Part shown: one piece after another, positions 1 through 64,000 of the stretch | Numbering within the stretch: position 1 is the stretch's first letter | Layout: the number at the start of each line of letters is the position of its first letter | NCBI GenBank assembly: GCA_009777475.1 | Contig: WRLU01000004.1 | Span: 8,582-72,581 of the forward strand | Source: Oscillospiraceae bacterium | GTDB taxonomy: Bacteria; Bacillota; Clostridia; Oscillospirales; UBA929 | Direction: 5' to 3' | Length of the DNA: 64,000 bases | Notes under the pieces: generated by a model | Told to the model about the DNA's origin: nothing | The model's database searches: none | What the model saw: only the letters and a program-made list of their open reading frames with translations | Program-made: the position numbers and the translations under genes

Positions 1-633
1 CCGGATGCCATTATTTTAGACCTAGAATTGCACAGGGGCAACGGCAACGGCATTTCCTTCCTCGTGGCACTAAAGAGCCTCACTCTGCCGGTGTTCCCTT
101 ACATACTTGTAACCACCAACAATATCAGCAGCATTACCCACCAGCAGGCCAGATCGTTAGGCGCGGATTTCGTTATGCTGAAAAGCCAGAATGATTACAG
201 TGCCAAAAGCGTTATTGAATTCCTCCAGGTGCTTAAATGCACTATTCATGCTTCACAAAAAAAACGGGGAGACTTCCAAGAAAAAAATGAAACGCCCGCA
301 GAGAGGAGGCGGCGTCTTGATGTGCGTGTTGCCGCCGAGATAGAGTTAGTTGGAATCAGCCCCAAGGTTTTGGGTCGTAAATATTTAATTGAGTACATCG
401 TGTTGCTTTCCGAGGGCAGGACTGAGGGCATTGTAAAAACGATTTCTGAAAAACATATGAAAAATCCGCCAGCTGTTGAACGTGCTATGCAAAACGCAAT
501 CTCCAACGCTTGGAGCAGCTGCGATATTGAAATTCTTCAAAGGTATTACACGGCACCCATAAGGTCTGACAAGGGAGTTCCGACATTAACTGAGTTTGTA
601 CATTATTTTGCCAATAAAATAAAAATGTCATAA
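1..633 (+). CDS. Spo0A-like response regulator (receiver tail plus Spo0A_C-type DNA-binding domain); 5' end outside window
   Basis: Frame 1 is open from base 1 (PDAIILDLEL...), so the ATG at 28 is internal. The C-terminal half aligns with the Spo0A C-domain (AVERAMQNAISNAW and PTLTEFVHYFANKI versus canonical SRVERAIRHAIEVAW and PTNSEFIAMIADKL) but is clearly diverged. Confidence 0.7.
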   Translation, partial: PDAIILDLELHRGNGNGISFLVALKSLTLPVFPYILVTTNNISSITHQQARSLGADFVMLKSQNDYSAKSVIEFLQVLKCTIHASQKKRGDFQEKNETPAERRRRLDVRVAAEIELVGISPKVLGRKYLIEYIVLLSEGRTEGIVKTISEKHMKNPPAVERAMQNAISNAWSSCDIEILQRYYTAPIRSDKGVPTLTEFVHYFANKIKMS

Positions 634-788
634 AGATATTTTATTCCAGTGTTTCATCTTGCAAGCAGAGGCTTGGGCGGAAGTTTTAGTAGCTAAATTA
701 AAAAATATTAGAAATACTTGGTATTGGGCATTCGGTAATATCGCGGAGGCTTGAAAAATGATCTGAGAATGAAAAGGGAGGACTTAGC

Positions 789-2063
789 TTGAAAAGCAGA
801 TTGTCAACGATTTCCGCAGTCTTGTGTTTTTTGCTGATTTTGCCTTCGTGCAATTTCGGCGGCAATCAAGGCAAGGATGTTTTTGTCTATTATTTAGAAA
901 ACTCTAACAAGGATGAGATTTTCGTACCTGTAGCCTTTACCTTCGATGAAACATCGGAGGCTTGGGAGCAAGCGTTAGATGCCTTGCTGAAGCCTCCTGA
1001 GGATGATTCATTGCGTTCGGCATTCCCTCCGGGGAGCAAAATAGATAAGGCTTTTTTTTCAGAGGGGATTGCCTTGGTCAGTGTTTCATGGGAAAGGCCC
1101 CCTGATGGATTAGGTCTGACCTTAGCAAAGGCCTGTCTTGCAATGACACTAACCGGCTTTGAGCAAATAGAAGGGGTAAAATTGCTCTCCGGCGATGAGT
1201 CGGCAAACGATGTCAGGGCGTTGTCGCCATCTGATTTTATACGAGGTCAATTGTCGTTTTTAAGCACAGAGCATGAGTTCACATGGTATTGTACCGACAA
1301 AGCATCAACCTACGCACATCCAGTTAATATGACATTGATTTTGAAGGACAATGAGCCAACGGAAAAATATATTTTAGAAGAAATTCTATCTGCTCCGGAT
1401 CCCTCTTCGGGACTTGTATCCGCCATCCCCCCCGGTACAAGACTTTTGTCTGTATCAACTGAAAATAAAATTTGTACTGTTAATTTCAGCAATGAGTTTT
1501 TATCTGATCCAGATATGACGCAAGCACGCATGACCCTATGCTGTCTTGTACAATCCCTGACGGCACTGCCCCATATCAATGCTGTTTGGTTGTTGGTGGA
1601 GGGTCAGCCCATCAATGAGTACGGAGGCTGGCAGACAGCCCTGCCCATGCGGGCCGACCCATTTATACTAAGCTCCGTTCCCGGCGAGGCAAAGCGTGAT
1701 TTTGGTCTTTGGTACCCTGTTGGCCAGGAAATTGTCCGGGTTTCTTTCTTTTCGTCAGATATAAATGGGGCAAAAGAGCTTCTAGAGAAGGCCGCCTCCC
1801 AAAGCCCTATAGGTGCCGGACAATTGTTGCCCAACGGCACAAAGATACTGTCGGTCGTGCGTAACGGCAAACAGTATACCGTTGATTTTTCAGAAGAATT
1901 TACACAGTCAGCTCCGGATAACCCAATGTTGACGCTGCAAGCGGTTGTGCGTATTTTAGACGACTTTGCTCCTGGTGCATCAGTGCAATTCACGGTAAAC
2001 GGTGAAAGCTTGACGGAGTATTTCGGGCAGACAGTTCCATATGATATGAAGGCTGAGGATTAG
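789..2063 (+). CDS. gerM: GerM-like sporulation/germination lipoprotein with two GerMN domains
   Basis: TTG start 7 nt after GGGAGG. Lipoprotein signal peptide with lipobox (LLILPSC). Two repeated GerMN-like halves (LSVSTENKICTVNFSNEF and ILSVVRNGKQYTVDFSEEF). Confidence 0.75.
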   Translation: MKSRLSTISAVLCFLLILPSCNFGGNQGKDVFVYYLENSNKDEIFVPVAFTFDETSEAWEQALDALLKPPEDDSLRSAFPPGSKIDKAFFSEGIALVSVSWERPPDGLGLTLAKACLAMTLTGFEQIEGVKLLSGDESANDVRALSPSDFIRGQLSFLSTEHEFTWYCTDKASTYAHPVNMTLILKDNEPTEKYILEEILSAPDPSSGLVSAIPPGTRLLSVSTENKICTVNFSNEFLSDPDMTQARMTLCCLVQSLTALPHINAVWLLVEGQPINEYGGWQTALPMRADPFILSSVPGEAKRDFGLWYPVGQEIVRVSFFSSDINGAKELLEKAASQSPIGAGQLLPNGTKILSVVRNGKQYTVDFSEEFTQSAPDNPMLTLQAVVRILDDFAPGASVQFTVNGESLTEYFGQTVPYDMKAED

Positions 2064-2093
2064 AAAACAAAAACCCGGGCAGAAAACCGGTAA

Positions 2094-2122
2094 TTGCAAG
2101 GCAAGCAATGTTATGATATAAA
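2094..2122 (+). promoter_or_regulatory. SigA-type promoter candidate for the ABC ATPase pair
   Basis: TTGCAA, 17-nt spacer, TATAAA, with TGn extended -10 (2114-2116). Lies about 40 nt upstream of the ATG at 2163. Confidence 0.45.
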
Positions 2123-2162
2123 TCAGATTGACCAGACATGGGCTGAGAGGAGGAATATATAA

Positions 2163-3074
2163 ATGGATAAAATGCCTATCCTTAATATAGATGGTTTATC
2201 GGTATCATTCGCGGCATATGGAAAAGGAGCTGGGAAAAAAGAACTGAGGGTCATCAGCAATCTTAGCATAAATGCCCATGAGGGCGAAATACTGGCTGTT
2301 GCCGGGGCGAGTGGCTCAGGCAAGAGCCTATTGGCTATGGCAATTCTGGGGATCCTTCCGCGTAATGCAAAAGCAGAGGGAGCAATCAGCTATAAGGGCA
2401 AGGCCTTGGATGAAATGCTGCTGAGAAAGCTTCGAGGTAGAGAAATTGCATTTGTCCCTCAGTCAGTTGAATATTTAGATCCTATGATGAGGGCGGGCAA
2501 GCAGGTATCAGGCGACAAATCAGCTGTGGAAAAAGTGTTCGAGAGATACAGGCTTGATAAAAGCGTTTCAGGGATGTTTCCATTTCAATTATCCGGCGGC
2601 ATGGCGCGACGTATACTGTGTGCCACGGCAGTAGTCGGCGGTGCAAATCTAATTATAGCGGACGAACCTACCCCAGGCATGTCAAAGGAGCTTGCTACGC
2701 GTGCTATGAAGCATTTCCGCGACTTGGCAAATGAAGGGGCAGCGGTCATGCTTATCACCCACGACCTAAGTCTTGCCCTTGGATACACCGACAGGGTAGC
2801 CATATTTTATGCCGGCACAACGGCTGAAATCGCCTTTGCTTCAGATTTTGAATGTGAGGATAAGCTTCGCCATCCATACACCAAAGCACTTTGGAGGGCA
2901 ATGCCTGAAAATGGATTTTCCCCTATTCCAGGAAGTCAGCCTTTGGCAGGGAAACTACACCAGGGCTGTCTTTTTGAGGCTAGGTGCGACATAAAAACAA
3001 AAGAGTGCATCCGCGGTGCAATTAAGCCGAGGGTTGTTCGCGGCGGGGAGGTGTGTTGCCTGTATGCAACTTGA
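2163..3074 (+). CDS. ABC transporter ATP-binding protein, OppD/DppD/NikD type
   Basis: Walker A GASGSGKS, signature LSGGMARR, Walker B IIADEPT, and a Cys-containing C-terminal oligopeptide-type extension. GAGGAGG RBS. Confidence 0.85.
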   Translation: MDKMPILNIDGLSVSFAAYGKGAGKKELRVISNLSINAHEGEILAVAGASGSGKSLLAMAILGILPRNAKAEGAISYKGKALDEMLLRKLRGREIAFVPQSVEYLDPMMRAGKQVSGDKSAVEKVFERYRLDKSVSGMFPFQLSGGMARRILCATAVVGGANLIIADEPTPGMSKELATRAMKHFRDLANEGAAVMLITHDLSLALGYTDRVAIFYAGTTAEIAFASDFECEDKLRHPYTKALWRAMPENGFSPIPGSQPLAGKLHQGCLFEARCDIKTKECIRGAIKPRVVRGGEVCCLYAT

Positions 3075-3663
3075 GGCCCGCGGTATAAAATTCGGCTACG
3101 ATAAATCAAGGCTGATATTGGATGATGTCCTCATCACAATTAAACCTGGCGAGCGGGTTGGGATGATAGGTCCCTCCGGCTGCGGAAAGAGTACACTTGC
3201 CCTGATACTTTCTGGGTATATAACACCTCAAGGTGGCGATGTTTTTCTTGGGGGCAAGCCCTTGCCAAAAAAAGGGTTTTGCCCGGTTCAGCTCATACAC
3301 CAAAACCCGGAAAAGTCCCTCAACCCCCGAATTAAACTAAAGGAGAGCCTTGGCGAGGCATGGTCGCCCCCCGCAGAATTTCTTGACAAGGTGGGGATAA
3401 CTGCCCAATGGCTCGAGCGTTATCCGCGGGAACTCTCCGCGGGAGAGCTGCAACGGTTTTGCATTGCCCGGGTTTTTGCGGAGCAAACAAGGTTCATCAT
3501 AGCGGATGAAATAAGTGTCATGCTTGATGTTATCACCCAGGCTCAAATTTGGGAATTTATTATTAACGAAACCCGGCAGAGGGAAATCGGACTGCTTGCC
3601 ATTACGCACAGTGCTGAGCTTGCCAGAAAAATCTGTACTCGTGTTATAGAGTATGGCCAGTAA
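3064..3663 (+). CDS. ABC transporter ATP-binding protein, OppF/DppF/NikE type
   Basis: Walker A GPSGCGKS, signature LSAGELQR, Walker B IIADEIS. The in-frame ATG at 3064 (MQLEARGIKF) overlaps the upstream stop by 11 nt. The ORF-track start at 3016 lies inside the preceding gene. Confidence 0.85.
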   Translation: MQLEARGIKFGYDKSRLILDDVLITIKPGERVGMIGPSGCGKSTLALILSGYITPQGGDVFLGGKPLPKKGFCPVQLIHQNPEKSLNPRIKLKESLGEAWSPPAEFLDKVGITAQWLERYPRELSAGELQRFCIARVFAEQTRFIIADEISVMLDVITQAQIWEFIINETRQREIGLLAITHSAELARKICTRVIEYGQ

Positions 3664-3701
3664 ACACCGCACTAGAAAATTAGGCTTCCCCGGAAGGATG
3701 T

Positions 3702-4148
3702 TTATATCATATAGCTGTCCGAGTTTTCGATATTGTATTTGTCCAGTATATCCTGTAAGGTTATACCGTCCAGATAGTCGGCAATTACCTTGTACAGACC
3801 CTGCCATATCGGCAGGGTTTTGCAAAATCCCGCGCGATCACATAAGTTCGGCTCGTCCTTCAGGCAAGCTATCGGCACAAGGCTTCCCTCGGTAATCCGC
3901 AACACCTGACCGACAGTATACTCCGCCGGGGATTTTGCCAGCATATATCCTCCCTGATTTCCTCTGTTGGCACGCAGAATATTTGAAGTCTGAAGCAGGG
4001 AAACAATCTGTTCCAAATATTGCTTCGATATATCCTGCCTTTGGGCTATTTCTTTCAGAGAAACAAACCCATTATTTTTATTCTCGGCTAAATCCAGCAA
4101 CATTCGCAAAGCGTATCTGCCTTTTGTAGAGATTTTCAAATAAATCAC
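3702..4148 (-). CDS. Rrf2 family transcriptional regulator
   Basis: N-terminal (M)KISTKGRYALRMLLDLA winged-helix signature of Rrf2/IscR/CymR proteins, with Cys residues in the C-terminal half (ACL..C....C). Start is either GTG 4148 or TTG 4139. Confidence 0.85.
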   Translation of the reverse strand: MIYLKISTKGRYALRMLLDLAENKNNGFVSLKEIAQRQDISKQYLEQIVSLLQTSNILRANRGNQGGYMLAKSPAEYTVGQVLRITEGSLVPIACLKDEPNLCDRAGFCKTLPIWQGLYKVIADYLDGITLQDILDKYNIENSDSYMI

Positions 4149-4190
4149 TGCCTTTACAACATAATCAGCGATGATATTGTTCTGCCTAGC

Positions 4191-5408
4191 CTAATACCGA
4201 TTATCAAACAACCGTGCCGACTTTTTTTCGCTCCTCGGCAGCTCTCCTATACCAACTGCCTTTGCGTTGGGGGTGATTCCGATTTTTTTCTTAAATTCTT
4301 GCCTGACTATTTTTTCTAGTGCAGTTTTTTCGTCTTGTTCGGTTTCAAAGAACAGCGTCAGCACATCCACTCCGTTTACATGGTCAATCATTATTTGATA
4401 CTCACTGCTTACACCGTTTACCGCAGACAAAACCTCATCTGCCCTTGCAGGGTAAATCATCGCCCCCCGGACCTTAACCATGTCGTCACTGCGTCCGATA
4501 ATAGAGGCAATCCGGGGATGGTCACGACCGCATTCGCATTTGCCGGGAATAATCCTTGTCAGGTCGTGTGTACGGTATCGGATTAGCGGCGCACCCTCCT
4601 TTTCCAGAGTGGTAATGACTAGCTCTCCTATCTCTCCCTGAGGCAGGAGCTTTCCGGTTTTGGTGTCTATAATTTCAAAATACATATAATCATCCCATAT
4701 ATGCATCGCATCTTGCTTTTGGCAATTTATAGAAATCCCTGGTCCATAAATCTCAGTTAACCCATATATGTCATACAACTCAACGCCTAGCTCCCGAGCA
4801 ATGCGGTCACGCATTTTTTCTCCCCAGCGTTCAGATCCGATAACCCCTTTTTTGAGATGAATTTTGCCACGCACACCGCGTTTTTCAATTTCCTCCGCCA
4901 ACAAAAGAGCATAAGAGGAGGTGGCGCACAAAACTGTAGACTTCATATCTATCATCATCTGAATCTGCCTGTCTGTGTTTCCCGGCCCCATTGGCACAGC
5001 CATAGCACCAAGAAGCTCACAGCCTGCCTGAAATCCTATACCCGCTGTCCACAGTCCATAGCCAGGTGTTATTTGTATACGATCCAAGCTTGTAACCCCC
5101 GCCGTTTCATAGCAGCGTTTGAACATAATTGCCCAATCATTCACATCCTTTTGGGTATAAGGGATAATAACAGGAGTCCCGGTGGTGCCGCTTGAGGAAT
5201 GGATACGCACAATTTTTTCGTCAGGTACAGCCTGAAGCCCCAACGGATATGCCATGCGTAAATCCTCCTTACCGGTAAATGGGAGGGATTCAAATTCTTG
5301 CATGGTCTGAATCCCGGCGGCATCAAGGCCGGCAAAGCGGACCTTATAGAACTCGCTGTTCTCGGCACGTTTTATGGCGTTTTTAATGGCACTAAGCTTG
5401 TCCTTCAT
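4191..5408 (-). CDS. phenylacetate-CoA ligase family protein (aryl-acetate--CoA ligase)
   Basis: Aligns along its length with PaaK (RIHSSSGTTGTPV AMP-binding motif, DIYGLTE, IRYRTHDLT, GRSDDMVKVRG). Its start overlaps the iorB stop by 17 nt. Confidence 0.85.
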   Translation of the reverse strand: MKDKLSAIKNAIKRAENSEFYKVRFAGLDAAGIQTMQEFESLPFTGKEDLRMAYPLGLQAVPDEKIVRIHSSSGTTGTPVIIPYTQKDVNDWAIMFKRCYETAGVTSLDRIQITPGYGLWTAGIGFQAGCELLGAMAVPMGPGNTDRQIQMMIDMKSTVLCATSSYALLLAEEIEKRGVRGKIHLKKGVIGSERWGEKMRDRIARELGVELYDIYGLTEIYGPGISINCQKQDAMHIWDDYMYFEIIDTKTGKLLPQGEIGELVITTLEKEGAPLIRYRTHDLTRIIPGKCECGRDHPRIASIIGRSDDMVKVRGAMIYPARADEVLSAVNGVSSEYQIMIDHVNGVDVLTLFFETEQDEKTALEKIVRQEFKKKIGITPNAKAVGIGELPRSEKKSARLFDNRY

Positions 5409-5964
5409 TGTACATCTCCCTGCCCAAGTTAAATGATTTTAGGTTTTCCTCTCTGAATTTCGGCATGGCCAATATAACCTCCAATAGTATTTCAGTACTA
5501 AACGGAAACAATCCGCACTGGGCCGCCGCACCTAAAAGGGCGGTGTTTAGTGTTTTAGCGCATTGTTCTTTAATCGGCTGACCCCTTACAATAATGACAT
5601 TTGAAGCATTGCTTTTGACGTATTTTAGCATATCGTCCGCATTATATGTCCCTGTGACGGGGTTTACGGCACTGTCACATACGACCAATGCTCCATTTCT
5701 GGACAGATATGTCAGTCGTCGCGCCGCCTCTGCCGGTTCAAAAGCGATGATGACATCCGCACTGCCCTTAGGTATTAGAGGAGAAAAAATTTCTTCCCCT
5801 ATGCGTACATGACCAAAAACGCAACCACCACGCTGTGCCATCCCTATGGTTTCGGTCGTCCGGGCACTAAAACCGCACTTCATAGCTGCTGTGGCAATCA
5901 GCTTTGACGCTAATACCGTACCTTGTCCCCCAACACCCGAAATTAGTAAGCTGAATGCTTTCAT
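5392..5964 (-). CDS. iorB: indolepyruvate ferredoxin oxidoreductase subunit beta
   Basis: MKAFSLLISGVGGQGT N-terminus typical of the IorB/2-oxoacid:ferredoxin oxidoreductase gamma-like family. ATG at 5964 sits 5 nt after the iorA stop and has a GGAGG RBS. Confidence 0.85.
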   Translation of the reverse strand: MKAFSLLISGVGGQGTVLASKLIATAAMKCGFSARTTETIGMAQRGGCVFGHVRIGEEIFSPLIPKGSADVIIAFEPAEAARRLTYLSRNGALVVCDSAVNPVTGTYNADDMLKYVKSNASNVIIVRGQPIKEQCAKTLNTALLGAAAQCGLFPFSTEILLEVILAMPKFREENLKSFNLGREMYNEGQA

Positions 5965-5969
5965 TTTTG

Positions 5970-7769
5970 CTAGCCTCCTTCGCACGTTATAGCACCAACT
6001 GGGCAAAATCGGGAACACAGCCCGCAGCTTGTGCATAAATCGGTATCAATAAACGCTTTACCCTCCCTGGCCAGCATGATAGCCGGGCAACCGAGCTTTT
6101 TCAAGCAAAGCTTACAACCTGTGCATAAATTTCCATCCACAGATGTTGTACCATTTGTTCCTTTTTGCAGGATTATGCAGGGAGACTCAAATAGGATCAC
6201 ACGAACCCCCTTTTGTCCGATAGAAGCATGGACAGCCTCCCTGGCCGCCGCCCGATCAAATGGGTCAACCCTATAGAGAGCCGAAACACCTATTGCCCTT
6301 ACAATTTTTTCGATACTTATTTTCTCCACCGTGCCGCCCATCATAGTAATACCCATTCCCGGATGGGGCTGATTGCCGGTCATGGCTGTAGTTGCGTTGT
6401 CTAGGATAACAACTACAATATCTGTTTGGTTGTATACTGCGTTAATTATTCCCGGAATGCCAGTATGAAAAAAAGTTGAGTCCCCTATAAAGGCAAAGTG
6501 CACCCTATCCGGCTCTGCTCTTTTTAAGCCCTGAGCCACAGTAATTCCTCCGCCCATACATAGGCAGGTATCAACCATGTCCAATGGCGGGACATTGCCC
6601 AAGGTATAGCAACCAATGTCTCCGGTAAATACAGCTGAAATGTTTCTTGCAGCCTCCTTTACCGCAAGAAACGAAGCCCTGTGCGGACACCCGGCACACA
6701 TCACCGGAGGCCGCACAGGCAGGGATGGGGGTTCGGGCAATAACTCTGTCTCAGATGCACGAGTGTTTTTGAGGAAAGCGGTTATATCGGCTGACACGCT
6801 GTCAACCGTATTTTCACCGGCATTTCCTATATGCCCGGTACGCTTACCCAAAATTTTTACATTCAAGCCGTGAATCCCGCACAACCGGATCAATTCATTC
6901 TCAATAACGGCATCAAGCTCTTCAACAACTAAAGCTTCCTCCAATCCGTCCAAAAACTCTAACGCTAGCTTATCAGGAAATGGGACTGTCGAAACCTTCA
7001 GCAGCTTTACCTGTCCGCCGTTATTTGACAGGTGTTCTTTAACATGCGCGTAGCTTACACCGCCGGATGCAATCCCCATTTTTCCTGCACCGGCAAGGGT
7101 GTTGTATTCATAGCCGGAAAATTCCCCGGATAAATCATCAAGTGTTTTCTCAATTGTGATTTTATTCCGGTAAGAGAGTGCCGGAAATATAACCCATTGT
7201 TCACTTTTAGTAAATCCAGCAGGCTCATTTCTAGATAAATTATCCAAAAGCTCTACTACCGCGCAACTGTGACAAATCCGGGTAGTTGGACGGAGAAGGA
7301 CTGGTCTTCCGATTTTTTCCGATAGATCAAAGGCATCAGCAATCATAATATATGCCTCTTCCGGAGTGGATGGGTCAAATAACGCCAGCTTGGAAAATTT
7401 GGCGAAATGACGTGTATCCTGCTCTGTTTGTGATGAAATAGGACCCGGATCATCGGCAACGACAACGACCATGCCCCCGAGAACACCCACATAATTGAGG
7501 CACATCAGAGGGTCTGACGCTACATTAAGACCCACCTGCTTCATGGTAACCATCGACCTCGCTCCGGCATAAGCCGCCCCGGCGGCAACCTCTAGCCCAA
7601 CCTTTTCGTTAACCGACCATTCAACATAAATGCCTCCGTCATTATGCTTTGCCACAGTTTCTAAGATTTCAGAGGAGGGTGTCCCGGGATAGCCGGCAAC
7701 GACATTTACTCCCGCCCGGATGGCACCCATTGCAATTGCCTCATTGCCCATCAGTAATTTTTTCATCAT
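5970..7769 (-). CDS. iorA: indolepyruvate ferredoxin oxidoreductase subunit alpha
   Basis: MMKKLLMGNEAIAMGA N-terminus, TPP-binding region (GDIGCYTLG, GDSTFFHTG) and two C-terminal 4Fe-4S ferredoxin motifs (CTGCKLC...C, CTSCGLC...C). An alternative start at 7787 forms TAATG with the ecfT stop. Confidence 0.9.
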   Translation of the reverse strand: MMKKLLMGNEAIAMGAIRAGVNVVAGYPGTPSSEILETVAKHNDGGIYVEWSVNEKVGLEVAAGAAYAGARSMVTMKQVGLNVASDPLMCLNYVGVLGGMVVVVADDPGPISSQTEQDTRHFAKFSKLALFDPSTPEEAYIMIADAFDLSEKIGRPVLLRPTTRICHSCAVVELLDNLSRNEPAGFTKSEQWVIFPALSYRNKITIEKTLDDLSGEFSGYEYNTLAGAGKMGIASGGVSYAHVKEHLSNNGGQVKLLKVSTVPFPDKLALEFLDGLEEALVVEELDAVIENELIRLCGIHGLNVKILGKRTGHIGNAGENTVDSVSADITAFLKNTRASETELLPEPPSLPVRPPVMCAGCPHRASFLAVKEAARNISAVFTGDIGCYTLGNVPPLDMVDTCLCMGGGITVAQGLKRAEPDRVHFAFIGDSTFFHTGIPGIINAVYNQTDIVVVILDNATTAMTGNQPHPGMGITMMGGTVEKISIEKIVRAIGVSALYRVDPFDRAAAREAVHASIGQKGVRVILFESPCIILQKGTNGTTSVDGNLCTGCKLCLKKLGCPAIMLAREGKAFIDTDLCTSCGLCSRFCPVGAITCEGG

Positions 7770-7786
7770 AAATATCACGTCCCCCA

Positions 7787-8554
7787 TTATATATACAATG
7801 TAATCCATATTCCTGCTGCATATCCGGCAAGCAATGCACCAAATACAACTGCGTCCCTTGCACCAAATTGAGTTTTACGGTAGCTAGAACGCTCCCCCGC
7901 TCCAAAGCCTCTTACTTCGAGGGAAATTGCCATTTGTTCGGTTTTTTTAACTGACGAAGATAAAAGCGGCACTGTCAGGGGGATCACACGCCCAAATTTC
8001 TTGATGGGTCCGCCTTTGTCAAGGTCACACCCACGAGCGGTCTGCGCTTTTATGATTTGCTCCATTTCTCCGGTGAGCATAGGTATAAACCTAAGCGTTG
8101 CGGTTACGGCGAAGGCGTATTTGTACGGAACATTTAGGTAGCGCACACATGCCGAAGCTAAATCATTGGCCGGTGTAAGCATGATCATTATGCTGATCGG
8201 AAGAAGTGCCCCAAGTGTCCTGAAAATCATCACAAGACCCTGAATGACCCCTTCCTGAGCAACTATAATAATGCCATAGGAAAAAAACACTGCCCCCTCT
8301 CGATTGAACAGCACCGCAAAAAACAACAGCATAATGCTTATTATGCCGAATAGTTTAAGTACCGACTTCCCTTCATGGGCTATTCCGCTTGTCAAAAGGA
8401 TAAGCAGGTTAATCGTTGTTATTCCGGCTAAAAACCATATGTTTTGGCATATAAAGCAAAGAACACAGGTTAAAACCGCCCATACAAGCTTTGTTATTGG
8501 ATGGAGCTTGTGGAAAAATGACTTGCCCGGCACATATTGAAGAATCGATTTCAC
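7787..8554 (-). CDS. ecfT: energy-coupling factor transporter transmembrane component EcfT (CbiQ family)
   Basis: Polytopic membrane protein with the CbiQ-type ARG coupling motif (KAQTARGCD, LEVRGF). Its start overlaps the ecfA2 stop by 4 nt. Confidence 0.85.
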   Translation of the reverse strand: MKSILQYVPGKSFFHKLHPITKLVWAVLTCVLCFICQNIWFLAGITTINLLILLTSGIAHEGKSVLKLFGIISIMLLFFAVLFNREGAVFFSYGIIIVAQEGVIQGLVMIFRTLGALLPISIMIMLTPANDLASACVRYLNVPYKYAFAVTATLRFIPMLTGEMEQIIKAQTARGCDLDKGGPIKKFGRVIPLTVPLLSSSVKKTEQMAISLEVRGFGAGERSSYRKTQFGARDAVVFGALLAGYAAGIWITLYI

Positions 8555-9369
8555 GTTTTCTCCCCCTTCATTTTTCCTTTTATGGCCTCGACCATGGTAT
8601 CCACATCATAGGCATCATCATACCCGCCCAGCGACAGTGCAAGCTCTATGATTTGCGGAGGCTTCAGCCCGGTACCCGCAAGCTTTTCTGCCTTACGCAA
8701 TACCTCTGTTGTCCTGCCGTCCTCTACTATCCTGCCGTCACACATCATTATGGTACGCTGGGCGTAGTCAAGAACTATCTCCATGTCGTGAGAAACCATC
8801 AGCACGGTTGTACCCTTTTTATTGGCTGCAGTTACTATGTCCATTATTTCAATACATTCCCTGTAATCCTGACCAGTAGTCGGCTCGTCCAGTACAAGCA
8901 CCTCCGGAGCTACGGCAAGCACGCCCGCCAATGCTGCACGCTGTCTCTCTCCCCGACTAAGGTTAAAGGGATGATCCTCCATCTTGCCTGATAAGCTTAA
9001 AAGCGCGGCGGTTTTTTCTGACCTGAGTTTTATTTCATCCTCCGGCATACCGATATTCCTCATGCCAAACTCAATTTCTTTGCCAACGGTCTGACAAAAT
9101 ATTTGATGGTCAGGATTTTGGAACAGATATCCTATATGCTTTGCCAATACGCTCACCGGTGTGTTTTTAGTGTCAATCCCGGCGACTGTCACCTTCCCTT
9201 TTGTGGGCTTTGCCAAACCATTTAACTGCCGGAGAAGGGTAGATTTCCCCGCGCCGTTTTGACCAATCACAGCAACCATTTCACCTTGATTTATAGTAAA
9301 ATTTATGCCCTTCAGAGTGTTTGGTGTTTTAGGGGAATAAGTATATTCCAAGCCTTCAACTACAATCAT
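8551..9369 (-). CDS. ecfA2: ECF transporter ATPase component EcfA2
   Basis: Walker A GQNGAGKST, signature LSRGERQR, Walker B LVLDEPT, and the C-terminal ECF-type helical extension. 4-nt overlaps on both sides. Confidence 0.85.
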   Translation of the reverse strand: MIVVEGLEYTYSPKTPNTLKGINFTINQGEMVAVIGQNGAGKSTLLRQLNGLAKPTKGKVTVAGIDTKNTPVSVLAKHIGYLFQNPDHQIFCQTVGKEIEFGMRNIGMPEDEIKLRSEKTAALLSLSGKMEDHPFNLSRGERQRAALAGVLAVAPEVLVLDEPTTGQDYRECIEIMDIVTAANKKGTTVLMVSHDMEIVLDYAQRTIMMCDGRIVEDGRTTEVLRKAEKLAGTGLKPPQIIELALSLGGYDDAYDVDTMVEAIKGKMKGEKT

Positions 9370-10208
9370 TTTTCAACAATCCCCCTCACCATTTTTTCCG
9401 CCTGAAGGACTGTCCGGGGATATCCCCCCTCATACAGCCCTTCTTTTTCCAGTTCGCGTGCAAGACTTACCACTCTGGGGCAGTTAATGCCCATCTCAAT
9501 AAGCCGCCCGCTTTGTTTAAGGGTTTCTGCCGTGGGCAGATCCGTTACAATTTGCCCATTAGCCAAGGTTATCATTCGGGAGCAGAACTGCGAAAGCAAC
9601 ATGATTTTTTGCTCGACTATAACTATAGTCATTTCGTATTCCCTGTTGAGCAAGGACAGGGTTTCAAAAATCAGCTGGCTCCCTAAGGGGTCAAGCTCAC
9701 TGGTCGGTTCATCGAGTACAAGTATCTCCGGACGCAATGCGATTGCTGACGCCACCGCAACACGCTGTTTTTGTCCGCCTGACAGCTGCGCCGTTGACTT
9801 TTTGCGGAGCTTGGAAATCCCTGAAAGCTCCAGTGCTTCGGTTACCCTCTTGTCAATTTCTTCTGAAGGGACATTAAAATTTTCAAGGCTGAAGGCTATC
9901 TCATCCTCAACAAACGAGGTAACAATCTGAGCCTCAGGATCCTGCAAAACCGTACCCACATGGCGGCTCAGCGCAACACAGCTGCTGTCTACCGTGTCAA
10001 GCCCTGCGACCGAGACGCTGCCGTAAAAATCACCGGGGTAATAATGAGGTACAATGCCGTTTATAGACATCATCAACGTGCTTTTACCTGCCCCTGATGC
10101 CCCGATAACCCCAACAAATTCACCTCTGTTTATCTGTACGTTGATGTTGTCTAGAGCAAGCTTACCAGAGCCTTCATATCCGAATGTGTAGTTGCTTATT
10201 TGAATCAT
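9366..10208 (-). CDS. ecfA1: ECF transporter ATPase component EcfA1
   Basis: Walker A GASGAGKST, signature LSGGQKQR, Walker B LVLDEPT. GGAGG RBS upstream of the ATG at 10208. Confidence 0.85.
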   Translation of the reverse strand: MIQISNYTFGYEGSGKLALDNINVQINRGEFVGVIGASGAGKSTLMMSINGIVPHYYPGDFYGSVSVAGLDTVDSSCVALSRHVGTVLQDPEAQIVTSFVEDEIAFSLENFNVPSEEIDKRVTEALELSGISKLRKKSTAQLSGGQKQRVAVASAIALRPEILVLDEPTSELDPLGSQLIFETLSLLNREYEMTIVIVEQKIMLLSQFCSRMITLANGQIVTDLPTAETLKQSGRLIEMGINCPRVVSLARELEKEGLYEGGYPRTVLQAEKMVRGIVEK

Positions 10209-10349
10209 ACGGCCAGACCTCCCCGGAAATTAGGCAACCCCTAACGGCTTGTTTTTGATGGATTGGTGAGTTTTTTTCAAAAAATCGGACGAATATTTTC
10301 CGTCAAGCCAGAAAAACAAGGTTTTTGGGGTTGCCTGAAGTGATTAGTA

Positions 10350-10943
10350 TTAGGGTGTCCTTTTTCTGATGACAGCCCTAAGCGCGGGATACAGGACAGA
10401 GACTATAATGGCGTTTGCGAGTGCAGTTCCAAATATTATGGCACTAAACCCAACTACAGTCATGCCTTCTGCTCTCTTCGGAAGATCCAGCCCGGAAAGA
10501 AGCATCATCTTCATTGCAAGAAAGAAGGCATACCCGCTGACAAGTGTTGTGAAGAATGTAAGAACCGCCGGATAAAATGGCACTTTTCCGATTTTCAATT
10601 CAAATGGCATTTTCATAAGAAGCACCAGTGCTACCGCGCCAAGGGTTTCACTGACTATATTGGCACCCGGCGCAAGAACGCCCGGCAGGAAGGTGCATAC
10701 AACACCCGCGACCAATCCGATTGCCAGCGATTCTAAGAATTTCGGACGTATTAGGAGGATTGCCAGGGAATACATGGCGATTACTGAGTTGGGTTTGAGC
10801 GGGGTAAAAGAGAATGCTACGTTAAATACTCCCTTCAATACCGCCCCTGCGGCGATTAGCATTGCTACAATAAGAATCTCGGTGACTGTGATGCCTGCCT
10901 TTTTGCTCGATGTGATTTCGCGTTTTTCCATACCTTGTGACAT
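10350..10943 (-). CDS. trpP: ECF transporter S component, TrpP (tryptophan transporter) family
   Basis: ATG at 10943 lies 9 nt after AAGGAG. The ORF-track start at 11099 would lie inside the T-box leader. The six-TM protein is alignable with B. subtilis TrpP/YhaG (..LKPNSVIAMYSLAILLIRP..IGLVAGVV..PGANIV.. versus ..MKPDMMLIMMFMGILLFPR..IGIVTGII..AGQIPNII..). Confidence 0.7.
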   Translation of the reverse strand: MSQGMEKREITSSKKAGITVTEILIVAMLIAAGAVLKGVFNVAFSFTPLKPNSVIAMYSLAILLIRPKFLESLAIGLVAGVVCTFLPGVLAPGANIVSETLGAVALVLLMKMPFELKIGKVPFYPAVLTFFTTLVSGYAFFLAMKMMLLSGLDLPKRAEGMTVVGFSAIIFGTALANAIIVSVLYPALRAVIRKRTP

Positions 10944-10994
10944 GATAAACTTCTCCTTTTTTCGGCTTTCGCCATAATATTTTTTGCAAAAACC

Positions 10995-11262
10995 AAAAAA
11001 CCCATCCACAGACATAACTGTCAAGGACGAGCGTGCACAACCCGTGGTACCACCTTGATTCACAGGGCGAAAGCCCTGCCTCACGCGGGATACAGACATA
11101 CCCCTTAGCCTTCACGCGGCTTAAACGTTGCAGAATACTCAGGAAATTTGAATCCCCTTTGACTGCACCCTCCACGGTCCATTTAATGTACTGCATACCA
11201 CGAGGCTCTCAGCCACCCCCGCTCTCTGTAGGCGCATCTTAACATTTTTATCTCCGCATCAT
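10995..11262 (-). promoter_or_regulatory. T-box riboswitch leader, candidate specifier UGG (tRNA-Trp)
   Basis: Read on the minus strand. AGAGAG box at 11233-11228. T-box motif tcaaGGTGGTACCACGGG at 11060-11041. Antiterminator 3' strand CTCGTCCTT. Terminator CTCGTCC/GGATGGG (extended by ACAG/CTGT), followed by U6 (11000-10995). UGG followed by A at 11181-11178 inside an A-rich loop. Confidence 0.8.
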
Positions 11263-11297
11263 CGGTTTGATGGACGAATATTTAATTTTGCTCCTTC

Positions 11298-11326
11298 AGC
11301 ATAGCACATGACTTGGTGTCCGTCAA
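11298..11326 (-). promoter_or_regulatory. SigA-type promoter of the T-box/trpP transcription unit
   Basis: Minus strand: TTGACG (11326-11321), 17-nt spacer, TGcTATGCT extended -10 (-10 hexamer at 11303-11298). Lies about 35 nt upstream of the T-box stem I region. Confidence 0.55.
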
Positions 11327-11358
11327 CCCCCTTTTTGAAATTTTTTTGAACCGAAGCT

Positions 11359-11386
11359 GAAGCTTCGATTGAGAAGCTTCGATTGA
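11359..11386. repeat. perfect 14-nt tandem duplication GAAGCTTCGATTGA x2, each unit containing the palindrome CGAAGCTTCG/GAAGCTTC
   Basis: Direct reading of 11351-11386 (ccgaagct gaagcttcgattga gaagcttcgattga). T-runs flank it on both sides. It sits between the divergent trpP and infC promoters. Confidence 0.9.
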
Positions 11387-11423
11387 TTTTTTAAACAGAG
11401 GAAAATAAAAAAATAAAAAAGGC

Positions 11424-11453
11424 TTGACAAGACCTTTTTGTTTGTGTTACACT
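11424..11453 (+). promoter_or_regulatory. SigA-type promoter of infC-rpmI-rplT
   Basis: TTGACA (11424-11429), 18-nt spacer, TGtTACACT extended -10 (11445-11453). Confidence 0.5.
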
Positions 11454-11625
11454 GGCTTACACAAAGAAGAAGGGACTCCCTCCCTCACCTTGTCTTTGTG
11501 CGAGGGCAAGGTTAATATCCATAACGGTCGGTGTTCGTCTGGGGTCAGACCTCCGGAATACCTAGCTTGCTGTTGTTGGTTAACCGGGCGGGGAGAATCT
11601 CCAGCTCGTTTTTTGTTTTCTGACT
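11454..11625 (+). promoter_or_regulatory. infC operon 5' leader with terminator-like hairpin (candidate L20-responsive attenuator)
   Basis: About 170-nt untranslated leader. Hairpin CGGGC..GGG/agaatc/TCC..GCTCG at 11585-11608 is followed by TTTTTTGTTTT (11609-11619), just ahead of the infC RBS. The position matches the Firmicute L20 leader. The structure was not verified against a covariance model. Confidence 0.45.
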
Positions 11626-11646
11626 TTGAATGGAGGTGCGTTACTC

Positions 11647-12165
11647 ATCGGCAAAATAGCTCATCAAATCAACGAAGAAATCCGGGACAAGGAGGTGCGT
11701 CTTATAGGGGACGATGGTGCCCAGCTTGGCATTGTAAAATCCTCTGATGCGCTCAGGGCGGCTTTTGAAAAGGACTTGGACCTAGTAAAAATTGCCCCCC
11801 AGGCTGCCCCTCCCGTATGCCGGATTATGGACTATGGGAAATTCCGCTTTGAGCAATCTAAAAGAGAAAAAGAGGCTCGTAAAAATCAGCATGTGGTTGC
11901 CGTCAAAGAAATCCGTTTGTCCTCTGGGATTGATGTGCATGACTTTGAGTTTAAGCTGCGCAATGCACAAAAGTTCCTCAAAGATGGTGATAAGGTAAAG
12001 GTTTCAGTGCGTTTTCACGGTCGTCAGCTTGTCCATGTTGGCCTGGGTGAAAAGCAGCTCCTGAAATTCGCTGAAAGCTGTGAAGAATTAGCCTCCATAG
12101 AAAAACCGCCCATTCTTGAGGGTCGCCGGATGTCAATGTTTTTGACTCCGAAACCAAATAAATAG
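11647..12165 (+). CDS. infC: translation initiation factor IF-3
   Basis: [23 protein letters not shown]... is a typical IF-3 sequence. The only RBS (GGAGGTG, 11632-11638) lies downstream of the ORF-track TTG (11626). The likely start is therefore a non-AUG codon, ATC 11647 (or ATA 11656), as is usual for infC. The exact start is uncertain. Confidence 0.85.
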
Positions 12166-12214
12166 GACACTTTTCAAAAAGTTTCCCATCAGAAGAAAGG
12201 AGATTCCTCGAACT

Positions 12215-12412
12215 ATGCCTAAAATGAAAACTCATTCCGGAGCGGCAAAGCGTTTTACGCTGACCAAATCCGGTAAGGTAAAACGCAAACAGGCTGGGCT
12301 CCGCCACCAGCACCACATGAAGCCCACTAAGCGCAAGCGCCATCTCCGTCAGGGGGCGTATGCCGATGTGACCAATGAGAAAAACGTCAAGTACCTTATC
12401 CCATACAAATAA
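12215..12412 (+). CDS. rpmI: 50S ribosomal protein L35
   Basis: [14 protein letters not shown]... is the canonical L35 sequence. RBS AAGGAG. Confidence 0.95.
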
Positions 12413-12437
12413 GACATAGAACAGGAGGTATCGTAAT

Positions 12438-12794
12438 ATGGCCAGAATCAAAGGCGCGGTTAATACGCGCAAGAGGCACAAGAAAATATTAAAGCTCGCA
12501 AAAGGGTACTGGGGTGCCAGATCAAAGCTTTTCCGCACGGCAAATCAAGCAGTTATGAAAAGCCTGCAGTACGCCTATATAGGCCGGAAACAGAGAAAAA
12601 GAGATTTCCGCCGCCTGTGGATTACACGAATTTCTGCGGGGGCCCAAGCTTCAGGGATGAATTATTCCCGCTTTATGCACGCCTTGAAGGTACAGGGGAT
12701 TCAGCTTAACCGCAAAAGCTTGGCGGAGCTTGCCGTACACGATAAGGCGGCATTTGCCGCCCTCGTAGAAAAAGCTAAGACTGTCAAAGCGTAA
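12438..12794 (+). CDS. rplT: 50S ribosomal protein L20
   Basis: [29 protein letters not shown]... is the canonical L20 sequence. RBS AGGAGG. Confidence 0.95.
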
Positions 12795-12807
12795 AACCGC
12801 AACAAGC

Positions 12808-12839
12808 GCACCCGGCTCCAATGAGCCGGGTGTGTTTTC
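12808..12839 (+). terminator. intrinsic terminator after rplT
   Basis: GCACCCGGCTC/caat/GAGCCGGGTG hairpin followed by TGTTTTC. Confidence 0.7.
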
Positions 12840-12902
12840 GGTATGCTGATAAATTTGCCTTAGGCCAAGCCGAAGTCGGCAAGGCTTAACAATTAATTAG
12901 CA

Positions 12903-13760
12903 TCAGCCTTTCAAGGTAGAGGCGATTGTGGCGCGGGCGTTTGCAAAAAAAGCTTCCCTTGGTTGAAATTCTAAGAGGATTTCAGTGCCGTATTTTTGAT
13001 AAAACAACTCTAGCATTTCACTTTCGTTCAACCCTTTTTCACTCATGCAGGTAATAAATTTGTGGCACGAGGTGTTCGCCTCAAATGATTTGTCAAAAAA
13101 TCCATCAGTGCATTCATCCCTTACAACACCCCTGTGAGGTAACGACAGATGCCTATGAGGTATGCCCCGGCATTTTTCAATTGAGCGTATTGTGTCGTCA
13201 TAGCTGGTGAGATAACAGGGATATACGGTTCCGTCCGGCATCAAAACTCCCAGTGTTTCGTTTACAATCAGCAATTCAAGCTCAGGCACGAAAAAACTGA
13301 GTGAATCTCTTGTGTGTCCCGGAGTTTCCAGCACTTGAACAGATAGGCCTCCTAAGCCGATAGCATCGCCCTCTTTTAGGATAATATCCGCCTGAAACTC
13401 ATTGTCATCGTATGACATATCACATTCGATACCGTGTGTTTTTGCGGCAACAGCCGATAATTCGCGGAAAATTCTACGGGGAGTATCTTTCAGCAAAACG
13501 GCAGCTCCGGCTTGGGATGTGGCGATTTTCGTATCCGGCCATTCCCTGCGAAAAAATGGCAAAGCACCGATGTGGTCATAATGGGTGTGGCTGAAAAATA
13601 TGTAATCAAGAGGCCGGTCTTGAAGGGCGGTTTTTACGCTTTGTATAGTTTTTTCGGCGCAAAATACCATTCCGCAGTCAATGATGGCGGTAAAGCCATC
13701 ACCTATAAGCAGGTTGCCCTCGCTGGAGCTGTGGGCAATACAGTTGACATATCTGTGCAT
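12903..13760 (-). CDS. MBL-fold metallo-hydrolase
   Basis: HTHYDH metallo-beta-lactamase motif (FFSHTHYDHIGA) plus downstream H/D ligands. GGAGG RBS. Starts 21 nt after the upstream gene. Confidence 0.8.
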   Translation of the reverse strand: MHRYVNCIAHSSSEGNLLIGDGFTAIIDCGMVFCAEKTIQSVKTALQDRPLDYIFFSHTHYDHIGALPFFRREWPDTKIATSQAGAAVLLKDTPRRIFRELSAVAAKTHGIECDMSYDDNEFQADIILKEGDAIGLGGLSVQVLETPGHTRDSLSFFVPELELLIVNETLGVLMPDGTVYPCYLTSYDDTIRSIEKCRGIPHRHLSLPHRGVVRDECTDGFFDKSFEANTSCHKFITCMSEKGLNESEMLELFYQKYGTEILLEFQPREAFFANARATIASTLKG

Positions 13761-13781
13761 TTTTTCACCTCCTAGACTGCC

Positions 13782-15443
13782 CTAAGCTGTTTCCGTTTTA
13801 GACTCTGACTCAAGTCCTAACAGGGATATTGACTGCTCGCGCAACAGAAACTTTTGGATTTTTCCGCTTGCGGTAAGAGGGAATGAGTCGGTAAACAGCA
13901 CATGGCTCGGAACCTTATGCTTGGCTAAGCTTTTGTTGACATATCCCTTGATGTCATTTTCGTCAGCTTCTGCCCCATCCTTCAGTATGACAAAAGCGCA
14001 GGCCTCTTCGCCGTATCTTTTAGAAGGTATAGCAACAACGGCCACATCCTTTACGGCCTCATGGGTATATATGAAATCCTCTATTTCTTTTGGAAAGAGG
14101 TTTTCCCCGCCCCGGATAATCATATCTTTAATGCGTCCGGTTATTTTGTAGTAACCATCTGCATCAACGGTGGCAAGGTCGCCTGTATGCAGCCAGCCGT
14201 CGCTGTCTATCGCCGATTTTGTGGCTTCAGGCAACTTGTAGTAGCCCTTCATCACGTTATAGCCCCTTACACAAAACTCGCCGGCAACCCCAGAGGGAGC
14301 CTCCCTGCCTGTTTCAGGATCAATAATTTTTGTTTCCATAAACGGCAAAGTCTTTCCAACGGTGTGGACACGCTTTTCCAAACTGTCATCTACAGTCGTT
14401 TGAGTGCATACGGGCGAAGCTTCAGTCTGGCCGAAGGCTATAGTTATCTCCTTCATGTTCATTTTGTCAACAACATCCTGCATGACCTTGATTGGGCATG
14501 GCGAACCCGCCATAATACCGGTGCGAAGGGTTGAGTAGTCATACTTGCTAAAATCACGGTGTTCTAAAATCCCTATAAACATAGTAGGGACACCGTGTAC
14601 TGCCGTACACCTTTCGTACTCAACAACATGCATGACCTTCATTGGGGTATACCAAAGCAATGGGAGCATAGTGCTGCCGTGTGTTACGCAGGCCATAATT
14701 GCCAAAACCATTCCGAAGCAATGGAAGAACGGTACCGGTATACATAGACGGTCATTTTCAGTGAATTTCATGCAATCGCCGATGGAAAGCCCATTGTTCA
14801 CTATATTCTTATGGGTCAGCATAACACCCTTGGGGAAACCGGTGGTGCCGGATGTGTACTGCATATTTATAACATCATCGGGATCAAGGCTTGCTTTTCT
14901 TTTTTTGTATTCAGTTGAGGAAACAAGCACGCCGAAATTTTCAATATCGTTCCAGTGATACATTCCCTTGTAGTGATTATCAAAAGACACAACTATTTTA
15001 AGCTCCGGCAATTTATCTGACAACAACGCCCCTTTTTTGCAGTTTTTGAGTTCGGGGCAAATGGAGTAAAGTGCTTTTTCACAGTCTATATCCTTCAGTC
15101 CGTCACAGATAAACAGGGCTTTGCTGTCAGACTGCTTGAGCAAAAATTCCAGTTCCTGTTCCTTGTAGTTGGTGTTGACCGTTACTAAAACAACGCCTAT
15201 TTTTGCCGTGGCAAACATAAGAACCAGCCACTGCGGATAATTAGTCGCCCAAACTGCCGCATGGTCGCCCTTTTGAAGACCCATCCCCATAAGGCCCTTG
15301 GCAATGCGGTCAACTTTGTTGTTAAATTCATACCATGTCTTGTCAAACTCCATTTCAATGTACTTAACTGCCTGATGGGTAGGGAATTTTTGCGCGGTTT
15401 CCTCCAATGCCTCTCCGATAGTAATTTTTCTCGGTTCATTCAT
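13782..15443 (-). CDS. AMP-dependent acyl-CoA synthetase/ligase (FadD-like)
   Basis: AMP-binding motifs YTSGTTGFPKGV, GQTE, TGDLATVDADGYYKITGRIKD. Its start overlaps the MFS stop (ATGA). Confidence 0.85.
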   Translation of the reverse strand: MNEPRKITIGEALEETAQKFPTHQAVKYIEMEFDKTWYEFNNKVDRIAKGLMGMGLQKGDHAAVWATNYPQWLVLMFATAKIGVVLVTVNTNYKEQELEFLLKQSDSKALFICDGLKDIDCEKALYSICPELKNCKKGALLSDKLPELKIVVSFDNHYKGMYHWNDIENFGVLVSSTEYKKRKASLDPDDVINMQYTSGTTGFPKGVMLTHKNIVNNGLSIGDCMKFTENDRLCIPVPFFHCFGMVLAIMACVTHGSTMLPLLWYTPMKVMHVVEYERCTAVHGVPTMFIGILEHRDFSKYDYSTLRTGIMAGSPCPIKVMQDVVDKMNMKEITIAFGQTEASPVCTQTTVDDSLEKRVHTVGKTLPFMETKIIDPETGREAPSGVAGEFCVRGYNVMKGYYKLPEATKSAIDSDGWLHTGDLATVDADGYYKITGRIKDMIIRGGENLFPKEIEDFIYTHEAVKDVAVVAIPSKRYGEEACAFVILKDGAEADENDIKGYVNKSLAKHKVPSHVLFTDSFPLTASGKIQKFLLREQSISLLGLESESKTETA

Positions 15444-16753
15444 GATTGCACCTCCGAATTATTTTTCTGCCCGGCATTAGCCGCGGCACGTTCACGCTTG
15501 GACATTCCTTTTAAGATAAGCATCATAATAATCCCTGCACCGGCACAGCAGGATGCGATTACAAAAGCCGGAAACATCAGGCTTATGTCCTGGGCTTTGT
15601 CGGCAATATCCTTGTAATAGCCGCTGATTTGCGATGAAAGAATCGCTCCTGAGCCAAATCCCAAAAGTACAAAGCCATAGTTTGTCGCCATATGCTTTGC
15701 CCCAAACAGGTCGGCGGTCAGCGATGGGAATGTAGACAGCAGCCCTCCATAGAAGAAGCCTATGAACGCGATCAGGACAAAAATCCAAATTCCTGGCACA
15801 ACGGTAACAAACAGTGGCAGGACAGCTCCGCCGGACAGCAGTATTATGATGGTGTTTTTTCTCCCGATTCTATCGGAAATCACGCCCCAAATCAAGCGCC
15901 CGAGGGAATTAAACATGGAAACAGCCAAAACTCCCCAGTAGGCAATGTTATCAGCAAGCCCTTTGTCCAGAGCGATAGGCTTTGCAAAGCCTATCATCAT
16001 TAGTCCGCCCATACATGCCAGTATGAAGGTGACAACAATGAGATAAAATTTTGTGCTTTTTAGCATTTCAGAAGGGGTATACTCCATCACCGATTTTACC
16101 ATGCTTGATTTGGCTGATGAAGCAACGGCAGCGGAGGCAAATCCTTCGGGGGGATTTTTCATAAAAAGGCTTCCTATAGTGCATACGAACAGGAAAATTC
16201 CGCTGAGTATCAGGAAGGTTTTTTGCTCCCCTGTGCCGGTGCCGCCGAAAGTCTTGATCAACTTTTCTATTACAGGGGTAAACACCACACCGCCAAAGCC
16301 AAGTGCTGATACGATGATGCCTGTGACAAGCCCTTTTTTGTGAGGGTACCATTTCTGGGCACAGGCAATTGTTGTAGAATATGTAAAGCCCATGCCGACC
16401 CCTCCCATCAATCCGTATGTCACCCATAGTGACCATGAGGTATTTGCCGTTACAAAAGAGGCCAAGAAAAATCCGGCACTTAGTATGATGCCGCCGATGA
16501 AAACAACGAACCGGGTGGAATACTTAGCGGCGAGTTTGCCTCCGAATACGCTCCCAATAGTTAGCGTGGCGAGCAAGAGGGAAAAAGTGAGCTGGGCTTT
16601 GGCGTTGTCCTTGTCAAAGATGCTTTGCGCGATGCCGTTTTGGAATAAGCTCCAAAGGTAGGCAATGCCGAGGGTTAGCTGGATTGCGATTGCTGCGATG
16701 ACCGGGTAGATTCCTGTTTTTTTCGCGGGATAGCTTTTTGCTTGGGATTTCAT
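15440..16753 (-). CDS. MFS transporter (oxalate/formate antiporter-like family)
   Basis: 12-TM MFS profile. ATG at 16753 is preceded by AAGAGGAGG. The ORF-track start at 16798 lies inside the upstream hairpin. Confidence 0.8.
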   Translation of the reverse strand: MKSQAKSYPAKKTGIYPVIAAIAIQLTLGIAYLWSLFQNGIAQSIFDKDNAKAQLTFSLLLATLTIGSVFGGKLAAKYSTRFVVFIGGIILSAGFFLASFVTANTSWSLWVTYGLMGGVGMGFTYSTTIACAQKWYPHKKGLVTGIIVSALGFGGVVFTPVIEKLIKTFGGTGTGEQKTFLILSGIFLFVCTIGSLFMKNPPEGFASAAVASSAKSSMVKSVMEYTPSEMLKSTKFYLIVVTFILACMGGLMMIGFAKPIALDKGLADNIAYWGVLAVSMFNSLGRLIWGVISDRIGRKNTIIILLSGGAVLPLFVTVVPGIWIFVLIAFIGFFYGGLLSTFPSLTADLFGAKHMATNYGFVLLGFGSGAILSSQISGYYKDIADKAQDISLMFPAFVIASCCAGAGIIMMLILKGMSKRERAAANAGQKNNSEVQS

Positions 16754-16771
16754 GGGGTATTCCTCCTCTTT

Positions 16772-16819
16772 GGCAAAAGAAAAACACACCTGCCGCATCC
16801 TTACCGGTTGCTGCAGGTG
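16772..16819 (-). terminator. terminator-like hairpin between the sORF and the MFS gene (possible attenuator)
   Basis: Minus strand: CACCTGC (16819-16813), 19-nt loop, GCAGGTG (16793-16787), followed by TGTTTTTCTTTT. Lies about 20 nt upstream of the MFS RBS. Confidence 0.45.
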
Positions 16820-16838
16820 CGCTCTTTCACCGTTTTTT

Positions 16839-16961
16839 TTACACTTTCAGCGCAACGCATCGAACAACCGGGCAACCGATAATAATAAGCAGACCAAGGA
16901 GCGAAGCCGGAAGGGCTTCGTTAATAAATAGGTTGCTTATCAAACGATTGCGATTGCTCAT
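16839..16961 (-). CDS. 40-codon small ORF (MSNRNRLISNLFINEALPASLLGLLIIIGCPVVRCVALKV), leader peptide or small membrane protein
   Basis: Too short for the ORF track. ATG at 16961 lies 6 nt after GGAGG (16972-16968) and directly downstream of a consensus promoter. Basic N-terminus and hydrophobic C-terminal half. Confidence 0.4.
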   Translation of the reverse strand: MSNRNRLISNLFINEALPASLLGLLIIIGCPVVRCVALKV

Positions 16962-16990
16962 GGCGAACCTCCAAAACTGTATTGAAACGT

Positions 16991-17019
16991 ATTATACACA
17001 GCTGACACGGCACTGTCAA
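16991..17019 (-). promoter_or_regulatory. perfect-consensus SigA promoter
   Basis: Minus strand: TTGACA (17019-17014), exactly 17 nt, TATAAT (16996-16991). Confidence 0.7.
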
Positions 17020-17225
17020 GAGAAATTTAAAAATTTTTTTTCTCTCCCCGGGTGAAAGCACAGCCACCGCCCCTATGAAGGGGAAATGATAGCCTACCGG
17101 GTGAGCTTCCTGTAAACTGTTGGTGAAGGACTAACAAGCACAGGAAGCAGCCGATGAGCCAGCTAGAGCATAGCACAGCGGCAAGAAAGAGGGCACCCTC
17201 CCCGGCTTAAATCCATGGGCAGGAC

Positions 17226-17621
17226 CTAAATTACACCTGTTCTGTTCACCACAATCCATTTGCTTATATAATTCTTCACCCGGTTGCGGAGAACACTGGG
17301 CAGTATAGGCTTGGTCACAACATCAATCGCACCTAAAGTCAAGGCGTGAGACAACACATCCTCATCATTCCAGGAGGTTAAAAGCAAAATCGGAATCGTT
17401 TCCCATTCAGGGTTCCCCATTAATTTCTTCATTGCGTCAAGGCCGCTGATGTCAGGCATTTCAATATCAAGCAGGATCATGTCAGGTTTTGTCTTTTCGA
17501 GCATTTGGAACATCTTTTCAGCTGTTGGCATAGTAAGGACCCGATACTCCGACTCCAGTGCCAATGCCGCGGCCGTAAGGTTTGAATCATTGTCATCCAC
17601 GATAAAAATCAATTTTTGCAT
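17226..17621 (-). CDS. single-domain response regulator (receiver only, CheY-like)
   Basis: IFIVDDND...DMILLDIEMPDISG...VVTKP receiver signature. No output domain. AAGGAGAGG RBS. Confidence 0.85.
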   Translation of the reverse strand: MQKLIFIVDDNDSNLTAAALALESEYRVLTMPTAEKMFQMLEKTKPDMILLDIEMPDISGLDAMKKLMGNPEWETIPILLLTSWNDEDVLSHALTLGAIDVVTKPILPSVLRNRVKNYISKWIVVNRTGVI

Positions 17622-17731
17622 ATTGAACCTCTCCTTTTAAATTTGTGATTTTAGTGTTTTTAGGGATTATCCTTCCGCAGGAGGCATTGATAACCCTGCT
17701 TTTCATAGATTGCAGGGACACATTATAAGAA

Positions 17732-18514
17732 TTACAAAGTTCTAATCAGGCGAAGTGCTTTGTAATCCCTCAAATGCAAAGCTACTTTTTGCCTCAACAC
17801 CTCCTCGTCAATTGGTTTTACAAGAAAATCGTTCGCTCCAACTCCGAGTGCCACCGATACATGGTCAACTGTACCCTCGCTTGTCAGGAAAACAATCGGA
17901 GTTTCTTCATGTGCCGGAATTCTGCGTATGATCGGAACTAGTTCAAATCCGCTCAACACAGGCATTTTACAGTCCATCAAGAACAAATCCGGCGTTATAA
18001 CCTCTAAAAGCTTTTTCAGCTTTTCCGGCTCGGACATTGTATACACGCGATACATATCATGCAGGGCATAATTTATTGTCTGTAAAATACTAGGTGAATC
18101 ATCGACCGCCAAAATCATTGGCTTAGGGGATTCATGCCCTACAGGGTCAAGCTGGTGTTCAATGGTTTTAATGAGCTCCTCTGTAGAATAAGGCTTGAAT
18201 ACCATATCCGCCGCTCCGCTGTTCAGACCTTTTATAACACTTTCCTTATCCCTTTTGCCTGTTAGAAATATAACAGGTATATCGACAAAGCGAGTACTTG
18301 ACTTTAGCTTTTCTATGATATAATATCCGTCCTGATATGGCATATTTATATCTAGCAGTATTAAATCCGGCATGACCCCATTAAGTATTTCAAATAGTTT
18401 CTCTGCCGTTTGCGCCGGATACACCTCGTAATGACTTTTAAGCCTGTCCTTAGTCGATAGAAGGTGTAGGTTAATGTCGTCAACCAAAATAATTTTCCTG
18501 CGATTTCCTTCCAT
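17732..18514 (-). CDS. tandem-receiver response regulator (REC-REC, no output domain)
   Basis: Two complete receiver domains (ILVDD...DLILLDINMP...VFKP and ILAVDD...DLFLMDCKMP...LVKP). ATG at 18514 lies 2 nt after the kinase stop codon. The longer ORF-track start overlaps the kinase gene. Confidence 0.85.
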   Translation of the reverse strand: MEGNRRKIILVDDINLHLLSTKDRLKSHYEVYPAQTAEKLFEILNGVMPDLILLDINMPYQDGYYIIEKLKSSTRFVDIPVIFLTGKRDKESVIKGLNSGAADMVFKPYSTEELIKTIEHQLDPVGHESPKPMILAVDDSPSILQTINYALHDMYRVYTMSEPEKLKKLLEVITPDLFLMDCKMPVLSGFELVPIIRRIPAHEETPIVFLTSEGTVDHVSVALGVGANDFLVKPIDEEVLRQKVALHLRDYKALRLIRTL

Positions 18515-18516
18515 AA

Positions 18517-21500
18517 TTATTCCCCCTTGTTTTCTGTTAGCTTTTCTGCAATTTGCGAAAAGTTTACCAAATCTACATTGTCTTGAAGCCATTGCACCAA
18601 ACCGTTGTCAGACTGATACGCATACTTATTTATATCCTTCATTGCCGCATCAACACCATCCATATCATAGACCTGGCAGGCGGCAAGCAATCTTGACAGC
18701 AAGCCGGGATCCGGCTTGTCCTTTCGCGGCTTGGATTCCACGGCGGCGATATTTTTGAGCAGGCTGTCAATATCCGTGATAAAGGCCTTGAGCCTTTCAA
18801 CAAAGGCCGGATTGCGCTTTCTTATCAAGTCGAGCTTGCCTTCCTTGGCGGCACCCTCAAGTTTTTTGGCAAGCTCCCCTATTTCATCGGCAAAAATATC
18901 AAAGCTCATGCCCTTGATGCCATGAACTGATATTTCATAAGCCCGCAAGCTGCTTTCGTCCACATTTTCCAGCGTTTCCATTGCAGCCCCCGCTCCCGCC
19001 AGGTATGACCGCAGGATCTTTAGATAAATTTCCTCATCACCGTCAAACTTATTTAGGCCCTTGGCTAAATCAATCCCATCAATTTTTGTGTTTTTTATCT
19101 GCATACAGCTACCGGCGATTCTTTCTGCCAGCTTCCCGGCAGCAATCCCCGCCTCTTCAAAATCACTGTGCAATGCCATCTCCTTAATTTTGCCTAATTC
19201 CTCGCGGGTTTCCTTGGAGCATTCTTTAATTTCACTTAAAAGCTCCAGCACACCCTTCCTGTCAAATGCGGCACAAAGCTCTTGCAGTACTCCCAGCTTC
19301 TCTGATAATCCTGCACAGTCAGTTCCGTTAACATAGTCCGTGCGAATATCTTTTTCAACAGCCTCAAGCAATCGGTGCAGCCTCTCTAAAAACTCGGGGC
19401 CGAATCCATTTATTGTTGCCTTGTTTTCATCCCTTCCGGCTGTTTCCAGCTTGTATGCAAGCTCAGACATCTCCTCCTGCCCTATGTTGCCCAATGAGCT
19501 TTTGATGCCATGAACATTCACCACAAAGCTCCTCATGCCCTCTTGTGTTTCAATTTTGCCGTTTTGGAAAAAATCTTCTAAAACTGAAACTGTTTTGTGT
19601 GCATCACGAATAAACGATTCTATCAGGAGATGATCGGCTTTAAGCGGCCCCGCGGACGATTTGACCGGGCGGCTGCGGCTCCTTGCCTCCTCAATGACCT
19701 CTGCTGTCTGCTTGTCCCGCACAAAACGGTTTAAAACGGCATTCAGCTGACGCACGTCTATCGGCTTGGATATGAAGGCATCAAATCCGTTTTGAAGGAA
19801 TATATCCGCCTGCCCTGCCACAGCATTGGCAGTCAGGGCGACAATGGGCAGGGTGTAGCCCATTTCGCGCAGGATCTTTGCTGCCTCAATGCCATCCATC
19901 TCAGGCATCATGTGATCCATGAAGATAATGTCATACGCAGTGCCGTGCCTGACCCTGTCAATCGATTCCTGCCCGCTCATAACCGAGTCTATTTTCAAAC
20001 CGTAGGGCTTTAGCAATCCGCCTGCCACATACAGATTTGTTTCCACATCGTCAACCAGCAGCACGCTGCCGTAGGGCATGGGGTCGCGCACAATCTGGGA
20101 GCGTTTTTTATCGACAATCTGGGTTAGCTTGAAGTTCCGCAGGCTCTCGGCAAGCTCCCTGCCCATTACCGCAGAGCCTACAGCCTTTTGTGGCAGCCGC
20201 ACAACAAACAGCGTACCATCGCCTACATTGCTTTCGGCATGAATTGTTCCGTCCATCAGGCCAACCAAGCTTTGGGTTATGGCAAGACCCAGGCCTGTAC
20301 CCTGTACTGTTTTGCACTCTTCGCGGTAAAACCTGGAGTATTCGTCAAACATACGGCTCACCTGATCCTGGGTCATTCCATACCCGGTATCGCGCACCGT
20401 CAAAACCATTGTTATCCAATCATCGGACATTGGCTCGAAGGTAACGGAAAGCGTGACCTTGCCGGCTGCCGTATACTTAAAGGCGTTTGACAGAAGATTG
20501 TTGAGTATCTGCTTAATCCTCAGCTCATCGCCGATGAGCTTTTCGGGAAGATTTTCGTCAATTTGAAGCTCAAACTCTATATGCTTATCGCCGATTCTCA
20601 TTATATTGAGCTGTGTGGTATCGTTAATCAGGCTGGCGGAGGTATATTCATCAGATAATATGTCAAGCTTGCCCGCCTCTATTTTGGAAAAGTCTAGAAT
20701 GTCATTAATTATGCCAAGCAGCAAATCGCATGAATTGTATATGCGTTCCAGCCCTTCCAGTATCTCAGGCGGAAGGTTGTCGTTCTCCACTAAAATTGCG
20801 ATAATGCCCCATATGGCGTTCATGGGTGTGCGTATCTCGTGGCTCATGTTTGCCAAAAAGGTGCTCTTTGCCTGGCTGGCGGCTTCACTTTCCGCCTGCT
20901 GCTTCATTATCTGCTCCAGCCTGAGCATGCTGTTACGTATGCCATCAACCGAATCGTTTATGCGCGACTGATCACCTGGGAACCGGCGCAGGGGGGCATC
21001 ATGCATCCCATTCACAATACAGGAAATGCAATCAAGCGTTTCATCAATGGATGAACTATAATGCTCCAGAATAGAATTAACCACATTTGCCGCTGCCGCA
21101 AATGAGCCCAAATACTTTGAAGCGTCAATCCTGACCATGTTATCGCCGTCAGCACTGAAGGCACAGGCGGTGCTGTGCACATCCCGGACAAACATGTTGA
21201 CGATATTGGTTACACCAAAAAATGACTTGTATAAAACTGCTATTTCAGTGTCTATTTCAGTGTCTATTTCAGTGTCTATTTCAGTGTCTATTTCAGTGTC
21301 TATTTCAGTGTCTATTTCAGTGTCTATTTCAGTGTCTATTTCAGTGTCTATTTCAGTGTCTATTTCAGTGTCAAAATTTCCAATTGAGATATTATTTGCC
21401 ACATTAGCAAGAGCTGCCATCGGCTTGGAAATTGAATTTGAAATAACTGTCGACAATATTGCCGATGCTATGGCCACAAAAATAGATGTGGCTACCAGGA

Positions 21501-22113
21501 GCAGCAGCAAAAAGTAGGAAGCCTTTTCGGCATCAGCCTGCTTGTCCTTCATATTGTCAGTTACCATGTCGATCATTTCGACCAGCCCGCTGATGAGCGG
21601 GTTCATAACTGTCATTGCTTTGTAAATCTCCGCTTTTGCCTCAGCCTGTGATATCTCGTTCTCCTTCATAAGCTGGGCAAACGGCACCAGATGCTCCTCG
21701 TTGTAGGCCTGCGCCCCGGAAATCATGCCGTCAATTCTTTCTATGTGTTCTTGATACATGTCCCGGTCAATTATTTTGTCCCTGTGCAAATTTTCCTTTG
21801 CCTCATTCATTTTTGAAACAAAGTCATCCATGGCCGACAGTGCCATTTCAAGACGGTCATCCAATGCCCGCGGATTCCCGGCAAGCAGTGCCATAAAAAG
21901 AAAGTCGCGCCTCGCCGACATAATCTGGTATTTTGCCTCGGCATAATAAGAAAACCGGGCGGTGGGATGCTCAATAACATAAGAAAATATATTTCTAGTA
22001 TTAATCAAAGCTATAATTCCAACAGCCGCCACTATTGTACTCAGTGCAAACACAATGGAAAACGCAATGCGTAGCATTTGCTTAATCTTCATATTTCTTA
22101 TTTTTTTCCGCAC
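18517..22113 (-). CDS. hybrid sensor histidine kinase: 2 TM, helical extracytoplasmic domain, HAMP (with DTEI x11 insert), HisKA, HATPase_c, REC, 2 x Hpt
   Basis: H-box FLANMSHEIRTPMNAI. N/G boxes (NLLSNAFKYT, DTGYGM, GTGLGL). Receiver IIFMDHMMPEMDG. Two Hpt motifs (VHGIKSSLGNIG and VHGIKGMSFDIF). GTG start 10 nt after GGGAGG. Confidence 0.9.
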   Translation of the reverse strand: MRKKIRNMKIKQMLRIAFSIVFALSTIVAAVGIIALINTRNIFSYVIEHPTARFSYYAEAKYQIMSARRDFLFMALLAGNPRALDDRLEMALSAMDDFVSKMNEAKENLHRDKIIDRDMYQEHIERIDGMISGAQAYNEEHLVPFAQLMKENEISQAEAKAEIYKAMTVMNPLISGLVEMIDMVTDNMKDKQADAEKASYFLLLLLVATSIFVAIASAILSTVISNSISKPMAALANVANNISIGNFDTEIDTEIDTEIDTEIDTEIDTEIDTEIDTEIDTEIDTEIDTEIAVLYKSFFGVTNIVNMFVRDVHSTACAFSADGDNMVRIDASKYLGSFAAAANVVNSILEHYSSSIDETLDCISCIVNGMHDAPLRRFPGDQSRINDSVDGIRNSMLRLEQIMKQQAESEAASQAKSTFLANMSHEIRTPMNAIWGIIAILVENDNLPPEILEGLERIYNSCDLLLGIINDILDFSKIEAGKLDILSDEYTSASLINDTTQLNIMRIGDKHIEFELQIDENLPEKLIGDELRIKQILNNLLSNAFKYTAAGKVTLSVTFEPMSDDWITMVLTVRDTGYGMTQDQVSRMFDEYSRFYREECKTVQGTGLGLAITQSLVGLMDGTIHAESNVGDGTLFVVRLPQKAVGSAVMGRELAESLRNFKLTQIVDKKRSQIVRDPMPYGSVLLVDDVETNLYVAGGLLKPYGLKIDSVMSGQESIDRVRHGTAYDIIFMDHMMPEMDGIEAAKILREMGYTLPIVALTANAVAGQADIFLQNGFDAFISKPIDVRQLNAVLNRFVRDKQTAEVIEEARSRSRPVKSSAGPLKADHLLIESFIRDAHKTVSVLEDFFQNGKIETQEGMRSFVVNVHGIKSSLGNIGQEEMSELAYKLETAGRDENKATINGFGPEFLERLHRLLEAVEKDIRTDYVNGTDCAGLSEKLGVLQELCAAFDRKGVLELLSEIKECSKETREELGKIKEMALHSDFEEAGIAAGKLAERIAGSCMQIKNTKIDGIDLAKGLNKFDGDEEIYLKILRSYLAGAGAAMETLENVDESSLRAYEISVHGIKGMSFDIFADEIGELAKKLEGAAKEGKLDLIRKRNPAFVERLKAFITDIDSLLKNIAAVESKPRKDKPDPGLLSRLLAACQVYDMDGVDAAMKDINKYAYQSDNGLVQWLQDNVDLVNFSQIAEKLTENKGE
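19453..20870 (-). repeat. paralogous high-identity segment, copy A (kinase core, REC and first Hpt of the 1198-aa kinase)
   Basis: Collinear with 23685-25102 at a constant offset of 4232 nt. Contains perfect runs, for example 75 nt at 19708-19782 = 23940-24014, and about 113 nt near 20025-20140 with one mismatch. Confidence 0.9.
21241..21372 (-). repeat. perfect tandem repeat, 11 copies of a 12-nt unit (plus strand tatttcagtgtc; minus strand GACACTGAAATA = Asp-Thr-Glu-Ile)
   Basis: Direct reading: 21241-21372 is exactly 11 identical units with no substitution, in frame with the kinase, encoding (DTEI)11. Confidence 0.98.
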
Positions 22114-22177
22114 TCCTTTTCAGCCTCCCTTCTCTATATCTGCCCGCGGGCATAGAACCGTATACCTCCGGATCCAT

Positions 22178-23329
22178 CTAATACTTATGCGTTAACGCCT
22201 TCAGCTCCTCCATCCAGTCATAATCGTCAAAAACGCCTTCCTCCACTCCCCAGCCATCCACTACCTTCCCGATATTTGTCATGTTGGTTGAGTAGTCAAG
22301 CTTAGAGGTCTCCACAAGCTGTGCATCAAGGTAATATGTATCGGGCGATTCCTCACCGGCAAATTTCATGGCAAGCAGCCTCATGTTTGATTTGCCGATC
22401 AGGCTGGGGTCTACTGCCGCCGTGGAGACCCATATGTCCTGATTGGTACGCATTAGCTCCATATCGTTGTCGGAAATATCAATCGACATAATTTTAATGT
22501 CCCGCCGTCCGGCCTCCAGAAGGGCATCAAGGCAACCCTTGGCAAGCTCGTCATAATTTCCCCATATAGCATCAACCGAACCCTCTGGAATTTTTTTAAG
22601 CAACTTGCCAAACGCCTTTTTAGCACTTGCGCGGGGCTGGGAGCCGTCCGTCAGATCAATCGCATGAGCCTCTTCAATTTTCCCCTCCCTTACATATCTG
22701 TCAAACACAGTTTTGCGGTTATCAAGGGGGAGTATGTCAGGACTCATATGGGTGCGCACAACCCTGACCGGCGAGTGGTCGAAATAATCAGTAATAGCAT
22801 TAAGCGACAATTCCGCCAGCTTGAAGTCCTCCTGGGCAGTGCTTGTGACCCCGGGCAGGAGCTCAGTGCCAATGTTGTCATTTTTATAGGGGGTTGAGTC
22901 AAATGTCACTACCTTTATGCCCTTTTCAATTGCGGGAAGAAGCGCATCGTATGCATATCCGCTAACATGCGAGAGGATAATGCCGTCATAATCGCCGGCA
23001 ATAGCCTGGGCTATATATTCCCTGCACAGGCCGTTGTCTCCGTTGGTGATAAAGGTATCCACCTCAAATCCAAGGGAAACCCCCTCGACAATACAGCCGG
23101 AAAGAAACAGCTTGGTATGGTCGGAATTAGAGAGGTTGCGGATAACCGCTACCTTAACGGCACCGTCCTCCATCTGGCCGGGCATTACACGGCGTAATAC
23201 ATCTGCAGCCTGGGCGGGGCGGGTCGAATTTATTTCCTCGGGTACAGGGGAAACGCCGGAGGGTGTACACCGTGAGGAGGATAAGACAAGCATACTCACG
23301 GCAACTAAAAATAAGACCATTTTTTTCAT
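22178..23329 (-). CDS. periplasmic-binding-protein type I (sugar/LacI-type) lipoprotein, no adjacent permease
   Basis: Signal peptide with Cys (VLSSSRC). PBP1 fold pattern (KVAVIRNLSNSDH..., GIILSHVSG..., IKVVTFDS). ATG at 23329 lies 9 nt after AAGGAG. Confidence 0.8.
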   Translation of the reverse strand: MKKMVLFLVAVSMLVLSSSRCTPSGVSPVPEEINSTRPAQAADVLRRVMPGQMEDGAVKVAVIRNLSNSDHTKLFLSGCIVEGVSLGFEVDTFITNGDNGLCREYIAQAIAGDYDGIILSHVSGYAYDALLPAIEKGIKVVTFDSTPYKNDNIGTELLPGVTSTAQEDFKLAELSLNAITDYFDHSPVRVVRTHMSPDILPLDNRKTVFDRYVREGKIEEAHAIDLTDGSQPRASAKKAFGKLLKKIPEGSVDAIWGNYDELAKGCLDALLEAGRRDIKIMSIDISDNDMELMRTNQDIWVSTAAVDPSLIGKSNMRLLAMKFAGEESPDTYYLDAQLVETSKLDYSTNMTNIGKVVDGWGVEEGVFDDYDWMEELKALTHKY

Positions 23330-23342
23330 CAAATCATTCTCC

Positions 23343-25763
23343 TTACTTCAGCCTTTCCATCAGGCATTCAGCCGCAATCCCTGCCTCTTCAAACTCACTA
23401 TGTATCACAAGATCTTTAATCCTGTCAAGCCCTTCTCTCGTTTCCCTGGAGCATTCCTTTATGCCGCTTAAAAGCCCTAATACGCCTTTTCTGTCATAAT
23501 CGGCACACAGCCCCTGAAGCTTAGTCAATGCCGCCTTCAATTCCTCACCATCGGTACCATCGGCGTGTTCCGGGTGAATTTCCTTTTCATACTCCTCGCA
23601 AATCCGGCGCAGCATCTCAAAAAAATCCGGGCCGGATTCATTTATTGTCATTAAATCCACATTGCGTCCTGCCAGCTCTAGTTTATATGCAAGCTCAGAC
23701 ATCTCCTCCTGCCCTATGTTGCCCAATGAGCTTTTGATGCCGTGAACAGCCACAACAAAGCCCTTCAAGCCGTCCTCCGTTTCAATCCCGATGTTTTGGA
23801 ACAGATTTTCTAACAACGTAATTGTTTTTCGTGCATCGCGTACAAATGATTCTATAAGGAGCGGGGCGAAATCGGTTTGCCCTCCGCTTGCCTTGCCGGG
23901 ATGGCTCCGGCTCCGCGCCCTCTCAATGACCTCCGGCGGCTGCTTGTCCCGCACAAAACGGTTTAAAACGGCATTCAGCTGACGCACGTCTATCGGCTTG
24001 GATATGAAGGCATCGAAGCCATTTTGTAAAAACAAATCTGCCTGCCCTGCCACGGCATTGGCAGTCAGGGCGACAATGGGCAGGGTGTAGCCCATTTCGC
24101 GCAGTATTTCGGTTACCTCAATGCCATCCATCTCAGGCATCATGTGATCCATGAAAATAATGTCATATTCCTCTCCGCCCCTGACCTTTTCAATAGAGGC
24201 CTTCCCGCTCATAACCGAATCTATTTTCAATCCGTAAGGCTTAAGCAACCCATTTGCCACATACAGATTTGTTTCCACATCGTCAACCAGCAGCACGCTG
24301 CCGTAGGGCATTGGGTCGCGCACAATCTGGGAGCGTTTTTTATCGACAATCTGGGTTAGCTTGAAGTTACGCAGGCTTTCGGCAAGCTCTGGTCCAAGAA
24401 TTTCAGGACCTACAAGCTTTTGGGGCAATTGCACCTCAAACAGCGTTCCTTCTCCCTGTTTGCTCTCGACTTGAATTGTTCCGTCCATCAGGCCAACCAA
24501 GCTTTGGGTTATGGCAAGCCCCAGGCCTGTCCCCTCGACTGTTTTGAACTCCTCGCGATAAAATCTAGAATATTCGTCAAACACGCTCTCAACTTGTTTG
24601 TCTGTCATTCCGTATCCGGTATCGCGTACTCTCAAAACCAGTGTCGCCCACCCCTCTGATGGAATGGCTGAGGCAATGGAAAGCGTGACCTTGCCAGCTG
24701 CCGTATACTTGAAGGCGTTTGACAGAAGATTGTTGAGTATCTGCTTGATCCTCAGCTCATCGCCGATGAGCTTTTCGGGAAGATTTTCGTCAATTTGAAG
24801 CTCGAACTTTATCTGTTTATCACCTATTCTCATCATGTTAAGCTGTACTGTATCGTTAATCAGGCTGGCGGCAGGGTACAATGTAGGCACAATATCCATT
24901 TTACCTGCCTCTATTTTAGAAAAATCAAGAATGTCATTGATTATGCCAAGCAGTAAATCGCATGAATTATACACACGGACCAAGGCATCCAGTGTCCCTC
25001 TGGGAAGCGTTTCATCCTGTATCAGCATCTCGGTAATTCCCAATATGGCGTTCATGGGTGTGCGTATCTCGTGGCTCATGTTTGCCAAAAAGGTGCTCTT
25101 TGACTTATTAGCAATCTCAGCGGCATCATGTGCCTTACGGAGCTTATAGCCGGATATGACCAATGCGGCCAAATCGGCAAGGGAGGCGGCAAAGCTTTGC
25201 TCAATTATAGTCCATTCGCGTTCTTCGGGATATTTTTCACATCTATTCTGTTCGACACAGACAACCCCAACCATCTTATCCCCTATGCGAATGGGTGCGT
25301 CCAGCAGGGCACACAAATCTGGGTCATAGTCTTCAAGCAGACTGGATAATATGTCTGATTTTCTGATGTTGTTGGTGACAACTAAGCGTTCATTTTCGAG
25401 CATAGCTGCGTATTTTTCGCGACAACTAAGGCTAAAGTCTTCCTTAACGGTGAATTCATCATCGTAAATATCATATGAGGAAATGTTTTTTAGTGTTGAC
25501 CGGTCATCGGTTATCTGCCATATGCTGATACCCCGCACACCCAGAGCCTTGCAGCCGTTTAATGCGATCAAATTGGCGGGAGCCACCAAATCCCCTGTCG
25601 ACATTATGTTTGAACGAGTAATTTCAGCTAATGTGCCTGAGAGCTTATCTGCGTATTCATAATCGGCAAGCCGCCCGGACAAATCTTTTTTTGACTTGAT
25701 TCTAATGTAGCACAATATGGAGGTAGCAACAAGGATCAAGGTTATAATCAACGCATATTTCAC
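23343..25763 (-). CDS. hybrid sensor histidine kinase: 1 TM, GAF-like domain, HisKA, HATPase_c, REC, Hpt
   Basis: The H-box, N/G boxes, receiver and Hpt (VHGIKSSLGNIG) are nearly identical to those of the downstream kinase. The N-terminal 220 aa are different (single TM plus GAF-like region IRIGDKMVGVVCVEQ). GTG start after GAGGGAG. Confidence 0.9.
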   Translation of the reverse strand: MKYALIITLILVATSILCYIRIKSKKDLSGRLADYEYADKLSGTLAEITRSNIMSTGDLVAPANLIALNGCKALGVRGISIWQITDDRSTLKNISSYDIYDDEFTVKEDFSLSCREKYAAMLENERLVVTNNIRKSDILSSLLEDYDPDLCALLDAPIRIGDKMVGVVCVEQNRCEKYPEEREWTIIEQSFAASLADLAALVISGYKLRKAHDAAEIANKSKSTFLANMSHEIRTPMNAILGITEMLIQDETLPRGTLDALVRVYNSCDLLLGIINDILDFSKIEAGKMDIVPTLYPAASLINDTVQLNMMRIGDKQIKFELQIDENLPEKLIGDELRIKQILNNLLSNAFKYTAAGKVTLSIASAIPSEGWATLVLRVRDTGYGMTDKQVESVFDEYSRFYREEFKTVEGTGLGLAITQSLVGLMDGTIQVESKQGEGTLFEVQLPQKLVGPEILGPELAESLRNFKLTQIVDKKRSQIVRDPMPYGSVLLVDDVETNLYVANGLLKPYGLKIDSVMSGKASIEKVRGGEEYDIIFMDHMMPEMDGIEVTEILREMGYTLPIVALTANAVAGQADLFLQNGFDAFISKPIDVRQLNAVLNRFVRDKQPPEVIERARSRSHPGKASGGQTDFAPLLIESFVRDARKTITLLENLFQNIGIETEDGLKGFVVAVHGIKSSLGNIGQEEMSELAYKLELAGRNVDLMTINESGPDFFEMLRRICEEYEKEIHPEHADGTDGEELKAALTKLQGLCADYDRKGVLGLLSGIKECSRETREGLDRIKDLVIHSEFEEAGIAAECLMERLK
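23685..25102 (-). repeat. paralogous high-identity segment, copy B (806-aa kinase)
   Basis: See copy A. Mosaic of perfect runs and diverged patches. Confidence 0.9.
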
Positions 25764-25844
25764 GCAAACATCTCCCTCTTATGCACAGGATTTCCCTCAA
25801 GCGGATACCACAAGACAACACTCCGATTCTTCGATTCCTTCACC

Positions 25845-25872
25845 ATTATACACGTTTACAGAAAAAATTCAA
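25845..25872 (-). promoter_or_regulatory. SigA-type promoter candidate of the kinase operon
   Basis: Minus strand: TTGAAT (25872-25867), 16-nt spacer, TATAAT (25850-25845). Lies about 80 nt upstream of the GTG at 25763. Confidence 0.5.
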
Positions 25873-26194
25873 GCCCCCTTAGCCGTGTGCCACGGCAATT
25901 TAGTTTTGTAATTTTTGCAGTTCTCAATGTAGAGGATGCCGTCCTCGGCATCCTGCAAACCCGCATTGCACCGTTCTGGAGCGGTAGGTTGATGGCGGCG
26001 TACCCTACAAACGGTTACGAAACTAAATCGCCGTGGCCGTGTGCTGACAAAAAACCGCAGAAACACCCTGCCGTCCTGTTGGTTTGCCCCAAAGCGGCGG
26101 GGCGATTATTAGATATTTATTTCGCCGGACACGCCAGGACCGCCGGGGGATGGGCGGCGACAGGCGATGGGGACGGGCTATGCTGCTTGTCTAA

Positions 26195-29100
26195 TTAGGC
26201 TTCCTCGGAAAATGCTCCGGAAATCATCAGCTTAATCCTGTTTAACTGATTTACTTCACTGGCTCCCGGGTCATAGTCGATAGGCACTATATTGGATTGA
26301 GGGAAAAGTTCGCGGAGCTTACGAAGCATTCCCTTGCCGGTGACATGGTTTGGCAGGCAGGCAAAGGGCTGGACACATATGATGTTAGGCACTCCGTTTT
26401 CAATAAGCTCCACCATTTCTCCGGTCAAAAGCCAGCCCTCGCCACATTGGTTGGCAACGCTTAACACCTCGCTTGCCTTTTCGGCGATCACTCCGATAGG
26501 TGCCTCAGGGATAAAACGGAGAGAGTTTTTTAGGTGCTTTTTCACTGTGTTTTCATACTGGTACACAAGCCTGATGATAAGCCCCATAATACGCGCGGTC
26601 TTTCCCGAGGTTCCCAAAATCTCGTGCTTAACAATGTCGTTCATAAAGCAGTACTGCAAAAAACCCAGCAAGCCCGGTATAACCGCTTCGCAGCCCTCCT
26701 CTTCAATTACTGTTACGGCATTGTTGTTGGCATCCGGGTGAAATTTTACTAAAATTTCACCAACCAGACCCACTCTAGGCTTACGCGGAATATCCAATAA
26801 CGGAAGCTCTTCAAAGTCAGCTATAATGCCCTGTGCCATAGCCGCGAACCTCATTGGCGCAACACCTGAAAATGATTCAGTACAGCGGTCAAGCCATATG
26901 CGGTACAGCCCATTTGCTGAGCCGGGGCTTTTTTCATATGGGCGGACACGAAGCAAAACGCTTTGCAAAAGGTCGCCGATTATTAAGCATTTTAGTGTTG
27001 CATCAATGAGAGCCGGAGTGAATTTGAATCCCGGGTTCTTCTCAATTCCCCCAACGCTTAAAGACACTATGGGAATGTGGGGCATACCCGCCTCCCTCAG
27101 GGCGCGGCGCATGAGGGCAACGTAGTTTGTGGCCCGACAGCCGCCTCCCGTCTGGGTTAGAAAAATTGAGATGTTGTCAGTGTCATATTTCCCGGAAAGC
27201 ACGGCACGCATGAGTTGCCCTATCACAACAATTGTGGGATAGCAGGCATCGTTATTGACAAATTTCAACCCTGCATCAATATCGGCGTGCTCTACCTCCT
27301 TCAAGATATTCACGCTATATCCGGCTCGCTGTAAGGCTGCCTCTACCAGTTCAAAATGCACAGGTGACATCTGAGGAGCCAAAATAGTGTGCTTCCCCTT
27401 CATTTTCTTAGTGAATTCAGCTCGTTTGTACACATAACCGTTGTGCGTTCCAATGAGTGCGTCCTTAGCCTTGCGGCTTGAGAGCGAAGCGGCCAATGAT
27501 CGCATGCGAATCCGCGCCGCCCCAAGCGATGATGTTTCATCCATCTTCAGTACAGTATAAACTTTTCCGGCTGCACTTAATATTTCTTGCACCTGATCCG
27601 TTGATATGGCATCAAGCCCGCAGCCGAAGGAATTAATTTGCACCAGCTGCAAATTAGGCTCACCGGCAACCGTGTTTGCCGCATCATAAAGCCGGGTGTG
27701 GTACATCCACTGGTCAAACACCCGCAAAGGACGTTGTGCCGGGGACAGCTCCGCGATTGAATCCTCTGTCAGAACGGCAAAACCCAGCGAGGAAATCATC
27801 CTTGGCAGTCCGTGATGTATTTCGGGGTCGATATGATACGGTCTGCCAGCTAAAACAATTCCGGTTTTGCCATTTTCCCTGAGCCATGTCAAAACCTCAC
27901 TCCCGCGTTTGGCTTGATGAGCGAAAAAAGTCCGCATTTCATCGAATCCGGCATTCAGTGCTGCCTTAATCTTAGCGCGGGGGATATTCCACCGGGATAG
28001 TGCTTCCGTCAGCGTGTCAGCCATTTTATCCCTGTGCTGCAAAGATAAAAAAGGCTTCAGGAATATAATATTATTTTGGGTTAAAATATCCATATTTGCG
28101 TGTATAACCTCGGGATATGACTGTACGATAGGGCAGTTGAAGTAATTGTTTGCTGCTTTGTTTTCCTTGCGTTCATAAACCACGCATGGGTAGAAAATTG
28201 AATCTATGCCCTGCTTCACTAAGTCGTGAATATGCCCATGAACCAGCTTGGCGGGATAGCAAATGCTTTCAGAGGGTATAGTTGACATTGCCTGCTCAAA
28301 GACCGAATGGTCGGAATGGCGGGATAACACCACCGAAAATCCCAATTCTGTGAAAAAAGTATGCCACAGTGGGTAATTTTCATAGATATTCAACGCTCTC
28401 GGCAATCCGATTTTGCCGTAAGGGGCGTTTTTTTCGTCTAGTGAAGAGTATGAAAATAGCTTTTCATATTTTTCCTCTACTAAATTAGGCAACCCGGAGT
28501 TTTCGGGCTTACCTTCCCCTTTCTCACAGCGAAAACCGCTTAACAGCCTACGCTTGCCTGAAAATTCGGAAACCGTTAGTTTACAGGCGTTAGCACAGCC
28601 TGTGCAGACAACAGTCTGCACCTTTTGAGGCAGTATGCCAGAAAGCTCCTTTTTTGCAAGCACTGCTGAGCGTGAACCCGGCCGATAATCGTCCATAGCA
28701 AGCAGGGCGGCACCATACGCACCCATCAGCCCTGCAATATCAGGGCGTATAACATGTCTCCCGGCGACAAGCTCAAACGCCCTTAATATGGCATTATTCA
28801 AAAACGTACCACCCTGAACCAATACTGTTTTACCCATTTGCTCCGGGCTTTGAAGCTTTATTACCTTGAAGAGCGAATTGCGTACCACCGAATAACTCAA
28901 CCCGCAGGAAATATCGCCTACCCCCGCACCTTCCTTTTGAGCCTGTTTAACCCTGGAGTTCATAAAGACGGTACAGCGGGTGCCTAAATCCACCGGATGC
29001 TCAGATTCCAGAGCCTTTTGGGCGAAACTGTCGGTAGAGAGTCCTAATGTTTCGGCAAACGAGCTGATAAATGACCCGCAGCCGGAGGAGCAGGCTTCAT

Positions 29101-30430
29101 TGAGCAATACAGAATCCAAGATCCCGTCTTTAATTTTCATACATTTCATGTCCTGACCGCCAATATCGAGAATAAAGTCAACCTCGGGCGCGAACTCCTG
29201 AGCCGCACGAGTATGGCATACTGTTTCAATTTCACCCCTGTCGGCTGTAATTGCTGTTTTCAAAAGCTGCTCGCCGTATCCGGTAACGGTAACTCCGCCT
29301 ATAAACGCTTTTTCCGGCAAAGTTTTGTAGATTTCATCCAAGACTTCCTGGACACGCGGAAGGGGTGCACCCTCATTGTGTGAGTAGTATGTATGCAAAA
29401 GACTGCCGTCAGCATCTGTAAGCACCGATTTAATTGTTGTGGAGCCGGCATCTATTCCTAAAAAGCAAGCCCCATCAGCTTGGCTGATTTCAGCGCGCCT
29501 TGCCTTAGCTCCGGCGTGACGAGTCTCAAAATCCTCAAGCTGATGACGATTTTGAAAAAGAGGCTCCAGCCTGGGTATGTCCCGGCTTACCCTCCATAAT
29601 TTCTCCGATAACCCGGAGAGACTTTCAAGTGGGGTATAATCTCCTTTTGCGTTCATAGCCGCGCCTAATGCCACGAAAACCTCGGCATGAGCCGGAGTGA
29701 CAAAATTGGAGACATTTTCACCCAATGTCCGCTCAAAGGCGGCCCGGAGCTCCGACATATAGGTGAGCGGCCCGCCGAGGAATACAACCGTTCCGGCAAT
29801 AGGTTGGCCGCAAGCCAGCCCGGCAATGGTCTGATTGACCACAGCCTGCAATATGCTTGCGGCTAAATCTTCGTGCTTTACACCCTCGTTGAGCAACGGC
29901 TGTATATCGCTTTTGGCAAAAACACCGCAACGCGATGCTATGGTATGAAGTGTTTTGTAATTTTTGGCAAGAAGGTTCAATCCTGCCGCATCAGTTTGTA
30001 AAAGTGTTGCCATCTGGTCTATGAATGCACCGGTGCCTCCGGCACAGGTGCCGTTCATACGCTGACTGACCACCGGCTTCATAAAGGTGATTTTTGCATC
30101 CTCACCGCCCAATTCGATAATAACATCGGCATCCGGCTGGTGGGTACGAACAGCACAAGCTCCGGCAACCACTTCTTGCACAAAACCGAGCTCCAGGGCC
30201 TCTGCCACACCAAGGCCTGCCGAACCGGTCAAGCAAATCTGAGCCTTGACATCTCTTAGGTCCCTTACAAGCTCGGAAAAAAGAACCGAAATTTCCCCGC
30301 GCACATCCGAACAGTGGCGGCGGTAGCAACTGTAACAAATTTCATTGTTTTCATCTAGCAGAGCGGCTTTTATAGTGGTACTGCCAATATCAATCCCCAG
30401 CCGGTACCCCTGTGCATTATGCGTTTCCAT
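26195..30430 (-). CDS. acyl-CoA dehydratase activase-related fusion protein (2 x BcrAD/BadFG ATPase domains plus large dehydratase-like/DUF2229-type C-terminal region)
   Basis: Two actin-fold ATPase starts (LGIDIGSTTIKAAL and LGIDAGSTTIKSVL), a Cys cluster CTGCANAC, and then about 800 aa of the conserved activase-associated region. Confidence 0.8.
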   Translation of the reverse strand: METHNAQGYRLGIDIGSTTIKAALLDENNEICYSCYRRHCSDVRGEISVLFSELVRDLRDVKAQICLTGSAGLGVAEALELGFVQEVVAGACAVRTHQPDADVIIELGGEDAKITFMKPVVSQRMNGTCAGGTGAFIDQMATLLQTDAAGLNLLAKNYKTLHTIASRCGVFAKSDIQPLLNEGVKHEDLAASILQAVVNQTIAGLACGQPIAGTVVFLGGPLTYMSELRAAFERTLGENVSNFVTPAHAEVFVALGAAMNAKGDYTPLESLSGLSEKLWRVSRDIPRLEPLFQNRHQLEDFETRHAGAKARRAEISQADGACFLGIDAGSTTIKSVLTDADGSLLHTYYSHNEGAPLPRVQEVLDEIYKTLPEKAFIGGVTVTGYGEQLLKTAITADRGEIETVCHTRAAQEFAPEVDFILDIGGQDMKCMKIKDGILDSVLLNEACSSGCGSFISSFAETLGLSTDSFAQKALESEHPVDLGTRCTVFMNSRVKQAQKEGAGVGDISCGLSYSVVRNSLFKVIKLQSPEQMGKTVLVQGGTFLNNAILRAFELVAGRHVIRPDIAGLMGAYGAALLAMDDYRPGSRSAVLAKKELSGILPQKVQTVVCTGCANACKLTVSEFSGKRRLLSGFRCEKGEGKPENSGLPNLVEEKYEKLFSYSSLDEKNAPYGKIGLPRALNIYENYPLWHTFFTELGFSVVLSRHSDHSVFEQAMSTIPSESICYPAKLVHGHIHDLVKQGIDSIFYPCVVYERKENKAANNYFNCPIVQSYPEVIHANMDILTQNNIIFLKPFLSLQHRDKMADTLTEALSRWNIPRAKIKAALNAGFDEMRTFFAHQAKRGSEVLTWLRENGKTGIVLAGRPYHIDPEIHHGLPRMISSLGFAVLTEDSIAELSPAQRPLRVFDQWMYHTRLYDAANTVAGEPNLQLVQINSFGCGLDAISTDQVQEILSAAGKVYTVLKMDETSSLGAARIRMRSLAASLSSRKAKDALIGTHNGYVYKRAEFTKKMKGKHTILAPQMSPVHFELVEAALQRAGYSVNILKEVEHADIDAGLKFVNNDACYPTIVVIGQLMRAVLSGKYDTDNISIFLTQTGGGCRATNYVALMRRALREAGMPHIPIVSLSVGGIEKNPGFKFTPALIDATLKCLIIGDLLQSVLLRVRPYEKSPGSANGLYRIWLDRCTESFSGVAPMRFAAMAQGIIADFEELPLLDIPRKPRVGLVGEILVKFHPDANNNAVTVIEEEGCEAVIPGLLGFLQYCFMNDIVKHEILGTSGKTARIMGLIIRLVYQYENTVKKHLKNSLRFIPEAPIGVIAEKASEVLSVANQCGEGWLLTGEMVELIENGVPNIICVQPFACLPNHVTGKGMLRKLRELFPQSNIVPIDYDPGASEVNQLNRIKLMISGAFSEEA

Positions 30431-30568
30431 ATACCCGACCCTTTCTATAATCCCACACCCGCCATTATGTCACAAAGCCGGCCAATATGCAATTATAAAA
30501 ATGTGGAAAATATTACAGGGGTCGGGCAGAGCCTATATAGGAAAATTTATACCCACGTATTTTTTGCC

Positions 30569-30597
30569 TCATAACCATTGCAGGACAAGCATAGAAT
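30569..30597 (+). promoter_or_regulatory. SigE-type sporulation promoter candidate for spoIIIA
   Basis: TCATAAC (30569-30575), 14-nt spacer, CATAGAAT (30590-30597). Compare the SigE consensus kmATAww-14-CATAcanT. B. subtilis spoIIIA is SigE-dependent. Confidence 0.4.
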
Positions 30598-30672
30598 GTT
30601 GACAAGAGGGAGGTAGTTAAGCTGGAAAAAACGGAAGGAAAACAAGACAAGCTAATACAGGCAAGCTGCTAT

Positions 30673-31542
30673 TTGCCTGATGTGTACAGCGATGCAATCG
30701 GCAGACTTTCAGATGATATACGGCTTTTAGCAGAGGAAATCAGGTTGCGGGCGGGGCAGTTTTTATCAATCGCACACCAAGGCGGGGAGGAGGAGCTTTT
30801 TACGCATTTACGCCCTGTGACGGCACATGATCTGACCCTAACCATGGAAAACGCGACAAAGGGGAGCTTACACAGTGCGATAGAGTCTATCCAGAGAGGG
30901 TTTGTTACCATTGAAGGCGGGCATCGGCTGGCTATTTGCGGGCGGGCATTGCTGAAGGATGGCGTACTTTCCCATGTGAGGGATATTTCCTCGGTTTGCA
31001 TACGCATAGCACGTGAAAAAAAGGGAGTCGCACGGTCTGTCCTGCCAAAGCTGATTGAGGGAGGACGGATACAAGGTACACTGATTTTGTCTCCGCCGGG
31101 AGTTGGGAAAACTACCTTGCTAAGAGATATTATTCGTATGCTGTCGTGTGGCGAGGCTGTTGCTCCCCACAGAGTTTCGGTCGCGGATGAAAGGGGGGAG
31201 CTGGCAGGGTGCTTGGGCGGCATACCTCAGATGGATGTAGGCCCCCGCACCGATGTCTGGTCGGGGATGCCCAAGTCAGAAGCGGCGGTTATGATGTTGC
31301 GCGGTTGCTCCCCGCAAGTGCTGGCATTAGATGAGATTACCGCACCGCAGGATGCGGCGGCGGCCCAAATGTCATTCGGGTGCGGAGCGGCTGTGCTTGC
31401 CACCGCCCACGCCAGGTGCGTTGAGGATTTGCGCCGCCGTCCGCTGTACCGTTCGTTACCCGGGATTTTCACGCGGGCGGCTGTGATTTCATTGGAGAAT
31501 GGGAAGAGAAAATATGGGGTATCAAATTTTGAAGGAGGTTGA
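30673..31542 (+). CDS. spoIIIAA: stage III sporulation protein AA (AAA-type ATPase)
   Basis: EEIRLRAGQ motif and Walker A SPPGVGKTT. First gene of an AA-AH series. The start is uncertain. The TTG at 30673 has no RBS, while a strong GAGGGAGG (30606-30613) sits 8 nt before an in-frame CTG at 30622. Confidence 0.85.
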   Translation: MPDVYSDAIGRLSDDIRLLAEEIRLRAGQFLSIAHQGGEEELFTHLRPVTAHDLTLTMENATKGSLHSAIESIQRGFVTIEGGHRLAICGRALLKDGVLSHVRDISSVCIRIAREKKGVARSVLPKLIEGGRIQGTLILSPPGVGKTTLLRDIIRMLSCGEAVAPHRVSVADERGELAGCLGGIPQMDVGPRTDVWSGMPKSEAAVMMLRGCSPQVLALDEITAPQDAAAAQMSFGCGAAVLATAHARCVEDLRRRPLYRSLPGIFTRAAVISLENGKRKYGVSNFEGG

Positions 31543-31547
31543 CTACT

Positions 31548-32048
31548 GTGATCCAAACAGTGATAGGCGGATTGTGCTTGGCAGGCGGCTGTGCCGGGTT
31601 AGGCTGGGCGGTATTTGTGCATCTGGAGTCACGGGTGCGATTGCTTACCGCTTTTGTTGAGCTGTGCGACAGATTGAGCGGGGAGCTTGGTTTTAGGCAA
31701 ACCCCTTTGCCCGAGCTGGGGAAACGCCTGGGCAATCCGGTGCTACGAAGATTTTGGGGATTTATAGAGGACAAGCTGGGGCCGTGCGGCGGTAAAACCT
31801 ATTCCGAGGCATGGAAAATGGCATCATCGGAGCTTGACCTTGACAGCATTGACAAGTCATTAATTTCCGAGATAGGCGATATTTTGGGCCAATATGATGC
31901 GGAAAGCCAAATTAAGGCCCTAAAGGTACTTCGCGGACAGTTGAATATTTCACTCAATCAAGCACGTGAAAAAAGAGAAAATCAGGGAAAAATGGCGGGG
32001 ATGCTCGGGGTATTGTGCGGGGTACTTTTAGTGATTATTTTACTGTAA
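31548..32048 (+). CDS. spoIIIAB: stage III sporulation protein AB
   Basis: Position and size match. N-terminal TM helix. GTG at 31548 lies 9 nt after GGAGG. The ORF-track TTG at 31539 abuts the RBS. Confidence 0.8.
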   Translation: MIQTVIGGLCLAGGCAGLGWAVFVHLESRVRLLTAFVELCDRLSGELGFRQTPLPELGKRLGNPVLRRFWGFIEDKLGPCGGKTYSEAWKMASSELDLDSIDKSLISEIGDILGQYDAESQIKALKVLRGQLNISLNQAREKRENQGKMAGMLGVLCGVLLVIILL

Positions 32049-32063
32049 GGGGAGGTTTGGGGT

Positions 32064-32258
32064 ATGCAGGTAGATTTAATTTTCAAAATTGCGGCAATTG
32101 GTATTTTGGTGGCGGTACTCAATCAGCTCCTCATACGCTCAGGAAGAGAGGAGCAGGCAATGATGACCGTTTTAGCCGGGCTGATAGTTGTGCTTATGAT
32201 TATATTACAGGAGGTCAACAACCTATTTACTATGGTAAAAACCTTGTTCGGGTTTTGA
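32064..32258 (+). CDS. spoIIIAC: stage III sporulation protein AC
   Basis: 64-aa two-TM protein, IFKIAAIGILVAVLNQLL..GREEQA is typical of SpoIIIAC. Confidence 0.9.
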   Translation: MQVDLIFKIAAIGILVAVLNQLLIRSGREEQAMMTVLAGLIVVLMIILQEVNNLFTMVKTLFGF

Positions 32259-32277
32259 AAAAAGGGGGTGCGGCAGT

Positions 32278-32664
32278 ATGGACGTTTTGTTCAAGGCGGC
32301 TGGCTTAGCCATTGCCGGGTTGGCATTAACTGTTTTACTTAAAAAGGAAACGCCCGAGTTGGGGATGCTGCTGGCGTTGTTTGTTTCCTGTGCCGTTTTG
32401 ATGCTGTGCTTTGATTTGCTCAGGGATGTTCTTGGTTTCATGCTGGATATGATTGACCTTGCCGGGCTGCCGGACGATACGGTTACACCGGTTATCAAAA
32501 CCTCCTGTGTTGCAATTGTGACTAAAATTACTGCCGATATTTGCAGAGATGCCAAGGAAACCGGAATTGCCACAGGAATAGAAACAGCCGGTGCTGTGGT
32601 AGGGCTGTATGTGGTTCTTCCGCTCTTCCAAAGCCTGCTGGATATGATGAAGTCATTGCTTTGA
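32278..32664 (+). CDS. spoIIIAD: stage III sporulation protein AD
   Basis: 128-aa four-TM protein with the ..VTKITADICRDAKE.. SpoIIIAD signature. Confidence 0.9.
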   Translation: MDVLFKAAGLAIAGLALTVLLKKETPELGMLLALFVSCAVLMLCFDLLRDVLGFMLDMIDLAGLPDDTVTPVIKTSCVAIVTKITADICRDAKETGIATGIETAGAVVGLYVVLPLFQSLLDMMKSLL

Positions 32665-32675
32665 GGTGCAGTATT

Positions 32676-33758
32676 ATGAAAAGGTATATATTCTTAATAT
32701 TCATGTGTGCTTTATGCATGTCTCTCTGTCGGTCATACGCCTCCGAGAGCGAGGTTCTGTTTGATACCGATGAAATAGAAAGGTCTGTGCCGCGGGAAGC
32801 ACAGGAAGCTGTTGAGGGAGTACAGCCACGGAATCCCAAGGAGGCTCTCGGGCGGGGGCTGGGAAATCTTTTACGGTTGGCCTCAGCCCTTTCCGGTACG
32901 GCACTAGGAGAGGGAATAAAAATTGCGGCGGCAATTGCCTTGATTGCGGCACTGTATGGTGCCGCCGTCAGCTTGCTCCGTGATACAAACCCACAATATA
33001 TTAAAATTGCCGCAGTGCTGGCTATTGCCGCATTGAGCGTAACCGGAACGCAAAGCTTCATAGTTCAGGCAAGGGATGTTTTGGGGCAGTTTGAGGTCTA
33101 TTCAAAAACACTGCTTGCCGGATTAGCGGTTGTTACTGCGGCGGCTGGAGAGCCGGCTCAAGCAACAGTCAAGCAGGCGGTCACTATTTTTGCTGTGAAC
33201 ATGTGGATTACCATGTATGACAGATTGCTGATACCGCTTTTTTACATCTATGCTGCACTTGTTACTCTAAACGCGGCACTTACACGAGATATTCTAAAGC
33301 GTTTGGCAGGCCTGATTAAATGGCTCGTTGGCGGGATATTGAGCCTAAGCCTTATTGCTTTTACCGCCTACCTTTCAATCAGCGGGGCAATAGCAGGAAA
33401 GAGCGATGAGCTTGCCCTCAGGGCTGCCCGCGCTGCTCTGTCCGGGGGGGTGCCTGTTGTAGGAAGCATTATTTCAGATGCTTCAGAAACCGTTTTAGCG
33501 GGTGCGGGTGTTATCAAAACCGGGTTGGGGGTATTCGGTTTGATTGCCGTGCTAGGAATTGCCGCGGGTCCAGTGATTTCCTTGGGCGTGAGATATATTA
33601 TCTTCAAGCTTGGTGCGGCATTGGCGGGAACGGTAGGGGACGATGCCGTGGCCGGATATGTTGACGACTTGGCAGGGCTGTATGCCCTATTGCTTGCAGT
33701 TGTGGCATCAAGCGCATTCTTACTGTTAATATCCGTTGCATCCTGTATAATGCGATAG
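32676..33758 (+). CDS. spoIIIAE: stage III sporulation protein AE
   Basis: ATG at 32676 (MKRYIFLIF...) gives a signal sequence plus a polytopic permease-like protein. The ORF-track start at 32541 overlaps spoIIIAD. Confidence 0.85.
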   Translation: MKRYIFLIFMCALCMSLCRSYASESEVLFDTDEIERSVPREAQEAVEGVQPRNPKEALGRGLGNLLRLASALSGTALGEGIKIAAAIALIAALYGAAVSLLRDTNPQYIKIAAVLAIAALSVTGTQSFIVQARDVLGQFEVYSKTLLAGLAVVTAAAGEPAQATVKQAVTIFAVNMWITMYDRLLIPLFYIYAALVTLNAALTRDILKRLAGLIKWLVGGILSLSLIAFTAYLSISGAIAGKSDELALRAARAALSGGVPVVGSIISDASETVLAGAGVIKTGLGVFGLIAVLGIAAGPVISLGVRYIIFKLGAALAGTVGDDAVAGYVDDLAGLYALLLAVVASSAFLLLISVASCIMR

Positions 33759-33770
33759 GGGGGTGGTGGC

Positions 33771-34241
33771 GTGATAGATTTTTTCAGCAACTGGATTATG
33801 GGGATTGCGGGGGCATCAATTTTGGGAGCCCTGACTCTGGCTGCCTGCCCTAAGGGTCCGGTATATAAGGTTTTGCAGTTAGGCATCGCTCTTTTGCTAT
33901 CATTGGCGGTATTGCGTCCGTTAGCAAATGTTGAAAATTTCAATATTCCTAGTATTGTGGACGAGTACGCTGAACAGGAGGTAAAAAAAATCGGACAGGA
34001 TTTACTGGAGTCTATCATAGCCGAAAGAGCTGAAGCATATATTGTGAGCGAGGCAAGTGCTAAGGGGCTTGCGGTTAAGGCCTCAATTGTTTGCAGGCAG
34101 GGGGAATATTACCCGGAGCCTTACCAAGCCTTCGTTTGGTGTGCCAGACCGGTGTCTGCAAAAAATGTTTTAGCAAGCACCATAGAGCAAGGACTGGGGA
34201 TACCCCATTCGCGGCAGAAATACCTTGAGACAGGAGGATGA
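33771..34241 (+). CDS. spoIIIAF: stage III sporulation protein AF
   Basis: GTG start after GGGGGGTGG. Two N-terminal TM helices plus a ring-building-motif-sized soluble domain. Position in the operon fits. Confidence 0.8.
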   Translation: MIDFFSNWIMGIAGASILGALTLAACPKGPVYKVLQLGIALLLSLAVLRPLANVENFNIPSIVDEYAEQEVKKIGQDLLESIIAERAEAYIVSEASAKGLAVKASIVCRQGEYYPEPYQAFVWCARPVSAKNVLASTIEQGLGIPHSRQKYLETGG

Positions 34242-34245
34242 CATT

Positions 34246-34827
34246 ATGAAAATACCGCCGATTGCAGATATACGGAGGATCAGCAAGGCAATGGCCAGGC
34301 ACAAGTATTTGTTAGTGATTGCCGTTGCCGGGTTAATTTTGCTCTCTTGGCCTAAAGGTCAAAGCCAGGCGAAAAAAGAGATTGAACACGGCACCGAAGG
34401 GTATGCAGGGTTTTCAATTGAGGAAACTGAGGAAAAAATGGCACAGGCACTATCTCAAATAGAGGGGGCGGGGAGGGTTTGTGTTATGCTTACCCTGAAG
34501 AGCGATATGGAGATTGTATTTCAACAGGATTTGGACAAAAAAACAAACTCCGGCCATAGCGGGCAAGAAGCCGTTGCAACTCAGGAGGAGAGCAAGCGCA
34601 AAACTGTTTTGACAAATTCATCCGAGCCGTTGGTTCAGAAAAAGCTGTATCCCATATATCAGGGCGTTTTAGTTATATGCGATGGTGCGGAAAATGCCGC
34701 GGTACAGCTTGCCGTCAAGGAGGCGGTTTCGGCCCTGACCGGTCTCTCCGGGAGAGCTGTTAACGTAAACAGGATGGCACGGGGTGATTTGGATAAAGAG
34801 GGGAGGCGCAAATTACATCCAAAGTAA
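34246..34827 (+). CDS. spoIIIAG: stage III sporulation protein AG
   Basis: ATG at 34246 after CAGGAGGA. N-terminal TM helix. C-terminal ...YPIYQGVLVICDGAENAAVQLAVKEAVSALTG... is typical of SpoIIIAG. Confidence 0.85.
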   Translation: MKIPPIADIRRISKAMARHKYLLVIAVAGLILLSWPKGQSQAKKEIEHGTEGYAGFSIEETEEKMAQALSQIEGAGRVCVMLTLKSDMEIVFQQDLDKKTNSGHSGQEAVATQEESKRKTVLTNSSEPLVQKKLYPIYQGVLVICDGAENAAVQLAVKEAVSALTGLSGRAVNVNRMARGDLDKEGRRKLHPK

Positions 34828-34885
34828 AAACATTACGCCAATCTATAATTTTGAAAGGCTTTATGCCGGAAAGGGATGATTAGCA

Positions 34886-35464
34886 ATGAGAATTTGGAAA
34901 AGAAACGCGGTGGTAAGCGCGATTGTTCTGTTTGTATGCTTGGCTCTGTATTTAAGCTGGGCATACGGAAGGGTTCCGGGGGAGGATGAACTTGATGTAT
35001 TTGAACCCGGGGCAAGACCCTCAGGACAGTCGGAATTATCAACAGGTGAGCCGGCGGCGGATACAAACAATCCTCAGGCAAACAATTCCTCGCCTTCGCC
35101 AGAAAGCAAGCCCTACTTCAATCAAGCACGGCTTTCACGGAGAAACGCCCGGGACGATGCCCTATCTATTTTAAGCGATGCAGCCGCAAATGAGGAAGCC
35201 TCACAAGAAATTAGGGATAACGCAAGCAAGGAAATTTCCAAATTGGCTCAAAACGCCGTATCTGAGGCAAACATTGAAAATCTAGTTGTTGCCAAAGGTT
35301 ACGAGGAATGTGTGGCTTTTATTAACCAGGATGGGGTTAAAATAGTCGTCACGGAGCCTGAGGGTGGCATGACCGATGTTGATGCCAATATTATCGCCGA
35401 TATTGTTATAAATGAACACAGCGTTATGGCAGAAAATATAAATGTTGTGCCTGTATCTGTCTGA
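34886..35464 (+). CDS. spoIIIAH: stage III sporulation protein AH
   Basis: N-terminal TM helix, low-complexity linker, and a C-terminal YscJ/FliF-like domain (ENLVVAKGYEECVAFINQDGVKIVV). Confidence 0.85.
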   Translation: MRIWKRNAVVSAIVLFVCLALYLSWAYGRVPGEDELDVFEPGARPSGQSELSTGEPAADTNNPQANNSSPSPESKPYFNQARLSRRNARDDALSILSDAAANEEASQEIRDNASKEISKLAQNAVSEANIENLVVAKGYEECVAFINQDGVKIVVTEPEGGMTDVDANIIADIVINEHSVMAENINVVPVSV

Positions 35465-35569
35465 ACAAATTTTTGAAAATCACAAGAAATCGCAATAAAG
35501 GGAGAATGAGGGCAAAAAACAGAGAACGCAAGAGAAAAAACGGAAATCCTCGATTATACCCACTATAAT

Positions 35570-35611
35570 CGTCCCTGTCATACTTGACAGGGACGGTATG
35601 TCTTTGTTGTT
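35570..35611 (+). terminator. intrinsic terminator after the spoIIIA operon
   Basis: Perfect 11-bp stem CGTCCCTGTCA/tact/TGACAGGGACG followed by a T-rich tail (gtatgtctttgttgtt). Confidence 0.65.
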
Positions 35612-35637
35612 GATAGAAATAAATATAGGTGATAATT

Positions 35638-36162
35638 ATGGAAAAGTTCTCAAGTGAAGTTAAGGCACTGTCAAACGATGACATTGAAATAATTCTTTCA
35701 GACCAAGGAGATTTATACTCTGATGAGGAAGTTGAAATTTTATCAAACGAATTGGTAAGAAGAAGAGAGGAAGCTGAGATAATACGGATATCGAAAATAC
35801 CTGATATAATAAAATGCCTGAAATGTGATGGTCCAATATCGAAATTAGAAAAAGAATGTCCGTTTTGTGAAGCAAAAATAGATATTTCTAAAATACAATT
35901 CAATCTTATAGAGGATGAAAAGGATGACTGCGAGCGAAGTACGGCAAGTAAGATTGTTTTTGGTACATGGTTAACCAATGGCCTGGGGATAAGCGTTTTT
36001 GGTGCTATGGCATTTCTTGTAGGTGTATCCGACAAAGGACTTTCTACAGATGGTGGACATTCATATATGATGGAACCATCACAGCTTATGACCCTTGGAG
36101 GGGTAGTTCTTGCGGCCGGAGTTCTTTGCATCGGCATTGGAATAAATCTTACAAAAAAATAG
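35638..36162 (+). CDS. hypothetical zinc-ribbon membrane protein
   Basis: ATG 5 nt after AGGTGA. Acidic helical N-terminus, CxxC-x12-CxxC zinc ribbon (CLKCDG...CPFCEA), and two or three C-terminal TM helices. No family recognised. Confidence 0.55.
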   Translation: MEKFSSEVKALSNDDIEIILSDQGDLYSDEEVEILSNELVRRREEAEIIRISKIPDIIKCLKCDGPISKLEKECPFCEAKIDISKIQFNLIEDEKDDCERSTASKIVFGTWLTNGLGISVFGAMAFLVGVSDKGLSTDGGHSYMMEPSQLMTLGGVVLAAGVLCIGIGINLTKK

Positions 36163-36260
36163 AGCTTGATAGCTGGGCATTCCTGCCCCTCCGCCCTGGA
36201 TATGCAGACCGGGCGCGAGGGGGATTGCTCGCCAATGTATCTCCTTGTGAAAGTTTTAGG

Positions 36261-36289
36261 TTGAAAAAATAAGACCTTAGTGCTATACT
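36261..36289 (+). promoter_or_regulatory. SigA-type promoter candidate for purL
   Basis: TTGAAA, 17-nt spacer, TGcTATACT extended -10. Confidence 0.5.
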
Positions 36290-36355
36290 TCTCTCTGCGG
36301 GTTGATCTTTTTGCAGCCTTGGCAAAAGTCAAAGGCAGGGGAGTGTTTATTTTTT

Positions 36356-39300
36356 ATGTCAGAATCGCTAAATAAGGTTTTTCGGATTTATGTTGAAAAA
36401 AAGCGGGGATTTGACCAAGCCGCCTCAGCTTTACAGCTTGATTTGACTGAATTTTTGGGTGTGAAATTAGAGGCATTGAGGCTCTTTCTGCGCTATGACA
36501 TTATGGGAATATCCGAGGATGATTTGCCGCGCTGTTTGCCGCTTATTTTCTCTGAGCCTGTGTCTGATACGGCTTATTTAGACAGTTTGCCCGATTTACC
36601 GGGGGATACGCAGCTCGTGGCATATGAGGCATTGCCCGGTCAGTTTGATATGCGTGCCGATTCCTGCGCCCAGTGTGTTCAAATGCTCGTAGGCGGCAAT
36701 CGGCCGCAGGTACGCTGTGCCGACATAATTGCTATTACCGGCATAAGCCCGGAGGATGCCGGGCGTGTTTCGGAGTATGTAATAAATAAAGTGGAATGTT
36801 GCCCTGTTGAAACGGACAAGCCCAAGCCCTGCACACTAAACCGTGATTACCCGCAGCCCGCCGGTATTCCGGTTTTAACTGGATTTCGTGACTTGCCGGC
36901 AGATCAAATCAAGGATTGGATTGCCGGCTTGGGTTTAGCCATGGATAGGGAGGATGCCTTGTTCATGCAGTCGTATTTCCGCGGGGAGGACCGGGATCCC
37001 ACACTTACGGAAGTCAAAGTTCTTGATACGTACTGGTCCGACCACTGCCGTCATACTACATTTTTAACTGAAATTGAAAATATTGAAATTGAAGACAGTC
37101 GTGCAAGGCAGGCATATGACCTCTATCAGAAGGTTAGGGACAAAAGCAAGCCTGTCACCCTCATGGGCATAGCCACGGCGGCAATGAAGCATCTGCGCGG
37201 GAATGGAAAGCTTCCAGGGTTAGACGAGTCGGAGGAAATTAACGCCTGCACAGTACGCGTAAAGGTTGACACCGATGCAGGGGAGCAGGATTGGCTGATG
37301 CTCTTCAAAAACGAAACCCACAATCATCCGACAGAGATTGAACCCTTTGGCGGGGCTGCAACCTGTATCGGCGGGGCAATACGCGACCCGCTGTCAGGCA
37401 GGGCGTATGTCTATCAGGCAATGAGGATTACCGGGGCGGCTGATCCCAGAATGCCCATGGACAAGGCTATTCCCGGGAAAATACCACAACGCAAGCTTAC
37501 CCAAACTGCTGCTGCGGGGTACAGCTCTTATGGAAACCAAATAGGCTTAGCTACCGGGCTTGTGAGAGAGGTTTATCATCCAGGTTATGTTGCCAAACGT
37601 ATGGAGGTTGGTGCAGTAATAGGTGCCGTGCCAAGCAAAAATGTGAAGAGGGAAACTCCTGTGCCGGGGGATGTTGTTCTGCTTTTGGGCGGACGTACCG
37701 GCAGGGATGGAATCGGAGGCGCGACAGGATCCTCAAAATCCCACAGCCTAACCAGCATAGAGGCCTGCTTTGCCGAGGTTCAAAAAGGAAACGCTCCAGA
37801 AGAGCGTAAGCTGCAGCGGTTTTTCCGCAACAAGGAGGTTTCCTTGCGGATTAAGAGGTGCAACGATTTCGGCGCGGGCGGAGTGGCTGTGGCTGTTGGG
37901 GAGCTTGCAAATGGATTAGAAATAGATCTTGATGCCATGACAAAAAAATATGAGGGTCTGGACGGTACCGAGTTGGCCTTGTCTGAATCACAGGAACGCA
38001 TGGCAGTGGTGGTCTCTCCTGAAGATATAGACTTTTTCCAGGAAAATGCAGCAAAGGAAAATATAGAATGTGCCAAAATCGCCGAGGTTACTCAAGCTCC
38101 ACGCTTGGTGATGAAATGGAAAAACCAAGTGATTGTAGATATTGCGCGTGATTTTCTTGATACAGCAGGTTCCCAAAAAACCACATGCGTTAAAATTTCT
38201 GCTACTGCACCAAGTCCTATTCGGGCTTGGGAAAATGAAGATTTAACCGTCTCCGAAAGGCTTCTGCTCTTGGCCTCGGATTTGAATTTTTGTAGCCAAA
38301 AGGGATTGCAGGAGCGGTTTGACAGCTCAATAGGGGCTGGAAGCGTACTTGCGCCTTTCGGGTCAGAATCAGGAAACGCCCCCGAGCAGGTTATGGCGGC
38401 ACTCTTTCCGGCACCGGGCAGCCGTACTGCAAGCGTGATGAGCTGGGCGTTTGACCCTTATATAAATGGATGCTTTGACAGCGCGGTTTACAGTGTGGCT
38501 GTCAGCTTGGCAAAGCTGATTGCCGCAGGCTGCCCCATTGAGTCGGCATGGCTTACTTTGCAGGAATATTTCCCGAGGCTTGGAAGAGATCCGGAGAGGT
38601 GGGGATGGCCCGCAGGGGCTGTTTTGGGAGCCTTTTGGGTGCAAATGGGGCTAGAGGTAGCAGCAATTGGCGGAAAGGATTCAATGTCGGGCAGCTTTGA
38701 AAATTTAGATGTACCGCCTACACTTATCAGCTTTGCCGTTGCATCAGCATCAGCATCCGATATAATCCCATCTTATTTTACCAGACCAAATAGGTTTTTG
38801 TGTCTGGCTGAATCTACATTAGGAAATAATGGGTTTGGCGATATGAAAGAACTAAAAAACCTCTGGAAATCCGTCACGCGCTATATCAAGGAAGGAAAGA
38901 TTACCGCGGCTTATGCCTGTGAATTGGGAGGAGTACCGGGGGCACTGGCGCATATGTCACTTTCCGGTATAGGTGCTTGCATAGAACGCCGGGATTACAA
39001 CAGCGGATTGTGGGCTGTCAGTCCGGGGAGCATTGTGGTAGAATGCTCAGAACCGCTTGACGGTTTAGAGTTTTTGGGAAAAACCCAACAAAAACCCGAA
39101 TTACAAATAGGCACAGACTTTATACCGCTTGCAAGCCTGGCGGCAGCCTGGGCCGCTCCGCTTGAAAAGATTTTTCCTACTGCCGCTGCCAAAACAAACG
39201 ATCCTCAGCCGCCGGCGATTGAATCGTGCGTCCCGGAGGAAAAACCAAAAATACAATTTTCCATTCCCAATCGCCGTCCTAAGGCTGTTATTCCAGTGTT

Positions 39301-40072
39301 TCCTGGCACAAACTGCGAATACGATACTATGGCCGCGTTAGAAGCCGCGGGGGGAGAGGCAGAATGTGTATTGGTACGCAACCTTACCCCTGAATGGCTT
39401 TCGGAATCGGTATCGGAAATGCGGCGGGCGTTGAGGCGGTCACAAATGCTCATCATCCCAGGGGGATTTTCGGGAGGGGATGAGCCTGCCGGGTCGGCAA
39501 AATTCATCGCCTCATTTTTCTCGGAGCCTGGCGTAGCCCAAGAGGTGCAAAATCTTCTTGATGGAAGACAGGGCTTGATTTTGGGTATTTGCAATGGATT
39601 TCAAGCTCTTGTCAAGCTAGGTCTTTTGCCATCGGGGCAAATCCGTTTGCCCGATGAAAGCTTCCCAGCCCTTACATTTAACAGCATAGGGCGTCATCAG
39701 GCTCGGTATGTACATACACGCATGGTATCGGCCATATCTCCCTGGCTGTCAGCGTGCAGACCGGGGGATGTATATACCATACCTATATCTCATGGTGAGG
39801 GGCGTTTTTATGCCTCTCAGGAAATGCTTCAGGAGCTGGCGGTAAACAATCAAATTGCCTTTCAGTATTGTGATATAGACGGAAATATCGGACTAGACAC
39901 TCAAATCAATCCGGCGGGTTCTGTTTGGGCTATTGAGGGCATTTCAAGCCCGGATGGGCGGGTTTTGGGCAAAATGGGACACACCGAGCGGGCCGGACGT
40001 TATATTGGCAAAAACGTACCTGGGAATAAAATACAGCCTATCTTTGAAGGCGGCGTTAAATATTTCGCCTGA
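36356..40072 (+). CDS. purL: phosphoribosylformylglycinamidine synthase, large single-chain form (synthetase plus glutaminase domains)
   Basis: About 1240-aa FGAM synthase: ...ETHNHPTEIEPFGGAATCIGG..., the AIR-synthase-like duplication, and a C-terminal class I glutamine amidotransferase (GICNGFQAL, HGEGRF). Confidence 0.9.
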   Translation: MSESLNKVFRIYVEKKRGFDQAASALQLDLTEFLGVKLEALRLFLRYDIMGISEDDLPRCLPLIFSEPVSDTAYLDSLPDLPGDTQLVAYEALPGQFDMRADSCAQCVQMLVGGNRPQVRCADIIAITGISPEDAGRVSEYVINKVECCPVETDKPKPCTLNRDYPQPAGIPVLTGFRDLPADQIKDWIAGLGLAMDREDALFMQSYFRGEDRDPTLTEVKVLDTYWSDHCRHTTFLTEIENIEIEDSRARQAYDLYQKVRDKSKPVTLMGIATAAMKHLRGNGKLPGLDESEEINACTVRVKVDTDAGEQDWLMLFKNETHNHPTEIEPFGGAATCIGGAIRDPLSGRAYVYQAMRITGAADPRMPMDKAIPGKIPQRKLTQTAAAGYSSYGNQIGLATGLVREVYHPGYVAKRMEVGAVIGAVPSKNVKRETPVPGDVVLLLGGRTGRDGIGGATGSSKSHSLTSIEACFAEVQKGNAPEERKLQRFFRNKEVSLRIKRCNDFGAGGVAVAVGELANGLEIDLDAMTKKYEGLDGTELALSESQERMAVVVSPEDIDFFQENAAKENIECAKIAEVTQAPRLVMKWKNQVIVDIARDFLDTAGSQKTTCVKISATAPSPIRAWENEDLTVSERLLLLASDLNFCSQKGLQERFDSSIGAGSVLAPFGSESGNAPEQVMAALFPAPGSRTASVMSWAFDPYINGCFDSAVYSVAVSLAKLIAAGCPIESAWLTLQEYFPRLGRDPERWGWPAGAVLGAFWVQMGLEVAAIGGKDSMSGSFENLDVPPTLISFAVASASASDIIPSYFTRPNRFLCLAESTLGNNGFGDMKELKNLWKSVTRYIKEGKITAAYACELGGVPGALAHMSLSGIGACIERRDYNSGLWAVSPGSIVVECSEPLDGLEFLGKTQQKPELQIGTDFIPLASLAAAWAAPLEKIFPTAAAKTNDPQPPAIESCVPEEKPKIQFSIPNRRPKAVIPVFPGTNCEYDTMAALEAAGGEAECVLVRNLTPEWLSESVSEMRRALRRSQMLIIPGGFSGGDEPAGSAKFIASFFSEPGVAQEVQNLLDGRQGLILGICNGFQALVKLGLLPSGQIRLPDESFPALTFNSIGRHQARYVHTRMVSAISPWLSACRPGDVYTIPISHGEGRFYASQEMLQELAVNNQIAFQYCDIDGNIGLDTQINPAGSVWAIEGISSPDGRVLGKMGHTERAGRYIGKNVPGNKIQPIFEGGVKYFA

Positions 40073-40103
40073 TAGGCATTGCAAAACAAAGGAGGGGTTT
40101 GCC

Positions 40104-40553
40104 ATGACCCGGATTGCGGCTCGTGAAATAGCTGTTCATATGATATATGCGCTTGATTTTTCACCTGATTTAGATGAAATAATAAAAACCAGGCTGAATC
40201 CGGGATTTTACCTGGATCTAGCCGGTGAGGACCCTGTTTTTGCTCAGCCCCCAAATGAGAAGCAGGCTGAATATATAAGAAGGTTAGTTAAGGGGGTTGA
40301 TGAACATCTGCCCGAGCTTGACGGATACATTGAAAAGTACGCCAAAGGATGGGGATTTGGCCGGTTGCCGCGTGTAAGCATTGCCGTCATGCGGGTGTGT
40401 ATGTACGAGGCCCTATACTGTCCGGATATTCCCCGGGCTGCCGCGGTGAATGCAGCAGTGGAAATTTCTAAAAAATATGAGCCGGGGGAAATGACCTCAT
40501 TTATAAACGGTATTTTAGGCACATTTATCCGCAGTGAGCTTGGCGATCAATAA
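40104..40553 (+). CDS. nusB: transcription antitermination factor NusB
   Basis: ATG at 40104 after AAGGAGGGG. MTRIAAREIAVHMIYAL... and the C-terminal ...AVNAAVEISKKY....FINGILG signature. Confidence 0.9.
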   Translation: MTRIAAREIAVHMIYALDFSPDLDEIIKTRLNPGFYLDLAGEDPVFAQPPNEKQAEYIRRLVKGVDEHLPELDGYIEKYAKGWGFGRLPRVSIAVMRVCMYEALYCPDIPRAAAVNAAVEISKKYEPGEMTSFINGILGTFIRSELGDQ

Positions 40554-40638
40554 GCGAGGCAAAGAAACTCAGGCTTGACAAATAAATATAATTGATGTAG
40601 TATGCAGGTAGCTTTCATGTGGGTTAAGGAGAATTTTG

Positions 40639-42789
40639 ATGATAAAGGTTTCTGTGGTTATACCTTGCTACAATGCAGAGAGGTATTTGTGTGAATGCTT
40701 AGACAGTGTTGCCGGGCAGACACTGCGGGAGATTGAGATTATTTGCATAGACGATGGTTCGACTGATGGTACATTGAGCATACTGGGGGAATATCAGAAA
40801 AAAGACTCAAGGATAGTTGTATTAAAACAGAAAAATTTGTATGCTGGGGTTGCGCGTAACCGGGGAATTGATGAATCCAAAGGGAAATATTTGATTTTTT
40901 GGGATGCCGATGATTTTTTCGAGCCGGATGCCCTGGAGCAGATGTATGACCAGTGCCAGGCAGATAACGCCGACATATGCGTATGCAGCTTTCGGGTTTA
41001 TGATGACTTGGCAGGTTGCTTGGTGTCAAGCAATCACGGCCTTAGTTTGAAGTATTTGCCGGAGGCTGTGCCTTTTTCTTGTCAAGATTATCCCGATGCT
41101 GCCTTTAGGTTCTCCTCTTCGGCACCATGGAACAAAATGCTCAGGCGGGAATTTGTATTGAAAGAGGGGCTGCAATTCCAAGCTATACAGCGTGCCAACG
41201 ATTTGTATTTTGTCTGTATGTCTGTTGCATTAGCAGGACGTATCACGGTGGTTGACAAAATTTTAGTTAATTACCGCCGCTTTACTGCCACCAGTTTACA
41301 GGAAACATCTACCGATATGCCGTTTGATTTTTATATTGCGCTGAAGGCCTTGCGGCAAGGTCTTTCTGAGCGCAATCTGTTTCAGCTACTTGAAAGGAGC
41401 TTTATTAATTTAGCGTTAGCTAACGCTGTTTATACTTTAAGTGTTCTAAAATCCAAAGAAACGTGGATTCGCGTTGTAAAGCGGCTGCGGGGGGAGATTT
41501 TTCGGGAATTAGGGGTCTTGGGGCATACAAAAAGCTTCTTTTTTCTCCCTTCGCATTATGATAAAATGAACTTTCTTTTGAATATCACAGAGGAAGAATT
41601 AGTGTTGCATGAGCCTGAATTGCGCAAGGATGGGAAAACCGCAAAAAAACCGAGTCCTGCAACTCAGGCGGGGCCGGATGGATTTTTGAAGATTTCCGTG
41701 ATTATCCCGGTTTACAATACAGAGGATTATCTTGAAGAGTGCTTGCGCTCAGTTATGCGGCAGACCTTGCGGGATATTGAAATTATATGCATAGACGATG
41801 GCTCTACCGATTGTTCTCCGGGCATTTTGGAAATGCTGAACCGGGAAGACGGGCGGATTCAAGTTTTGCGGCAGGAAAATCAAGGGCTGTCGTTGGCACG
41901 CAATGCAGGGATACGCGAGGCTAAGGGAGAGTATATCGTCTTTTTGGATAGTGATGATCTTTTGGTATGGTGTGCTTTGGAGCATCTGTACAATAGGGCA
42001 AAAGCGGATGAGTTGGATGAGCTGTTCTTTGGAGGGGAATCCTTTTATAAACCGGTGGAGCTGTATAAGGAATATCCTGTCTACAGAACGTATTATCACT
42101 ACAAAAACAGCTATGAGTCTGTTGAAACAGGTCAGTCGCTATTTGTGCGGCTAAGGGAAAACGATGATTTTAAACCCTCAGCCTGCTTGCATATGCTGAG
42201 GCGTGCCTTCCTGGAGGAAAGCCGACTTGCCTATTATCCTGGAATTATACATGAGGATAATTTGTTTGTACTGCAAAGCTTGATGAATTCCCAGCGTGCG
42301 GGGGTTCTGCCTGAACCGCTCTATCTGCGCCGTGTCCGCCCTGAGTCAACAATGACAACCAGAAGAAGCTGGAAAAACACATATGGGTACTTGGTCTGTA
42401 TCCGTGAAACCGGCAAAAGTATGGCAACGCTGAATATTGGGAATATGGATTTTGCCGAATCAATTGCGAAATATCAGGTACAGATGGGATGTTCGGCGGA
42501 AAAAGCACTGAAAAACCTGACCACGGAGGAAATCCGTGCCGAGCTGAGCAAGCTGCCAGCACATGAGAGGTCAGAGATTGCCCTTCTGCTTGAAAGTTTC
42601 CGGCAAAACAGGGTGCTGAAGGAGTGCGGCGAGGCCCAGAAAAAGAAGCTCTCCTACTTGCAGAAAAAAGTAAAGAGGCTGAATAAAAGGAACAATGAAT
42701 TGCTTCGCTCCCTGTCCTACCGCATAGGACGCCTAATTTCTGCTCCGCTGTGTTTTCTGCGGCGTTTGCTGAGTATACAGAAAAATTGA
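40639..42789 (+). CDS. bifunctional family 2 glycosyltransferase (two GT2 domains)
   Basis: Two copies of the GT2 N-terminal signature (VSVVIPCYNAERYL...IDDGSTD...DADD and ISVIIPVYNTEDYL...IDDGSTD...DSDD). Confidence 0.85.
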   Translation: MIKVSVVIPCYNAERYLCECLDSVAGQTLREIEIICIDDGSTDGTLSILGEYQKKDSRIVVLKQKNLYAGVARNRGIDESKGKYLIFWDADDFFEPDALEQMYDQCQADNADICVCSFRVYDDLAGCLVSSNHGLSLKYLPEAVPFSCQDYPDAAFRFSSSAPWNKMLRREFVLKEGLQFQAIQRANDLYFVCMSVALAGRITVVDKILVNYRRFTATSLQETSTDMPFDFYIALKALRQGLSERNLFQLLERSFINLALANAVYTLSVLKSKETWIRVVKRLRGEIFRELGVLGHTKSFFFLPSHYDKMNFLLNITEEELVLHEPELRKDGKTAKKPSPATQAGPDGFLKISVIIPVYNTEDYLEECLRSVMRQTLRDIEIICIDDGSTDCSPGILEMLNREDGRIQVLRQENQGLSLARNAGIREAKGEYIVFLDSDDLLVWCALEHLYNRAKADELDELFFGGESFYKPVELYKEYPVYRTYYHYKNSYESVETGQSLFVRLRENDDFKPSACLHMLRRAFLEESRLAYYPGIIHEDNLFVLQSLMNSQRAGVLPEPLYLRRVRPESTMTTRRSWKNTYGYLVCIRETGKSMATLNIGNMDFAESIAKYQVQMGCSAEKALKNLTTEEIRAELSKLPAHERSEIALLLESFRQNRVLKECGEAQKKKLSYLQKKVKRLNKRNNELLRSLSYRIGRLISAPLCFLRRLLSIQKN

Positions 42790-42833
42790 GATATGCCCTT
42801 TAGCTATAATCGGCGGAAAGGAGGTGTGGTGCA

Positions 42834-43835
42834 GTGGTCATTTTAGTAACAGGAGGGGCAGGCTTTATAGGAAGCCATACCTGCACAGAGCTTCTGGAGG
42901 GCGGATATGAGATTGTGGTGCTGGATAATTTTGTGAATTCACGGCCCGGAACCCTGGGGCATATAGAGGAGATTGCCCGAAGGGAGTTTCCTTTTTATGC
43001 AGTTGATTTGTTGCATGAGCAGGCTTTGCGGAGGATATTTAAGGAACGAAGGATTGATGCTGTCATTCATTTTGCCGGGTTAAAAGCGGTCGGTGAATCG
43101 GTACGGCATCCGCTCTGGTATTTTCACAACAATATAACAGGGACATTGAACCTTTGCAGTATTATGGCGGAGTTTGGTTGCAAACGCATGGTGTTTTCTT
43201 CCTCGGCTACGGTGTATGGAATCGATTCCAATGAACCAATCAGTGAGGAGGCTACGCCCCGGACGCCCATAAACCCATATGGAAAAACGAAGCTGATGAT
43301 TGAACGGATATTAGGTGATATTTGTGTATCCGATCCTGAATGGAGCGTGGTCTCGTTGCGTTATTTCAATCCCGCCGGAGCGCATACGTCAGGCCTGATC
43401 GGAGAGGACCCTAAGGGTATACCTAACAATCTTTTGCCCTATATCGCCAAGGTGGCGAATGGGGAGCTGGAAAAACTCTCTGTTTTTGGAGATGATTATG
43501 ATACACCTGATGGAACCGGCATACGTGACTATATCCATGTCGTGGATTTGGCCAAGGCACATATATGTGCCTTGAGGTATGCGTTTGCGCACACAGGACA
43601 GGATGTTATCAATCTAGGAACAGGGATGGGGTACAGTGTATTTGAAATCATTGCGGCATTTGAGAGAGCGAGCGGCAAAAAAATACCCTACCAGGTTGCG
43701 CCGCGGCGTCCCGGTGATTTGGCTGTCTGCTACGCAAATCCTTCTAAAGCCAAATCGGTGCTGGGCTGGAGCGCGGAACGAGATTTGGATGCCATGTGTT
43801 TTGACATATGGCACTATACACAGCGGAGAGGATGA
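42834..43835 (+). CDS. galE: UDP-glucose 4-epimerase
   Basis: ILVTGGAGFIGSH Rossmann motif, YGKTK catalytic motif, and full-length GalE collinearity. GTG start 9 nt after AAAGGAGG. Confidence 0.9.
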   Translation: MVILVTGGAGFIGSHTCTELLEGGYEIVVLDNFVNSRPGTLGHIEEIARREFPFYAVDLLHEQALRRIFKERRIDAVIHFAGLKAVGESVRHPLWYFHNNITGTLNLCSIMAEFGCKRMVFSSSATVYGIDSNEPISEEATPRTPINPYGKTKLMIERILGDICVSDPEWSVVSLRYFNPAGAHTSGLIGEDPKGIPNNLLPYIAKVANGELEKLSVFGDDYDTPDGTGIRDYIHVVDLAKAHICALRYAFAHTGQDVINLGTGMGYSVFEIIAAFERASGKKIPYQVAPRRPGDLAVCYANPSKAKSVLGWSAERDLDAMCFDIWHYTQRRG

Positions 43836-43841
43836 TATGAG

Positions 43842-44849
43842 ATGCTTTCTAAAATCAAACGCTTGATGTCATTGTTTTTACCGCCTCCGGCAAGGACATT
43901 TCATAGGCAGTCAAAGCTTTTGCTTGATGAAATACGTTGCCTACAGTGTAGCGTAAGGTCAGGGAACAAAGAGCTTGACAGCAAAATCAAGACCATCGGC
44001 ACAGTGCTTGAAGAGATCAGGGCTTTAGACAGCAAGCTAAAAGCTCTCAGCGGTAAAGCAGAGGACAGGGACAAATGGGTTAACGGCAAGCTTGAGTCCA
44101 TTGACAGCAAGCTTGAGGTAAAATCCAAGGTGTTTAATGACAGGCTTGACGCTTTTGACAGAAAGGCAGGCTATCTCCAAAAGACGGCCGATGAGATACT
44201 ATGGGCAAATATTTTCAACAGTACGACAGATAACAGCGATTGGCTGAAAATAAAAACCTTTTCCCCGGGGAGATGGGCGGCGGGGTATCCCTTTTTGTAT
44301 ATTCTGTACCGGGTTTTGCGGGACGTAAAGCCAAAGAGAATTTTAGAATTGGGCTTAGGGGAAACTACCCGCGTTATTTCCCAATACAGCGCAGAACATC
44401 AAGAAGCGGAGCATTTCGTTGTGGAACACGACCCCGAATGGATTTCATTTTTTACAAAGGCATCCCCGCTCCCCGGAAACACAAAAATTGTGCAATTGCC
44501 CTGGGGGAGTGTTTCCCACAAGGACAGTGAGGCTGTCCGTGTATATGAAGGGTTCTCGGAACGATTTTCAAACGGCAGTTACGATTTGCTATGCATTGAT
44601 GGGCCGCTGGGCGGAGATATGGAGCAGTATGCAAGGATTGATTCCCTCGCACTCGTGCCTGAGCATCTCTCTAGCTCATTTACGGTTATTGTTGACGACT
44701 ATGACAGGATCACTGAGCAAAATATGGTAAAAGATTTATGTGAAAAGCTTGACAGCGCAGACATACCATATGCAAAAGCATCATACAGGGGCATGAAGCA
44801 CGCATTTATCGCCTGTAGCACGGACAACCGGTTTTTAGCCTCGCTATAG
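43842..44849 (+). CDS. hypothetical protein: N-terminal coiled coil with DSK-type repeats plus C-terminal class I SAM-methyltransferase-like domain
   Basis: Repeated LDSKIK/LDSKLK/IDSKLE heptad-like segments. The motif ILELGLGETT followed by ...LLCIDGP... and ...IVDDYD... resembles methyltransferase motifs I to III. Assignment is tentative. Confidence 0.5.
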   Translation: MLSKIKRLMSLFLPPPARTFHRQSKLLLDEIRCLQCSVRSGNKELDSKIKTIGTVLEEIRALDSKLKALSGKAEDRDKWVNGKLESIDSKLEVKSKVFNDRLDAFDRKAGYLQKTADEILWANIFNSTTDNSDWLKIKTFSPGRWAAGYPFLYILYRVLRDVKPKRILELGLGETTRVISQYSAEHQEAEHFVVEHDPEWISFFTKASPLPGNTKIVQLPWGSVSHKDSEAVRVYEGFSERFSNGSYDLLCIDGPLGGDMEQYARIDSLALVPEHLSSSFTVIVDDYDRITEQNMVKDLCEKLDSADIPYAKASYRGMKHAFIACSTDNRFLASL

Positions 44850-44998
44850 ACTTGTGTCGATTTATACCAGCCCCCCATTTCCGCCGCACCTGGGGCTGGT
44901 ATAAAAATTTTATTTTTACCGTGTCATTTCCCGACTGTTTCCCTGAATACGGATATTTATAATGACCCTCATAAAACAATTACTAAGGAGGGCTTTCT

Positions 44999-47347
44999 GT
45001 GAAAGGGAACGCAAAATGGTCGGTGCCGGGCAGGGAGATGGGCGAAATTTTTTCGAGCCTGTACATGGTGCCGGCGATTCAAAGGGGTATTGGCCTGGTC
45101 GGGAGGTTTTTGGGCGGCATTTTTTTATCAAGAGCTGTTATCTTTGAGGGTTGGGCACCCTTCGGCTTGGGCTGGCAGGCGGCATCGGGCGGTGGCTTGG
45201 GTGGGCTTGTAGCATTGCTCGGCTCGCTGCTGGGGTATATGTCGTTAGGTCAGGATGTGCAAAGCTTAAAATATATAGCGGTTGTGATACTTATCTATGC
45301 GGGCAATTTGATTTTCAGGGAGACGGGCTTTGCTAAAAATATTATATTTGCTCCCCTCATGGCAGGAGTTGTCTCGGTATTTGTAGGCATTGTATTTGTA
45401 GAGGGCGACCCCTCCATGTTTTTGTTTTTTGCCTGTGAGATAATCCTGATTGTAGGGGCTGGATATTTTTACTCCGTATCGGGAAGCAAACGGAGTGCCG
45501 GCGGGGATGTAGGGTATACCATCAGTCTTTTGATTTTGGCATCAACCCTTTTGATTTCCCTATCCGGCATTAGCATGGTAGGCGGCATTGCACCGGCGCG
45601 GCTTATAGCCGGTCTGTTTGTGTTGCGTACAGCATTTGCAAGCGGTTCGGGGTTAGGCAGTGCCGCTGGCCTGTCGGCGGGCATAGCTATGGATTTAGCC
45701 TTGGGTTATCCTTTTTTTTCCATGTCATATGGGCTGTCGGGTCTGATAGCCGGAGTTTTCAGAAATACCGGGAAATTCTTAGCTGTTGTCGCTTATGTAT
45801 TGGCAGGTGCGGTCGCTGCCCTCTGGGCAGGAACCGATGCCATGCGCTTAACGGCATTGCTTGAAACGTTTGCAGTTTCCGTTATATTCATGCTAATGCC
45901 AGCCCGCCTCAATAAAGGCAAGCGTATTTTAGATGAGGGCACGCCGGAGGTGCAGGATGGATGCCAGGGTACGGACGGTGTTAGGATCCGGGAGCATTCA
46001 CGCCGCCGTTTGGAGCAAAGCTCAATGGCATTCAGGGAGCTGTATACCATGCTGCAAAAGGTATTTGACAGGCAAAAAAACGATGAAGATGTATCAAGCG
46101 TACTGGAGCATGCCTCCGATGCCTTGTGCCGCCGGTGTGCCTTGAGGGGCCTGTGCTGGGATATGGAGATGACAGCAACCCGCCAGGCACTGAGCGATGC
46201 CGGAGGCATATTGGCACGCGAGGGTAAAATAACAGCGGATGATTTTCCGCAGTATTTTACCTCACGCTGTATACAGGTACCAAAATTTATACGGCTGGCT
46301 AACGATGAGATGACCGCCCTTTTGAACCGCAGACAATACAGGTCGCGGCTACAGGAGAGCCGCAATCAAATTTGCCGCCAGTATTCCGAGGTTTCCAAGA
46401 TTTTCGCTGGCATGGCAGAGGATTTTCAGCAAGAGGTCATTTTCGACCAGGGCGCGGAGCGGCGAATACGGCATATCTTATCCGATTGCCGCATACCGTT
46501 TGAGGTTTCTGTGGCACGAGTGGCAGACGGAAAAAACTATGTCGAGCTGACAGGCTCCGGATTGAGCAGGGTTTTGGAAAATGATAGGGACAAGCTTTTG
46601 AAAAACATCAGCTTGGCGGCAGGATATCCGGTAGCTATGCCGGAACAGGTATGCACACCAGAATATGAGAGGATGATTTTTACCCAAGCCGAAACATTGA
46701 AGGCGTCAATAGGCATTGCCTCTCACAAGAAAAAGGGCGAGAGGGAGAGCGGCGATTCGGGTGCCTGGTTCAAAGCCTCCGATGGCAAGGTGTACCTGAT
46801 TCTGTCCGATGGCATGGGCACCGGCCGGCACGCCGGAGAAGAATCTCGTGAAGCAGTAAAGCTTTTAGAGCATTTTTTGCGTGCGGGGATTGAGCCTGAG
46901 ATAGCACTGTCTACCCTGAATTCCGCATTGGTATTGCGCGGTGACGCTCAAACAGAGGGCTTTGTTACAGTTGATTTGTGTATTTGCAATCTGCTTTCGG
47001 GGCAAACACGTTTTTTTAAAAACGGAGCATCCCCCTCTTACATAAAGCGCGGCCATAAAGTATCACAGATTTCAGGTCAAGGCTGGCCGGTAGGCCTAGG
47101 CGTTAATGTTTCGCCTGGCTCGGAAATGACAACCCTGCATATGGATGCAGGCGATGCCGCCATTATGATGAGCGATGGTGTATGCGAAATGGGGCAGGAT
47201 CCCTGGCTCTCGCGCATCATAGAAGCCTGGGATGGGGAAAGCCCGAGAACCCTGGCGGGGAGCATCCTTGAGCAGGCGGTTTTGCAAAACGGCCAGGGGG
47301 ATGATATGCTGGTGCTGGTGCTGTCTCTGGAGGAGCGGATCGGCTAG
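44999..47347 (+). CDS. spoIIE: stage II sporulation protein E (membrane-bound PP2C phosphatase)
   Basis: About 10 N-terminal TM helices, a central regulatory region, and a C-terminal PP2C domain (GDSGAWF..., ILSDGMGTG, MMSDGV, DDM). GTG start 8 nt after AAGGAGGG. Confidence 0.9.
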   Translation: MKGNAKWSVPGREMGEIFSSLYMVPAIQRGIGLVGRFLGGIFLSRAVIFEGWAPFGLGWQAASGGGLGGLVALLGSLLGYMSLGQDVQSLKYIAVVILIYAGNLIFRETGFAKNIIFAPLMAGVVSVFVGIVFVEGDPSMFLFFACEIILIVGAGYFYSVSGSKRSAGGDVGYTISLLILASTLLISLSGISMVGGIAPARLIAGLFVLRTAFASGSGLGSAAGLSAGIAMDLALGYPFFSMSYGLSGLIAGVFRNTGKFLAVVAYVLAGAVAALWAGTDAMRLTALLETFAVSVIFMLMPARLNKGKRILDEGTPEVQDGCQGTDGVRIREHSRRRLEQSSMAFRELYTMLQKVFDRQKNDEDVSSVLEHASDALCRRCALRGLCWDMEMTATRQALSDAGGILAREGKITADDFPQYFTSRCIQVPKFIRLANDEMTALLNRRQYRSRLQESRNQICRQYSEVSKIFAGMAEDFQQEVIFDQGAERRIRHILSDCRIPFEVSVARVADGKNYVELTGSGLSRVLENDRDKLLKNISLAAGYPVAMPEQVCTPEYERMIFTQAETLKASIGIASHKKKGERESGDSGAWFKASDGKVYLILSDGMGTGRHAGEESREAVKLLEHFLRAGIEPEIALSTLNSALVLRGDAQTEGFVTVDLCICNLLSGQTRFFKNGASPSYIKRGHKVSQISGQGWPVGLGVNVSPGSEMTTLHMDAGDAAIMMSDGVCEMGQDPWLSRIIEAWDGESPRTLAGSILEQAVLQNGQGDDMLVLVLSLEERIG

Positions 47348-47353
47348 GCTAAC

Positions 47354-47377
47354 ACAGGCCTCCGACTGGAGGCCTGT
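47354..47377. terminator. hairpin shared by convergent spoIIE and LuxR-family genes
   Basis: Perfect 10-bp stem ACAGGCCTCC/gact/GGAGGCCTGT. No clear U-tract on either strand. Confidence 0.4.
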
Positions 47378-49872
47378 TACTCTACTAACCCCAGTTCATT
47401 TATTTTTATAACAGCCTCTGTCCCATTGGGTACGTCAAGCTTTTTGTAAATCAGCTCCATGTGGCTTTTGACGCCATACGGCTTTAGTCCCATTTTATCG
47501 GCAATTTCCCTTCTGCCCAGACCCTGGCACATCAGCCTCATGACGGTTTTCTGCTTTTCTGTAAAAATCATATTCTTCTCCGTACGGCCTGCCTCGCAGA
47601 CAAAGCCCTTGCGCCTCTTAGAAACCGCTGATGCCCCTGTGTACAGTTTTTTTATAAACTCAAAGGGTGCCTTTCCGGTGTAAGCCTTTTGCACCGACTG
47701 TCTTTCAAGTCTGTGCAGCATGCTCACAATATCGGCACCGGCATTGGCAAACTGCTGAACATAACCGTATTCATAGGCTAAATCTGCAGCCTGTGACATA
47801 TGCCTCAGGGCAATATCCTGGCCGCCCCGGGTTTTCTTCCAATAGGCTACCGAGAGCAAAATCCGCGCTTCTATAATGTCAAGCGGTCTGTTGTAGTCCT
47901 CGCTTAGCTTTAACAGCTTTTTGAGGAATAAAATTGCCGTATTGTAGTTCTTGAGTACGATATACGCCCTTGCTGTGGTGAAATATTGGAATATTTTATA
48001 TAGCTTCAGGCTGCTTTGCATGTTTTCCGAGTTAAACTCCAGCCATTTACGCGCCGCAGCCTCATCGCCGTCGGCTAGCTTAAGCCTAACCCTCCCGGCG
48101 AGAAAATTGGATTTTAGGTAATGGGCATTTTCCTTCTCAATCATATCGTCAATATTGTTTGACGATATGCAGGAATCCTGACCGGAGCCCCTCAGGGCAG
48201 CCGCTAAAACATACATGGCGCAGAACTTAATCTCCGCGGAGCAATTTTCCGCGATATTGGAGCATGCATCCATGGCGTGCTCGCAGGCTGCACTCATGTT
48301 CCCTTTCTCGTAATTGATCCCGGCGTAAATACATTCTCTTATCACGGCATATTCCGCGCTGATAAGAACGCCAAGGCTTTTTTCCAATAGTGTCATTCTA
48401 TTATCGGTGTCAATTGCCATATCTGAATAATCAATGATGGAGCGGTGAAAAAACGGCATATTATTCGTTACGCTAGGAGTATAGACCTTCAATAGGCCCT
48501 TGAAAGGAATGCTGCGCAGTGTTTTCATAAAATTAATACGGTCTTCCCTGCGGTCTATAAAACGGAAGCACGCTCTGGCTATGACTGATCGGGGGCTTTT
48601 TACAATGATCTTCGGAAACAGCTTATGGTATTTATCCAGAATCCTCTCAAAATCCCCTATCCTGCCCTCCATATAAGCCGCCCATGCCTGGACCTCCAGC
48701 AGGAAGGGCTTGTTTTCCACAATGCTATCGTCAAGCACACTGTGGATGGTGTGCAGCGTATCCTCAATAGAGGCAAAAGGGGAATTGTAGTCATACATGT
48801 TGTACAGGCATTCGGAAACCATATCGTTGTGGCTGCCTTTTTTATAATGCTCCACAGCGCGAAAATAATCTCCCCTCCCGAAATAATAGTCGCCTGCCCT
48901 GATTTGTTGCGCGGCAACTGCCTTTTCGCCGCATTTTTGAAGCATAGTGAGCAAAAAATCGCGGAACAAGTCGTGGAAACGGTAGGTCATGTGATCAATC
49001 TGATTTAAAAAAAGGCTTTCGTTTTTGAGTGTTTCAAGAATTTTATCTCCGGAGCCTATGTCGGTAAGGGCTTTGAAAACATCGGCATTCAGCTCTGCGA
49101 CAACCGGCAGCTTCATCAATACTCCTTGAGTTTTCTCGTCTAGCTCACTCCATACATTTTTTTCAAAATAAAGCTCCGGAGTTTCATCATTATGCTCTGT
49201 TTGCAATGGAGTACCCGAGAGCATCAGGCTCCGCATGCTGATTGCCCAGCCGCCTGAGCTGGCTTTATGAATATTTTCCGCCTGTTCCAGTGTAATATGC
49301 TTCCTGTTGAGGATAAAGAATTCCCTGATCTCATCGGCGGTGAAGCAAAAGTTAGTCACAATCTTACAATCCTCAGTGCGCAAAGCATTTGGCACATTGC
49401 CGCGGCTTATACACACAATTGCACGGCCTGGAGCCCGCCGCCTTCTGTGCAAACCGGCGATCAGGCTGAGGATTTTTTCATTAGTTATTTTATGCAGGTC
49501 GTCAAACACAATCGTATATTTACGGCTATCCTCTGCAAAAGCTGAGGCGGCACTCACAGCAAATTCGTCTGGTGCCGAATCAAAGGCCGGATGAGCGGCA
49601 TATTGTCGCAAAACAGCATTGCCGGGCTGAAATTCTGACAATACCGTGACAAGCCGCCTGCAAAAAGAAGTAAGCCTGTTGTCGTATTCGTCAAGGGTAA
49701 TCCAGGCAGTTCTGACTCCCTCGCTTCTTTTCCTGGCGAGCCATAGCTCAACGGCAACTGTTTTCCCATGACCCGCCGGGGCCTGAACGTATAAGAGATT
49801 GTTACCCTTAGTAATTTTGTCAAACTGTTCCGCAAGCTGTTCACGCGGGGCAAAGGCAAATACAGCGTTCAT
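47377..49872 (-). CDS. LAL/MalT-type large ATP-binding LuxR-family transcriptional regulator
   Basis: N-terminal P-loop (QAPAGHGKT), a long helical-repeat middle, and a C-terminal LuxR HTH (FTEKQKTVMRLMCQGLGRREIADKMGLKPYGVKSHMELIYKKL). GGAGG RBS. Confidence 0.85.
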   Translation of the reverse strand: MNAVFAFAPREQLAEQFDKITKGNNLLYVQAPAGHGKTVAVELWLARKRSEGVRTAWITLDEYDNRLTSFCRRLVTVLSEFQPGNAVLRQYAAHPAFDSAPDEFAVSAASAFAEDSRKYTIVFDDLHKITNEKILSLIAGLHRRRRAPGRAIVCISRGNVPNALRTEDCKIVTNFCFTADEIREFFILNRKHITLEQAENIHKASSGGWAISMRSLMLSGTPLQTEHNDETPELYFEKNVWSELDEKTQGVLMKLPVVAELNADVFKALTDIGSGDKILETLKNESLFLNQIDHMTYRFHDLFRDFLLTMLQKCGEKAVAAQQIRAGDYYFGRGDYFRAVEHYKKGSHNDMVSECLYNMYDYNSPFASIEDTLHTIHSVLDDSIVENKPFLLEVQAWAAYMEGRIGDFERILDKYHKLFPKIIVKSPRSVIARACFRFIDRREDRINFMKTLRSIPFKGLLKVYTPSVTNNMPFFHRSIIDYSDMAIDTDNRMTLLEKSLGVLISAEYAVIRECIYAGINYEKGNMSAACEHAMDACSNIAENCSAEIKFCAMYVLAAALRGSGQDSCISSNNIDDMIEKENAHYLKSNFLAGRVRLKLADGDEAAARKWLEFNSENMQSSLKLYKIFQYFTTARAYIVLKNYNTAILFLKKLLKLSEDYNRPLDIIEARILLSVAYWKKTRGGQDIALRHMSQAADLAYEYGYVQQFANAGADIVSMLHRLERQSVQKAYTGKAPFEFIKKLYTGASAVSKRRKGFVCEAGRTEKNMIFTEKQKTVMRLMCQGLGRREIADKMGLKPYGVKSHMELIYKKLDVPNGTEAVIKINELGLVE

Positions 49873-50137
49873 GGAAATCCTCCGTTTTATCTGCCCTGTT
49901 AATTCCGGGGCATATTGTTGTACACATTATACATCATAATATAATATCGTATACCCTTGCATCATAAAAGTACCATTGGGGGGTATGCATTTTCCATTTA
50001 ATGCCGTTGCGTTGCCCGGAAGGTCTTTGACAAAACACAGAAACTATGTTATCCTGTGCTTCCAGGCTAATTTTCAGCAAGAGGGGGCGGCGGATATAGA
50101 CCGGAAGTTAAAACGGATTTTTTCACCGGGAAATCGA

Positions 50138-52099
50138 ATGTTTTTTATCCTCATGATTCTGTTCAGCGTAGCAATGACCGCTATAGGGAGGGACTATGCC
50201 CCTGCTCGCTGGATTGCGGCTGTACAAATTTTGCTAGTTTTTTTATCAATATGGATTTACCGCCGCAGAGTGCTGGAGGACCGGCTGTATGCTATGGAGA
50301 TTTCCTCTGTTATCCATAGGGATATTGATATACGCGATGCCGATTTGTCTTACTTTAATCTCCCTATGATGGTCATACGACTGGGTTCGGGGCAAATTTT
50401 GTGGGCAAATGAAGCTTTTTATGAGACAACAGGCAAACGATGCGGTGTTTTTGAAAAAAGCATAACTGATCTTCTTCCCGGATTCAAGCTAAACTGGCTC
50501 TATGAAAACCACAAGGAAGCACCCGCGGGCGTAACCCTGAAGGACCGCAGCTTTATTGTTTCGGGCAGGGTCATTCATAACAAAAAATCTCAGGCTATGG
50601 CGGTTTTGTATTTTGTGGACGTTACCGAGCTAATGGAGCTGCGTAATAAATACCGGGAATCGCGCCCTGTTGTGTGCATTTTGCTTATAGACAACTATGA
50701 GGAATGCATGAAAAATCTAACAGATTCTCAAAAATCCGAGGTTCTGGCGGTTGTTGACAAAAAAGTAGCAGAGTGGGCTTCTCCCTTGGAAGGGGTTTTT
50801 CGTAAATACGACAGGGATAAGCACATAATTGTTTTTGAAGAACGCAAGATGGAGTTAATTACTGAGCGAAGATTTTCTCTTTTAGAGGATGTCCGCGCAG
50901 TTCATGGTGCCCCGGGGGTTCCGGTTACCATGTCGTTGGGGATAGGCAAGGATGCCGAAACCTTAGCGGAGGGCTTTTCCTTTGCCCAGCTCGCCATTGA
51001 TATGGCATTAAGCCGGGGAGGCGACAGGGCGGTAATAAAAAACAGGCTTCATTTTGAATTTTACGGAGGCCATTCAAAGGAAATCGAAAAGCGCACTAAG
51101 GTAAAGAGCCGTGTTATGGCAGACTCCCTTTCAAGGCTGATTCAAGACAGCTCCCGGATTTTTATCATGGGGCATTCTAATGCCGACATTGACTGCATAG
51201 GGGCAATGTCGGGAATAATGTGCATTGCCCGCAAGCTGAAAAAGGAGGCCGGGATTGTAATCTGCCGGGAAGAATGCGCGGCTAAAAATTTGATTGGCCG
51301 TATGCGGGAGTCACCGGAATATAAAGATGTTTTTACAGATGATCAGGACGCGCTGGTCTGGGCAGACGTTCATACATTGCTTGTCGTTGTTGACTGTAAC
51401 CGCCCAAGCATGGTAGAATCCCGCTCACTGCTGGAGGCGGTTAACCGGGTGGCGGTCATTGACCATCACAGGATAGGGGACGACTGCATAAAATCCGCAG
51501 CACTGGACTTCCACGAGCCGTATGCCTCGTCCGCCTGCGAGCTTGTATGCGAGCTTGTGCAGAATATCTGCCGTCAGGAGGATATTTTACTGATAGAGGC
51601 CGAGGCAATGTTAGGGGGGATTTTTCTTGACACTAAAAATTTTACTATAAATACCGGAATCAGAACCTTTGAGGCGGCGGCATTCCTGCGCCGTATTGGC
51701 GCGGATACGGTGGAAATAAAAAAGCTGTTTCAAAATGACTACCATTCGTCCATGGCAAAGCATAAGCTGATTTCCAGCACCTGCATAGTACGGCGGAACA
51801 TGGCGATAGCCGTAGCAGAATACGAGGTGAGCCGCACAATAGCCGCTCAGGTGGCGGATGCCCTTCTGGAAATTGAGGGCACAGAAGCCTCCTTTGTTAT
51901 AGTGCCGGACGGAGTGCTGACTGTTTTTTCCGCGAGGAGTCTAGGGAGCGTGAACGTACACGCAATTTGCGAAAAGCTTGGCGGAGGCGGTCACCAGTCT
52001 GTAGCCGGAGTGCAGCTAGAGAATATCACGCCCGAAAAAGCTCTTAACCTTTTGAGTGATGCCATTGAGGACTATTGCCTGGAAAACGGCATCACTTAG
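50138..52099 (+). CDS. gdpP: GdpP-type DHH/DHHA1 phosphodiesterase (cyclic-di-AMP phosphodiesterase family)
   Basis: Two N-terminal TM helices, a PAS-like region, a degenerate GGDEF region, a DHH domain (VIDHHR) and DHHA1 (GGGHQSVAG). The start is uncertain anywhere between 49976 and 50138. Confidence 0.8.
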   Translation: MFFILMILFSVAMTAIGRDYAPARWIAAVQILLVFLSIWIYRRRVLEDRLYAMEISSVIHRDIDIRDADLSYFNLPMMVIRLGSGQILWANEAFYETTGKRCGVFEKSITDLLPGFKLNWLYENHKEAPAGVTLKDRSFIVSGRVIHNKKSQAMAVLYFVDVTELMELRNKYRESRPVVCILLIDNYEECMKNLTDSQKSEVLAVVDKKVAEWASPLEGVFRKYDRDKHIIVFEERKMELITERRFSLLEDVRAVHGAPGVPVTMSLGIGKDAETLAEGFSFAQLAIDMALSRGGDRAVIKNRLHFEFYGGHSKEIEKRTKVKSRVMADSLSRLIQDSSRIFIMGHSNADIDCIGAMSGIMCIARKLKKEAGIVICREECAAKNLIGRMRESPEYKDVFTDDQDALVWADVHTLLVVVDCNRPSMVESRSLLEAVNRVAVIDHHRIGDDCIKSAALDFHEPYASSACELVCELVQNICRQEDILLIEAEAMLGGIFLDTKNFTINTGIRTFEAAAFLRRIGADTVEIKKLFQNDYHSSMAKHKLISSTCIVRRNMAIAVAEYEVSRTIAAQVADALLEIEGTEASFVIVPDGVLTVFSARSLGSVNVHAICEKLGGGGHQSVAGVQLENITPEKALNLLSDAIEDYCLENGIT

Positions 52100-52118
52100 G
52101 CAAGCTGACAGCTTGCTT
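52099..52118 (+). terminator. short hairpin after gdpP
   Basis: GCAAGCT/gac/AGCTTGC followed by TTT. Sits in the 37-nt gap between convergent genes. Confidence 0.35.
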
Positions 52119-52136
52119 TGACCGGCCCCTTATCAA

Positions 52137-53879
52137 TTACTTAGATAATTCATCCAATTCAGTCGCCCGGGCTTCGTTAAGGCGGATACAGGCATCAACA
52201 AAACCGTCAACGGAAACCCCATGTATTTGGTTTCCCGATCGGGTGCGGACGGAAACGGTTCCCTCCCCTATTTCTTTATCTCCCATAATCAGTATATATG
52301 GGACACGGTTCAGGCGGAGCCTTTTGATTTTTGACCCCATAGATTCATCCTCTGCTTGTATATCACAGCGAAATCCGGACTGTCTGAGCGTTTCAAGGAT
52401 TTTTTCTGCGTAGCCGTTATGCTCTGTGCGCACCGGAACCAGCCCCACCTGAACAGGAGAGAGCCAGAATGGAAAGCTTCCGGCAAAGTGTTCAATAAGT
52501 ATGCCTATAAACCTCTCAATAGAACCGAACACCACGCGATGAATCATTACAGGGCGACGGCGTTTTCCATCCTGGCATACATATTCTAGGTCAAATCGTT
52601 CTGGCATTTGGAAATCGAGCTGGATTGTGCCGCATTGCCATGTACGCCCCAAGCAGTCCTCCAAATGAAAATCAATCTTTGGGCCATAAAAGGCACCATC
52701 GCCGGAATTGAGGGAAAAATCCTTTCCTGCTGCACACAGGGCGTTTTCCAATGCCGCCTCTGCTTTGTCCCAATCAGCGGCTCTGCCCATAAATTTCTTC
52801 GGACGTGTAGATAATTCAATCTTATAGGCAAAACCGAAGGTTTTGTAAAAATCGTCAATCAGGCTGATAACATTAAAAATTTCGCTTTCTATATGCTCCG
52901 GTGTCATAAATATATGGGCATCGTCTTGCGTAAAACACCGGGCCCTCATCAATCCGTGCAATGTGCCGGATAATTCATGGCGGTGTACCAGCCCGCGTTC
53001 CGCCAAACGCATAGGGAGCTCACGATAGCTGTGAAGTCCTCGTTTAAATACCAGCATACTGCCGGGGCAGTTCATCGGCTTAACAGCAAAATCAGAGCCG
53101 TCAATTTTGGTGAAATACATATTGCCCTGGTAATGATCCCAATGTCCCGAGCGGTGCCAGAGATCTTGATTTAGAATAATGGGTGTTTTTATTTCCTGAT
53201 AGCCCGCCCCGGCGTGCTTCTCCTCCCAAAACCGCTCCAGCACGCCGCGCAATACCAGGCCGCGCGGCAGGAAAAATGGAAATCCGGGAGCCTCCTCAAA
53301 TAATTCAAACAACCCGAGTTCGCGGCCCAATTTACGGTGGTCGCGCTTTTTGGCTTCCTCAATGCGGTTTTTATGGGCTTTGAGGTCTGATTTAGACGGA
53401 AAGGCATAGGCATACAGCCTCTGAAGCATCGGGTTTTTCTCGCTTCCGCGCCAATACGCACCCGCAACTGAATGAATGCAGTACGCCCAGCCGAGCAGCT
53501 CCCGGGTGTTTTCGGCGTGGGGACCCCTGCAAAGGTCAAAAAAGCCGTTTCCTGTACGATAAACTGTTATCTCATCCTCCGGGGGCAGTGACTGAATCAA
53601 TTCAAGCTTATACGGCTCGTCCTCAAACATATCAAGTGCTGCTTGACGACCGGGCAATCTTTCAAAATTAAAGTCAAGCTTTTGCTTTATAATCGCCGCC
53701 ATACGGCTTTCAATTTCAGCAAAATGCTCCTGCGCTAAAGCCTGCGGCAGGTCAAAATCATAGTAAAACCCATCATCGATGGAGGGACCTATGCCCAGCT
53801 TGGCATGGGGAAACATTTGCAATACCGCCTCTGCCATAACGTGAGCTAAGGAATGGCGTCCCGCGTTAATATCCGGCAT
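52137..53879 (-). CDS. thrS: threonine--tRNA ligase lacking the N-terminal TGS domain
   Basis: Starts at the editing (SAD) domain (RHSLAHVMAEAV...GFYYDFD). Class II motifs and the anticodon-binding domain are present. An in-frame TAA lies immediately upstream of the ATG, so the short N-terminus is real. Confidence 0.9.
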   Translation of the reverse strand: MPDINAGRHSLAHVMAEAVLQMFPHAKLGIGPSIDDGFYYDFDLPQALAQEHFAEIESRMAAIIKQKLDFNFERLPGRQAALDMFEDEPYKLELIQSLPPEDEITVYRTGNGFFDLCRGPHAENTRELLGWAYCIHSVAGAYWRGSEKNPMLQRLYAYAFPSKSDLKAHKNRIEEAKKRDHRKLGRELGLFELFEEAPGFPFFLPRGLVLRGVLERFWEEKHAGAGYQEIKTPIILNQDLWHRSGHWDHYQGNMYFTKIDGSDFAVKPMNCPGSMLVFKRGLHSYRELPMRLAERGLVHRHELSGTLHGLMRARCFTQDDAHIFMTPEHIESEIFNVISLIDDFYKTFGFAYKIELSTRPKKFMGRAADWDKAEAALENALCAAGKDFSLNSGDGAFYGPKIDFHLEDCLGRTWQCGTIQLDFQMPERFDLEYVCQDGKRRRPVMIHRVVFGSIERFIGILIEHFAGSFPFWLSPVQVGLVPVRTEHNGYAEKILETLRQSGFRCDIQAEDESMGSKIKRLRLNRVPYILIMGDKEIGEGTVSVRTRSGNQIHGVSVDGFVDACIRLNEARATELDELSK

Positions 53880-53949
53880 TTAATCAGTCCTCTCTCTGGT
53901 GCTCCCGTACGCACTTTTTACATGAGTGAAAAATATTTTTGTATAAGGC

Positions 53950-53978
53950 TTGACAATTCTGCGTGTATGCTCTATAAT
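53950..53978 (+). promoter_or_regulatory. perfect-consensus SigA promoter of tRNA-Thr
   Basis: TTGACA (53950-53955), 17 nt, TATAAT (53973-53978), 23 nt upstream of the tRNA 5' end. Confidence 0.7.
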
Positions 53979-54001
53979 GCGGCAACAGGCGGTGCGGTTG
54001 T

Positions 54002-54077
54002 GCCGAAATAGCTCAGTTGGTAGAGCAGCTGATTTGTAATCAGCAGGTCGCCGGTTCGAGTCCGGCTTTCGGCTCCA
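54002..54077 (+). tRNA. tRNA-Thr (anticodon UGU), CCA encoded
   Basis: The 76-nt cloverleaf folds by hand: acceptor GCCGAAA/TTTCGGC, D arm GCTC/GAGC, anticodon stem GCTGA/TCAGC with loop TTTGTAA, T arm GCCGG/CCGGC with TTCGAGT, discriminator T, then CCA. Confidence 0.95.
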
Positions 54078-54149
54078 GCATCAGCAAATACAAGTTTGCC
54101 ATATCGTTCAGCAAATGTCAATAGGCAAAAAGTAAAAAATGAGAAAAAA

Positions 54150-55496
54150 TCAAACCTCCGCAGGCTGCTCCGCTTGTATTGCCGGGACTGTTGGGGATTC
54201 TGGAACTCCGGGTTCTGCCGCTAGCTGTTCATTTGTATCGGTTAATAGCTCAACTCCCCTCAGCACCCTATTGATTTGCCTTGTCCTTACGCCAACGATT
54301 TGCTCAATCGTATTGTCGGCGGTTTGGATTTGCCTGTGTGCCAGAGCAAGTATCTTCTCAAATTCGGCGAATTGATTTTTTACCGCCCGCAACGTGTCCC
54401 AGACCTTCTGCGAATGCTGTTCGATGGCGAGAGTCTTAAATCCCATCTGGAGAGATGACAGGAATGCCGACAGCGTACTGCCCCCTACTGCCGTGACCTT
54501 GTACTTATCCCTCAGTTCTTCAAACAGGGCGGCATTTTGCACTACCTCTGCGTATAGCCCTTCGGTTGGCAGGAACATCAGTGCAAAATCCGTAGTTTTC
54601 GGCGGAAGGATATATTTGTCGCGAATATCCCTTGCAAATGCCCGGAATTTCTGTGCCAGCGATTTTCGCGCCTCATCGATCGCCGTTTTGTCCCCTGCAT
54701 CAAGCAGGCGGTTATAGTCCTCAACCGGGAACTTTGAGTCAATCGGAAGCAGAAGCGGCACATCGCCGTTGCCAGGTAGCTTGACGGCAAACTCCACCCT
54801 CTTGCCGTTTGCAATTTCAGCATTCACCTCGTACTGACCCGGTGTTAGGATATCCGACAGAAGCATTTCAAGGCGAACCTCGCCGTATGTACCGCGTTCC
54901 TTAACATTGGTGAGTGCGTTTTTCAGGCTCTTGGCATCGGCGGCAAGGTTTTTCATTTCCCCTAAGCCCTGCTGAACGCTGTCAAGCTGCTTACTGACCA
55001 GCCCGAACGACTGTGACAGCCGTGTCTCAAGTGTCCTTTGGAGTTTTTCGTCCACAACGCCCCGCATTTGCTCCAGCCGCTTTTCATTGCTTTCCTGAAG
55101 CGACTTCATTTTGCTTTCCAAAGTGGCGTTTACCTTTTCGGTGTTTTCGGCGTTTCCCCGCTGTATGCAGGAAAGCCGCGTGTCGAGTTGCTCTTGGAAT
55201 TCCCGTAGCTGTCTGTTTGTTTCCTCCCTGTTTGCCTGCAAGGTTCTGTTTAGCTCGGCACGGCTCGCTTGTAGTGTAGCTTGGATGCTCTCTTGAATTA
55301 CACCGAATCGCTGGAACTGCTCGGTTGCTCCTGTGCTGAGTTGATTTGCGATGCTGTCGCGCTGCTCGATGCTGTTGCGCTTGAGCAATGAGGCAACCTC
55401 ATCTATGCCGGATTTTTTCTTGCCAGCGAGCAAGAGTATAATGATGGTTGCCGGTAATACGGCAGATGCAATTGTCAGAATTAGTTGAATATCCAT
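54150..55496 (-). CDS. rmuC: DNA recombination protein RmuC
   Basis: N-terminal TM helix, a long coiled coil, and a C-terminal RmuC nuclease-like domain (...FALMFLPTEGLYAE...). AGGAGG RBS. Confidence 0.85.
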   Translation of the reverse strand: MDIQLILTIASAVLPATIIILLLAGKKKSGIDEVASLLKRNSIEQRDSIANQLSTGATEQFQRFGVIQESIQATLQASRAELNRTLQANREETNRQLREFQEQLDTRLSCIQRGNAENTEKVNATLESKMKSLQESNEKRLEQMRGVVDEKLQRTLETRLSQSFGLVSKQLDSVQQGLGEMKNLAADAKSLKNALTNVKERGTYGEVRLEMLLSDILTPGQYEVNAEIANGKRVEFAVKLPGNGDVPLLLPIDSKFPVEDYNRLLDAGDKTAIDEARKSLAQKFRAFARDIRDKYILPPKTTDFALMFLPTEGLYAEVVQNAALFEELRDKYKVTAVGGSTLSAFLSSLQMGFKTLAIEQHSQKVWDTLRAVKNQFAEFEKILALAHRQIQTADNTIEQIVGVRTRQINRVLRGVELLTDTNEQLAAEPGVPESPTVPAIQAEQPAEV

Positions 55497-55708
55497 TAAA
55501 ATTCCTCCTATTTATGCGTCCTCGGGGGCTGAAACGTTAGAGGCGGCAGAGGTACTGAAGATTTCAATTTTAATCTTACCATTCCCCACATGATGTGCTG
55601 AATCCGGATTATAACACAGGAACGGAAAGGTGTAAACCGGGCCTGTTCGCTTGGCGGGGGACAGTTATGGGTTTTAGCGTATATATTTGCGCATATGAAA
55701 ATTTCGTC

Positions 55709-55737
55709 TTGCTCTTTTGTACCCTATGTGGTAAAAT
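55709..55737 (+). promoter_or_regulatory. SigA-type promoter candidate for xseB-ispA
   Basis: TTGCTC, 17-nt spacer, TGgTAAAAT extended -10. Confidence 0.45.
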
Positions 55738-55763
55738 CACTGACGTTAGGAGGTGATTGCCTT

Positions 55764-55997
55764 ATGGGGGATTCTGGCATGAAATATGAGGAGGCAATCG
55801 GGAGGCTCTCTGAGATTGTAGCGGCTTTGGATAAAGGTGATGCCTCCCTGGAAGACTCTATAAAATTGTTTGAAGAGGGGACCAGGCTAGCGGCTTTTGC
55901 GCAAAAGCTTTTGGCTGAAGCCGAGCAGAAGGTGCTTAGGCTGGTTCGCACAGAGGATGGTTCTGGGCATGAGGAGATAAGCGTTGAACAGGAATAA
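55764..55997 (+). CDS. xseB: exodeoxyribonuclease VII small subunit
   Basis: YEEAIGRLSEIVAALDKGDASLEDSIKLFEEGTRL is the XseB signature. ATG at 55764 lies 10 nt after AGGAGG (alternative ATG at 55779). Confidence 0.85.
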   Translation: MGDSGMKYEEAIGRLSEIVAALDKGDASLEDSIKLFEEGTRLAAFAQKLLAEAEQKVLRLVRTEDGSGHEEISVEQE

Positions 55998-56781
55998 ACT
56001 GCAATTTGAAGAATATAGAGGAATGATTGGGCAAGCTTTAGAGCAGCTTGTCCCGGAGAATGATGCTAATCAAGGCAGGCTGGCAGAGGCGATGCGGTAT
56101 GGTCTCTTGGGCGGCGGCAAGCGTATCCGCCCAGTCCTGTTGTTAGAAATTTGCCGGGTATCTGGCGGGAATACAGAGGCTGCGTTACCGTTTGCTTGTG
56201 CTCTGGAGATGATTCACGCCTATTCGCTGATACATGACGATTTACCATGTATGGATGACGATGATATGCGAAGAGGCAAACCGTCTGTCCACAAAAAATT
56301 CGGGGAGGCATCGGCTGTGTTGGCGGGTGATGCTTTGCAGTCGCTTGCCTTTGAAATAATCTTAAACCCGGAAAACCCAAAGGCTTTTTCAACCTCCCAG
56401 ACTATGAAGGCGGCATATATCCTGGCGCGGGCATCAGGCGTGCACGGTATGGCACACGGTCAGCAAATGGACTTAGATCAGTCTGCCTCATGGGGGCAGA
56501 TTCACGCTCTCAAAACAGGAGCCCTAATCAGTGCCGCAGCAGAAATTGGCTGTGTTTTAGGCGGGGCAAATAATCGCTTGACAGACGCCGCGGTTGCTTA
56601 CGCCAAAGCTATTGGTCGGGCATTTCAGCTCATAGACGATATGCTTGACGGTCAAAATGGCCAAGGGCAATTTGAGGAGGCAAAAAACCTGACCAATGAG
56701 GCAATATGTGCCTTGTCACCTTTTTCCGATAGGGGATTTTTAATATGGATGGCGGAAAAACTTCTTAACAGGGGGGATTAA
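55984..56781 (+). CDS. ispA: polyprenyl (farnesyl/geranylgeranyl) diphosphate synthase
   Basis: First and second Asp-rich motifs (LIHDDLPCMDDDDMRRG and LIDDMLD). TTG start 7 nt after GAGGAG, overlapping xseB by 14 nt. Confidence 0.85.
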   Translation: MNRNKLQFEEYRGMIGQALEQLVPENDANQGRLAEAMRYGLLGGGKRIRPVLLLEICRVSGGNTEAALPFACALEMIHAYSLIHDDLPCMDDDDMRRGKPSVHKKFGEASAVLAGDALQSLAFEIILNPENPKAFSTSQTMKAAYILARASGVHGMAHGQQMDLDQSASWGQIHALKTGALISAAAEIGCVLGGANNRLTDAAVAYAKAIGRAFQLIDDMLDGQNGQGQFEEAKNLTNEAICALSPFSDRGFLIWMAEKLLNRGD

Positions 56782-57228
56782 ATGCGTAACGCGGTAGAGT
56801 TTTTAACAGGCAATCACATACTGAATATTTCTATTTTAGCCTTTGTGATAGCGCAGGTTTTGAAGGTAATCATCGTTTTGATTTTTTACAAAAAATTAGA
56901 CTTCAGGCGTCTGTTTGGAGCAGGAGGCATGCCTAGCTCACATTCCTCAATAGTTTCCGCCCTGGCAGTTTCAGTTGGGAAAATGCAGGGGTACGATTCG
57001 GTATATTTCGCGATTGCCGCAGTTACTGCCTTCGTGGTTATGTATGATGCTTCAAATGTACGCCGCTGTGCAGGGGAACAGGCAAAAATTTTAAATTACA
57101 TGATGGAGCATTGGGACGAAACAACACCTGAAATTTTCACCAAAAAGCTAAAAGAACTGTTAGGGCATACACCGTTCGAGGTTTTCTGCGGTGCCGCGCT
57201 TGGCATTGCAGTCGGGCTTCTTATGTGA
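56782..57228 (+). CDS. divergent PAP2 family membrane protein (YuiD/DUF212-like)
   Basis: GGMPSSHSS motif and a four-TM profile. The ATG abuts the ispA stop codon. Confidence 0.75.
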   Translation: MRNAVEFLTGNHILNISILAFVIAQVLKVIIVLIFYKKLDFRRLFGAGGMPSSHSSIVSALAVSVGKMQGYDSVYFAIAAVTAFVVMYDASNVRRCAGEQAKILNYMMEHWDETTPEIFTKKLKELLGHTPFEVFCGAALGIAVGLLM

Positions 57229-57292
57229 GGGTAATTTGACATAACCTATTTTTTGTGATAACATGGGTGCCGGAAGGGAGTGTGTTTTTGTT

Positions 57293-58186
57293 ATGATTGA
57301 AAAAATGCGAGTCTTATTGGGCCTTGCTTTGATGATATTTATGATATTCCTTACCGGTTGCAGTCAGGAGATGGTGGACACCGAGTATTATGCATATAGT
57401 GCCGATAGTTTTTCAGAAGGTGAAGAGGACGGGACAGCAGAAGACGATAAAGCTCTTGAAGAAAATTTTGATCGTAAGATTATTCAAGACGCATCTTTGG
57501 AGATTAAGGCTGAAAACTCGCTGGTATTATATAAGGATTTGGCTGATTACGCCAAAGGCTTAGGCGGGTATGAGTTTAGCTTTGATAAGACTTATCACGA
57601 TGATGTAGAAGCTACGCTGAAAATTCCTCCCGGAAAGCTGGATGATTTTATGAGCTTTGCCGGGGAATGGGGTAAAATCGTCAGCAGTTCTATGTCTTCA
57701 CGAGATATTTCCGATTCATATTACGATGCACAAACAAGACTTAGAACCAAACGCGAAGCACTTCAGACATATTACAAGCTTCTTGAAAAAGCGGAAACGG
57801 TCGAGGAAATTGTGACATTGCAGGAGACGATAGATAAAATCACAGAGGACATTGAATCTTGGGAGGGCAAGCTCAAGAAGTGGAACAGCCAGCTGGATAT
57901 GGCAACGGTATCTCTGCTTATACGCCAGGACAATGACCCGCTCGAAATCAAAAAGGAAATCAACTGGGATATGTTAACATGGGACGACATGGGGTATTTA
58001 ATTAAAGGCGGATTTACCTCAATTGTCAATGTAATTGTGGCAGGATTTCAAATGCTTGTCATTGCCCTGCTGGCAGGTTCCCCTATTTGGGTTTTCGCAG
58101 CCTTAGTGCTTTGGATTGTGCTGAGAAGACTGAAAAAACACAAAGCAAGAAAGCAGAATGAGGACTCAGAGAAAGATCCGGAATAG
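57293..58186 (+). CDS. DUF4349-type lipoprotein with C-terminal TM anchor
   Basis: Lipobox FLTGC, a central coiled coil (DAQTRLRTKREALQTYYKLLEKA...TLQETIDKITEDIES) and C-terminal TM helices, as in DUF4349 proteins. Confidence 0.65.
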   Translation: MIEKMRVLLGLALMIFMIFLTGCSQEMVDTEYYAYSADSFSEGEEDGTAEDDKALEENFDRKIIQDASLEIKAENSLVLYKDLADYAKGLGGYEFSFDKTYHDDVEATLKIPPGKLDDFMSFAGEWGKIVSSSMSSRDISDSYYDAQTRLRTKREALQTYYKLLEKAETVEEIVTLQETIDKITEDIESWEGKLKKWNSQLDMATVSLLIRQDNDPLEIKKEINWDMLTWDDMGYLIKGGFTSIVNVIVAGFQMLVIALLAGSPIWVFAALVLWIVLRRLKKHKARKQNEDSEKDPE

Positions 58187-58255
58187 GGTGATTTGTATAA
58201 AACATATTGCATTGGGGAAGCTACAGCAATTATCAAGTAAAGGTCGTGTTTCCCT

Positions 58256-60160
58256 ATGCAGGTTCAAACACCTAACAGGCTCATAAACGAAACCTCCCCC
58301 TATCTGCTTCAACACGCCGGAAATCCGGTTGACTGGTTCCCTTGGAGTCGGGAGGCATTTGAAAAAGCAGAGATGGAAGATAAACCTATTTTTCTTTCGA
58401 TCGGCTATTCTTCATGTCACTGGTGCCATGTCATGGAACGTGAGGTTTTTGAAATTCCTCAGGCTGCACAAGCTCTTTCCGACTTTATAAGCATCAAGGT
58501 TGACCGTGAAGAGCGGGGCGATGTTGACGCGCTATATATGGAAGTCTGTCAGCTTATGACCGGGAGTGGCGGGTGGCCGCTGAGTATTTTTATGACACCG
58601 GACAAACAGCCGTTTTTTGCCGCAACCTATCTACAGCTTGACCATTTTTGCCATTTAGCCGGGCAAATAACGGTGCTTTGGAAAGCGGACAGAAATCGGC
58701 TTTTTCAAATTTCCAGGGATATTACGCACACAATTGCGCATCCCTCTGACGGCGGCAAGACGGAATGGGATTTTATGCAGGCGGCACACTCGGCGTACGC
58801 ATCCTTGAAGGGAGACTATGATCCAGAAAACGGAGGGTTTGGCAAAGCTCCCAAATTCCCCAGCCCTCATTCTCTGATGTTTTTACAGCGCTACGGACTG
58901 TTAGTGGAAAATTCTCAGGCACTGCAAATGGCACAGTTTACCTTGGAGAGAATGTCGCTCGGAGGAATTTTCGACCAAATAGGCGGTGGATTTTGCCGCT
59001 ATTCCACGGACGAAAGGTATCTTACCCCCCACTTTGAAAAAATGCTGTATGACAACGCCATGCTGTCAACCGTATACGCAGAGTTTGGTTTTTTTGAAAT
59101 TGCAGGGCGTACAATAGATTTTTGCATGCGTGAACTATACTGCGAGAATATAGGGGCGTTTTATACTGCAATAGATGCCGATAGCGAGGGTCAAGAGGGA
59201 AAAAGCTATCTCTTTACCCGTAAAGAGGTAATTTCAGAGCTAGGCCAGGATGATGGCACACGTTTCTGCCGGATATACGATATCACGGAGCAGGGGAATT
59301 TTGAAGGGAAAAACATCCCCAATATGCTCAAAACAGGGAAGTTGTCAGAGGAAGACGAAAGCTTTGCCGCACCCTGCCGCTCATTGCTTTTACATGCGCG
59401 TTCTCGTCGGGCTCAGCCTTTCAGGGACGAGAAAATCACACTAGGCCCCAATGCTCTTATGTTAGCGGCCCTTGCCACCTGTGGGAGATTGATGGGCAGA
59501 GAAGGCTATATAAATGCCGCAGTAAAATTAGCGCGGTTTATCCGCAGGGAAATGGCACTGGATAACCGTTTGCGTGCATCTTGGAAAAATGCTGCATCGC
59601 CGCATTTGGCAATATCTGATGATTATGCCTATCTTGCCTGGGGGCTTTATCGTTTGCACCAAGCAACACTTGACGATACGTGGCTAATCTATTGCCGTGA
59701 AGTATGTGATGATATGCTTAGTCTCTTCTCTTCAAGCGATGGGCTTTTATTTCTATCGGGCAAGGATGTTGATGATTTACCAGTACGCACAAAAAATATA
59801 TACGATGGCGCATTGCCCTCCGGTAATGCAGTTGCCGCAGGTGTTTTCCGGCGCTTGCACACTCTAACCGGAGAAGATATCTATGCCGAGGCCCTTCAAA
59901 GGATAACCCGCGCTATGGGTGCATATGCCTCAAATACACCAACGGCACACACCGCACTGCTTGCAAACCTATTATTAAGTAAAAAAAACCTGAAGGCTGA
60001 GATTCCTGTCTCTAATGAAAATATGTCCCGGGTGTGGCAGGGATTTCATCCGTTTGTATCCTTTTCTGCTGGGGAAAATGGGAATAGTGCTGCCGTTTGC
60101 AGCGGCGATAGGTGCTTCCCTCCTGTTGATACTGCTGAGGATTTGGAAAAGCTACTGTAA
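58256..60160 (+). CDS. thioredoxin-domain (DUF255) protein with six-hairpin glycosidase-like domain (YyaL/SSP411 family)
   Basis: [24 protein letters not shown]...[10 protein letters not shown]-terminus is diagnostic of this family. Confidence 0.85.
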
Positions 60161-60231
60161 AAGAACACATGCTTCCGGAAATTTTACCGGCACGGTTAGA
60201 CAAAATGGCGATTTCCTAATCCAAGCACAGC

Positions 60232-60267
60232 AAAACCATTGAAAACATTAACGTTTTCAATGGTTTT
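60232..60267. terminator. bidirectional intrinsic terminator between convergent genes
   Basis: Perfect 15-bp stem AAAACCATTGAAAAC/attaac/GTTTTCAATGGTTTT. The A-run and T-run are part of the arms, so it can terminate both strands. Confidence 0.75.
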
Positions 60268-60335
60268 GTGCTAGGATTATCAGATGGAGCAAATATTATG
60301 TATAGACTATTTTAATACCTAGAAACCACCTTAGG

Positions 60336-61511
60336 TTATTTGACGGAGGTTATCGTCACGTACTCGTTGACACAGCCGTGGTTTTCGGCAATTGTTACTG
60401 CTCCGCCCACAATGCGAAATGAAATTACTGCATTCGGTTTTAATTTGTACACAATGTCCAGAGAAGACAATCTGGGACACTCCATATTAAGATAGCTTTT
60501 TGCGATGATGTGTCCGTCCATAAGGAGCTCTAAGCGCGGGCGGCCCTTGTCAACACTGAAAACATCCACCCCATATGATATCCTGTAGTAATGCTCATGT
60601 GACAGCGTGATTTTTGTCCTGGTATGGTCGATTGATATGCCTGATTCGCTAAGGGTAAGATCAAGCAAAAGAAGATCCCCATCATGGTAACTGGCGCATC
60701 TGTTTCTGTAGTAAGTGGCAAACGCAGGTTGGTATATTGGTCCGGACTCCCCTTTGGGGCCTGGTTCACCCCGCGGACCCCGGGGACCGGGAACGGCAGG
60801 GCCTGGGATTCCCTGGGTGCCTTGCGGCCCAATAGGGCCGGCAGGACCAGATGAACCGGATTTACCCTGTAGTCCTTGCGGCCCCCGCTCGCCTTGGCGG
60901 CCCTGCGGGCCGGTGGTGCCGCGAGGGCCAGCCTCTCCCCGCTCTCCTCGTTGACCGACTGGACCTATCGGGCCAATTGTTCCGCGTACACCTGGTTCGC
61001 CCTGCTCTCCTTTGGGGCCACGCGCACCTTCAGGACCTGGTTCCCCTTGCGGGCCGGCAGGACCGGTCGGGCCTGAGTGGCCTTCCGGACCTATTTCTCC
61101 GGTATCGCCCTTGGGACCCGGTACCCCCATCAGACCCGGCTCTCCTTGCGGGCCTTGCGGACCCTCCTGGCCCTGGGGACCTGGTATTCCCATTGGTCCG
61201 GAATCCCCTCGCTCGCCTTGGTGACCTTGTTGCCCCATTGGCCCCATCGGTCCCATTTCACCCCTGTCTCCTTGTTCTCCGCGATGACCCTGATGACCCG
61301 GCATACCGACTGGTCCACTAGGGCCCTCCGGACCGATCTCCCCTGCATCGCCTTTCGGCCCTTGCGGACCAGTCGGGCCAGTCGGCCCTGCGGGGCCGCG
61401 CGGGCCTTCGGGCCCCCTTGGGCCTGGCTGACTGCAGTGACGTTTTTCGTGCTTGCTTTTGCAACCGCAATCTTCAGATTCTAAGAATTCCTCTTGACTG
61501 GTAATGAGCAT
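60336..61511 (-). CDS. collagen-like triple-helix repeat protein with C-terminal beta-rich globular domain (BclA/exosporium-type)
   Basis: ATG at 61511 lies 8 nt after GAGGAG. A 37-aa N-terminal segment is followed by about 90 Gly-X-Y triplets with one break (GPAVPGPRG), then about 125 aa of non-repetitive C-terminal domain. Confidence 0.85.
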
Positions 61512-61578
61512 GATTTTTTCTCCTCTCGGACTTGAGTCAGTCCTAAATATATTCAGGAGCTTCACGCATCCTGTAATA

Positions 61579-61606
61579 CATTTTATGAGACAAATCCTGA
61601 GGATGT
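61579..61606 (-). promoter_or_regulatory. SigK-type late mother-cell promoter candidate for the collagen-like gene
   Basis: Minus strand: AC (61606-61605), 17 nt, CATAAAATG (61587-61579). Compare the SigK consensus AC-17-CATAnnnTA. Confidence 0.3.
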
Positions 61607-61661
61607 TACAAGAACCGGCAGGGTTCGGCATAATTGCAGATTCCGGTGGATAACAGTGACG

Positions 61662-62372
61662 CTATTCGGTGGCACTGAAATTTGGAGGTGTTAAATTTAA
61701 ATAGCTGTCCGGTACCGAACCGACAATTACTGTTTCGGCGACACAAACCTGTGTTTCTACACGCCGTTCCGTGCTGCGTCCGGGCAGTAAAATGTCAATA
61801 TCCACTGCAATATTGATCATAACCTGATGCCGGGTCTGGTTAATTCCGGCTGTAATAAAGGCGTTGGAAAAATCAGTGTGTACCACTCCCAAGGGTACGA
61901 TTTTCACCGGGATGCGCGGGCCTCTCCCGGAAAACAGCTCACCCCGGGCAAGATTTCCCAAAGGGATTGCTAACTGATAGGCTTCAATAGACATCAGTTC
62001 CTCCAAAACATCGCTGCTGACTCCTGTTTTGAGACGGTTTATTGCCATCATGTCGGTTTTCAGAGCAGTAATTTGACCATAAATATCTTTTTCAAAAACA
62101 ATTAAATTCTCATATTCAATCTTTTCATCTATCACCCTGCTGTTTATGGCATTATTAATTGCCCTCACAGCTAAATTATCAACCCTTACAGCCGCCATTT
62201 GAAGCAAGGCCGGGCGGAAATACATGCTTAGCCAAATCACACCAGCAACAAGTAAGATTGCGCTCAAAACAAAACGGTATAATTTCACCTGCCCTTTAGC
62301 TCTGTATTTTCCGGCACTCGAAAACGCCGTAAAATGTATTTTCCGAATAAAACGCCCTATGCTCCATCTCAT
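61662..62372 (-). CDS. yunB: sporulation protein YunB
   Basis: N-terminal TM helix, then the YunB family pattern (...AVRAINNAIN..., ...IPLGNL....LFSGRGPRIPVKI.P.G.V..., ...INQTRH...). Confidence 0.8.
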   Translation of the reverse strand: MRWSIGRFIRKIHFTAFSSAGKYRAKGQVKLYRFVLSAILLVAGVIWLSMYFRPALLQMAAVRVDNLAVRAINNAINSRVIDEKIEYENLIVFEKDIYGQITALKTDMMAINRLKTGVSSDVLEELMSIEAYQLAIPLGNLARGELFSGRGPRIPVKIVPLGVVHTDFSNAFITAGINQTRHQVMINIAVDIDILLPGRSTERRVETQVCVAETVIVGSVPDSYLNLTPPNFSATE

Positions 62373-62693
62373 CTAATGCCGCCCCCTTTCAGGGACAGTC
62401 TATGCGGACAACGATATGAAAAGGACAAAAATAGTAAAAGCCCTATTGAAGATGTGTCACTGCTACAGGGGCGGCCACCCATTTGCAGATGGATAGTTCC
62501 CTTGAACCGTTGGCTGATGCCTTCGATGTGTCGGGATAGTTTTTATGGTAGCTCAACCCGATACCTACAACTTGCTTTGCGGTATTATCTGCCCGACATG
62601 CTTCGTTAAAAATTCTTGGAGACAGCTTGGTCTGCCTACGGATTTTTCGTCTTGCCTGACAGCGACAATTATTCGCCAATCAAACCGCAAATA

Positions 62694-64000
62694 TCACGTG
62701 GAACCGCTATACTGCTTGCGCCATTCACGTATTTTGGTCAGCCACTCTTTTATTTTTGCCTCCCTGCCCTGATCTGTGGGGGCATAATATTCGCTATCTG
62801 CCAACGCATCGGGGAGGCATTGCATATTTGCGATTTTATTTTCAAAATTGTGAGCGTAGAGATATTCCTTCCCATAGTCAAGCTCTCTCATTAGCCTTGT
62901 GGGGGCGTTACGTATTTGCAGAGGAACCGGCTCGGAGAGTGTTTCCAGGGCATCTTGCCTGGCCCTTTCGTATGCCATATATGCCGCGTTAGATTTAGGG
63001 GCAAGTGCGCAGTATACCGTAGCATGGGTAAGGTGTACACCGCATTCGGGCATTCCGAGAAAATGGCAGGCCTGATATGCCGCAACGGAGACCTGCAGTG
63101 CATTTGAATCTGCCAGCCCTATATCTTCGCTGGCAAAGCGTACAATCCGCCGGGCAATGTACAGCGGGTTTTCCCCTGCCTCCAGCATACGCGATAACCA
63201 ATACACACCTGCATCAGGGTCGCTGTTTCTCATGGATTTATGGAGTGCTGAAATTATGTTATAGTGTTCCTCCCCATTTTTGTCGTACAAAAGGGTTTTC
63301 CTGCCGACAGACTGCTCTAAAGCCTCATTCGTGACAACAATTTTATCCCCCTCATTCCTGCCGCATTTGACCGCCAGCTCAAGGGCAGACAGAGCCGCAC
63401 GAGCATCGCCATCTGAGAGTGAGGCCAATATTGAAAGCTTCTCGTCAGAAATTTCAACATTTAAATCACCAAAACCGCGTTTATCGGCAAGAGCCGTACG
63501 CAAAATTATGGTTAATTCCTCAACTGAGAGGGGTTTTAAAACGAATACCTTGCATCTTGAATTTAAGGCCGCATTGATTTCAAAGGAGGGGTTTTCTGTG
63601 GTGGCACCAATTAGAATTATGCTGCCCTTTTCCACAAATGGCAAAAAAGCATCCTGCTGGGCTTTGTTGAAACGGTGTATTTCATCCACAAATAAGATAG
63701 TAAGAGAACCAAGCATACGGCTGTTTTCAGCCGCTGCCATAACCTCCTTTATCTCTTTAATGCCGCTGGTGACGGCTGAAAAATTTATAAACTCAGCTTG
63801 GGTTTTTTGTGCGATAATCCGTGCCAGGGTAGTTTTGCCAACTCCCGGCGGCCCCCAGAAGATCATTGACTGAAGCAGGTCATTGTCTATCATTTGGCGC
63901 AATACGCATCCCTTGCCTAGGAGGTGCCGCTGACCCACATACTCTTCTAACGTGCGGGGACGCAAGCGTGCCGCCAGCGGAGGCAGAGCCTGACTATCGT
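62694..64000 (-). CDS. rarA: replication-associated recombination protein A (AAA ATPase RarA/MgsA); 5' end outside window
   Basis: Walker A GPPGVGKTT, DEIHRFNK, and the MgsA C-terminal domain (YDKNGEEHYNIISALHKSMRNSDPDA...). The frame stays open upstream of the TTG at 63965 (..QALPPLAARLRPRTLEEYVGQ), so the true start lies beyond base 64000. Confidence 0.9.
   Translation of the reverse strand, partial: DSQALPPLAARLRPRTLEEYVGQRHLLGKGCVLRQMIDNDLLQSMIFWGPPGVGKTTLARIIAQKTQAEFINFSAVTSGIKEIKEVMAAAENSRMLGSLTILFVDEIHRFNKAQQDAFLPFVEKGSIILIGATTENPSFEINAALNSRCKVFVLKPLSVEELTIILRTALADKRGFGDLNVEISDEKLSILASLSDGDARAALSALELAVKCGRNEGDKIVVTNEALEQSVGRKTLLYDKNGEEHYNIISALHKSMRNSDPDAGVYWLSRMLEAGENPLYIARRIVRFASEDIGLADSNALQVSVAAYQACHFLGMPECGVHLTHATVYCALAPKSNAAYMAYERARQDALETLSEPVPLQIRNAPTRLMRELDYGKEYLYAHNFENKIANMQCLPDALADSEYYAPTDQGREAKIKEWLTKIREWRKQYSGST

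Follow-up and report, generated by a model that had tools for sequence, protein, structure and literature searches.

Enzymes usually annotated as tryptophan-degrading sit here with a tryptophan-family importer under a tryptophan-starvation switch, which raises the question of whether they serve to break tryptophan down or to make it. The window, the whole 64,000-nucleotide stretch of Oscillospiraceae bacterium DNA that was analyzed, carries the locus on its minus strand, to which all coordinates below refer. Judged from its sequence and that of its relatives, the string T-box-trpP-ecfAAT-iorAB-ligase is probably a tryptophan-starvation operon with indoleacetate salvage.

The Trp-specific T-box leader (10995..11271) comprises stem I, the specifier, the T-box sequence, a terminator hairpin and a U6 tract. 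In a cmscan search it matched RF00230 at 11271-11020 over the full model (1-219) with 81.2 bits (E = 1.5e-17); this is below the Rfam gathering score of 93 bits, so that routine annotation misses the leader. The AGAGAG of stem I was read at 11227-11222, the UGG specifier at 11181-11179 with the A behind it at 11178, and the T-box sequence GGTGGTACCACGGG at 11054-11041. The terminator hairpin spans 11032-11000 and runs into TTTTTT at 11000-10995; its folding energy is −15 kcal/mol (z = −3.7), and none of 200 shuffles was equally stable. The specifier column was UGG in all 42 leaders compared (30/30 homologous leaders and 12/12 iorA-linked or L152 leaders), whereas an unrelated T-box, that of L113, departs from UGG at this column. 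The Trp-type T-box with UGG-A proposed in the sequence-only reading is thereby confirmed. A consensus scan (9/12 matches) placed a sigma-70-like promoter at 11298..11326, with TTGACG, a 17-nt spacer, TATGCT and an upstream TG; the T-box model begins about 27 nt further downstream.

The first gene, trpP (10350..10943), starts at ATG 10943 behind the SD sequence AAAGGAG and encodes a divergent S component of the TrpP clade. This 197-aa membrane protein had no direct match in Pfam, NCBIfam or PDB, and its assignment to the TrpP family comes only through homologues: 110 were found, most of them carrying PF17099 (TrpP), a model matched by 15 of 20 aligned relatives. The genes that follow encode ECF ATPase 1 (ecfA1, 9366..10208, 280 aa; top match TIGR04520 with 238 bits, and PF00005), ECF ATPase 2 (ecfA2, 8551..9369, 272 aa; top match TIGR04521 with 257 bits) and the transmembrane T component (ecfT, 7787..8554, 255 aa, GTG start; PF02361 CbiQ, E = 8.6e-35). 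ECF transporters were reportedly divided by Rodionov and colleagues in 2009 into group I, with a dedicated energizing module, and group II, with a shared one. The window has the group I layout, in which the genes for A1, A2 and T lie next to that for the S component. Such a dedicated module had been called unusual for TrpP, which is wrong for this clade: ecfA1-A2-T adjoins the S gene at almost every one of the 80 loci compared, whereas TrpP of B. subtilis belongs to group II and uses the shared module.

Downstream lies iorA (5970..7769, 599 aa from ATG 7769), encoding the alpha subunit of indolepyruvate:ferredoxin oxidoreductase (IOR) with TPP and two [4Fe-4S] domains; it matched TIGR03336 with 724.9 bits, above the cutoff of 650.9. 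The beta subunit gene iorB (5392..5964, 190 aa) matched PF01558 (E = 4.5e-29), and its scores against the IOR-beta NCBIfam models (137-157 bits) were below their cutoffs. The last enzyme is a PaaK-like AMP-forming aryl-acetate-CoA ligase (4191..5408, 405 aa; PF00501 and PF14535). It scored about 370 bits against PaaK models, below the equivalog cutoff of 646, and its nearest PDB entry was the phenylacetate-CoA ligase 4R1L/4RVN (E = 3.6e-103). The operon itself lacks an aminotransferase gene. An Rrf2-family regulator gene (3702..4148, likely start TTG 4139; PF02082, E = 3.4e-37) follows, and no terminator-like structure was seen between it and the ligase (4191 to 4148). It may be an eighth co-transcribed gene; in related loci no rrf2 was found after the ligase.

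The junctions from ecfA1 to the ligase measure −4, −4, 17, 5 and −17 nt, which bears out the earlier claim that each is an overlap or at most 17 nt. The ecfA1/ecfA2 overlap is ATGA and that of ecfA2/ecfT is GTGA, with the GTG of ecfT on the ecfA2 stop. The TAATG reported at ecfT/iorA is present, giving an in-frame start at 7789 (another lies at 7808), but ATG 7769, with a GGGGGA SD sequence, is the likelier iorA start and leaves a 17-nt gap. The iorA and iorB genes are 5 nt apart, with the SD sequence GAAGGAGG before iorB at 5964; an alternative iorB start at 6036 was set aside in favor of this one. The iorB/ligase overlap is 17 nt. The additional claim that no room is left for internal promoters was overstated, because promoters can lie within coding sequence; the gene string held 17 promoter-like matches against 11.9 ± 3.2 expected, i.e., a chance level.

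The linkage suspected from the window recurs in relatives. All seven genes, trpP-ecfAAT-iorA-iorB-ligase, occur together in 16 other genomes from several Bacillota lineages, headed by a UGG T-box in 10 and by an attenuator of the TRAP type, with (G/U)AG repeats, in 6 (L005, L008, L022, L024, L033 and L045). Rfam and nhmmer searches revealed a UGG T-box directly before iorA-iorB-ligase, with no transporter, in 11 further genomes (Rfam E from 2e-12 to 4e-23). Other arrangements are T-box-MFS-iorAB-ligase in L136 and T-box-trpP-ecfAAT-ligase in L152. Carriers available in culture include Solibaculum intestinale CLA-JM-H44, Parasporobacterium paucivorans DSM 15970 and Thermoclostridium caenicola DSM 19027. 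Identity of the window's leader is 75% with the leader of L136 and with those of L081 and L083, the last two lying directly before iorA, and is at most 61% with all other trpP leaders except that of its sister L001. This pattern suggests that in the window's lineage the T-box travels with iorAB-ligase while the transporter slot varies. At about 65 of the 80 loci selected by iorA no Trp sensor was seen, so the link is a subfamily trait and not a general one. In the six TRAP-type loci the place of the T-box before trpP is taken by 7-9 (G/T)AG triplets with a terminator behind them, and the repeats match the published TRAP site definition (PMC3064811). In L106, L107 and L108, GAG runs extend across the ligase start codon. 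The mtrB gene was present in three assemblies with TRAP-type leaders or ligase-start GAG runs (L059, L041 and L108), and none from the six full-string TRAP-type assemblies was among the matches listed (about 600 rows for 80 loci).

Among the ligases themselves, all 33 Trp-regulated copies fell into one of two major ligase clades, against 0 of about 31 in the other, and the window's ligase groups with the former. Because the linkage recurs under both T-box and TRAP-type sensors, iorAB and the AMP-forming ligase of this subfamily are assigned to Trp-starvation regulons, a placement that speaks for anabolic operation. The same link under two different Trp sensors makes it most likely that the enzymes run in reverse, from indoleacetate through indoleacetyl-CoA and indolepyruvate to Trp. 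The ligase type favors CoA-ester synthesis, and together with induction by Trp starvation it fits that direction. In the proposed mechanism, uncharged tRNA-Trp would bind the leader by pairing at both its UGG specifier and its UGGU bulge, stabilizing the antiterminator over the terminator, so that RNA polymerase would read on through trpP, the apparently terminator-less trpP-ecfA1 spacer and ecfA1-ecfA2-ecfT-iorA-iorB-ligase, coupled by their tight junctions, and perhaps through the Rrf2 gene. The products would offer two routes to Trp, a TrpP-type ECF importer and a two-enzyme salvage branch. In the latter, the ligase would convert indole-3-acetate to indoleacetyl-CoA, IorAB would carboxylate this reductively with reduced ferredoxin and CO2 to indole-3-pyruvate, and an unlinked aminotransferase would yield tryptophan.

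Readthrough hinges on the 141-nt spacer between trpP and ecfA1 (10209..10349), the sole real gap in the string. It contains a long imperfect inverted repeat, unique in the window (arms 10336-10327 and 10241-10232), inside which a terminator scan flagged a weak hairpin with T6 on its 3' side (10304-10280). The T-box might accordingly govern trpP alone, the transcript ending or being processed in the spacer, with ecfA1 to the ligase expressed from an unrecognized promoter and IorAB-ligase catabolic or housekeeping. The fold of the whole spacer (−37.9 kcal/mol, z = −2.2) speaks for this, as does a structured 153-nt spacer, unrelated in sequence, at the same position in the closest relative, L001. 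However, the inner hairpin (−5.2 kcal/mol, z = −0.6) is no better than shuffles, the large stem lacks a U-tract, and the consensus scan found no promoter-like site in the spacer, which is thus predicted to hold a large hairpin and no convincing terminator. Moreover, an S component would be useless without its ECF module, the gap in the other full-string loci is at most 27 nt or an overlap, except in L036 (317 nt), and the same T-box lineage drives iorA directly in L081 and L083. We consider control of trpP alone distinctly unlikely; because the spacer folds strongly and contains the flagged hairpin and T6, partial termination or RNA processing may occur there.

Given readthrough, the enzymes might still not be indole-specific and might salvage all three aromatic amino acids, or use aryl-acetyl-CoA otherwise, with Trp, the scarcest, as the regulatory proxy. 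The aryl acetates concerned are phenylacetate, 4-hydroxyphenylacetate and indoleacetate. Characterized IORs take indolepyruvate, phenylpyruvate and hydroxyphenylpyruvate (IOR cluster, PMC13285125), the nearest solved relatives of the ligase are phenylacetate-CoA ligases, and the aryl-acid pathway of M. maripaludis supplies all aromatic amino acids (PMC4162585). On the other hand, every T-box found on iorAB-ligase was UGG, with no Phe or Tyr codon; the second sensor, TRAP, is likewise Trp-specific; Trp-regulated ligases gather in one clade; and Trp specificity accords with co-transcription alongside a TrpP-family transporter. Such breadth is in our view unlikely. Oxidative running even under Trp starvation, clearing imported or endogenous indolepyruvate or making reduced ferredoxin while the sensors reflect a role other than synthesis, appears very improbable. 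IOR was first found as a catabolic enzyme, its reaction is reversible, and the B. thetaiotaomicron enzyme contributes to phenylacetate formation (cited in PMC13285125), but destroying the Trp skeleton while tRNA-Trp is uncharged would be counter-adaptive, an AMP-forming ligase running hydrolytically would waste the energy of the thioester, and the clusters known to be catabolic have Pta/kinase or ADP-forming ligases instead. Two independent Trp-limitation sensors converging on iorAB-ligase also oppose it.

No published description of the link between Trp sensors and iorAB-ligase was found in the literature, and parts of the system have known counterparts. Trp T-boxes of Firmicutes include those of B. 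subtilis rtpA-ycbK and C. difficile trpP (PMC7438776). The window's leader resembles these in its stem I UGG, the bulge pairing with the tRNA 3' end and the competing terminator, and a trpP-family gene is likewise the first cargo; unlike in those examples, the cargo adds a dedicated ECF module, iorAB and an aryl-acetate-CoA ligase, and the relatives' T-box drives iorAB-ligase directly. Allison reportedly observed that rumen bacteria reductively carboxylate phenylacetate and indoleacetate. In Methanococcus maripaludis the aryl-acid/IOR route is established, the IOR there being MMP0713/0714 (Porat et al., as cited by PMC4162585). The chemistry proposed here is the same, from aryl acetate through aryl-acetyl-CoA and, by IOR, arylpyruvate to the amino acid, whereas the window's putative system is bacterial, placed on Trp-specific sensors and physically coupled to a transporter.

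The B. subtilis TRAP regulon comprises trpEDCFBA, trpG, trpP and ycbK (PMC3064811, PMC1474065). Repeats and a terminator before trpP are shared by the relatives, and the ligase-start GAG runs of L106-L108 resemble its translational targets. In contrast, the window uses a T-box, the relatives' putative TRAP sites have fewer than the canonical 11 repeats, and iorAB and the ligase are not among known TRAP targets. In Bacteroides, the same pair of IOR (alpha and beta) and a PaaK-like ligase occurs; the IOR-linked ligase was shown to be an AMP-forming arylacetate-CoA ligase, and the anabolic direction was proposed on biochemical grounds (PMC13285125, 2026). That paper offers no regulatory evidence, which two Trp-starvation sensors supply here, and the present carriers differ in being Bacillota with a transporter in the operon. 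Catabolic clusters for aromatic 2-oxoacids, such as CD2382 (aminotransferase)-iorAB-butK of C. difficile under SigL/sigma-54 (PMC7438776) and HpdDEFG-HpdJ-HpdK of C. scatologenes (PMC13285125), likewise use an IOR/OFOR-family oxidoreductase on arylpyruvates. These combine an aminotransferase with an ATP-conserving phosphotransacylase/kinase under sigma-54 or substrate control, whereas the window combines an AMP-forming ligase with predicted induction by lack of tryptophan.

The covariance-model scan proposed in the sequence-only reading, run with RF00230 in permissive Rfam mode over positions 10000-11800, returned a full-length T-box on the minus strand at 11271-11020 (model positions 1-219 of 219, 81.2 bits, E = 1.5e-17). 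This score is below the Rfam gathering threshold of 93 bits, and the element was visible only in the E-value mode of the scan; in gathering mode, a scan of the whole window reported only a tRNA and no T-box. Homologous leaders scored from 43 to 109 bits. The case shows that T-boxes under the gathering threshold can conceal regulon members.

Every T-box element named in that reading was located. Raw sequence and covariance-model alignment agreed in placing the AGAGAG box at 11227-11222, the specifier loop AAAUGGA at 11184-11178, with UGG at 11181-11179 followed by the purine A at 11178, and the T-box sequence GGUGGUACCACGGG / GGTGGTACCACGGG at 11054-11041 (all minus strand). The terminator hairpin (11032-11000, minus strand; −15 kcal/mol, z = −3.7, a stability reached by 0 of 200 shuffles) is followed by U6 and overlaps an antiterminator fold with a 7-nt bulge (−10.6 kcal/mol). 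A promoter scan identified the promoter-like site TTGACG-17-TATGCT at 11326-11298 (minus strand). The minimum free energy fold of the whole leader was uninformative as T-box evidence (z = −1.15), in line with a switch that has alternative conformers. The UGG specifier column was invariant in 30 of 30 aligned trpP leaders and in 12 of 12 leaders linked to iorA or found in locus L152, while a non-Trp control, the second and unrelated T-box in locus L113, differed at this column. These elements support a predicted transcription-attenuation switch. Uncharged tRNA-Trp would open it, and expression of the translationally coupled gene string would follow.

The string on the minus strand comprises a gene for a 197-aa membrane protein without direct family match (trpP, 10943-10350), the ECF ATPase genes ecfA1 (10208-9366) and ecfA2 (9369-8551), ecfT for the T component (8554-7787), iorA (7769-5970), iorB (5964-5392) and a PaaK-like AMP-forming ligase gene (5408-4191). 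The tight junctions described from the sequence were confirmed: an ATGA overlap, a GTGA overlap, TAATG at ecfT/iorA and a 17-nt overlap of iorB and the ligase gene. The likelier iorA start lies 17 nt downstream, behind GGGGGA, rather than at TAATG. The iorA/iorB gap is 5 nt, and the junctions indicate that iorA, iorB and the ligase gene are translationally coupled.

The iorA product exceeded the TIGR03336 cutoff (724.9 versus 650.9 bits) and contains TPP and ferredoxin domains (matches to PF02775, PF01855 and Fer4 domains). The iorB product matched PF01558; its best IOR-beta models scored 137-157 bits against cutoffs of 206-284, and it is therefore best described as an IOR-beta-like subunit. 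The ligase scored 370-376 bits with the PaaK equivalogs TIGR02155 and NF041878, below their cutoffs of 646-700. Its closest structure was PDB 4R1L (E = 3.6e-103), and it is classed as a PaaK-like AMP-forming ligase. No aminotransferase gene is present in the window operon. A gene for an Rrf2-family regulator (CymR/IscR-like; PF02082; 4148-3702, minus strand) begins approximately 45-50 nt past the ligase stop. No terminator was found between them, and the regulator may be co-transcribed with the operon; an Rrf2 gene follows the ligase in none of the related loci.

The only real gap in the string is the 141-nt trpP-ecfA1 spacer (10209-10349, minus strand). Its inverted arms, imperfect and 25 nt long, fold into a long hairpin (−37.9 kcal/mol, z = −2.2), and no U-tract follows this hairpin. 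An enclosed 6-bp hairpin followed by T6 was flagged as terminator-like by the scan, yet its stability was at shuffle level (−5.2 kcal/mol, z = −0.6). The promoter scan found no promoter-like site in the gap. The arms are unique within the window, and a repeated element was rejected as the origin of the spacer. The nearest relative, a termite-gut Oscillospiraceae MAG (L001; L-handles denote related genome loci fetched for comparison, with coordinates local to each locus), has a 153-nt structured spacer at the same position (L001:10601-10753), also with long inverted repeats and of unrelated sequence. Most other loci have trpP and ecfA1 overlapping or separated by no more than 27 nt. Differential mRNA stability, mRNA processing or partial attenuation are possible roles of the spacer.

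infC (11626-12165, plus strand) is oriented divergently to the operon. Just upstream of infC, a weak L20-leader-like Rfam match was observed at 11458-11621 (plus strand; 21 bits, E = 0.3), at the site expected for the infC-rpmI-rplT leader. Past the Rrf2 gene lie convergent genes for oligopeptide-type ABC ATPases. Upstream of the T-box promoter, at a distance of approximately 2.5 kb (13782-16798, minus strand), a gene for a 452-aa MFS protein is directly upstream of one for an AMP-binding acyl-CoA synthetase of 553 aa; an MBL-fold hydrolase gene comes next. This is a second pair of the "acid uptake plus activation" kind, and its MFS protein is 35% identical to MFS proteins linked to iorA in related loci. 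The sole tRNA in the window is a tRNA-Thr (anticodon TGT; 54002-54077, plus strand). The presence of Spo0A_C and Germane genes indicates a spore-forming member of Bacillota.

The window membrane protein had no Pfam, NCBIfam or PDB match, and PF17099 (TrpP) was not detected even at E ≤ 10. However, PF17099 is present in most of its 110 homologues and is matched by 15 of 20 relatives in an alignment (37-68% identity; best E = 1.1e-13), so the protein is probably a divergent member of the TrpP clade. Among 80 genome loci fetched with the TrpP alignment, from Bacillota, Treponema, Synergistaceae, Eggerthellaceae and Oligosphaera, the order trpP-ecfA1-ecfA2-ecfT was nearly universal. The window has the same group I ECF layout, in which the S component gene adjoins dedicated genes for A1, A2 and T. 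A dedicated ECF module, regarded as unusual in the sequence-only reading, is thus the norm for this clade. The question raised there of whether the linkage recurs was answered positively: in 16 of the 80 loci the string runs on through iorA-iorB-ligase in precisely the window order. Where a trpP locus lacks iorAB, no conserved or tightly coupled ORF was found behind ecfT. A homologous T-box precedes trpP in 40 of the 80 loci, and the specifier AUGG is invariant in the alignment of 30 of these 40 leaders. One locus carries a 157-nt insertion between ecfA1 and ecfA2 (L062:11389-11545) with two copies of the direct repeat AGAAAGAGGAATAGAAAAGGTAACAGAAA; the insertion is missing from the near-identical locus L058.

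A second set of 80 loci, fetched with the IorA alignment, consisted almost entirely of iorA-iorB-ligase triplets without trpP or ecf genes. Taken over 96 loci, iorA-iorB and the ligase gene are linked in most (16 of 16 full strings and approximately 70 of 80 iorA-selected loci). In 11 loci a T-box lies directly upstream of iorA (L081, L083, L086, L091, L111, L112, L113, L114, L115, L124 and L134). It was detected by nhmmer in all 11 (E from 3.5e-15 to 1e-44) and by Rfam in each of the six to which it was applied (L081, L083, L086, L111, L113 and L134; E from 2e-12 to 4e-23), and the specifier is UGG in 11 of 11. L081 and L112 each have an ORF of approximately 395 aa behind the ligase gene; these two were set aside, being mutually unrelated and one of them probably spurious.

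Four loci carry an MFS gene at most 15 nt upstream of iorA (L082:619-1809, L084:4116-5306, L085:284-1606 and L136:2976-4151). These MFS proteins are orthologous (60-68% identity between copies) and are candidate aryl-acetate importers. The order in L136 is UGG T-box, MFS, iorA-iorB-ligase, and it recurs in L085 with a decayed T-box in front. In the latter locus, from Anaerobacterium chartisolvens DSM 27016, what is left of stem I, its 5' base, directly adjoins the T-box sequence and terminator (L085:~265-400); this genome encodes mtrB, the TRAP gene (L262). In L088 (~5340-5400), only a terminator-like hairpin similar to that of the window is left after the promoter. Both elements look like T-box remnants. 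In L152, a T-box-trpP-ecfA1-A2-T-ligase string has iorAB 3 kb upstream. The split order over L152:7965-17693 is iorA-iorB, a 136-aa ORF, secD/secF and then the UGG T-box-trpP-ecfA1-A2-T-ligase string, so that the ligase, not iorAB, travels with the transporter.

Six full-string loci lack a T-box (L005, L008, L022, L024, L033 and L045), and no known Rfam element was found in their leaders. Each has a good promoter, 7-9 (G/T)AG triplets with 2-nt spacers, then a GC hairpin with a T-run, then trpP. The triplet chains lie at L005:9847-9894, L008:3792-3837, L022:9835-9881, L024:9850-9886, L033:9848-9885 and L045:9839-9885, and further trpP leaders of this type were found in L004, L010, L027, L041, L043, L059 and L067. 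Overall, 6-10 triplets with 2-3-nt spacers precede a terminator where the T-box would sit. TRAP binding sites are defined by (G/U)AG repeats, 11 in B. subtilis (PMC3064811); the chains fit this definition, and we therefore read these leaders as a putative second Trp sensor. Chains of at least 6 triplets were present upstream of trpP in 14 loci (7-10 triplets in 12, 6 in two). In the background, such chains occurred 40 times in approximately 12,300 windows, mostly at the same TRAP-type leaders. A GAG/TAG chain in L087 lies within a Glu-rich coding sequence and was rejected as a false positive, and pre-ligase chains in L022 and L033, irregular and mixed with the Shine-Dalgarno sequence, were treated as weak.

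No mtrB gene was found within the fetched locus flanks. A search for MtrB homologues was filled by Bacillaceae, and clostridial MtrB from a cluster look-up was then used for targeted scans. These revealed mtrB in many Clostridia, so TRAP is not confined to Bacilli. Among the matches listed were OH_SFB_193 (L059), OH_PBB_227 (L041/L106) and OH_PDB_205 (L108), assemblies with GAG/TAG leaders or GAG runs at the ligase start. Among the matches listed, none came from the six full-string assemblies with TRAP-type leaders. Such runs, of 5-6 evenly spaced GAGs over the ligase Shine-Dalgarno sequence and start codon, occur at L106:~4368-4395, L107:8747-8789 and L108:10545-10587, with a promoter-like site of its own for the ligase gene; the assemblies that contain L106 and L108 encode mtrB. 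Their resemblance to TRAP translational targets is suggestive only. In L042 (9967-10011) and L056 (9968-10000), a UGG T-box is accompanied by a GAG/TAG run over the trpP ribosome-binding site, which suggests dual control of trpP, transcriptional through the T-box and translational through TRAP.

The T-box might be thought to serve trpP alone. The window leader shares 75% identity with those of L081 and L083, where the T-box is directly on iorA, and with those of L136 and sister L001; with all other trpP leaders it shares at most 61%. In a neighbour-joining tree of the ligases, built without support values, the window sequence groups with L082, L001 and L113, and the neighbouring sister cluster comprises L081, L083, L085 and L088. 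All 33 Trp-regulated ligases fall in one of the two major clades of this tree, and the other clade, with approximately 31 rumen-type sequences, contains none. Rfam found no known RNA element at four unregulated members of the Trp-linked clade. In the window lineage, the conserved unit is then the Trp T-box plus iorAB-ligase, with a slot between them that is empty or holds MFS or TrpP-ECF, and this argues strongly against a T-box dedicated to trpP.

Trp-sensor cis-elements, either UGG T-boxes or TRAP-type leaders, were counted at 17 full strings, 11 operons with iorA directly behind the leader and one MFS-iorA operon. At the level of cis-elements, these place iorAB and the ligase in putative Trp-limitation regulons of approximately 30 genomes under two unrelated sensors, and we classified the window string as a Trp-regulated salvage operon. 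We infer the anabolic direction, from indoleacetate to tryptophan, since induction by Trp starvation marks supply genes and not degradation genes, since an AMP-forming ligase favours thioester formation, and since M. maripaludis is described as making aromatic amino acids by an aryl-acid/IOR route. What the transporter carries is a separate matter. The Trp-sensor leaders point to tryptophan as the substrate of the window S component, and a precursor could be carried instead. It seems rather unlikely, though worth stating, that the TrpP-clade S component and the MFS replacing it (L082, L084, L085, L136) import indole-3-acetate or indolepyruvate and not tryptophan. If they did, the operon would be a self-contained uptake-activation-carboxylation module turning indoleacetate into tryptophan, and part of the family annotated "tryptophan transporter TrpP" would be aryl-acid transporters.

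T-boxes, TRAP, IOR, PaaK-like ligases and the aryl-acid pathway are each already known. Our literature search on T-boxes with indolepyruvate or iorA, whose scope did not extend to Vitreschak et al. 2008 or RegPrecise, found no description of Trp-specific T-boxes or TRAP-type leaders controlling iorAB-ligase, whether or not a transporter is coupled to it. In anaerobes of the gut, rumen and digesters, IOR genes are as a rule interpreted as tryptophan-degrading and as a source of indoleacetate and host-active indoles. To our knowledge, the bacterial genes for the reductive carboxylation of indoleacetate to tryptophan, reported in the 1960s, were never pinned down. The repeated occurrence of T-box and TRAP on iorAB plus an AMP-forming ligase provides gene-level directional evidence for an anabolic subfamily, and metagenomic "Trp catabolism" potential would need different scoring. 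Indoleacetate (auxin) is a ubiquitous fermentation and plant product, and some anaerobes are predicted to consume it to meet their tryptophan needs. Cultured strains and specific loci were identified as direct test cases: Solibaculum intestinale CLA-JM-H44 and Parasporobacterium paucivorans DSM 15970 have the T-box immediately before iorA, Thermoclostridium caenicola DSM 19027 has a full string with a TRAP-type leader, and Clostridium sp. MCC353 has one with a T-box.

Catabolic arylpyruvate clusters, unlike the window, combine the oxidoreductase either with an aminotransferase and a kinase or with ADP-forming ligases, under other regulators. In C. difficile, CD2382-iorAB-butK is SigL-dependent, and trpP separately has a T-box (PMC7438776). 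For an IOR-linked homologue in Bacteroides, arylacetate-CoA ligase activity was demonstrated and an anabolic role proposed (PMC13285125). Phenylacetate is a precursor of Phe in rumen cultures (PMC7356843), and M. maripaludis has an aryl-acid/IOR route to aromatic amino acids, as stated in a passage of PMC4162585 that cites Porat et al. The window has the gene arrangement expected for aryl-acid salvage of the methanogen and rumen type, with an aryl-acetate-activating ligase and an IOR encoded together.

Follow-up and report, generated by a model that had tools for sequence, protein, structure and literature searches.

The five genes at 17226–25763 of the window, the whole 64-kb stretch of DNA analysed here, encode what we read, at slightly better than even odds (about 0.55), as a binding-protein-dependent, two-sensor, multi-step phosphorelay. 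They lie on the minus strand downstream of one promoter-like site, in the order HK1, PBP, HK2, REC-REC (RR2) and REC (RR1), with intergenic gaps of about 10, 64, 2 and 110 nt (Table 1). These coordinates agree with the initial annotation, which had described five co-directional genes with gaps of 2–110 nt, and the Pfam profiles of the five proteins bear out its domain inventory. The sequence AGAGGGAGA forms the ribosome-binding site ahead of the GTG start of HK1 at 25763, and the operon is bounded here by the promoter-like site together with the terminator-like hairpin of the upstream gene. The next downstream gene has its own perfect promoter, and the structured region at the 3' end (MFE -77.3, z -2.56) is a possible operon terminator, in which a simple scan found no canonical terminator and an Rfam search gave no match. 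The RR2 frame is listed as 18592..17732, but translation actually begins at the ATG at 18514, which GGGGGA precedes, and the JGI call gives the same length of 260 aa. PBP has an alternative call of 383 aa in the collection, with the start ATG at 23329.

Table 1. Features of the operon and its flanks (positions in the window).
Feature	Position	Strand	Basis
Structured 3' region ending in A8U5, possible operon terminator	17020..17225	-	
RR1, single receiver, 131 aa	17226..17621	-	one Response_reg (Pfam)
RR2, REC-REC, 260 aa	17732..18514	-	two Response_reg stretches (Pfam)
HK2 hybrid kinase, 1198 aa	18517..22113	-	Pfam and hydropathy
Hpt2 module, C-terminal ~200 aa of HK2	18517..19116	-	HK1-Hpt alignment
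Perfect 12-nt tandem repeat GACACTGAAATA (DTEI) x11, HK2 HAMP connector	21240..21372	-	
PBP, Peripla_BP_4 binding protein, 384 aa	22178..23332	-	Pfam, 64 bits
HK1 hybrid kinase, 806 aa	23343..25763	-	Pfam and hydropathy
Promoter-like site TTGAAT-16-TATAAT	25845..25872	-	upstream of HK1
Terminator-like hairpin of upstream gene	26071..26057		

The binding protein and its kinase-coupled relatives

Judged by its sequence relatives, PBP is a sensor-type paralogue of the binding proteins of 5-methylthioribose/5-deoxyribose ABC transporters. Of the 78 fetched loci that were assigned by context, 67 have an ABC ATPase gene within 1.5 kb after the gene of this family. Most of these 67 add genes for a permease, an IF-2B isomerase and an APH-type kinase, and a class II aldolase gene is frequent as well; this pattern of transporter operons is the 5-deoxyribose/DHAP-shunt arrangement (PMC6079011, PMC12632272). 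The kinases of L001 and L004 pass the NCBIfam S-methyl-5-thioribose kinase equivalog (426 and 386 bits vs 275) and their isomerases the MtnA equivalog (413 and 411 bits vs 279). The L004 aldolase matches the fuculose-phosphate type by score rather than MtnB. PBP is 40–63% identical to the proteins heading mtnK-mtnA transporter operons, and 4RY8, which bears the title '5-methylthioribose transporter solute binding protein', is its second-best PDB match both by sequence (E 9.8e-20) and by fold. Conservation reaches 95% or more at 105 alignment columns of 63 transporter-type proteins, and the four sensor-type PBPs aligned all keep 89 of these. All sensor-type PBPs differ at five family-invariant positions (Q75L, P201V/L, G235A/D, N288D and N292G/E), and three of the four carry L293Y. 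These substitutions could change ligand specificity rather than the docking surface. PBP is secreted and probably lipid-anchored; it had been annotated as a lipoprotein, with the correction that its lipobox, LSSSRC, is non-canonical (LSIGC in orthologues).

The closest homologues of PBP (64–70% identity) are found in L005, L007, L009, L085, L086 and L088, and in all six loci the gene is directly followed by that of a hybrid kinase with an HK2-type N-terminal module (33–48% identity). The kinase-coupled loci fall into three G+C groups (38–40%, 47% and 51–52%); with no more than about seven such loci found, and several of these coming from the same termite-gut-type samples, co-occurrence statistics are thin. 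Since the kinase-paired PBPs form one clade in the tree and the kinases encoded next to them share the HK2 sensor module, the system is, on these comparative grounds, a member of the class of binding-protein-dependent sensor kinases (LuxPQ, TorTS, XylFII-LytS). This class is a described one, as tabulated in PMC8050422, and the earlier statement that the operon could not be matched to a described system was thus too strong. Chemoreceptors and PP2C partner-switch sensors are further partners of this PBP family, so its recruitment as a co-sensor is recurrent.

Several characterised kinases of the class control the uptake of their own ligand (table in PMC8050422) and the nearest non-sensor relatives of PBP are transporter components, which lends some weight to the alternative that the system, like XylFII-LytS-YesN or HptASR, regulates nutrient uptake: it would sense the sugar, a DNA-binding regulator encoded elsewhere would switch on transporter/DHAP-shunt genes, and the REC-only proteins would be mere buffers. 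We regard it as unlikely: a DNA-binding regulator is a cassette member in none of the seven kinase-coupled loci (the OmpR-type regulator of L086 lies on the opposite strand, where it has a kinase partner of its own), none of the seven adjoins transporter or mtnK/mtnA genes, and a design of hybrid kinases plus Hpt, with REC-GGDEF or CheA as neighbours, favours second-messenger or behavioural outputs. In the two-sensor phosphorelay that we prefer, secreted PBP would dock onto the helical sensor domain of HK2 after binding a small 5-deoxy-pentose, for which 5-methylthioribose and/or 5-deoxyribose are the likeliest candidates. This would move the HAMP and thereby the kinase/phosphatase balance of HK2, as happens in XylFII-LytS, LuxP-LuxQ, TorT-TorS and RbsB-Trg.

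The two hybrid kinases and the HAMP repeat

HK1 has a single N-terminal TM segment by hydropathy. After it come a GAF, which is cytoplasmic, and then HisKA, HATPase_c, REC and Hpt, each recognised by Pfam (the REC as Response_reg, the Hpt at 24.8 bits vs the cut-off of 24.6); the protein ends in a helical tail of ~70 aa. HK2 runs from TM1 through a helical sensor, TM2, HAMP, a HAMP_N3 linker, HisKA, HATPase_c and REC to two Hpt modules, each with a tail. Its TM segments (~13–39 and ~197–229 by hydropathy) lie on either side of the ~160-aa sensor, and Pfam recognises HAMP_N3, HisKA, HATPase_c, Response_reg and Hpt (34.7 bits). The second Hpt that had been proposed for HK2 (residues ~1000–1198) stays below the Pfam threshold (E 0.011, 16.4 bits); it is backed by alignment to the HK1 Hpt (27% over 147 aa, E 4e-9), by the retained histidine of HGIKG and by its stand-alone orthologues, which are separate, oppositely oriented genes in L005 and L009. 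The nearest outside relatives of the HK2 sensor module are 4HB-HAMP chemoreceptors, and the Pfam 4HB_MCP_1 profile, with no match in HK2 of the window, rises above its cut-off only in the L009 orthologue (29.2 bits vs 27).

The cores of HK1 and HK2 are 79% identical within this genome vs 63–65% to orthologues elsewhere. Such identity could stem from recent gene conversion and be functionally meaningless. With nearly identical DHp-REC-Hpt cores the two kinases are expected to serve the same partners. HK1, a membrane-tethered paralogue, would add a second, intracellular input through its cytoplasmic GAF, and the two kinases may heterodimerise. The initial annotation had suggested that the relay takes input both from a cytoplasmic GAF kinase and from an extracytoplasmic one. 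Comparison supports this: the GAF-kinase/PBP/HAMP-kinase trio recurs in L005 (43% identity over the GAF region), transmitter cores are far closer within a genome than between genomes, and in L007 and L009 RR1 is fused to the HK2 orthologue.

In HK2 the HAMP connector contains the in-frame, 100% perfect DTEI repeat, eight units (32 aa) of which exceed the orthologous connector length; this length is fixed in all HK2 orthologues, and the repeat is absent from them. The expansion may make HK2 unresponsive or lock it in one state. The extra units, the perfection of the repeat and its copy number, 11 here and 9 in the otherwise identical contig L082 (a gap that may be a short-read assembly artefact), would all fit a decaying or phase-variable HK2 branch in which the repeat uncouples sensing and the operon runs on HK1 or heads to loss. 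This seems to us quite improbable, as the repeat unit is a multiple of 3, so that the frame is never broken, and HK2 is intact over 1198 codons with all catalytic motifs kept.

Receivers and output

Each of the five receivers keeps DD, the acceptor D, T and K when read against the framework in PMC9981736, in line with the acceptor Asp assigned to all five at the outset. RR1 is 56–58% identical to its orthologues, which in L007 and L009 are fused after the Hpt at the C terminus of the HK2 orthologue; the aromatic switch residue is absent, with Val at the CheY-Y106 position in all four orthologues. In RR2 only the C-terminal REC is orthologous to the related loci, where the N-terminal half is an unassigned domain of non-REC type, and this conserved REC keeps the switch Phe. 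In the phosphorelay that we propose, phosphate would pass from His to Asp (kinase REC), to His (Hpt) and on to the Asp of RR1 and RR2. RR1 has the look of an intermediary or sink, not of an allosteric output, given its fusion to the kinase in relatives and the missing aromatic switch residue, while the switch Phe makes the C-terminal REC of RR2 the better candidate for terminal acceptor.

Pfam and NCBIfam searches of the five proteins revealed neither a DNA-binding nor an enzymatic domain, and the operon and the 64-kb window contain no GGDEF or other effector. In L007 and L009, both of one low-G+C lineage and the only loci with this link, the gene directly upstream of the RR2 orthologue encodes a REC-GGDEF protein, and in one kinase-coupled locus cheA and cheR come next. 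The description 'effector-less' therefore holds for the operon but not for the system, and the other candidate for terminal acceptor would be a receiver-effector encoded elsewhere; a REC-GGDEF diguanylate cyclase, such as the related loci carry, is the most plausible one.

The cheA and cheR neighbours, the pairing of the PBP family with chemoreceptors (L034–L036) and the similarity of the HK2 sensor module to that of 4HB-HAMP chemoreceptors could also point to a behavioural output, with RR1 acting like CheY on the flagellar motor or Che pathway in taxis or kinesis to the sugar. We think this very unlikely given Val rather than Tyr at the switch position, the covalent fusion of RR1 to kinases in two loci, which is hard to square with a diffusible motor-binding protein, and the lack of a CheY model among the best 25 NCBIfam matches listed for RR1. 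Least probable is a sporulation-initiation phosphorelay, with kinases, Hpt and REC-only proteins as KinA/Spo0F/Spo0B passing phosphate to Spo0A: the host is a spore-forming gut Clostridium, the window is rich in sporulation genes (spo0A at 28..633, 17 kb off; spoIIIA operon start 5 kb upstream) and RR1 lacks the aromatic switch residue like Spo0F, but the nearness to spo genes is not operonic, RR1 falls below the Spo0F/Spo0A equivalog cut-offs (spo0A model 46.7 bits vs 200), orthologous cassettes sit on contigs of low-G+C lineages, one in a MAG labelled Treponema (a non-sporulating genus), and spo genes were not seen among the genes called on kinase-coupled contigs.

Described systems and the proposed signal

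The ligand of XylFII-LytS is xylose, and LytS, which is not known to be a hybrid kinase or to carry an Hpt, signals to the AraC-type DNA-binding regulator YesN. As in our operon, this Firmicute (Clostridium beijerinckii) encodes a transporter-less Peripla_BP_4 protein beside a sensor kinase, and the four-helix-bundle (TarH-like) extracytoplasmic domain of LytS resembles that of HK2 (as summarised in PMC8050422). The XylFII structure 5XSS is among the fold matches of PBP, at only ~16% sequence identity. In the Vibrio LuxP-LuxQ-LuxU-LuxO system the ligand AI-2 derives from a product of MTA/SAH nucleosidase, as would the ligand proposed here; LuxU is a separate Hpt, and output is through LuxO, a sigma-54 activator. 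Common to both systems are a Peripla_BP_4 protein with a hybrid kinase (entry in PMC8050422) and a His-Asp-His-Asp relay, which for our operon is a proposed one; in Vibrio a single Hpt and receiver serve several hybrid kinases (as outlined in PMC8050422; PMC5394107). The LuxQ sensor domain is listed as dCache-like, unlike 4HB (PMC8050422). The LuxQ equivalog scores 279–282 bits vs a cut-off of 1200 (NCBIfam), and LuxP is not among the PDB sequence matches of PBP. TorT-TorS-TorR (TMAO) likewise combines a binding protein with a hybrid kinase whose single chain includes REC and Hpt and, like HK2, TorS has an all-helical periplasmic sensor; the system acts through TorR, a DNA-binding regulator of the OmpR type. 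In NCBIfam, TorS ranks with the best matches at 308–310 bits, far under the cut-off of 676.5 and limited to the transmitter core (HK2 residues 400–811), and its sensor is given as an HBM-like double bundle, unlike here (PMC8050422).

In E. coli RbsB/MglB-Trg and LsrB-Tsr, a pentose-type Peripla_BP_4 protein docks on a transmembrane 4HB-HAMP receptor (according to the table in PMC8050422). The sensor-HAMP-HAMP_N3 module of HK2 is closest to chemoreceptors of that kind (P0124, P0129), and in spirochaete MAGs chemoreceptor genes adjoin a PBP-family gene. The cytoplasmic part of HK2, however, is a hybrid kinase instead of an MCP signalling domain, and no transporter genes adjoin PBP, unlike RbsB, which has a transporter to serve as well. 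The 4RY8-type binding proteins of DHAP-shunt and 5-deoxyribose salvage clusters belong to the same family, while PBP has no permease, ATPase, kinase or isomerase genes adjoining and sits in a separate kinase-coupled clade with its own substitutions. The Red kinases of Myxococcus xanthus, a host in a different phylum, are not known to be hybrid kinases. Likened by composition, the RedCDEF 'four-component' system is the closest described precedent for the effector-less make-up, with two kinase-type, one dual-receiver and one single-receiver protein and no output domain; its summary in PMC2755868 mentions neither a binding protein nor an Hpt.

Beyond the initial annotation, the analysis brings the 12-nt repeat in the HK2 HAMP and a likely ligand class for PBP, through its kinship to 5-methylthioribose/5-deoxyribose transporters. 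Both compounds are waste sugars of SAM metabolism. The family of PBP suggests that such SAM-derived sugars may be read as an environmental signal.

The five-gene operon and its boundaries

ORF calls confirm that the five-gene operon described in the initial annotation as an effector-less multi-component phosphorelay is real and lies where it had been placed, with all genes on the minus strand, and Pfam bears out the domain inventory of its proteins. They are a TM-GAF hybrid kinase (HK1), a binding protein (PBP), a sensor-HAMP hybrid kinase (HK2), a REC-REC protein (RR2) and a single REC protein (RR1). Hydropathy gives one TM segment for HK1 and two for HK2 (~13-39 and ~197-229), around a domain of ~160 aa. 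RR2 begins at an ATG preceded by a GGGGGA ribosome-binding site, 2 nt past the HK2 stop; the longer RR2 ORF, with its listed start at 18592, would overlap HK2. Each of the five receivers retains DD, D, T and K. The claimed three Hpt domains are also found, two of them by Pfam, while the third (Hpt2, the second module of HK2, ~1000-1198) scores 16.4 bits, under the Pfam threshold of 24.6, and is recognised by its alignment with the Hpt of HK1 (E 4e-9), its retained phospho-histidine motif HGIKG and the existence of stand-alone orthologues. Each Hpt domain is followed by a conserved helical tail of ~70 aa with the pattern L..L..AC..YD..GV, for which there is no Pfam assignment.

Its own promoter-like site, the hairpin upstream and a separate promoter downstream make the operon a discrete five-gene unit. 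With a G+C content of 46.5%, against 47.7% for the window, it matches its surroundings, and so carries no compositional sign of recent transfer. Immediately upstream, beyond a terminator-like hairpin, is a gene for a 1411-aa fusion of two BcrAD/BadFG ATPase domains with DUF2229, of the CoA-enzyme activase type. Rfam has no match in the operon or its 3' region. The sequence 3' of RR1 forms a long closed fold (MFE -77.3 kcal/mol, z -2.56) ending in A8U5, with no Rfam match even at E <= 1, and may be an unusual terminator or an RNA of unknown kind. The downstream neighbour has a perfect promoter of its own, and behind this promoter, just upstream of an MFS transporter gene, sits a hydrophobic 40-codon ORF that JGI also called as a gene in its contig from a second assembly (L082); it could encode a leader peptide or a small membrane protein.

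Features of the operon, its surroundings and related loci (window positions unless a locus or protein residues are named)
Feature	Position	Strand	Description
HK1	25763..23343	-	806 aa; Pfam GAF, HisKA, HATPase_c, Response_reg, Hpt
PBP	23332..22178	-	384 aa; Pfam Peripla_BP_4
HK2	22113..18517	-	1198 aa; Pfam HAMP_N3, HisKA, HATPase_c, Response_reg, Hpt
RR2	18514..17732	-	260 aa; two Pfam Response_reg stretches
RR1	17621..17226	-	131 aa; one Pfam Response_reg
Promoter-like site	25872..25845	-	3' of the upstream gene's terminator-like hairpin
12-nt tandem repeat GACACTGAAATA	21240..21372	-	perfect, 11.1 copies; (DTEI)11, HAMP connector of HK2
Hpt helical tails	HK1 ~740-806; HK2 ~935-1000, ~1135-1198		protein residues; also in Hpt proteins of L005, L009
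Structured 3' region	17020..17230	-	3' of RR1
Downstream promoter	17019..16991	-	TTGACA-17-TATAAT
Small ORF	16961..16839	-	40 codons
MFS transporter gene	16798..15440		
BcrAD/DUF2229 fusion	26195..30430	-	1411 aa
Sporulation genes	28..633, 789..2063, 30673..35464, 44999..47347, 61662..62372		spo0A (cut by the window edge), gerM, spoIIIA operon, spoIIE, yunB
MalT/LuxR-type STAND regulator	47377..49872		
GdpP	49976..52099		
Collagen-repeat protein	60336..61631	-	431 aa; adjoins yunB
RR2 orthologues with non-receiver N-terminus	L005 6539..7417; L007 9087..9968; L009 874..1770		
Transporter-mtnK-mtnA operon	L001 16271..21191		Clostridia-type genome

Ancestry and candidate ligand of the binding protein

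PBP is predicted to be exported, having a hydrophobic segment at 5-23 and then Cys22; its lipobox departs from the canonical form, which the orthologues have (LSIGC). Homologues number in the hundreds, and we classified gene context in 78 fetched loci, comprising 71 from one-genome-per-species scanning and the contigs collected earlier. An ABC ATPase gene lies within 1.5 kb 3' of the PBP gene in 67 of the 78, most of which also have genes for a permease, an APH-family kinase and an IF-2B-family isomerase; a class II aldolase gene is frequently close by. For two of these loci (L001 and L004) the kinase and isomerase score above the NCBIfam equivalog cut-offs for S-methyl-5-thioribose kinase and MtnA, and the L004 aldolase scores as fuculose-phosphate-type rather than as MtnB dehydratase. 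Such a kinase-isomerase-aldolase arrangement has been shown to salvage 5-deoxyribose (PMC6079011) and is known as the DHAP shunt (PMC12632272); sugar transporters in some salvage clusters imply uptake of exogenous 5-deoxyribose (PMC6079011). The transporter-mtnK-mtnA operon of L001 runs on into bacterial microcompartment genes (PTAC, EutN, aldehyde dehydrogenase, RnfC-like, BMC shell), suggesting a microcompartment as the place where the aldehyde from the shunt is processed.

The closest solved relatives of PBP agree with this gene context. By sequence (phmmer) they are 5ULB (E 7e-56), an unassigned Yersinia sugar ABC-transporter binding protein, and 4RY8 (E 9.8e-20), which carries the PDB title '5-methylthioribose transporter solute binding protein TLET_1677'. 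With a structural model of PBP (mean pLDDT 75.9) Foldseek also finds 5ULB and 4RY8 first, the latter at rank 2-4 with E ~1e-17, so that both sequence and fold place PBP in the 5-methylthioribose/5-deoxyribose transporter binding-protein family. Members of this family are encoded with ABC genes, mtnK and mtnA, whereas PBP is not: ABC permease and ATPase, mtnK and mtnA are absent from the operon and from the whole 64-kb window, and therefore PBP is a paralogue with a different job and not a transporter component. We conclude from these comparisons that PBP is a paralogue of 5-methylthioribose/5-deoxyribose uptake proteins, the transporter having been lost.

As a proxy for the binding pocket we took the 105 alignment columns with a conservation of 95% or more in 63 transporter-type proteins (binding proteins of ABC operons). 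In all four aligned sensor-type proteins, those coupled to kinases, 89 of the 105 are identical, including nearly all conserved polar and aromatic residues. The remaining 16 differ in at least one sensor-type protein; five are changed in all four (Q75L, P201V/L, G235A/D, N288D and N292G/E), and L293Y occurs in three; these substitutions may fall in the pocket or on the docking surface. The most economical assumption is that PBP binds the same or a closely similar ligand. Our literature search found no characterised 5-deoxyribose or 5-methylthioribose binding protein and nothing on 5ULB. The window's own species was not among the hits of a GTDB scan with the PBP alignment (best match 63%). By analogy, a nutrient sensor which would induce a transporter is a plausible alternative, but no linked DNA-binding regulator supports it.

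The binding protein-kinase pair and its class

The homologues closest to PBP (64-70% identity) lie outside transporter operons. Adjacency of PBP and a hybrid kinase recurs in six related loci (L005, L007, L009, L085, L086 and L088), where the kinase gene follows within a few bases 3' of the PBP gene and its N-terminal sensor-HAMP-HAMP_N3 module is homologous to that of HK2 (33-48% identity). PBP and HK2 are the conserved core of the system. In a neighbour-joining tree the kinase-coupled PBPs form one clade, and their loci fall in three G+C classes (38-40%, 47% for the window and 51-52%); L009 is part of a MAG labelled Treponema sp.

HK2 has an extracytoplasmic ligand-binding-type domain between two TM helices. 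This sensor domain has no Pfam match in the window protein, and in the L009 orthologue it scores 29.2 bits for 4HB_MCP_1 (cut-off 27). An exhaustive HMMER search with the HK2 sensor module against 1.84 billion representatives returned only five proteins at E <= 1e-30, the best of them an L088-type kinase of 760 aa; P0124 and P0129, two other matches that we checked, are 4HB chemoreceptors. The sensor region, used as a single sequence and then as a four-sequence alignment, retrieved nothing from a protein collection from which HK2 itself may be missing, and a metagenome scan with the sensor alignment gave two loci only, identical to L005 and L007, and no new contexts. In spirochaete MAGs, PBP family genes stand directly beside chemoreceptor genes (L034-L036) or beside dCache-HAMP-PP2C sensors of the SpoIIE type (L037 and L042), followed in L037 by a STAS protein. 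The family beside both kinds of gene indicates one ligand class wired to several signalling outputs.

The PBP gene adjoins a sensor-kinase gene and the operon contains no ABC genes, as in solute-binding-protein-dependent sensor kinases. This coupling, together with the 4HB-type sensor and the other transducers, places the system in the described class of solute-binding-protein-dependent receptors (PMC8050422). The initial annotation, which could match the locus to no described system, was right that the operon has no effector, but the PBP with its adjacent kinase does fit a reviewed class. Its closest members include XylFII-LytS, from a Firmicute, with Peripla_BP_4 and a 4HB sensor; the hybrid kinases LuxP-LuxQ and TorT-TorS; and RbsB-Trg, in which a pentose binding protein acts on a 4HB-HAMP receptor (PMC8050422). 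The RedCDEF four-component system, as it is described (PMC2755868), is comparable in composition. Orthology with LuxQ is rejected: NF041947 scores 279-282 bits against a cut-off of 1200, over the transmitter region only, and PF09308 (LuxQ-periplasm) has no match. TorS fails likewise, with 308-310 bits against 676.5 and 190-197 against 982 (TIGR02956, NF008543), over HK2 residues 400-811 only; BarA and ArcB are rejected on NCBIfam cut-offs. By its sequence, the system is a binding-protein-dependent hybrid-kinase phosphorelay with putative docking and phosphotransfer steps, and its notable features are the ancestry of the co-sensor, two co-evolving kinases and a repeat in the HAMP region.

From HisKA to REC, HK1 and HK2 are 79% identical (82% at the DNA level), whereas these cores are only 63-65% identical to orthologues in other loci. 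The corresponding kinase pair of L005 is 67% identical, and the GAF regions of HK1 and its L005 counterpart are orthologous (43%). Core identities and orthologous GAF regions together point to a duplication that is probably old. The two kinases appear to share partners or exchange sequence, and either gene conversion or selection for a single set of partners has probably kept their cores alike.

Besides the 12-nt repeat in the HK2 HAMP connector, the window has no other strong tandem repeat. The orthologue connector, GNLDVNIDIESQDETG, is exactly the length of three units, so that the window HK2 has ~32 extra residues between the two HAMP helices, and since each unit spans a whole number of codons, the reading frame always stays intact. 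Over 11.5 kb L082 matches the window without a single mismatch, except that it has 9 copies of the repeat; the difference between 11 and 9 is either true variation in length or an ambiguity of short-read assembly. The effect of the repeat on signalling could be to tune, lock or uncouple it. Alternatively, the HK2 branch may be decaying.

Receivers, output and biological meaning

No output domain is found by Pfam or NCBIfam in any of the five proteins, nor in the Hpt2 module or the HK2 N-terminus at E <= 1, so the check for a cryptic domain came out empty and the earlier claim of no recognisable output stands. The 64-kb window holds no plausible linked output regulator either: the MalT/LuxR-type STAND protein, GdpP and spo0A are all encoded in it, none linked to the operon. 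Its other genes encode an ECF transporter, infC, the MFS transporter, an acyl-CoA synthetase, purL, nusB and thrS.

The density of sporulation genes in the window indicates that the host is an endospore-forming member of the Bacillota, represented on contigs of termite-gut-type metagenomes. The Germane-domain gerM-like gene, spoIIE and yunB were assigned by Pfam, and the genes from spoIIIAA on by visual inspection of their translations; the gene adjoining yunB encodes a protein with collagen triple-helix repeats that may be a BclA-type exosporium or spore-surface protein. A sporulation relay to Spo0A is suggested by this neighbourhood only and is contradicted by the NCBIfam results for RR1, in which the Spo0A model scores 46.7 bits against 200 and no Spo0F is among the best 25 matches listed, and by the orthologous cassette in the MAG labelled Treponema.

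RR1 is 56-58% identical to its counterparts in related loci, and the HK2 orthologues of L007 and L009 carry it at their C-terminus (...REC-Hpt-REC); on this evidence RR1 is taken as a true member of the system. For Hpt2 the pattern is reversed: in the window it forms part of HK2, and in L005 and L009 it has a gene of its own, ~195 aa long and in the opposite orientation. Fusions of this sort across loci speak for joint action of HK2, RR1 and Hpt2. In related loci, conservation of RR2 is limited to its C-terminal receiver (RR2-C); in low-G+C orthologues the N-terminal half is, in place of the first receiver (RR2-N), a ~165-aa non-receiver domain with no Pfam match, which may represent an output or docking domain that has escaped recognition. 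Where CheY has Tyr106, RR1 has Val (4/4 orthologues), RR2-N Met and RR2-C Phe. A CheY-like motility output, for all that cheA and cheR lie 3' of the kinase gene in L088, conflicts with the kinase fusions of RR1 and with its missing aromatic switch residue. Following the distinction between intermediary and terminal receivers (PMC9981736), RR2-C has the look of a terminal receiver, and RR1 that of a shuttle or sink.

L005 and L007 both sit within islands of additional hybrid kinases, and in L007 and L009 a gene for a REC-GGDEF diguanylate cyclase, with Tyr at the CheY Tyr106 position, lies directly upstream of the RR2 orthologue. In the phosphorelay that we infer, from ligand and docking through every phosphotransfer step to the output, phosphate would end on RR2-C and/or on a receiver-effector encoded elsewhere, and our best guess for the currency would be c-di-GMP; of all parts of the model, this one is the least secure.

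5-Methylthioribose and 5-deoxyribose arise as by-products when SAM is used, set free by the nucleosidase that also yields the AI-2 precursor. To our knowledge, the ligands of most sensor kinases are unknown, and here a specific candidate ligand class that is cheap to test follows from the ancestry of the binding protein. We give roughly one chance in four to the joint reading that excreted 5-methylthioribose/5-deoxyribose is a community-level cue in anaerobic gut communities, read by a dedicated PBP clade split from the salvage transporter. The clade would pass the cue to hybrid-kinase phosphorelays (as in this operon), and related members of the family beside chemoreceptors and PP2C partner-switch modules would act likewise; the cue would be combined here with an intracellular GAF signal and could be tuned by the hypermutable in-frame HAMP repeat. 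Should the predicted ligand be wrong, what is left is a multi-kinase phosphorelay of an ordinary, uncharacterised kind. The locus is also a natural experiment on how one partner set is maintained by two kinases (79% identical cores), which of the receivers act as intermediates (the fusions in relatives) and what connector length a HAMP domain tolerates (the 12-nt repeat). If the candidate ligand class is confirmed, this would be a further case of a transporter binding protein re-used as a co-sensor, with the family standing beside three kinds of transducer, and 5-methylthioribose and 5-deoxyribose would turn from salvaged waste into extracellular signals, in parallel to AI-2.

Follow-up and report, generated by a model that had tools for sequence, protein, structure and literature searches.

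A perfect tandem repeat in the HAMP connector of a sensor kinase raises two questions, namely how the repeat arose and what it does to the domain that carries it. HAMP domains are among the commonest bacterial signal-conversion modules, and their mode of transmission is debated, with gearbox rotation and a dynamic bundle as the competing views. The connector is generally viewed as a short, closely packed element, and a minisatellite at this position is unusual and mechanistically informative. The repeat was analyzed in a 64-kb stretch of DNA, referred to here as the window.

Read directly, positions 21241-21372 consist of 11 identical 12-bp units, GACACTGAAATA on the coding minus strand and TATTTCAGTGTC on the plus strand. 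Tandem Repeats Finder reported positions 21240-21372 with a period of 12, 11.1 copies, 100% matches, and 0 indels; base 21240 also fits the period, giving a periodic stretch of 133 nt. Its score of 266 is the highest of any tandem repeat in the window by a wide margin (runner-up, 56). Any given 12-mer is expected by chance 0.008 times per 64 kb on both strands, and a regular-expression count found no copy of the unit in the window outside the array. The unit is in frame with the minus-strand ORF 18517-22113 and encodes (DTEI)11, residues 248-291, with ordinary codon usage and a net charge of -22. With 11 head-to-tail copies of a 12-bp unit that is divisible by three, within an ORF that is intact, the array is an intragenic minisatellite. 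The flanking 12-mers agree with the unit at just 2-4 of 12 positions, so the array has no degenerate edge copies. No inverted repeats or RNA family were found at the repeat site, and the plus-strand ORFs that run through it (as ISVS or LFQC repeats) were set aside as incidental to the coding sequence on the minus strand.

The original prediction of a perfect in-frame 11 x 12-bp repeat was thus confirmed by reading, by Tandem Repeats Finder, and by regular expression, and its proposal of recent, frame-preserving slippage fits both the perfect identity of the units and a unit length divisible by three. Two of its details need correction. The native flanking sequence had been given as GNFDTEI...DTEIAV, but those DTEI motifs belong to the array itself, as copies 1 and 11, and it is GNF and AVL that flank it. 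The earlier description was of a 40-residue insert; the tract spans 44 residues, 32 above the canonical length.

The host gene encodes a hybrid sensor histidine kinase, and its Pfam domains bear out the earlier assignment as a sensor kinase. The order is TM1, a ~160-aa extracytoplasmic helical sensor, TM2, a poly-HAMP-like region, HisKA, HATPase_c, REC, Hpt, and a second Hpt-like segment. HisKA (61.8 bits), HATPase_c (87.5 bits), Response_reg (75.5 bits), and Hpt (34.7 bits) all score above their thresholds in an intact ORF. The kinase reached none of the NCBIfam equivalog cut-offs for BarA, TorS, or LuxQ, and therefore no name more specific than hybrid histidine kinase is given. The JGI gene call begins at an ATG 12 codons further in than the GTG start used here. 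The features around the repeat are as follows.

18517..22113, minus strand: gene of the hybrid sensor histidine kinase (1198 aa when read from the GTG)
21445..21519, minus strand: predicted TM2, residues ~199-223, SYFLLLLLVATSIFVAIASAILSTV, by sequence inspection; runs on into AS1 in the AF2 model
21382..21423, minus strand: HAMP helix AS1, residues 231-244, PMAALANVANNISI, beginning at the invariant Pro231 (alignment, AF2)
21373..21381, minus strand: non-repeat start of the connector, G245-N246-F247, with the invariant Gly and the hydrophobic HR1 (alignment)
21241..21372, minus strand: repeat array, (DTEI)11, residues 248-291, the entire variable part of the HAMP connector
21154..21240, minus strand: non-repeat part of HAMP helix AS2, residues 292-320, AVLYKSFFGVTNIVNMFVRDV... 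(alignment, AF2)
20914..21153, minus strand: more helical units of HAMP type, located between HAMP1 and the DHp, with a partial match to Pfam HAMP_N3 among them (Pfam, AF2, Foldseek)
20671..20871, minus strand: HisKA (DHp) domain with the phospho-acceptor His box SHEIRTPMNAI (Pfam)

The placement of the repeat within HAMP follows from comparison with 62 homologues, using the motif roles described in PMC3570549. After TM2, a Pro opens AS1, a Gly opens the connector, and a Glu stands at the connector-AS2 junction, colinear with the homologues. All three residues (P231, G245, and E290) are kept in the window kinase and occupy columns without variation in a 38-sequence alignment. The repeat lies between two of them, the connector Gly (G245) and the Glu of the DExG motif (E290). 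The first copy provides the D-x-x-I of the connector hydrophobic HR2, while the last provides E290 and opens helix AS2. Since these two copies carry the conserved connector residues, a change in copy number at n >= 3 would alter the length of the loop alone. A two-copy kinase, its connector 4 residues short, is predicted to be inactive.

The Gly-to-Glu spacing in the homologues is 12 residues in 44 sequences, 13 in six, and 14 in nine; the other three (P0010-P0012) have longer connectors with a spacing of 19-20. The claim that the connector is constrained in length, originally put at about 14 residues, therefore stands, with 12-14 residues in 59 of the 62 homologues as against 44 in the window kinase. 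A model with three copies has a spacing of 12, the family mode, and on this basis the present allele has eight extra copies, amounting to 32 residues and a charge of about -16.

The native kinase gave no match to the Pfam HAMP family (PF00672) at E<=0.01. When kinase fragments with different copy numbers were scored, all remained below the 25-bit gathering score. The three-copy model scored best (17.9 bits, profile positions 2-44), while 1, 2, 4, or 11 copies gave ~15 bits with AS1 alone covered (14.8 bits for 11 copies). The closest homologue, P0001, at 41% identity, scored 44.3 bits at the colinear position. Because Pfam HAMP stays below its gathering score, the HAMP call for the window kinase rests on homology and structure prediction.

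Structure prediction by AF2 with the 38-sequence alignment yielded a monomer with a mean pLDDT of 86, to be read against a domain that functions as a dimeric four-helix bundle. Residues 191-243 and 289-320 were modeled as helices at pLDDT 83-97 and the repeat as coil at pLDDT 54-58, with the AS2 helix starting at T289, within the last repeat copy. Prediction from the single sequence was uninformative (pLDDT 46). The top Foldseek matches were the Aer2 poly-HAMP structures 4i3m, 4i44, and 3lnr (E 2e-4 to 4e-3), and the Af1503 HAMP 2l7i was matched with an rmsd of 1.6 Å over 50 residues. The original prediction had called for a structure model; in the one obtained here, both HAMP helices are kept and the repeat is a low-confidence loop. 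It had also placed the repeat between HAMP helices 1 and 2, and here the homologue alignment, the Pfam HAMP match in P0001, and AF2 with Foldseek agree. The reading of the tract as a disordered loop is weakly founded, as the alignment consists of gaps alone across the insert; a beta-hairpin or a cation-binding element is another possibility, given the alternation of polar and beta-branched residues.

Taken with these results, the explanation that we favor, with somewhat better than even confidence, is that a young, slippage-made, in-frame 12-bp minisatellite now forms the membrane-proximal HAMP connector and is tolerated there, perhaps with mild effects on function. After G-N-F, the first copy (D-T-E-I) is predicted to take the conserved connector role, with its Ile as the second hydrophobic anchor, and the last (D-T-E-I-A) the DExG/AS2-cap role. 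The middle copies would make up an acidic, flexible loop without disturbing the four-helix bundle. By a rough loop-closure estimate, lengthening from 14 to 46 residues costs ~1-1.7 kcal/mol per subunit, or ~0.2 kcal/mol per two copies. The likeliest effect would be a modest graded shift in the stability of the HAMP bundle and, through it, in the bias between kinase and phosphatase activity; an on/off lock would be less likely on the same model. A 44-residue tract with a charge of -22 beside the inner membrane leaflet could, however, cause far more disruption than the entropy estimate implies. The tract is expected to be mutationally unstable. We regard the array as a tolerated expansion rather than a demonstrated contingency device.

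Independent public assemblies also contain the array, and its copy number differs between them. The locus carries 9 copies in the JGI metagenome 3300002469 and 11 copies on two contigs, one of them ENA ERZ27257348. Two JGI contigs, which share an overlap of exactly 55 nt, match the window without a mismatch over 11,498 and 12,083 nt (23.5 kb), the sole difference being a 24-nt gap in the array. Two copy numbers at an otherwise identical locus are compatible with mutational instability, and the difference may reflect either true heterogeneity or the assembly process. We give about an even chance to the possibility that the array is genuine with one fixed length and that the difference is an artefact, in which one assembler collapsed or mis-resolved a tract on the scale of the read length. 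A periodic stretch of 109 nt, corresponding to 9 copies, coincides with the shortest path through the repeat cycle at k = 98-109. The JGI pipeline of that period, which may have been used for 3300002469, ran SOAPdenovo at k 85-105 and then overlap merging, with reads of 150 nt (PMC5436645). The absence of SNPs in 23.5 kb suggests a shared population, or even a shared set of reads. The name of the 11-copy contig is MEGAHIT-style k141, and at k = 141 single k-mers span the 133-nt tract and would assemble it faithfully, the collapse value being 12. For the same reason, 11 copies as the collapse value of a k=127 graph was rejected for the window, whose apparent source contig has this name. On the other side, the 55-nt overlap of the JGI contigs hints at a k = 55 graph, in which collapse would leave 5 copies rather than 9; with such a graph, the 9 copies would therefore be supported by reads. 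Reads of 150 nt also span a 109-nt tract comfortably. The tract also illustrates how such repeats may be mis-stated by short-read assemblies.

An effect of the repeat on signaling can be considered with the neighboring genes in view, all of them on the same strand.

22178..23332, minus strand: Peripla_BP_4 periplasmic-binding-protein-like gene, directly upstream of the kinase gene (Pfam)
23343..25763, minus strand: paralogous GAF-domain hybrid kinase that has neither HAMP nor repeat (Pfam, alignment)
17226..18514, minus strand: two receiver-only proteins downstream of the kinase gene
17732-18514, minus strand: the double-REC protein, 260 aa
17226-17621, minus strand: the single-REC protein, 131 aa

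By analogy with TorT/TorS and LuxP/LuxQ, the Peripla_BP_4 protein is a possible co-sensor for the kinase, and the receiver-only proteins are likely its phosphorelay partners. The GAF paralogue shares 73% amino acid identity with the kinase across 599 aa of transmitter-REC-Hpt.

If the allele were locked or non-functional, its 32 additional acidic residues would spoil HAMP packing and leave the kinase stuck or inactive, in early decay. The connector is about three times the usual length and longer than in all 62 homologues, the tract has its net charge of -22, Pfam HAMP goes undetected in the native kinase, and connector residues are critical in Tsr and Aer2 (PMC3570549). A locked or dead kinase might be tolerated since the paralogue two genes away has a 73% identical transmitter; that paralogue, however, has a different (GAF) sensor and so is not a functional duplicate. 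Also against decay, the 1198-codon ORF is undamaged outside the repeat and has every catalytic motif, and natural connector insertions occur in functional-looking HAMPs. We consider this outcome unlikely. The stronger form of the original prediction, in which the insert would strongly alter or lock signaling, does not sit well with retention of P231, G245, and E290, with the preservation of both helices by AF2, or with the solved third HAMP of AskA, which bears a natural insertion (PMC13446029). By analogy with AskA, insertions in the connector need not lock signaling, and the spacings of 19-20 in P0010-P0012 likewise speak for tolerance of longer connectors.

Whether a variable tract has been kept in this lineage bears on a further alternative, and comparison of repeat number among orthologues had been suggested at the outset. 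An exhaustive search of protein representatives returned the homologues, the best at 41% identity and 62 of them with connectors of 12-20 residues, and no close orthologue was found in any collection searched (GTDB representatives, genomes, metagenomes, and protein sets). Four matches (P0002, P0077, P0107, and P0128) were rejected as repeat-only, low-complexity matches to unrelated proteins. Neither the N-terminal 382 aa of the three-copy model nor the 163-aa sensor domain gave a match in a word-indexed protein set, which apparently contains neither the kinase nor near relatives. Zero matches were obtained for the N-terminal protein in GTDB representatives, for flank-plus-unit DNA in genomes and metagenomes, for the kinase protein in metagenomes, and for a three-unit DNA pattern in genomes; in cluster look-ups neither the 9- nor the 11-copy allele was present. 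These zero-match searches are weak evidence because the JGI contig, although it has the pattern, escaped the metagenome DNA scan.

The alternative in question is a contingency rheostat, as first proposed, in which selection maintains the tract and frequent copy changes give heritable, reversible variation of the kinase set-point in a gut-symbiont population. The perfect 11-copy tract and its unit divisible by three suit this idea, and any n >= 3 keeps the anchor residues because conserved HAMP motifs fall on the two end copies. Two repeat units are the sole difference between two assemblies across 23.5 kb, and graded effects of in-frame repeat number are known for tolA (PMC3477136). The 9 versus 11 copies are, however, perhaps an assembler effect, no orthologues were found that would display a long-kept variable tract, the 64-kb window has no further such tracts, and the lack of degenerate copies equally fits a very recent accident. 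We therefore judge selective maintenance doubtful, more so than loss of function. Least probable is a selected, reversible set-point dial, in which the unit mimics both connector motifs and each slippage gives a folded receptor with a small kinase/phosphatase shift; if true, it would provide a standing range of signaling sensitivities in a gut-symbiont population and a natural counterpart to phase variation, graded and at the protein level, in a two-component sensor.

Lengthening of the connector alone, in four-residue steps and with the anchors kept, would offer a natural allele series and a ready-made test of how kinase output depends on connector length and bundle stability. Should the length of the tract change in vivo, tandem-repeat heterogeneity would reach the core of a two-component sensor, beyond surface and envelope proteins. 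If it is invariant, the locus is still an unusually clean case of a domain that tolerates, or is broken by, a recent minisatellite expansion.

The relative arrangement of the kinase HAMP is most readily compared with that of canonical membrane-associated HAMP domains (Af1503, Tsr, and Aer2 HAMP1; PF00672). It follows TM2 as they do, and its predicted fold matches Aer2 poly-HAMP and Af1503. It differs from them in its Gly-to-Glu spacing (44 as against 12-14), in a connector made entirely of a perfect four-residue repeat, in a DExG motif that reads T-E-I-A, and in a Pfam score below the gathering threshold. The third HAMP of the Myxococcus xanthus poly-HAMP kinase AskA also has a natural insertion, located where the connector ends on its C-terminal side, and keeps the four-helix bundle (PMC13446029). 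Both are interhelical connector insertions inside the poly-HAMP array of a histidine kinase; that of AskA is a short, conserved beta-hairpin, whereas the window kinase has 32 residues that are repetitive, acidic, lineage-specific, and possibly variable in length.

Among repeats that vary in number, the in-frame repeat of E. coli tolA has a strain-variable copy number, function graded with copies, and contractions at 6.9e-5 (PMC3477136). Its unit is likewise a multiple of three within a coding region. The TolA repeat extends the long helical spacer of an envelope protein, while that of the kinase extends a short, length-conserved signal-conversion loop. Neisseria and Haemophilus contingency loci (PMC5320596, PMC12721329) share with the kinase a perfect tract in or near a gene, which in the kinase is predicted to be hypermutable through slipped-strand mispairing as it is in those loci. 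Their switching is demonstrated and acts mostly through frameshift or promoter spacing, on expression level or as on/off, whereas the kinase repeat never breaks the frame. In M. tuberculosis, tandem repeats with longer units change copy number at 1e-2 to 1e-3 per chromosome in isogenic populations and are hidden or distorted in short-read assemblies (PMC12817950). The M. tuberculosis repeats lie in promoters and change expression, whereas the repeat described here forms the connector of a protein domain.

Direct reading of the sequence and a count of the unit placed 11 identical 12-mers at 21241-21372, the unit reading TATTTCAGTGTC on the + strand and GACACTGAAATA on the coding - strand. Tandem Repeats Finder returned this array (21240-21372, period 12, 11.1 copies, 100% matches, 0 indels) with a score of 266, while the second-best tandem array within the 64-kb window scored 56. 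The unit was not found outside the array in the 64-kb window; the chance expectation for a given 12-mer on both strands of the window is 0.008. The adjoining 12-mers agree with the unit at just 2-4 of their 12 positions, so degenerate copies are absent from the edges of the array. The original prediction of 11 identical 12-bp copies is thus borne out. The DTEI that it described as flanking native sequence in GNFDTEI...DTEIAV, however, belongs to copies 1 and 11 of the array itself, with no extra sequence.

The array is in frame within ORF 18517-22113 (-), which encodes a hybrid histidine kinase of 1198 aa counted from the GTG start, and codes for (DTEI)11 at residues 248-291. The N-terminus of the kinase holds a ~160-aa helical domain between two hydrophobic helices. 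NCBIfam matches to BarA, TorS, LuxQ, and ArcB were all sub-threshold, so on these profiles the protein is a generic hybrid kinase.

Domains of the kinase (ORF 18517-22113, - strand)
Residues 415-481: HisKA domain (Pfam)
Residues 528-643: HATPase_c domain (Pfam)
Residues 684-794: receiver domain (Pfam)
Residues 830-920: Hpt domain (Pfam)
Residues ~1005-1198 (window 18517-19100): second, divergent Hpt-like segment near the C-terminus

The kinase lies in a same-strand cluster that runs GAF-domain hybrid kinase, periplasmic-binding-protein-like gene, kinase, double-receiver protein, and single-receiver protein, so that the binding-protein gene is flanked by the two hybrid kinase genes. At the nucleotide level these two genes are 80% identical over 1.76 kb (19139-20870 vs 23371-25102), and their products are 73% identical in amino acids across a HisKA-HATPase-REC-Hpt stretch of 599 aa. 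The input modules of the two are not related, a transmembrane sensor with poly-HAMP in one and a GAF domain in the other, and the pair looks like a duplicated transmitter with swapped sensors. The C-terminal extension with the second Hpt-like segment is absent from the GAF-domain paralogue; residues 1033-1172 of the kinase are 27% identical to the paralogue's first Hpt region and carry an HGIKG motif. Directly upstream of the cluster is a gene for a 1411-aa protein (26195-30430, -) in which a BcrAD/BadFG-type ATPase, in two stretches, is fused with DUF2229, a CoA-enzyme-activase domain. Elsewhere in the window, a 285-aa metallo-beta-lactamase-fold protein with a weak precomputed match to the Anti-Pycsar Apyc1 family is encoded at 12903-13760 (-), flanked by the genes for ribosomal L20 and an AMP-binding enzyme. 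Since SpoIIE is encoded at 44999-47347, we take the host to be a spore-forming member of the Clostridia. Its ThrRS (52137-53879, -) has at most 59% identity to GTDB species representatives among the 80 matches listed, and the lineage appears to be poorly sampled.

An exhaustive HMMER search with the kinase, covering 1.84 billion representatives, returned 1147 relatives, the closest being a 760-aa hybrid kinase (P0001) with 41% identity over residues 4-258. The sensor, HAMP, and downstream modules are common to many ~750-aa chemoreceptors among these relatives, in which Pfam identified 4HB_MCP_1 (weak), HAMP (44-50 bits), and HAMP_N3/HAMP_2. The part following TM2 was aligned between the window protein and 62 homologues, and residues were counted from the connector Gly, found in 62/62, to the DExG Glu, found in 57/62.

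Spacing from connector Gly to DExG Glu
12 residues: 44 homologues
13 residues: 6 homologues
14 residues: 9 homologues
19-20 residues: 3 homologues
44 residues: window protein

A model of the window protein with 3 copies has a spacing of 12, the modal value of the homologues, and the window allele therefore carries eight copies (32 residues) beyond the canonical length. An alignment of 38 sequences has its invariant columns at P231 (where the first HAMP helix, AS1, starts), G245 (where the connector starts), and E290 (the Glu of the final repeat copy). The Pfam HAMP profile was sub-threshold whatever the copy number; it scored best with the 3-copy model (17.9 bits, profile positions 2-44, reaching the second helix, AS2), and with 1, 2, 4, or 11 copies it gave ~15 bits and covered AS1 only. 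AF2 without an alignment was uninformative (pLDDT 46). With an alignment (mean pLDDT 86) it modelled TM2 and AS1 as one unbroken helix (aa 191-243), aa 244-288 as coil (pLDDT 54-58), and a helix from T289, inside the last copy, to aa 320, with more helices downstream. The closest structures to this model in Foldseek were those of the Aer2 poly-HAMP, 4i3m, 4i44, and 3lnr (E 2e-4 to 4e-3); the Af1503 HAMP 2l7i was a further match (rmsd 1.6 Å over 50 columns). Alignment, model, and structural matches together support well the predicted location between HAMP helices 1 and 2, and the description that best fits the region from TM2 to the HisKA domain is a short poly-HAMP array.

The connector consensus of the homologues is G-(N/D)-(L/F)-(N/D)-(V/I)-x-I-D-T-x-x-x-D-E-(T/I/V)-G-x-L. 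D-T-E-I suits both its N-terminal motif D-x-x-I, whose I is HR2, the second of the conserved connector hydrophobics, and its C-terminal motif x-E-I at the DExG junction. What HR1/HR2 and DExG do in HAMP domains has been described (PMC3570549). Because one unit suits both motifs, alleles with n ≥ 3 copies would draw the conserved anchors from the first and last copies and only the loop between would vary in length. The connector of an n = 2 allele would be 4 residues too short. Slippage could have been seeded by quasi-period-4 similarity (D..ID-T...DEI) in an ancestral connector, which suggests how the array may have arisen.

No close orthologue turned up when genome and metagenome collections were searched by protein and DNA. 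The metagenome DNA and protein scans gave no match even though an exact copy of the 24-mer is present in a JGI metagenome contig; this contig evidently lies outside the scanned set, which makes their 'no match' weak evidence of absence. Exact look-ups of neighbouring proteins recovered the same locus in other assemblies, and only in ENA ERZ27257348 and JGI 3300002469. The ENA contig k141_3310018 (82.7 kb), from which the window probably derives, agrees with it throughout, 11 copies included. The exact 11-copy protein is found on two long contigs. JGI24701J34945_10001549 matches window 14466-25987 with 0 mismatches and a single 24-nt gap, giving 9 copies vs 11, and another JGI contig reproduces window 2438-14520 without any difference. 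Over 23.5 kb with 0 substitutions, the repeat is the sole site where the assemblies differ, as expected of a hypermutable tract and equally of assemblers. By de Bruijn arithmetic, single k-mers at k = 141 span the 133-nt periodic tract and assemble it faithfully, and tracts longer than such k-mers span would collapse to 12 copies. We infer that the 11 copies are read-supported in that assembly, with MEGAHIT assumed from the contig name. For the variation alone, we give even chances to an assembly artefact. At k = 98-109 the tract would collapse to nine copies (109 nt), and the JGI pipeline of that era used SOAPdenovo at k 85-105 with overlap merging of 150-nt reads (PMC5436645), although the assembler of 3300002469 itself may differ. 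Against this, the two JGI contigs overlap by exactly 55 nt (window 14466-14520), hinting at a k = 55 graph; a collapsed tract would then have 5 copies, and the 9 copies would have read support.

We favour a young expansion that is unstable but tolerated and that probably causes a modest shift in the kinase set-point. Slipped-strand mispairing or recombination alters the copy number of perfect tandem arrays at high rates. Measured values are 6.9e-5 for tolA repeat contractions (PMC3477136) and 1e-2 to 1e-3 per chromosome for M. tuberculosis tandem repeats (PMC12817950). The whole tract has a net charge of -22, and its eight extra copies would make a flexible and strongly acidic loop, located where AS2 begins at the membrane-proximal end of the bundle. 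By a simple estimate of loop closure, lengthening of the connector from 14 to 46 residues comes to ~1.1-1.7 kcal/mol per subunit and the step from 9 to 11 copies to ~0.2 kcal/mol, which could bias a two-state signalling equilibrium in small steps. A locked or dead allele is unlikely. A long insertion need not be fatal, since the solved AskA poly-HAMP has a conserved insertion that folds as a beta-hairpin at the C-terminal end of the connector of its third HAMP (PMC13446029) and three chemoreceptors with the same sensor domain (P0010, P0011, and P0012) have Gly-to-Glu segments of 19-20 residues, e.g. GDFELSQEDIRNVSEFSSYNDETG. Pfam HAMP was not found in P0010 or P0012, the two of these that were scanned, and the three may form a naturally long-connector HAMP subgroup. 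A genuine contingency rheostat has a precedent in tolA, where protein function is graded by in-frame repeat number (PMC3477136), but with the 9-vs-11 difference open to assembly effects we regard it as improbable.

The literature searched, with incomplete coverage, contained neither a tandem-repeat tract inside a HAMP connector nor a paper joining VNTR, histidine kinase, and HAMP domain. Phase variation driven by repeats is a classical phenomenon, an in-frame intragenic tandem repeat with graded effects is already known from E. coli tolA, and a HAMP connector insertion is already known from AskA. Beside these systems, the clean and unusual anatomy of this kinase makes it a natural test case for how the HAMP connector functions.
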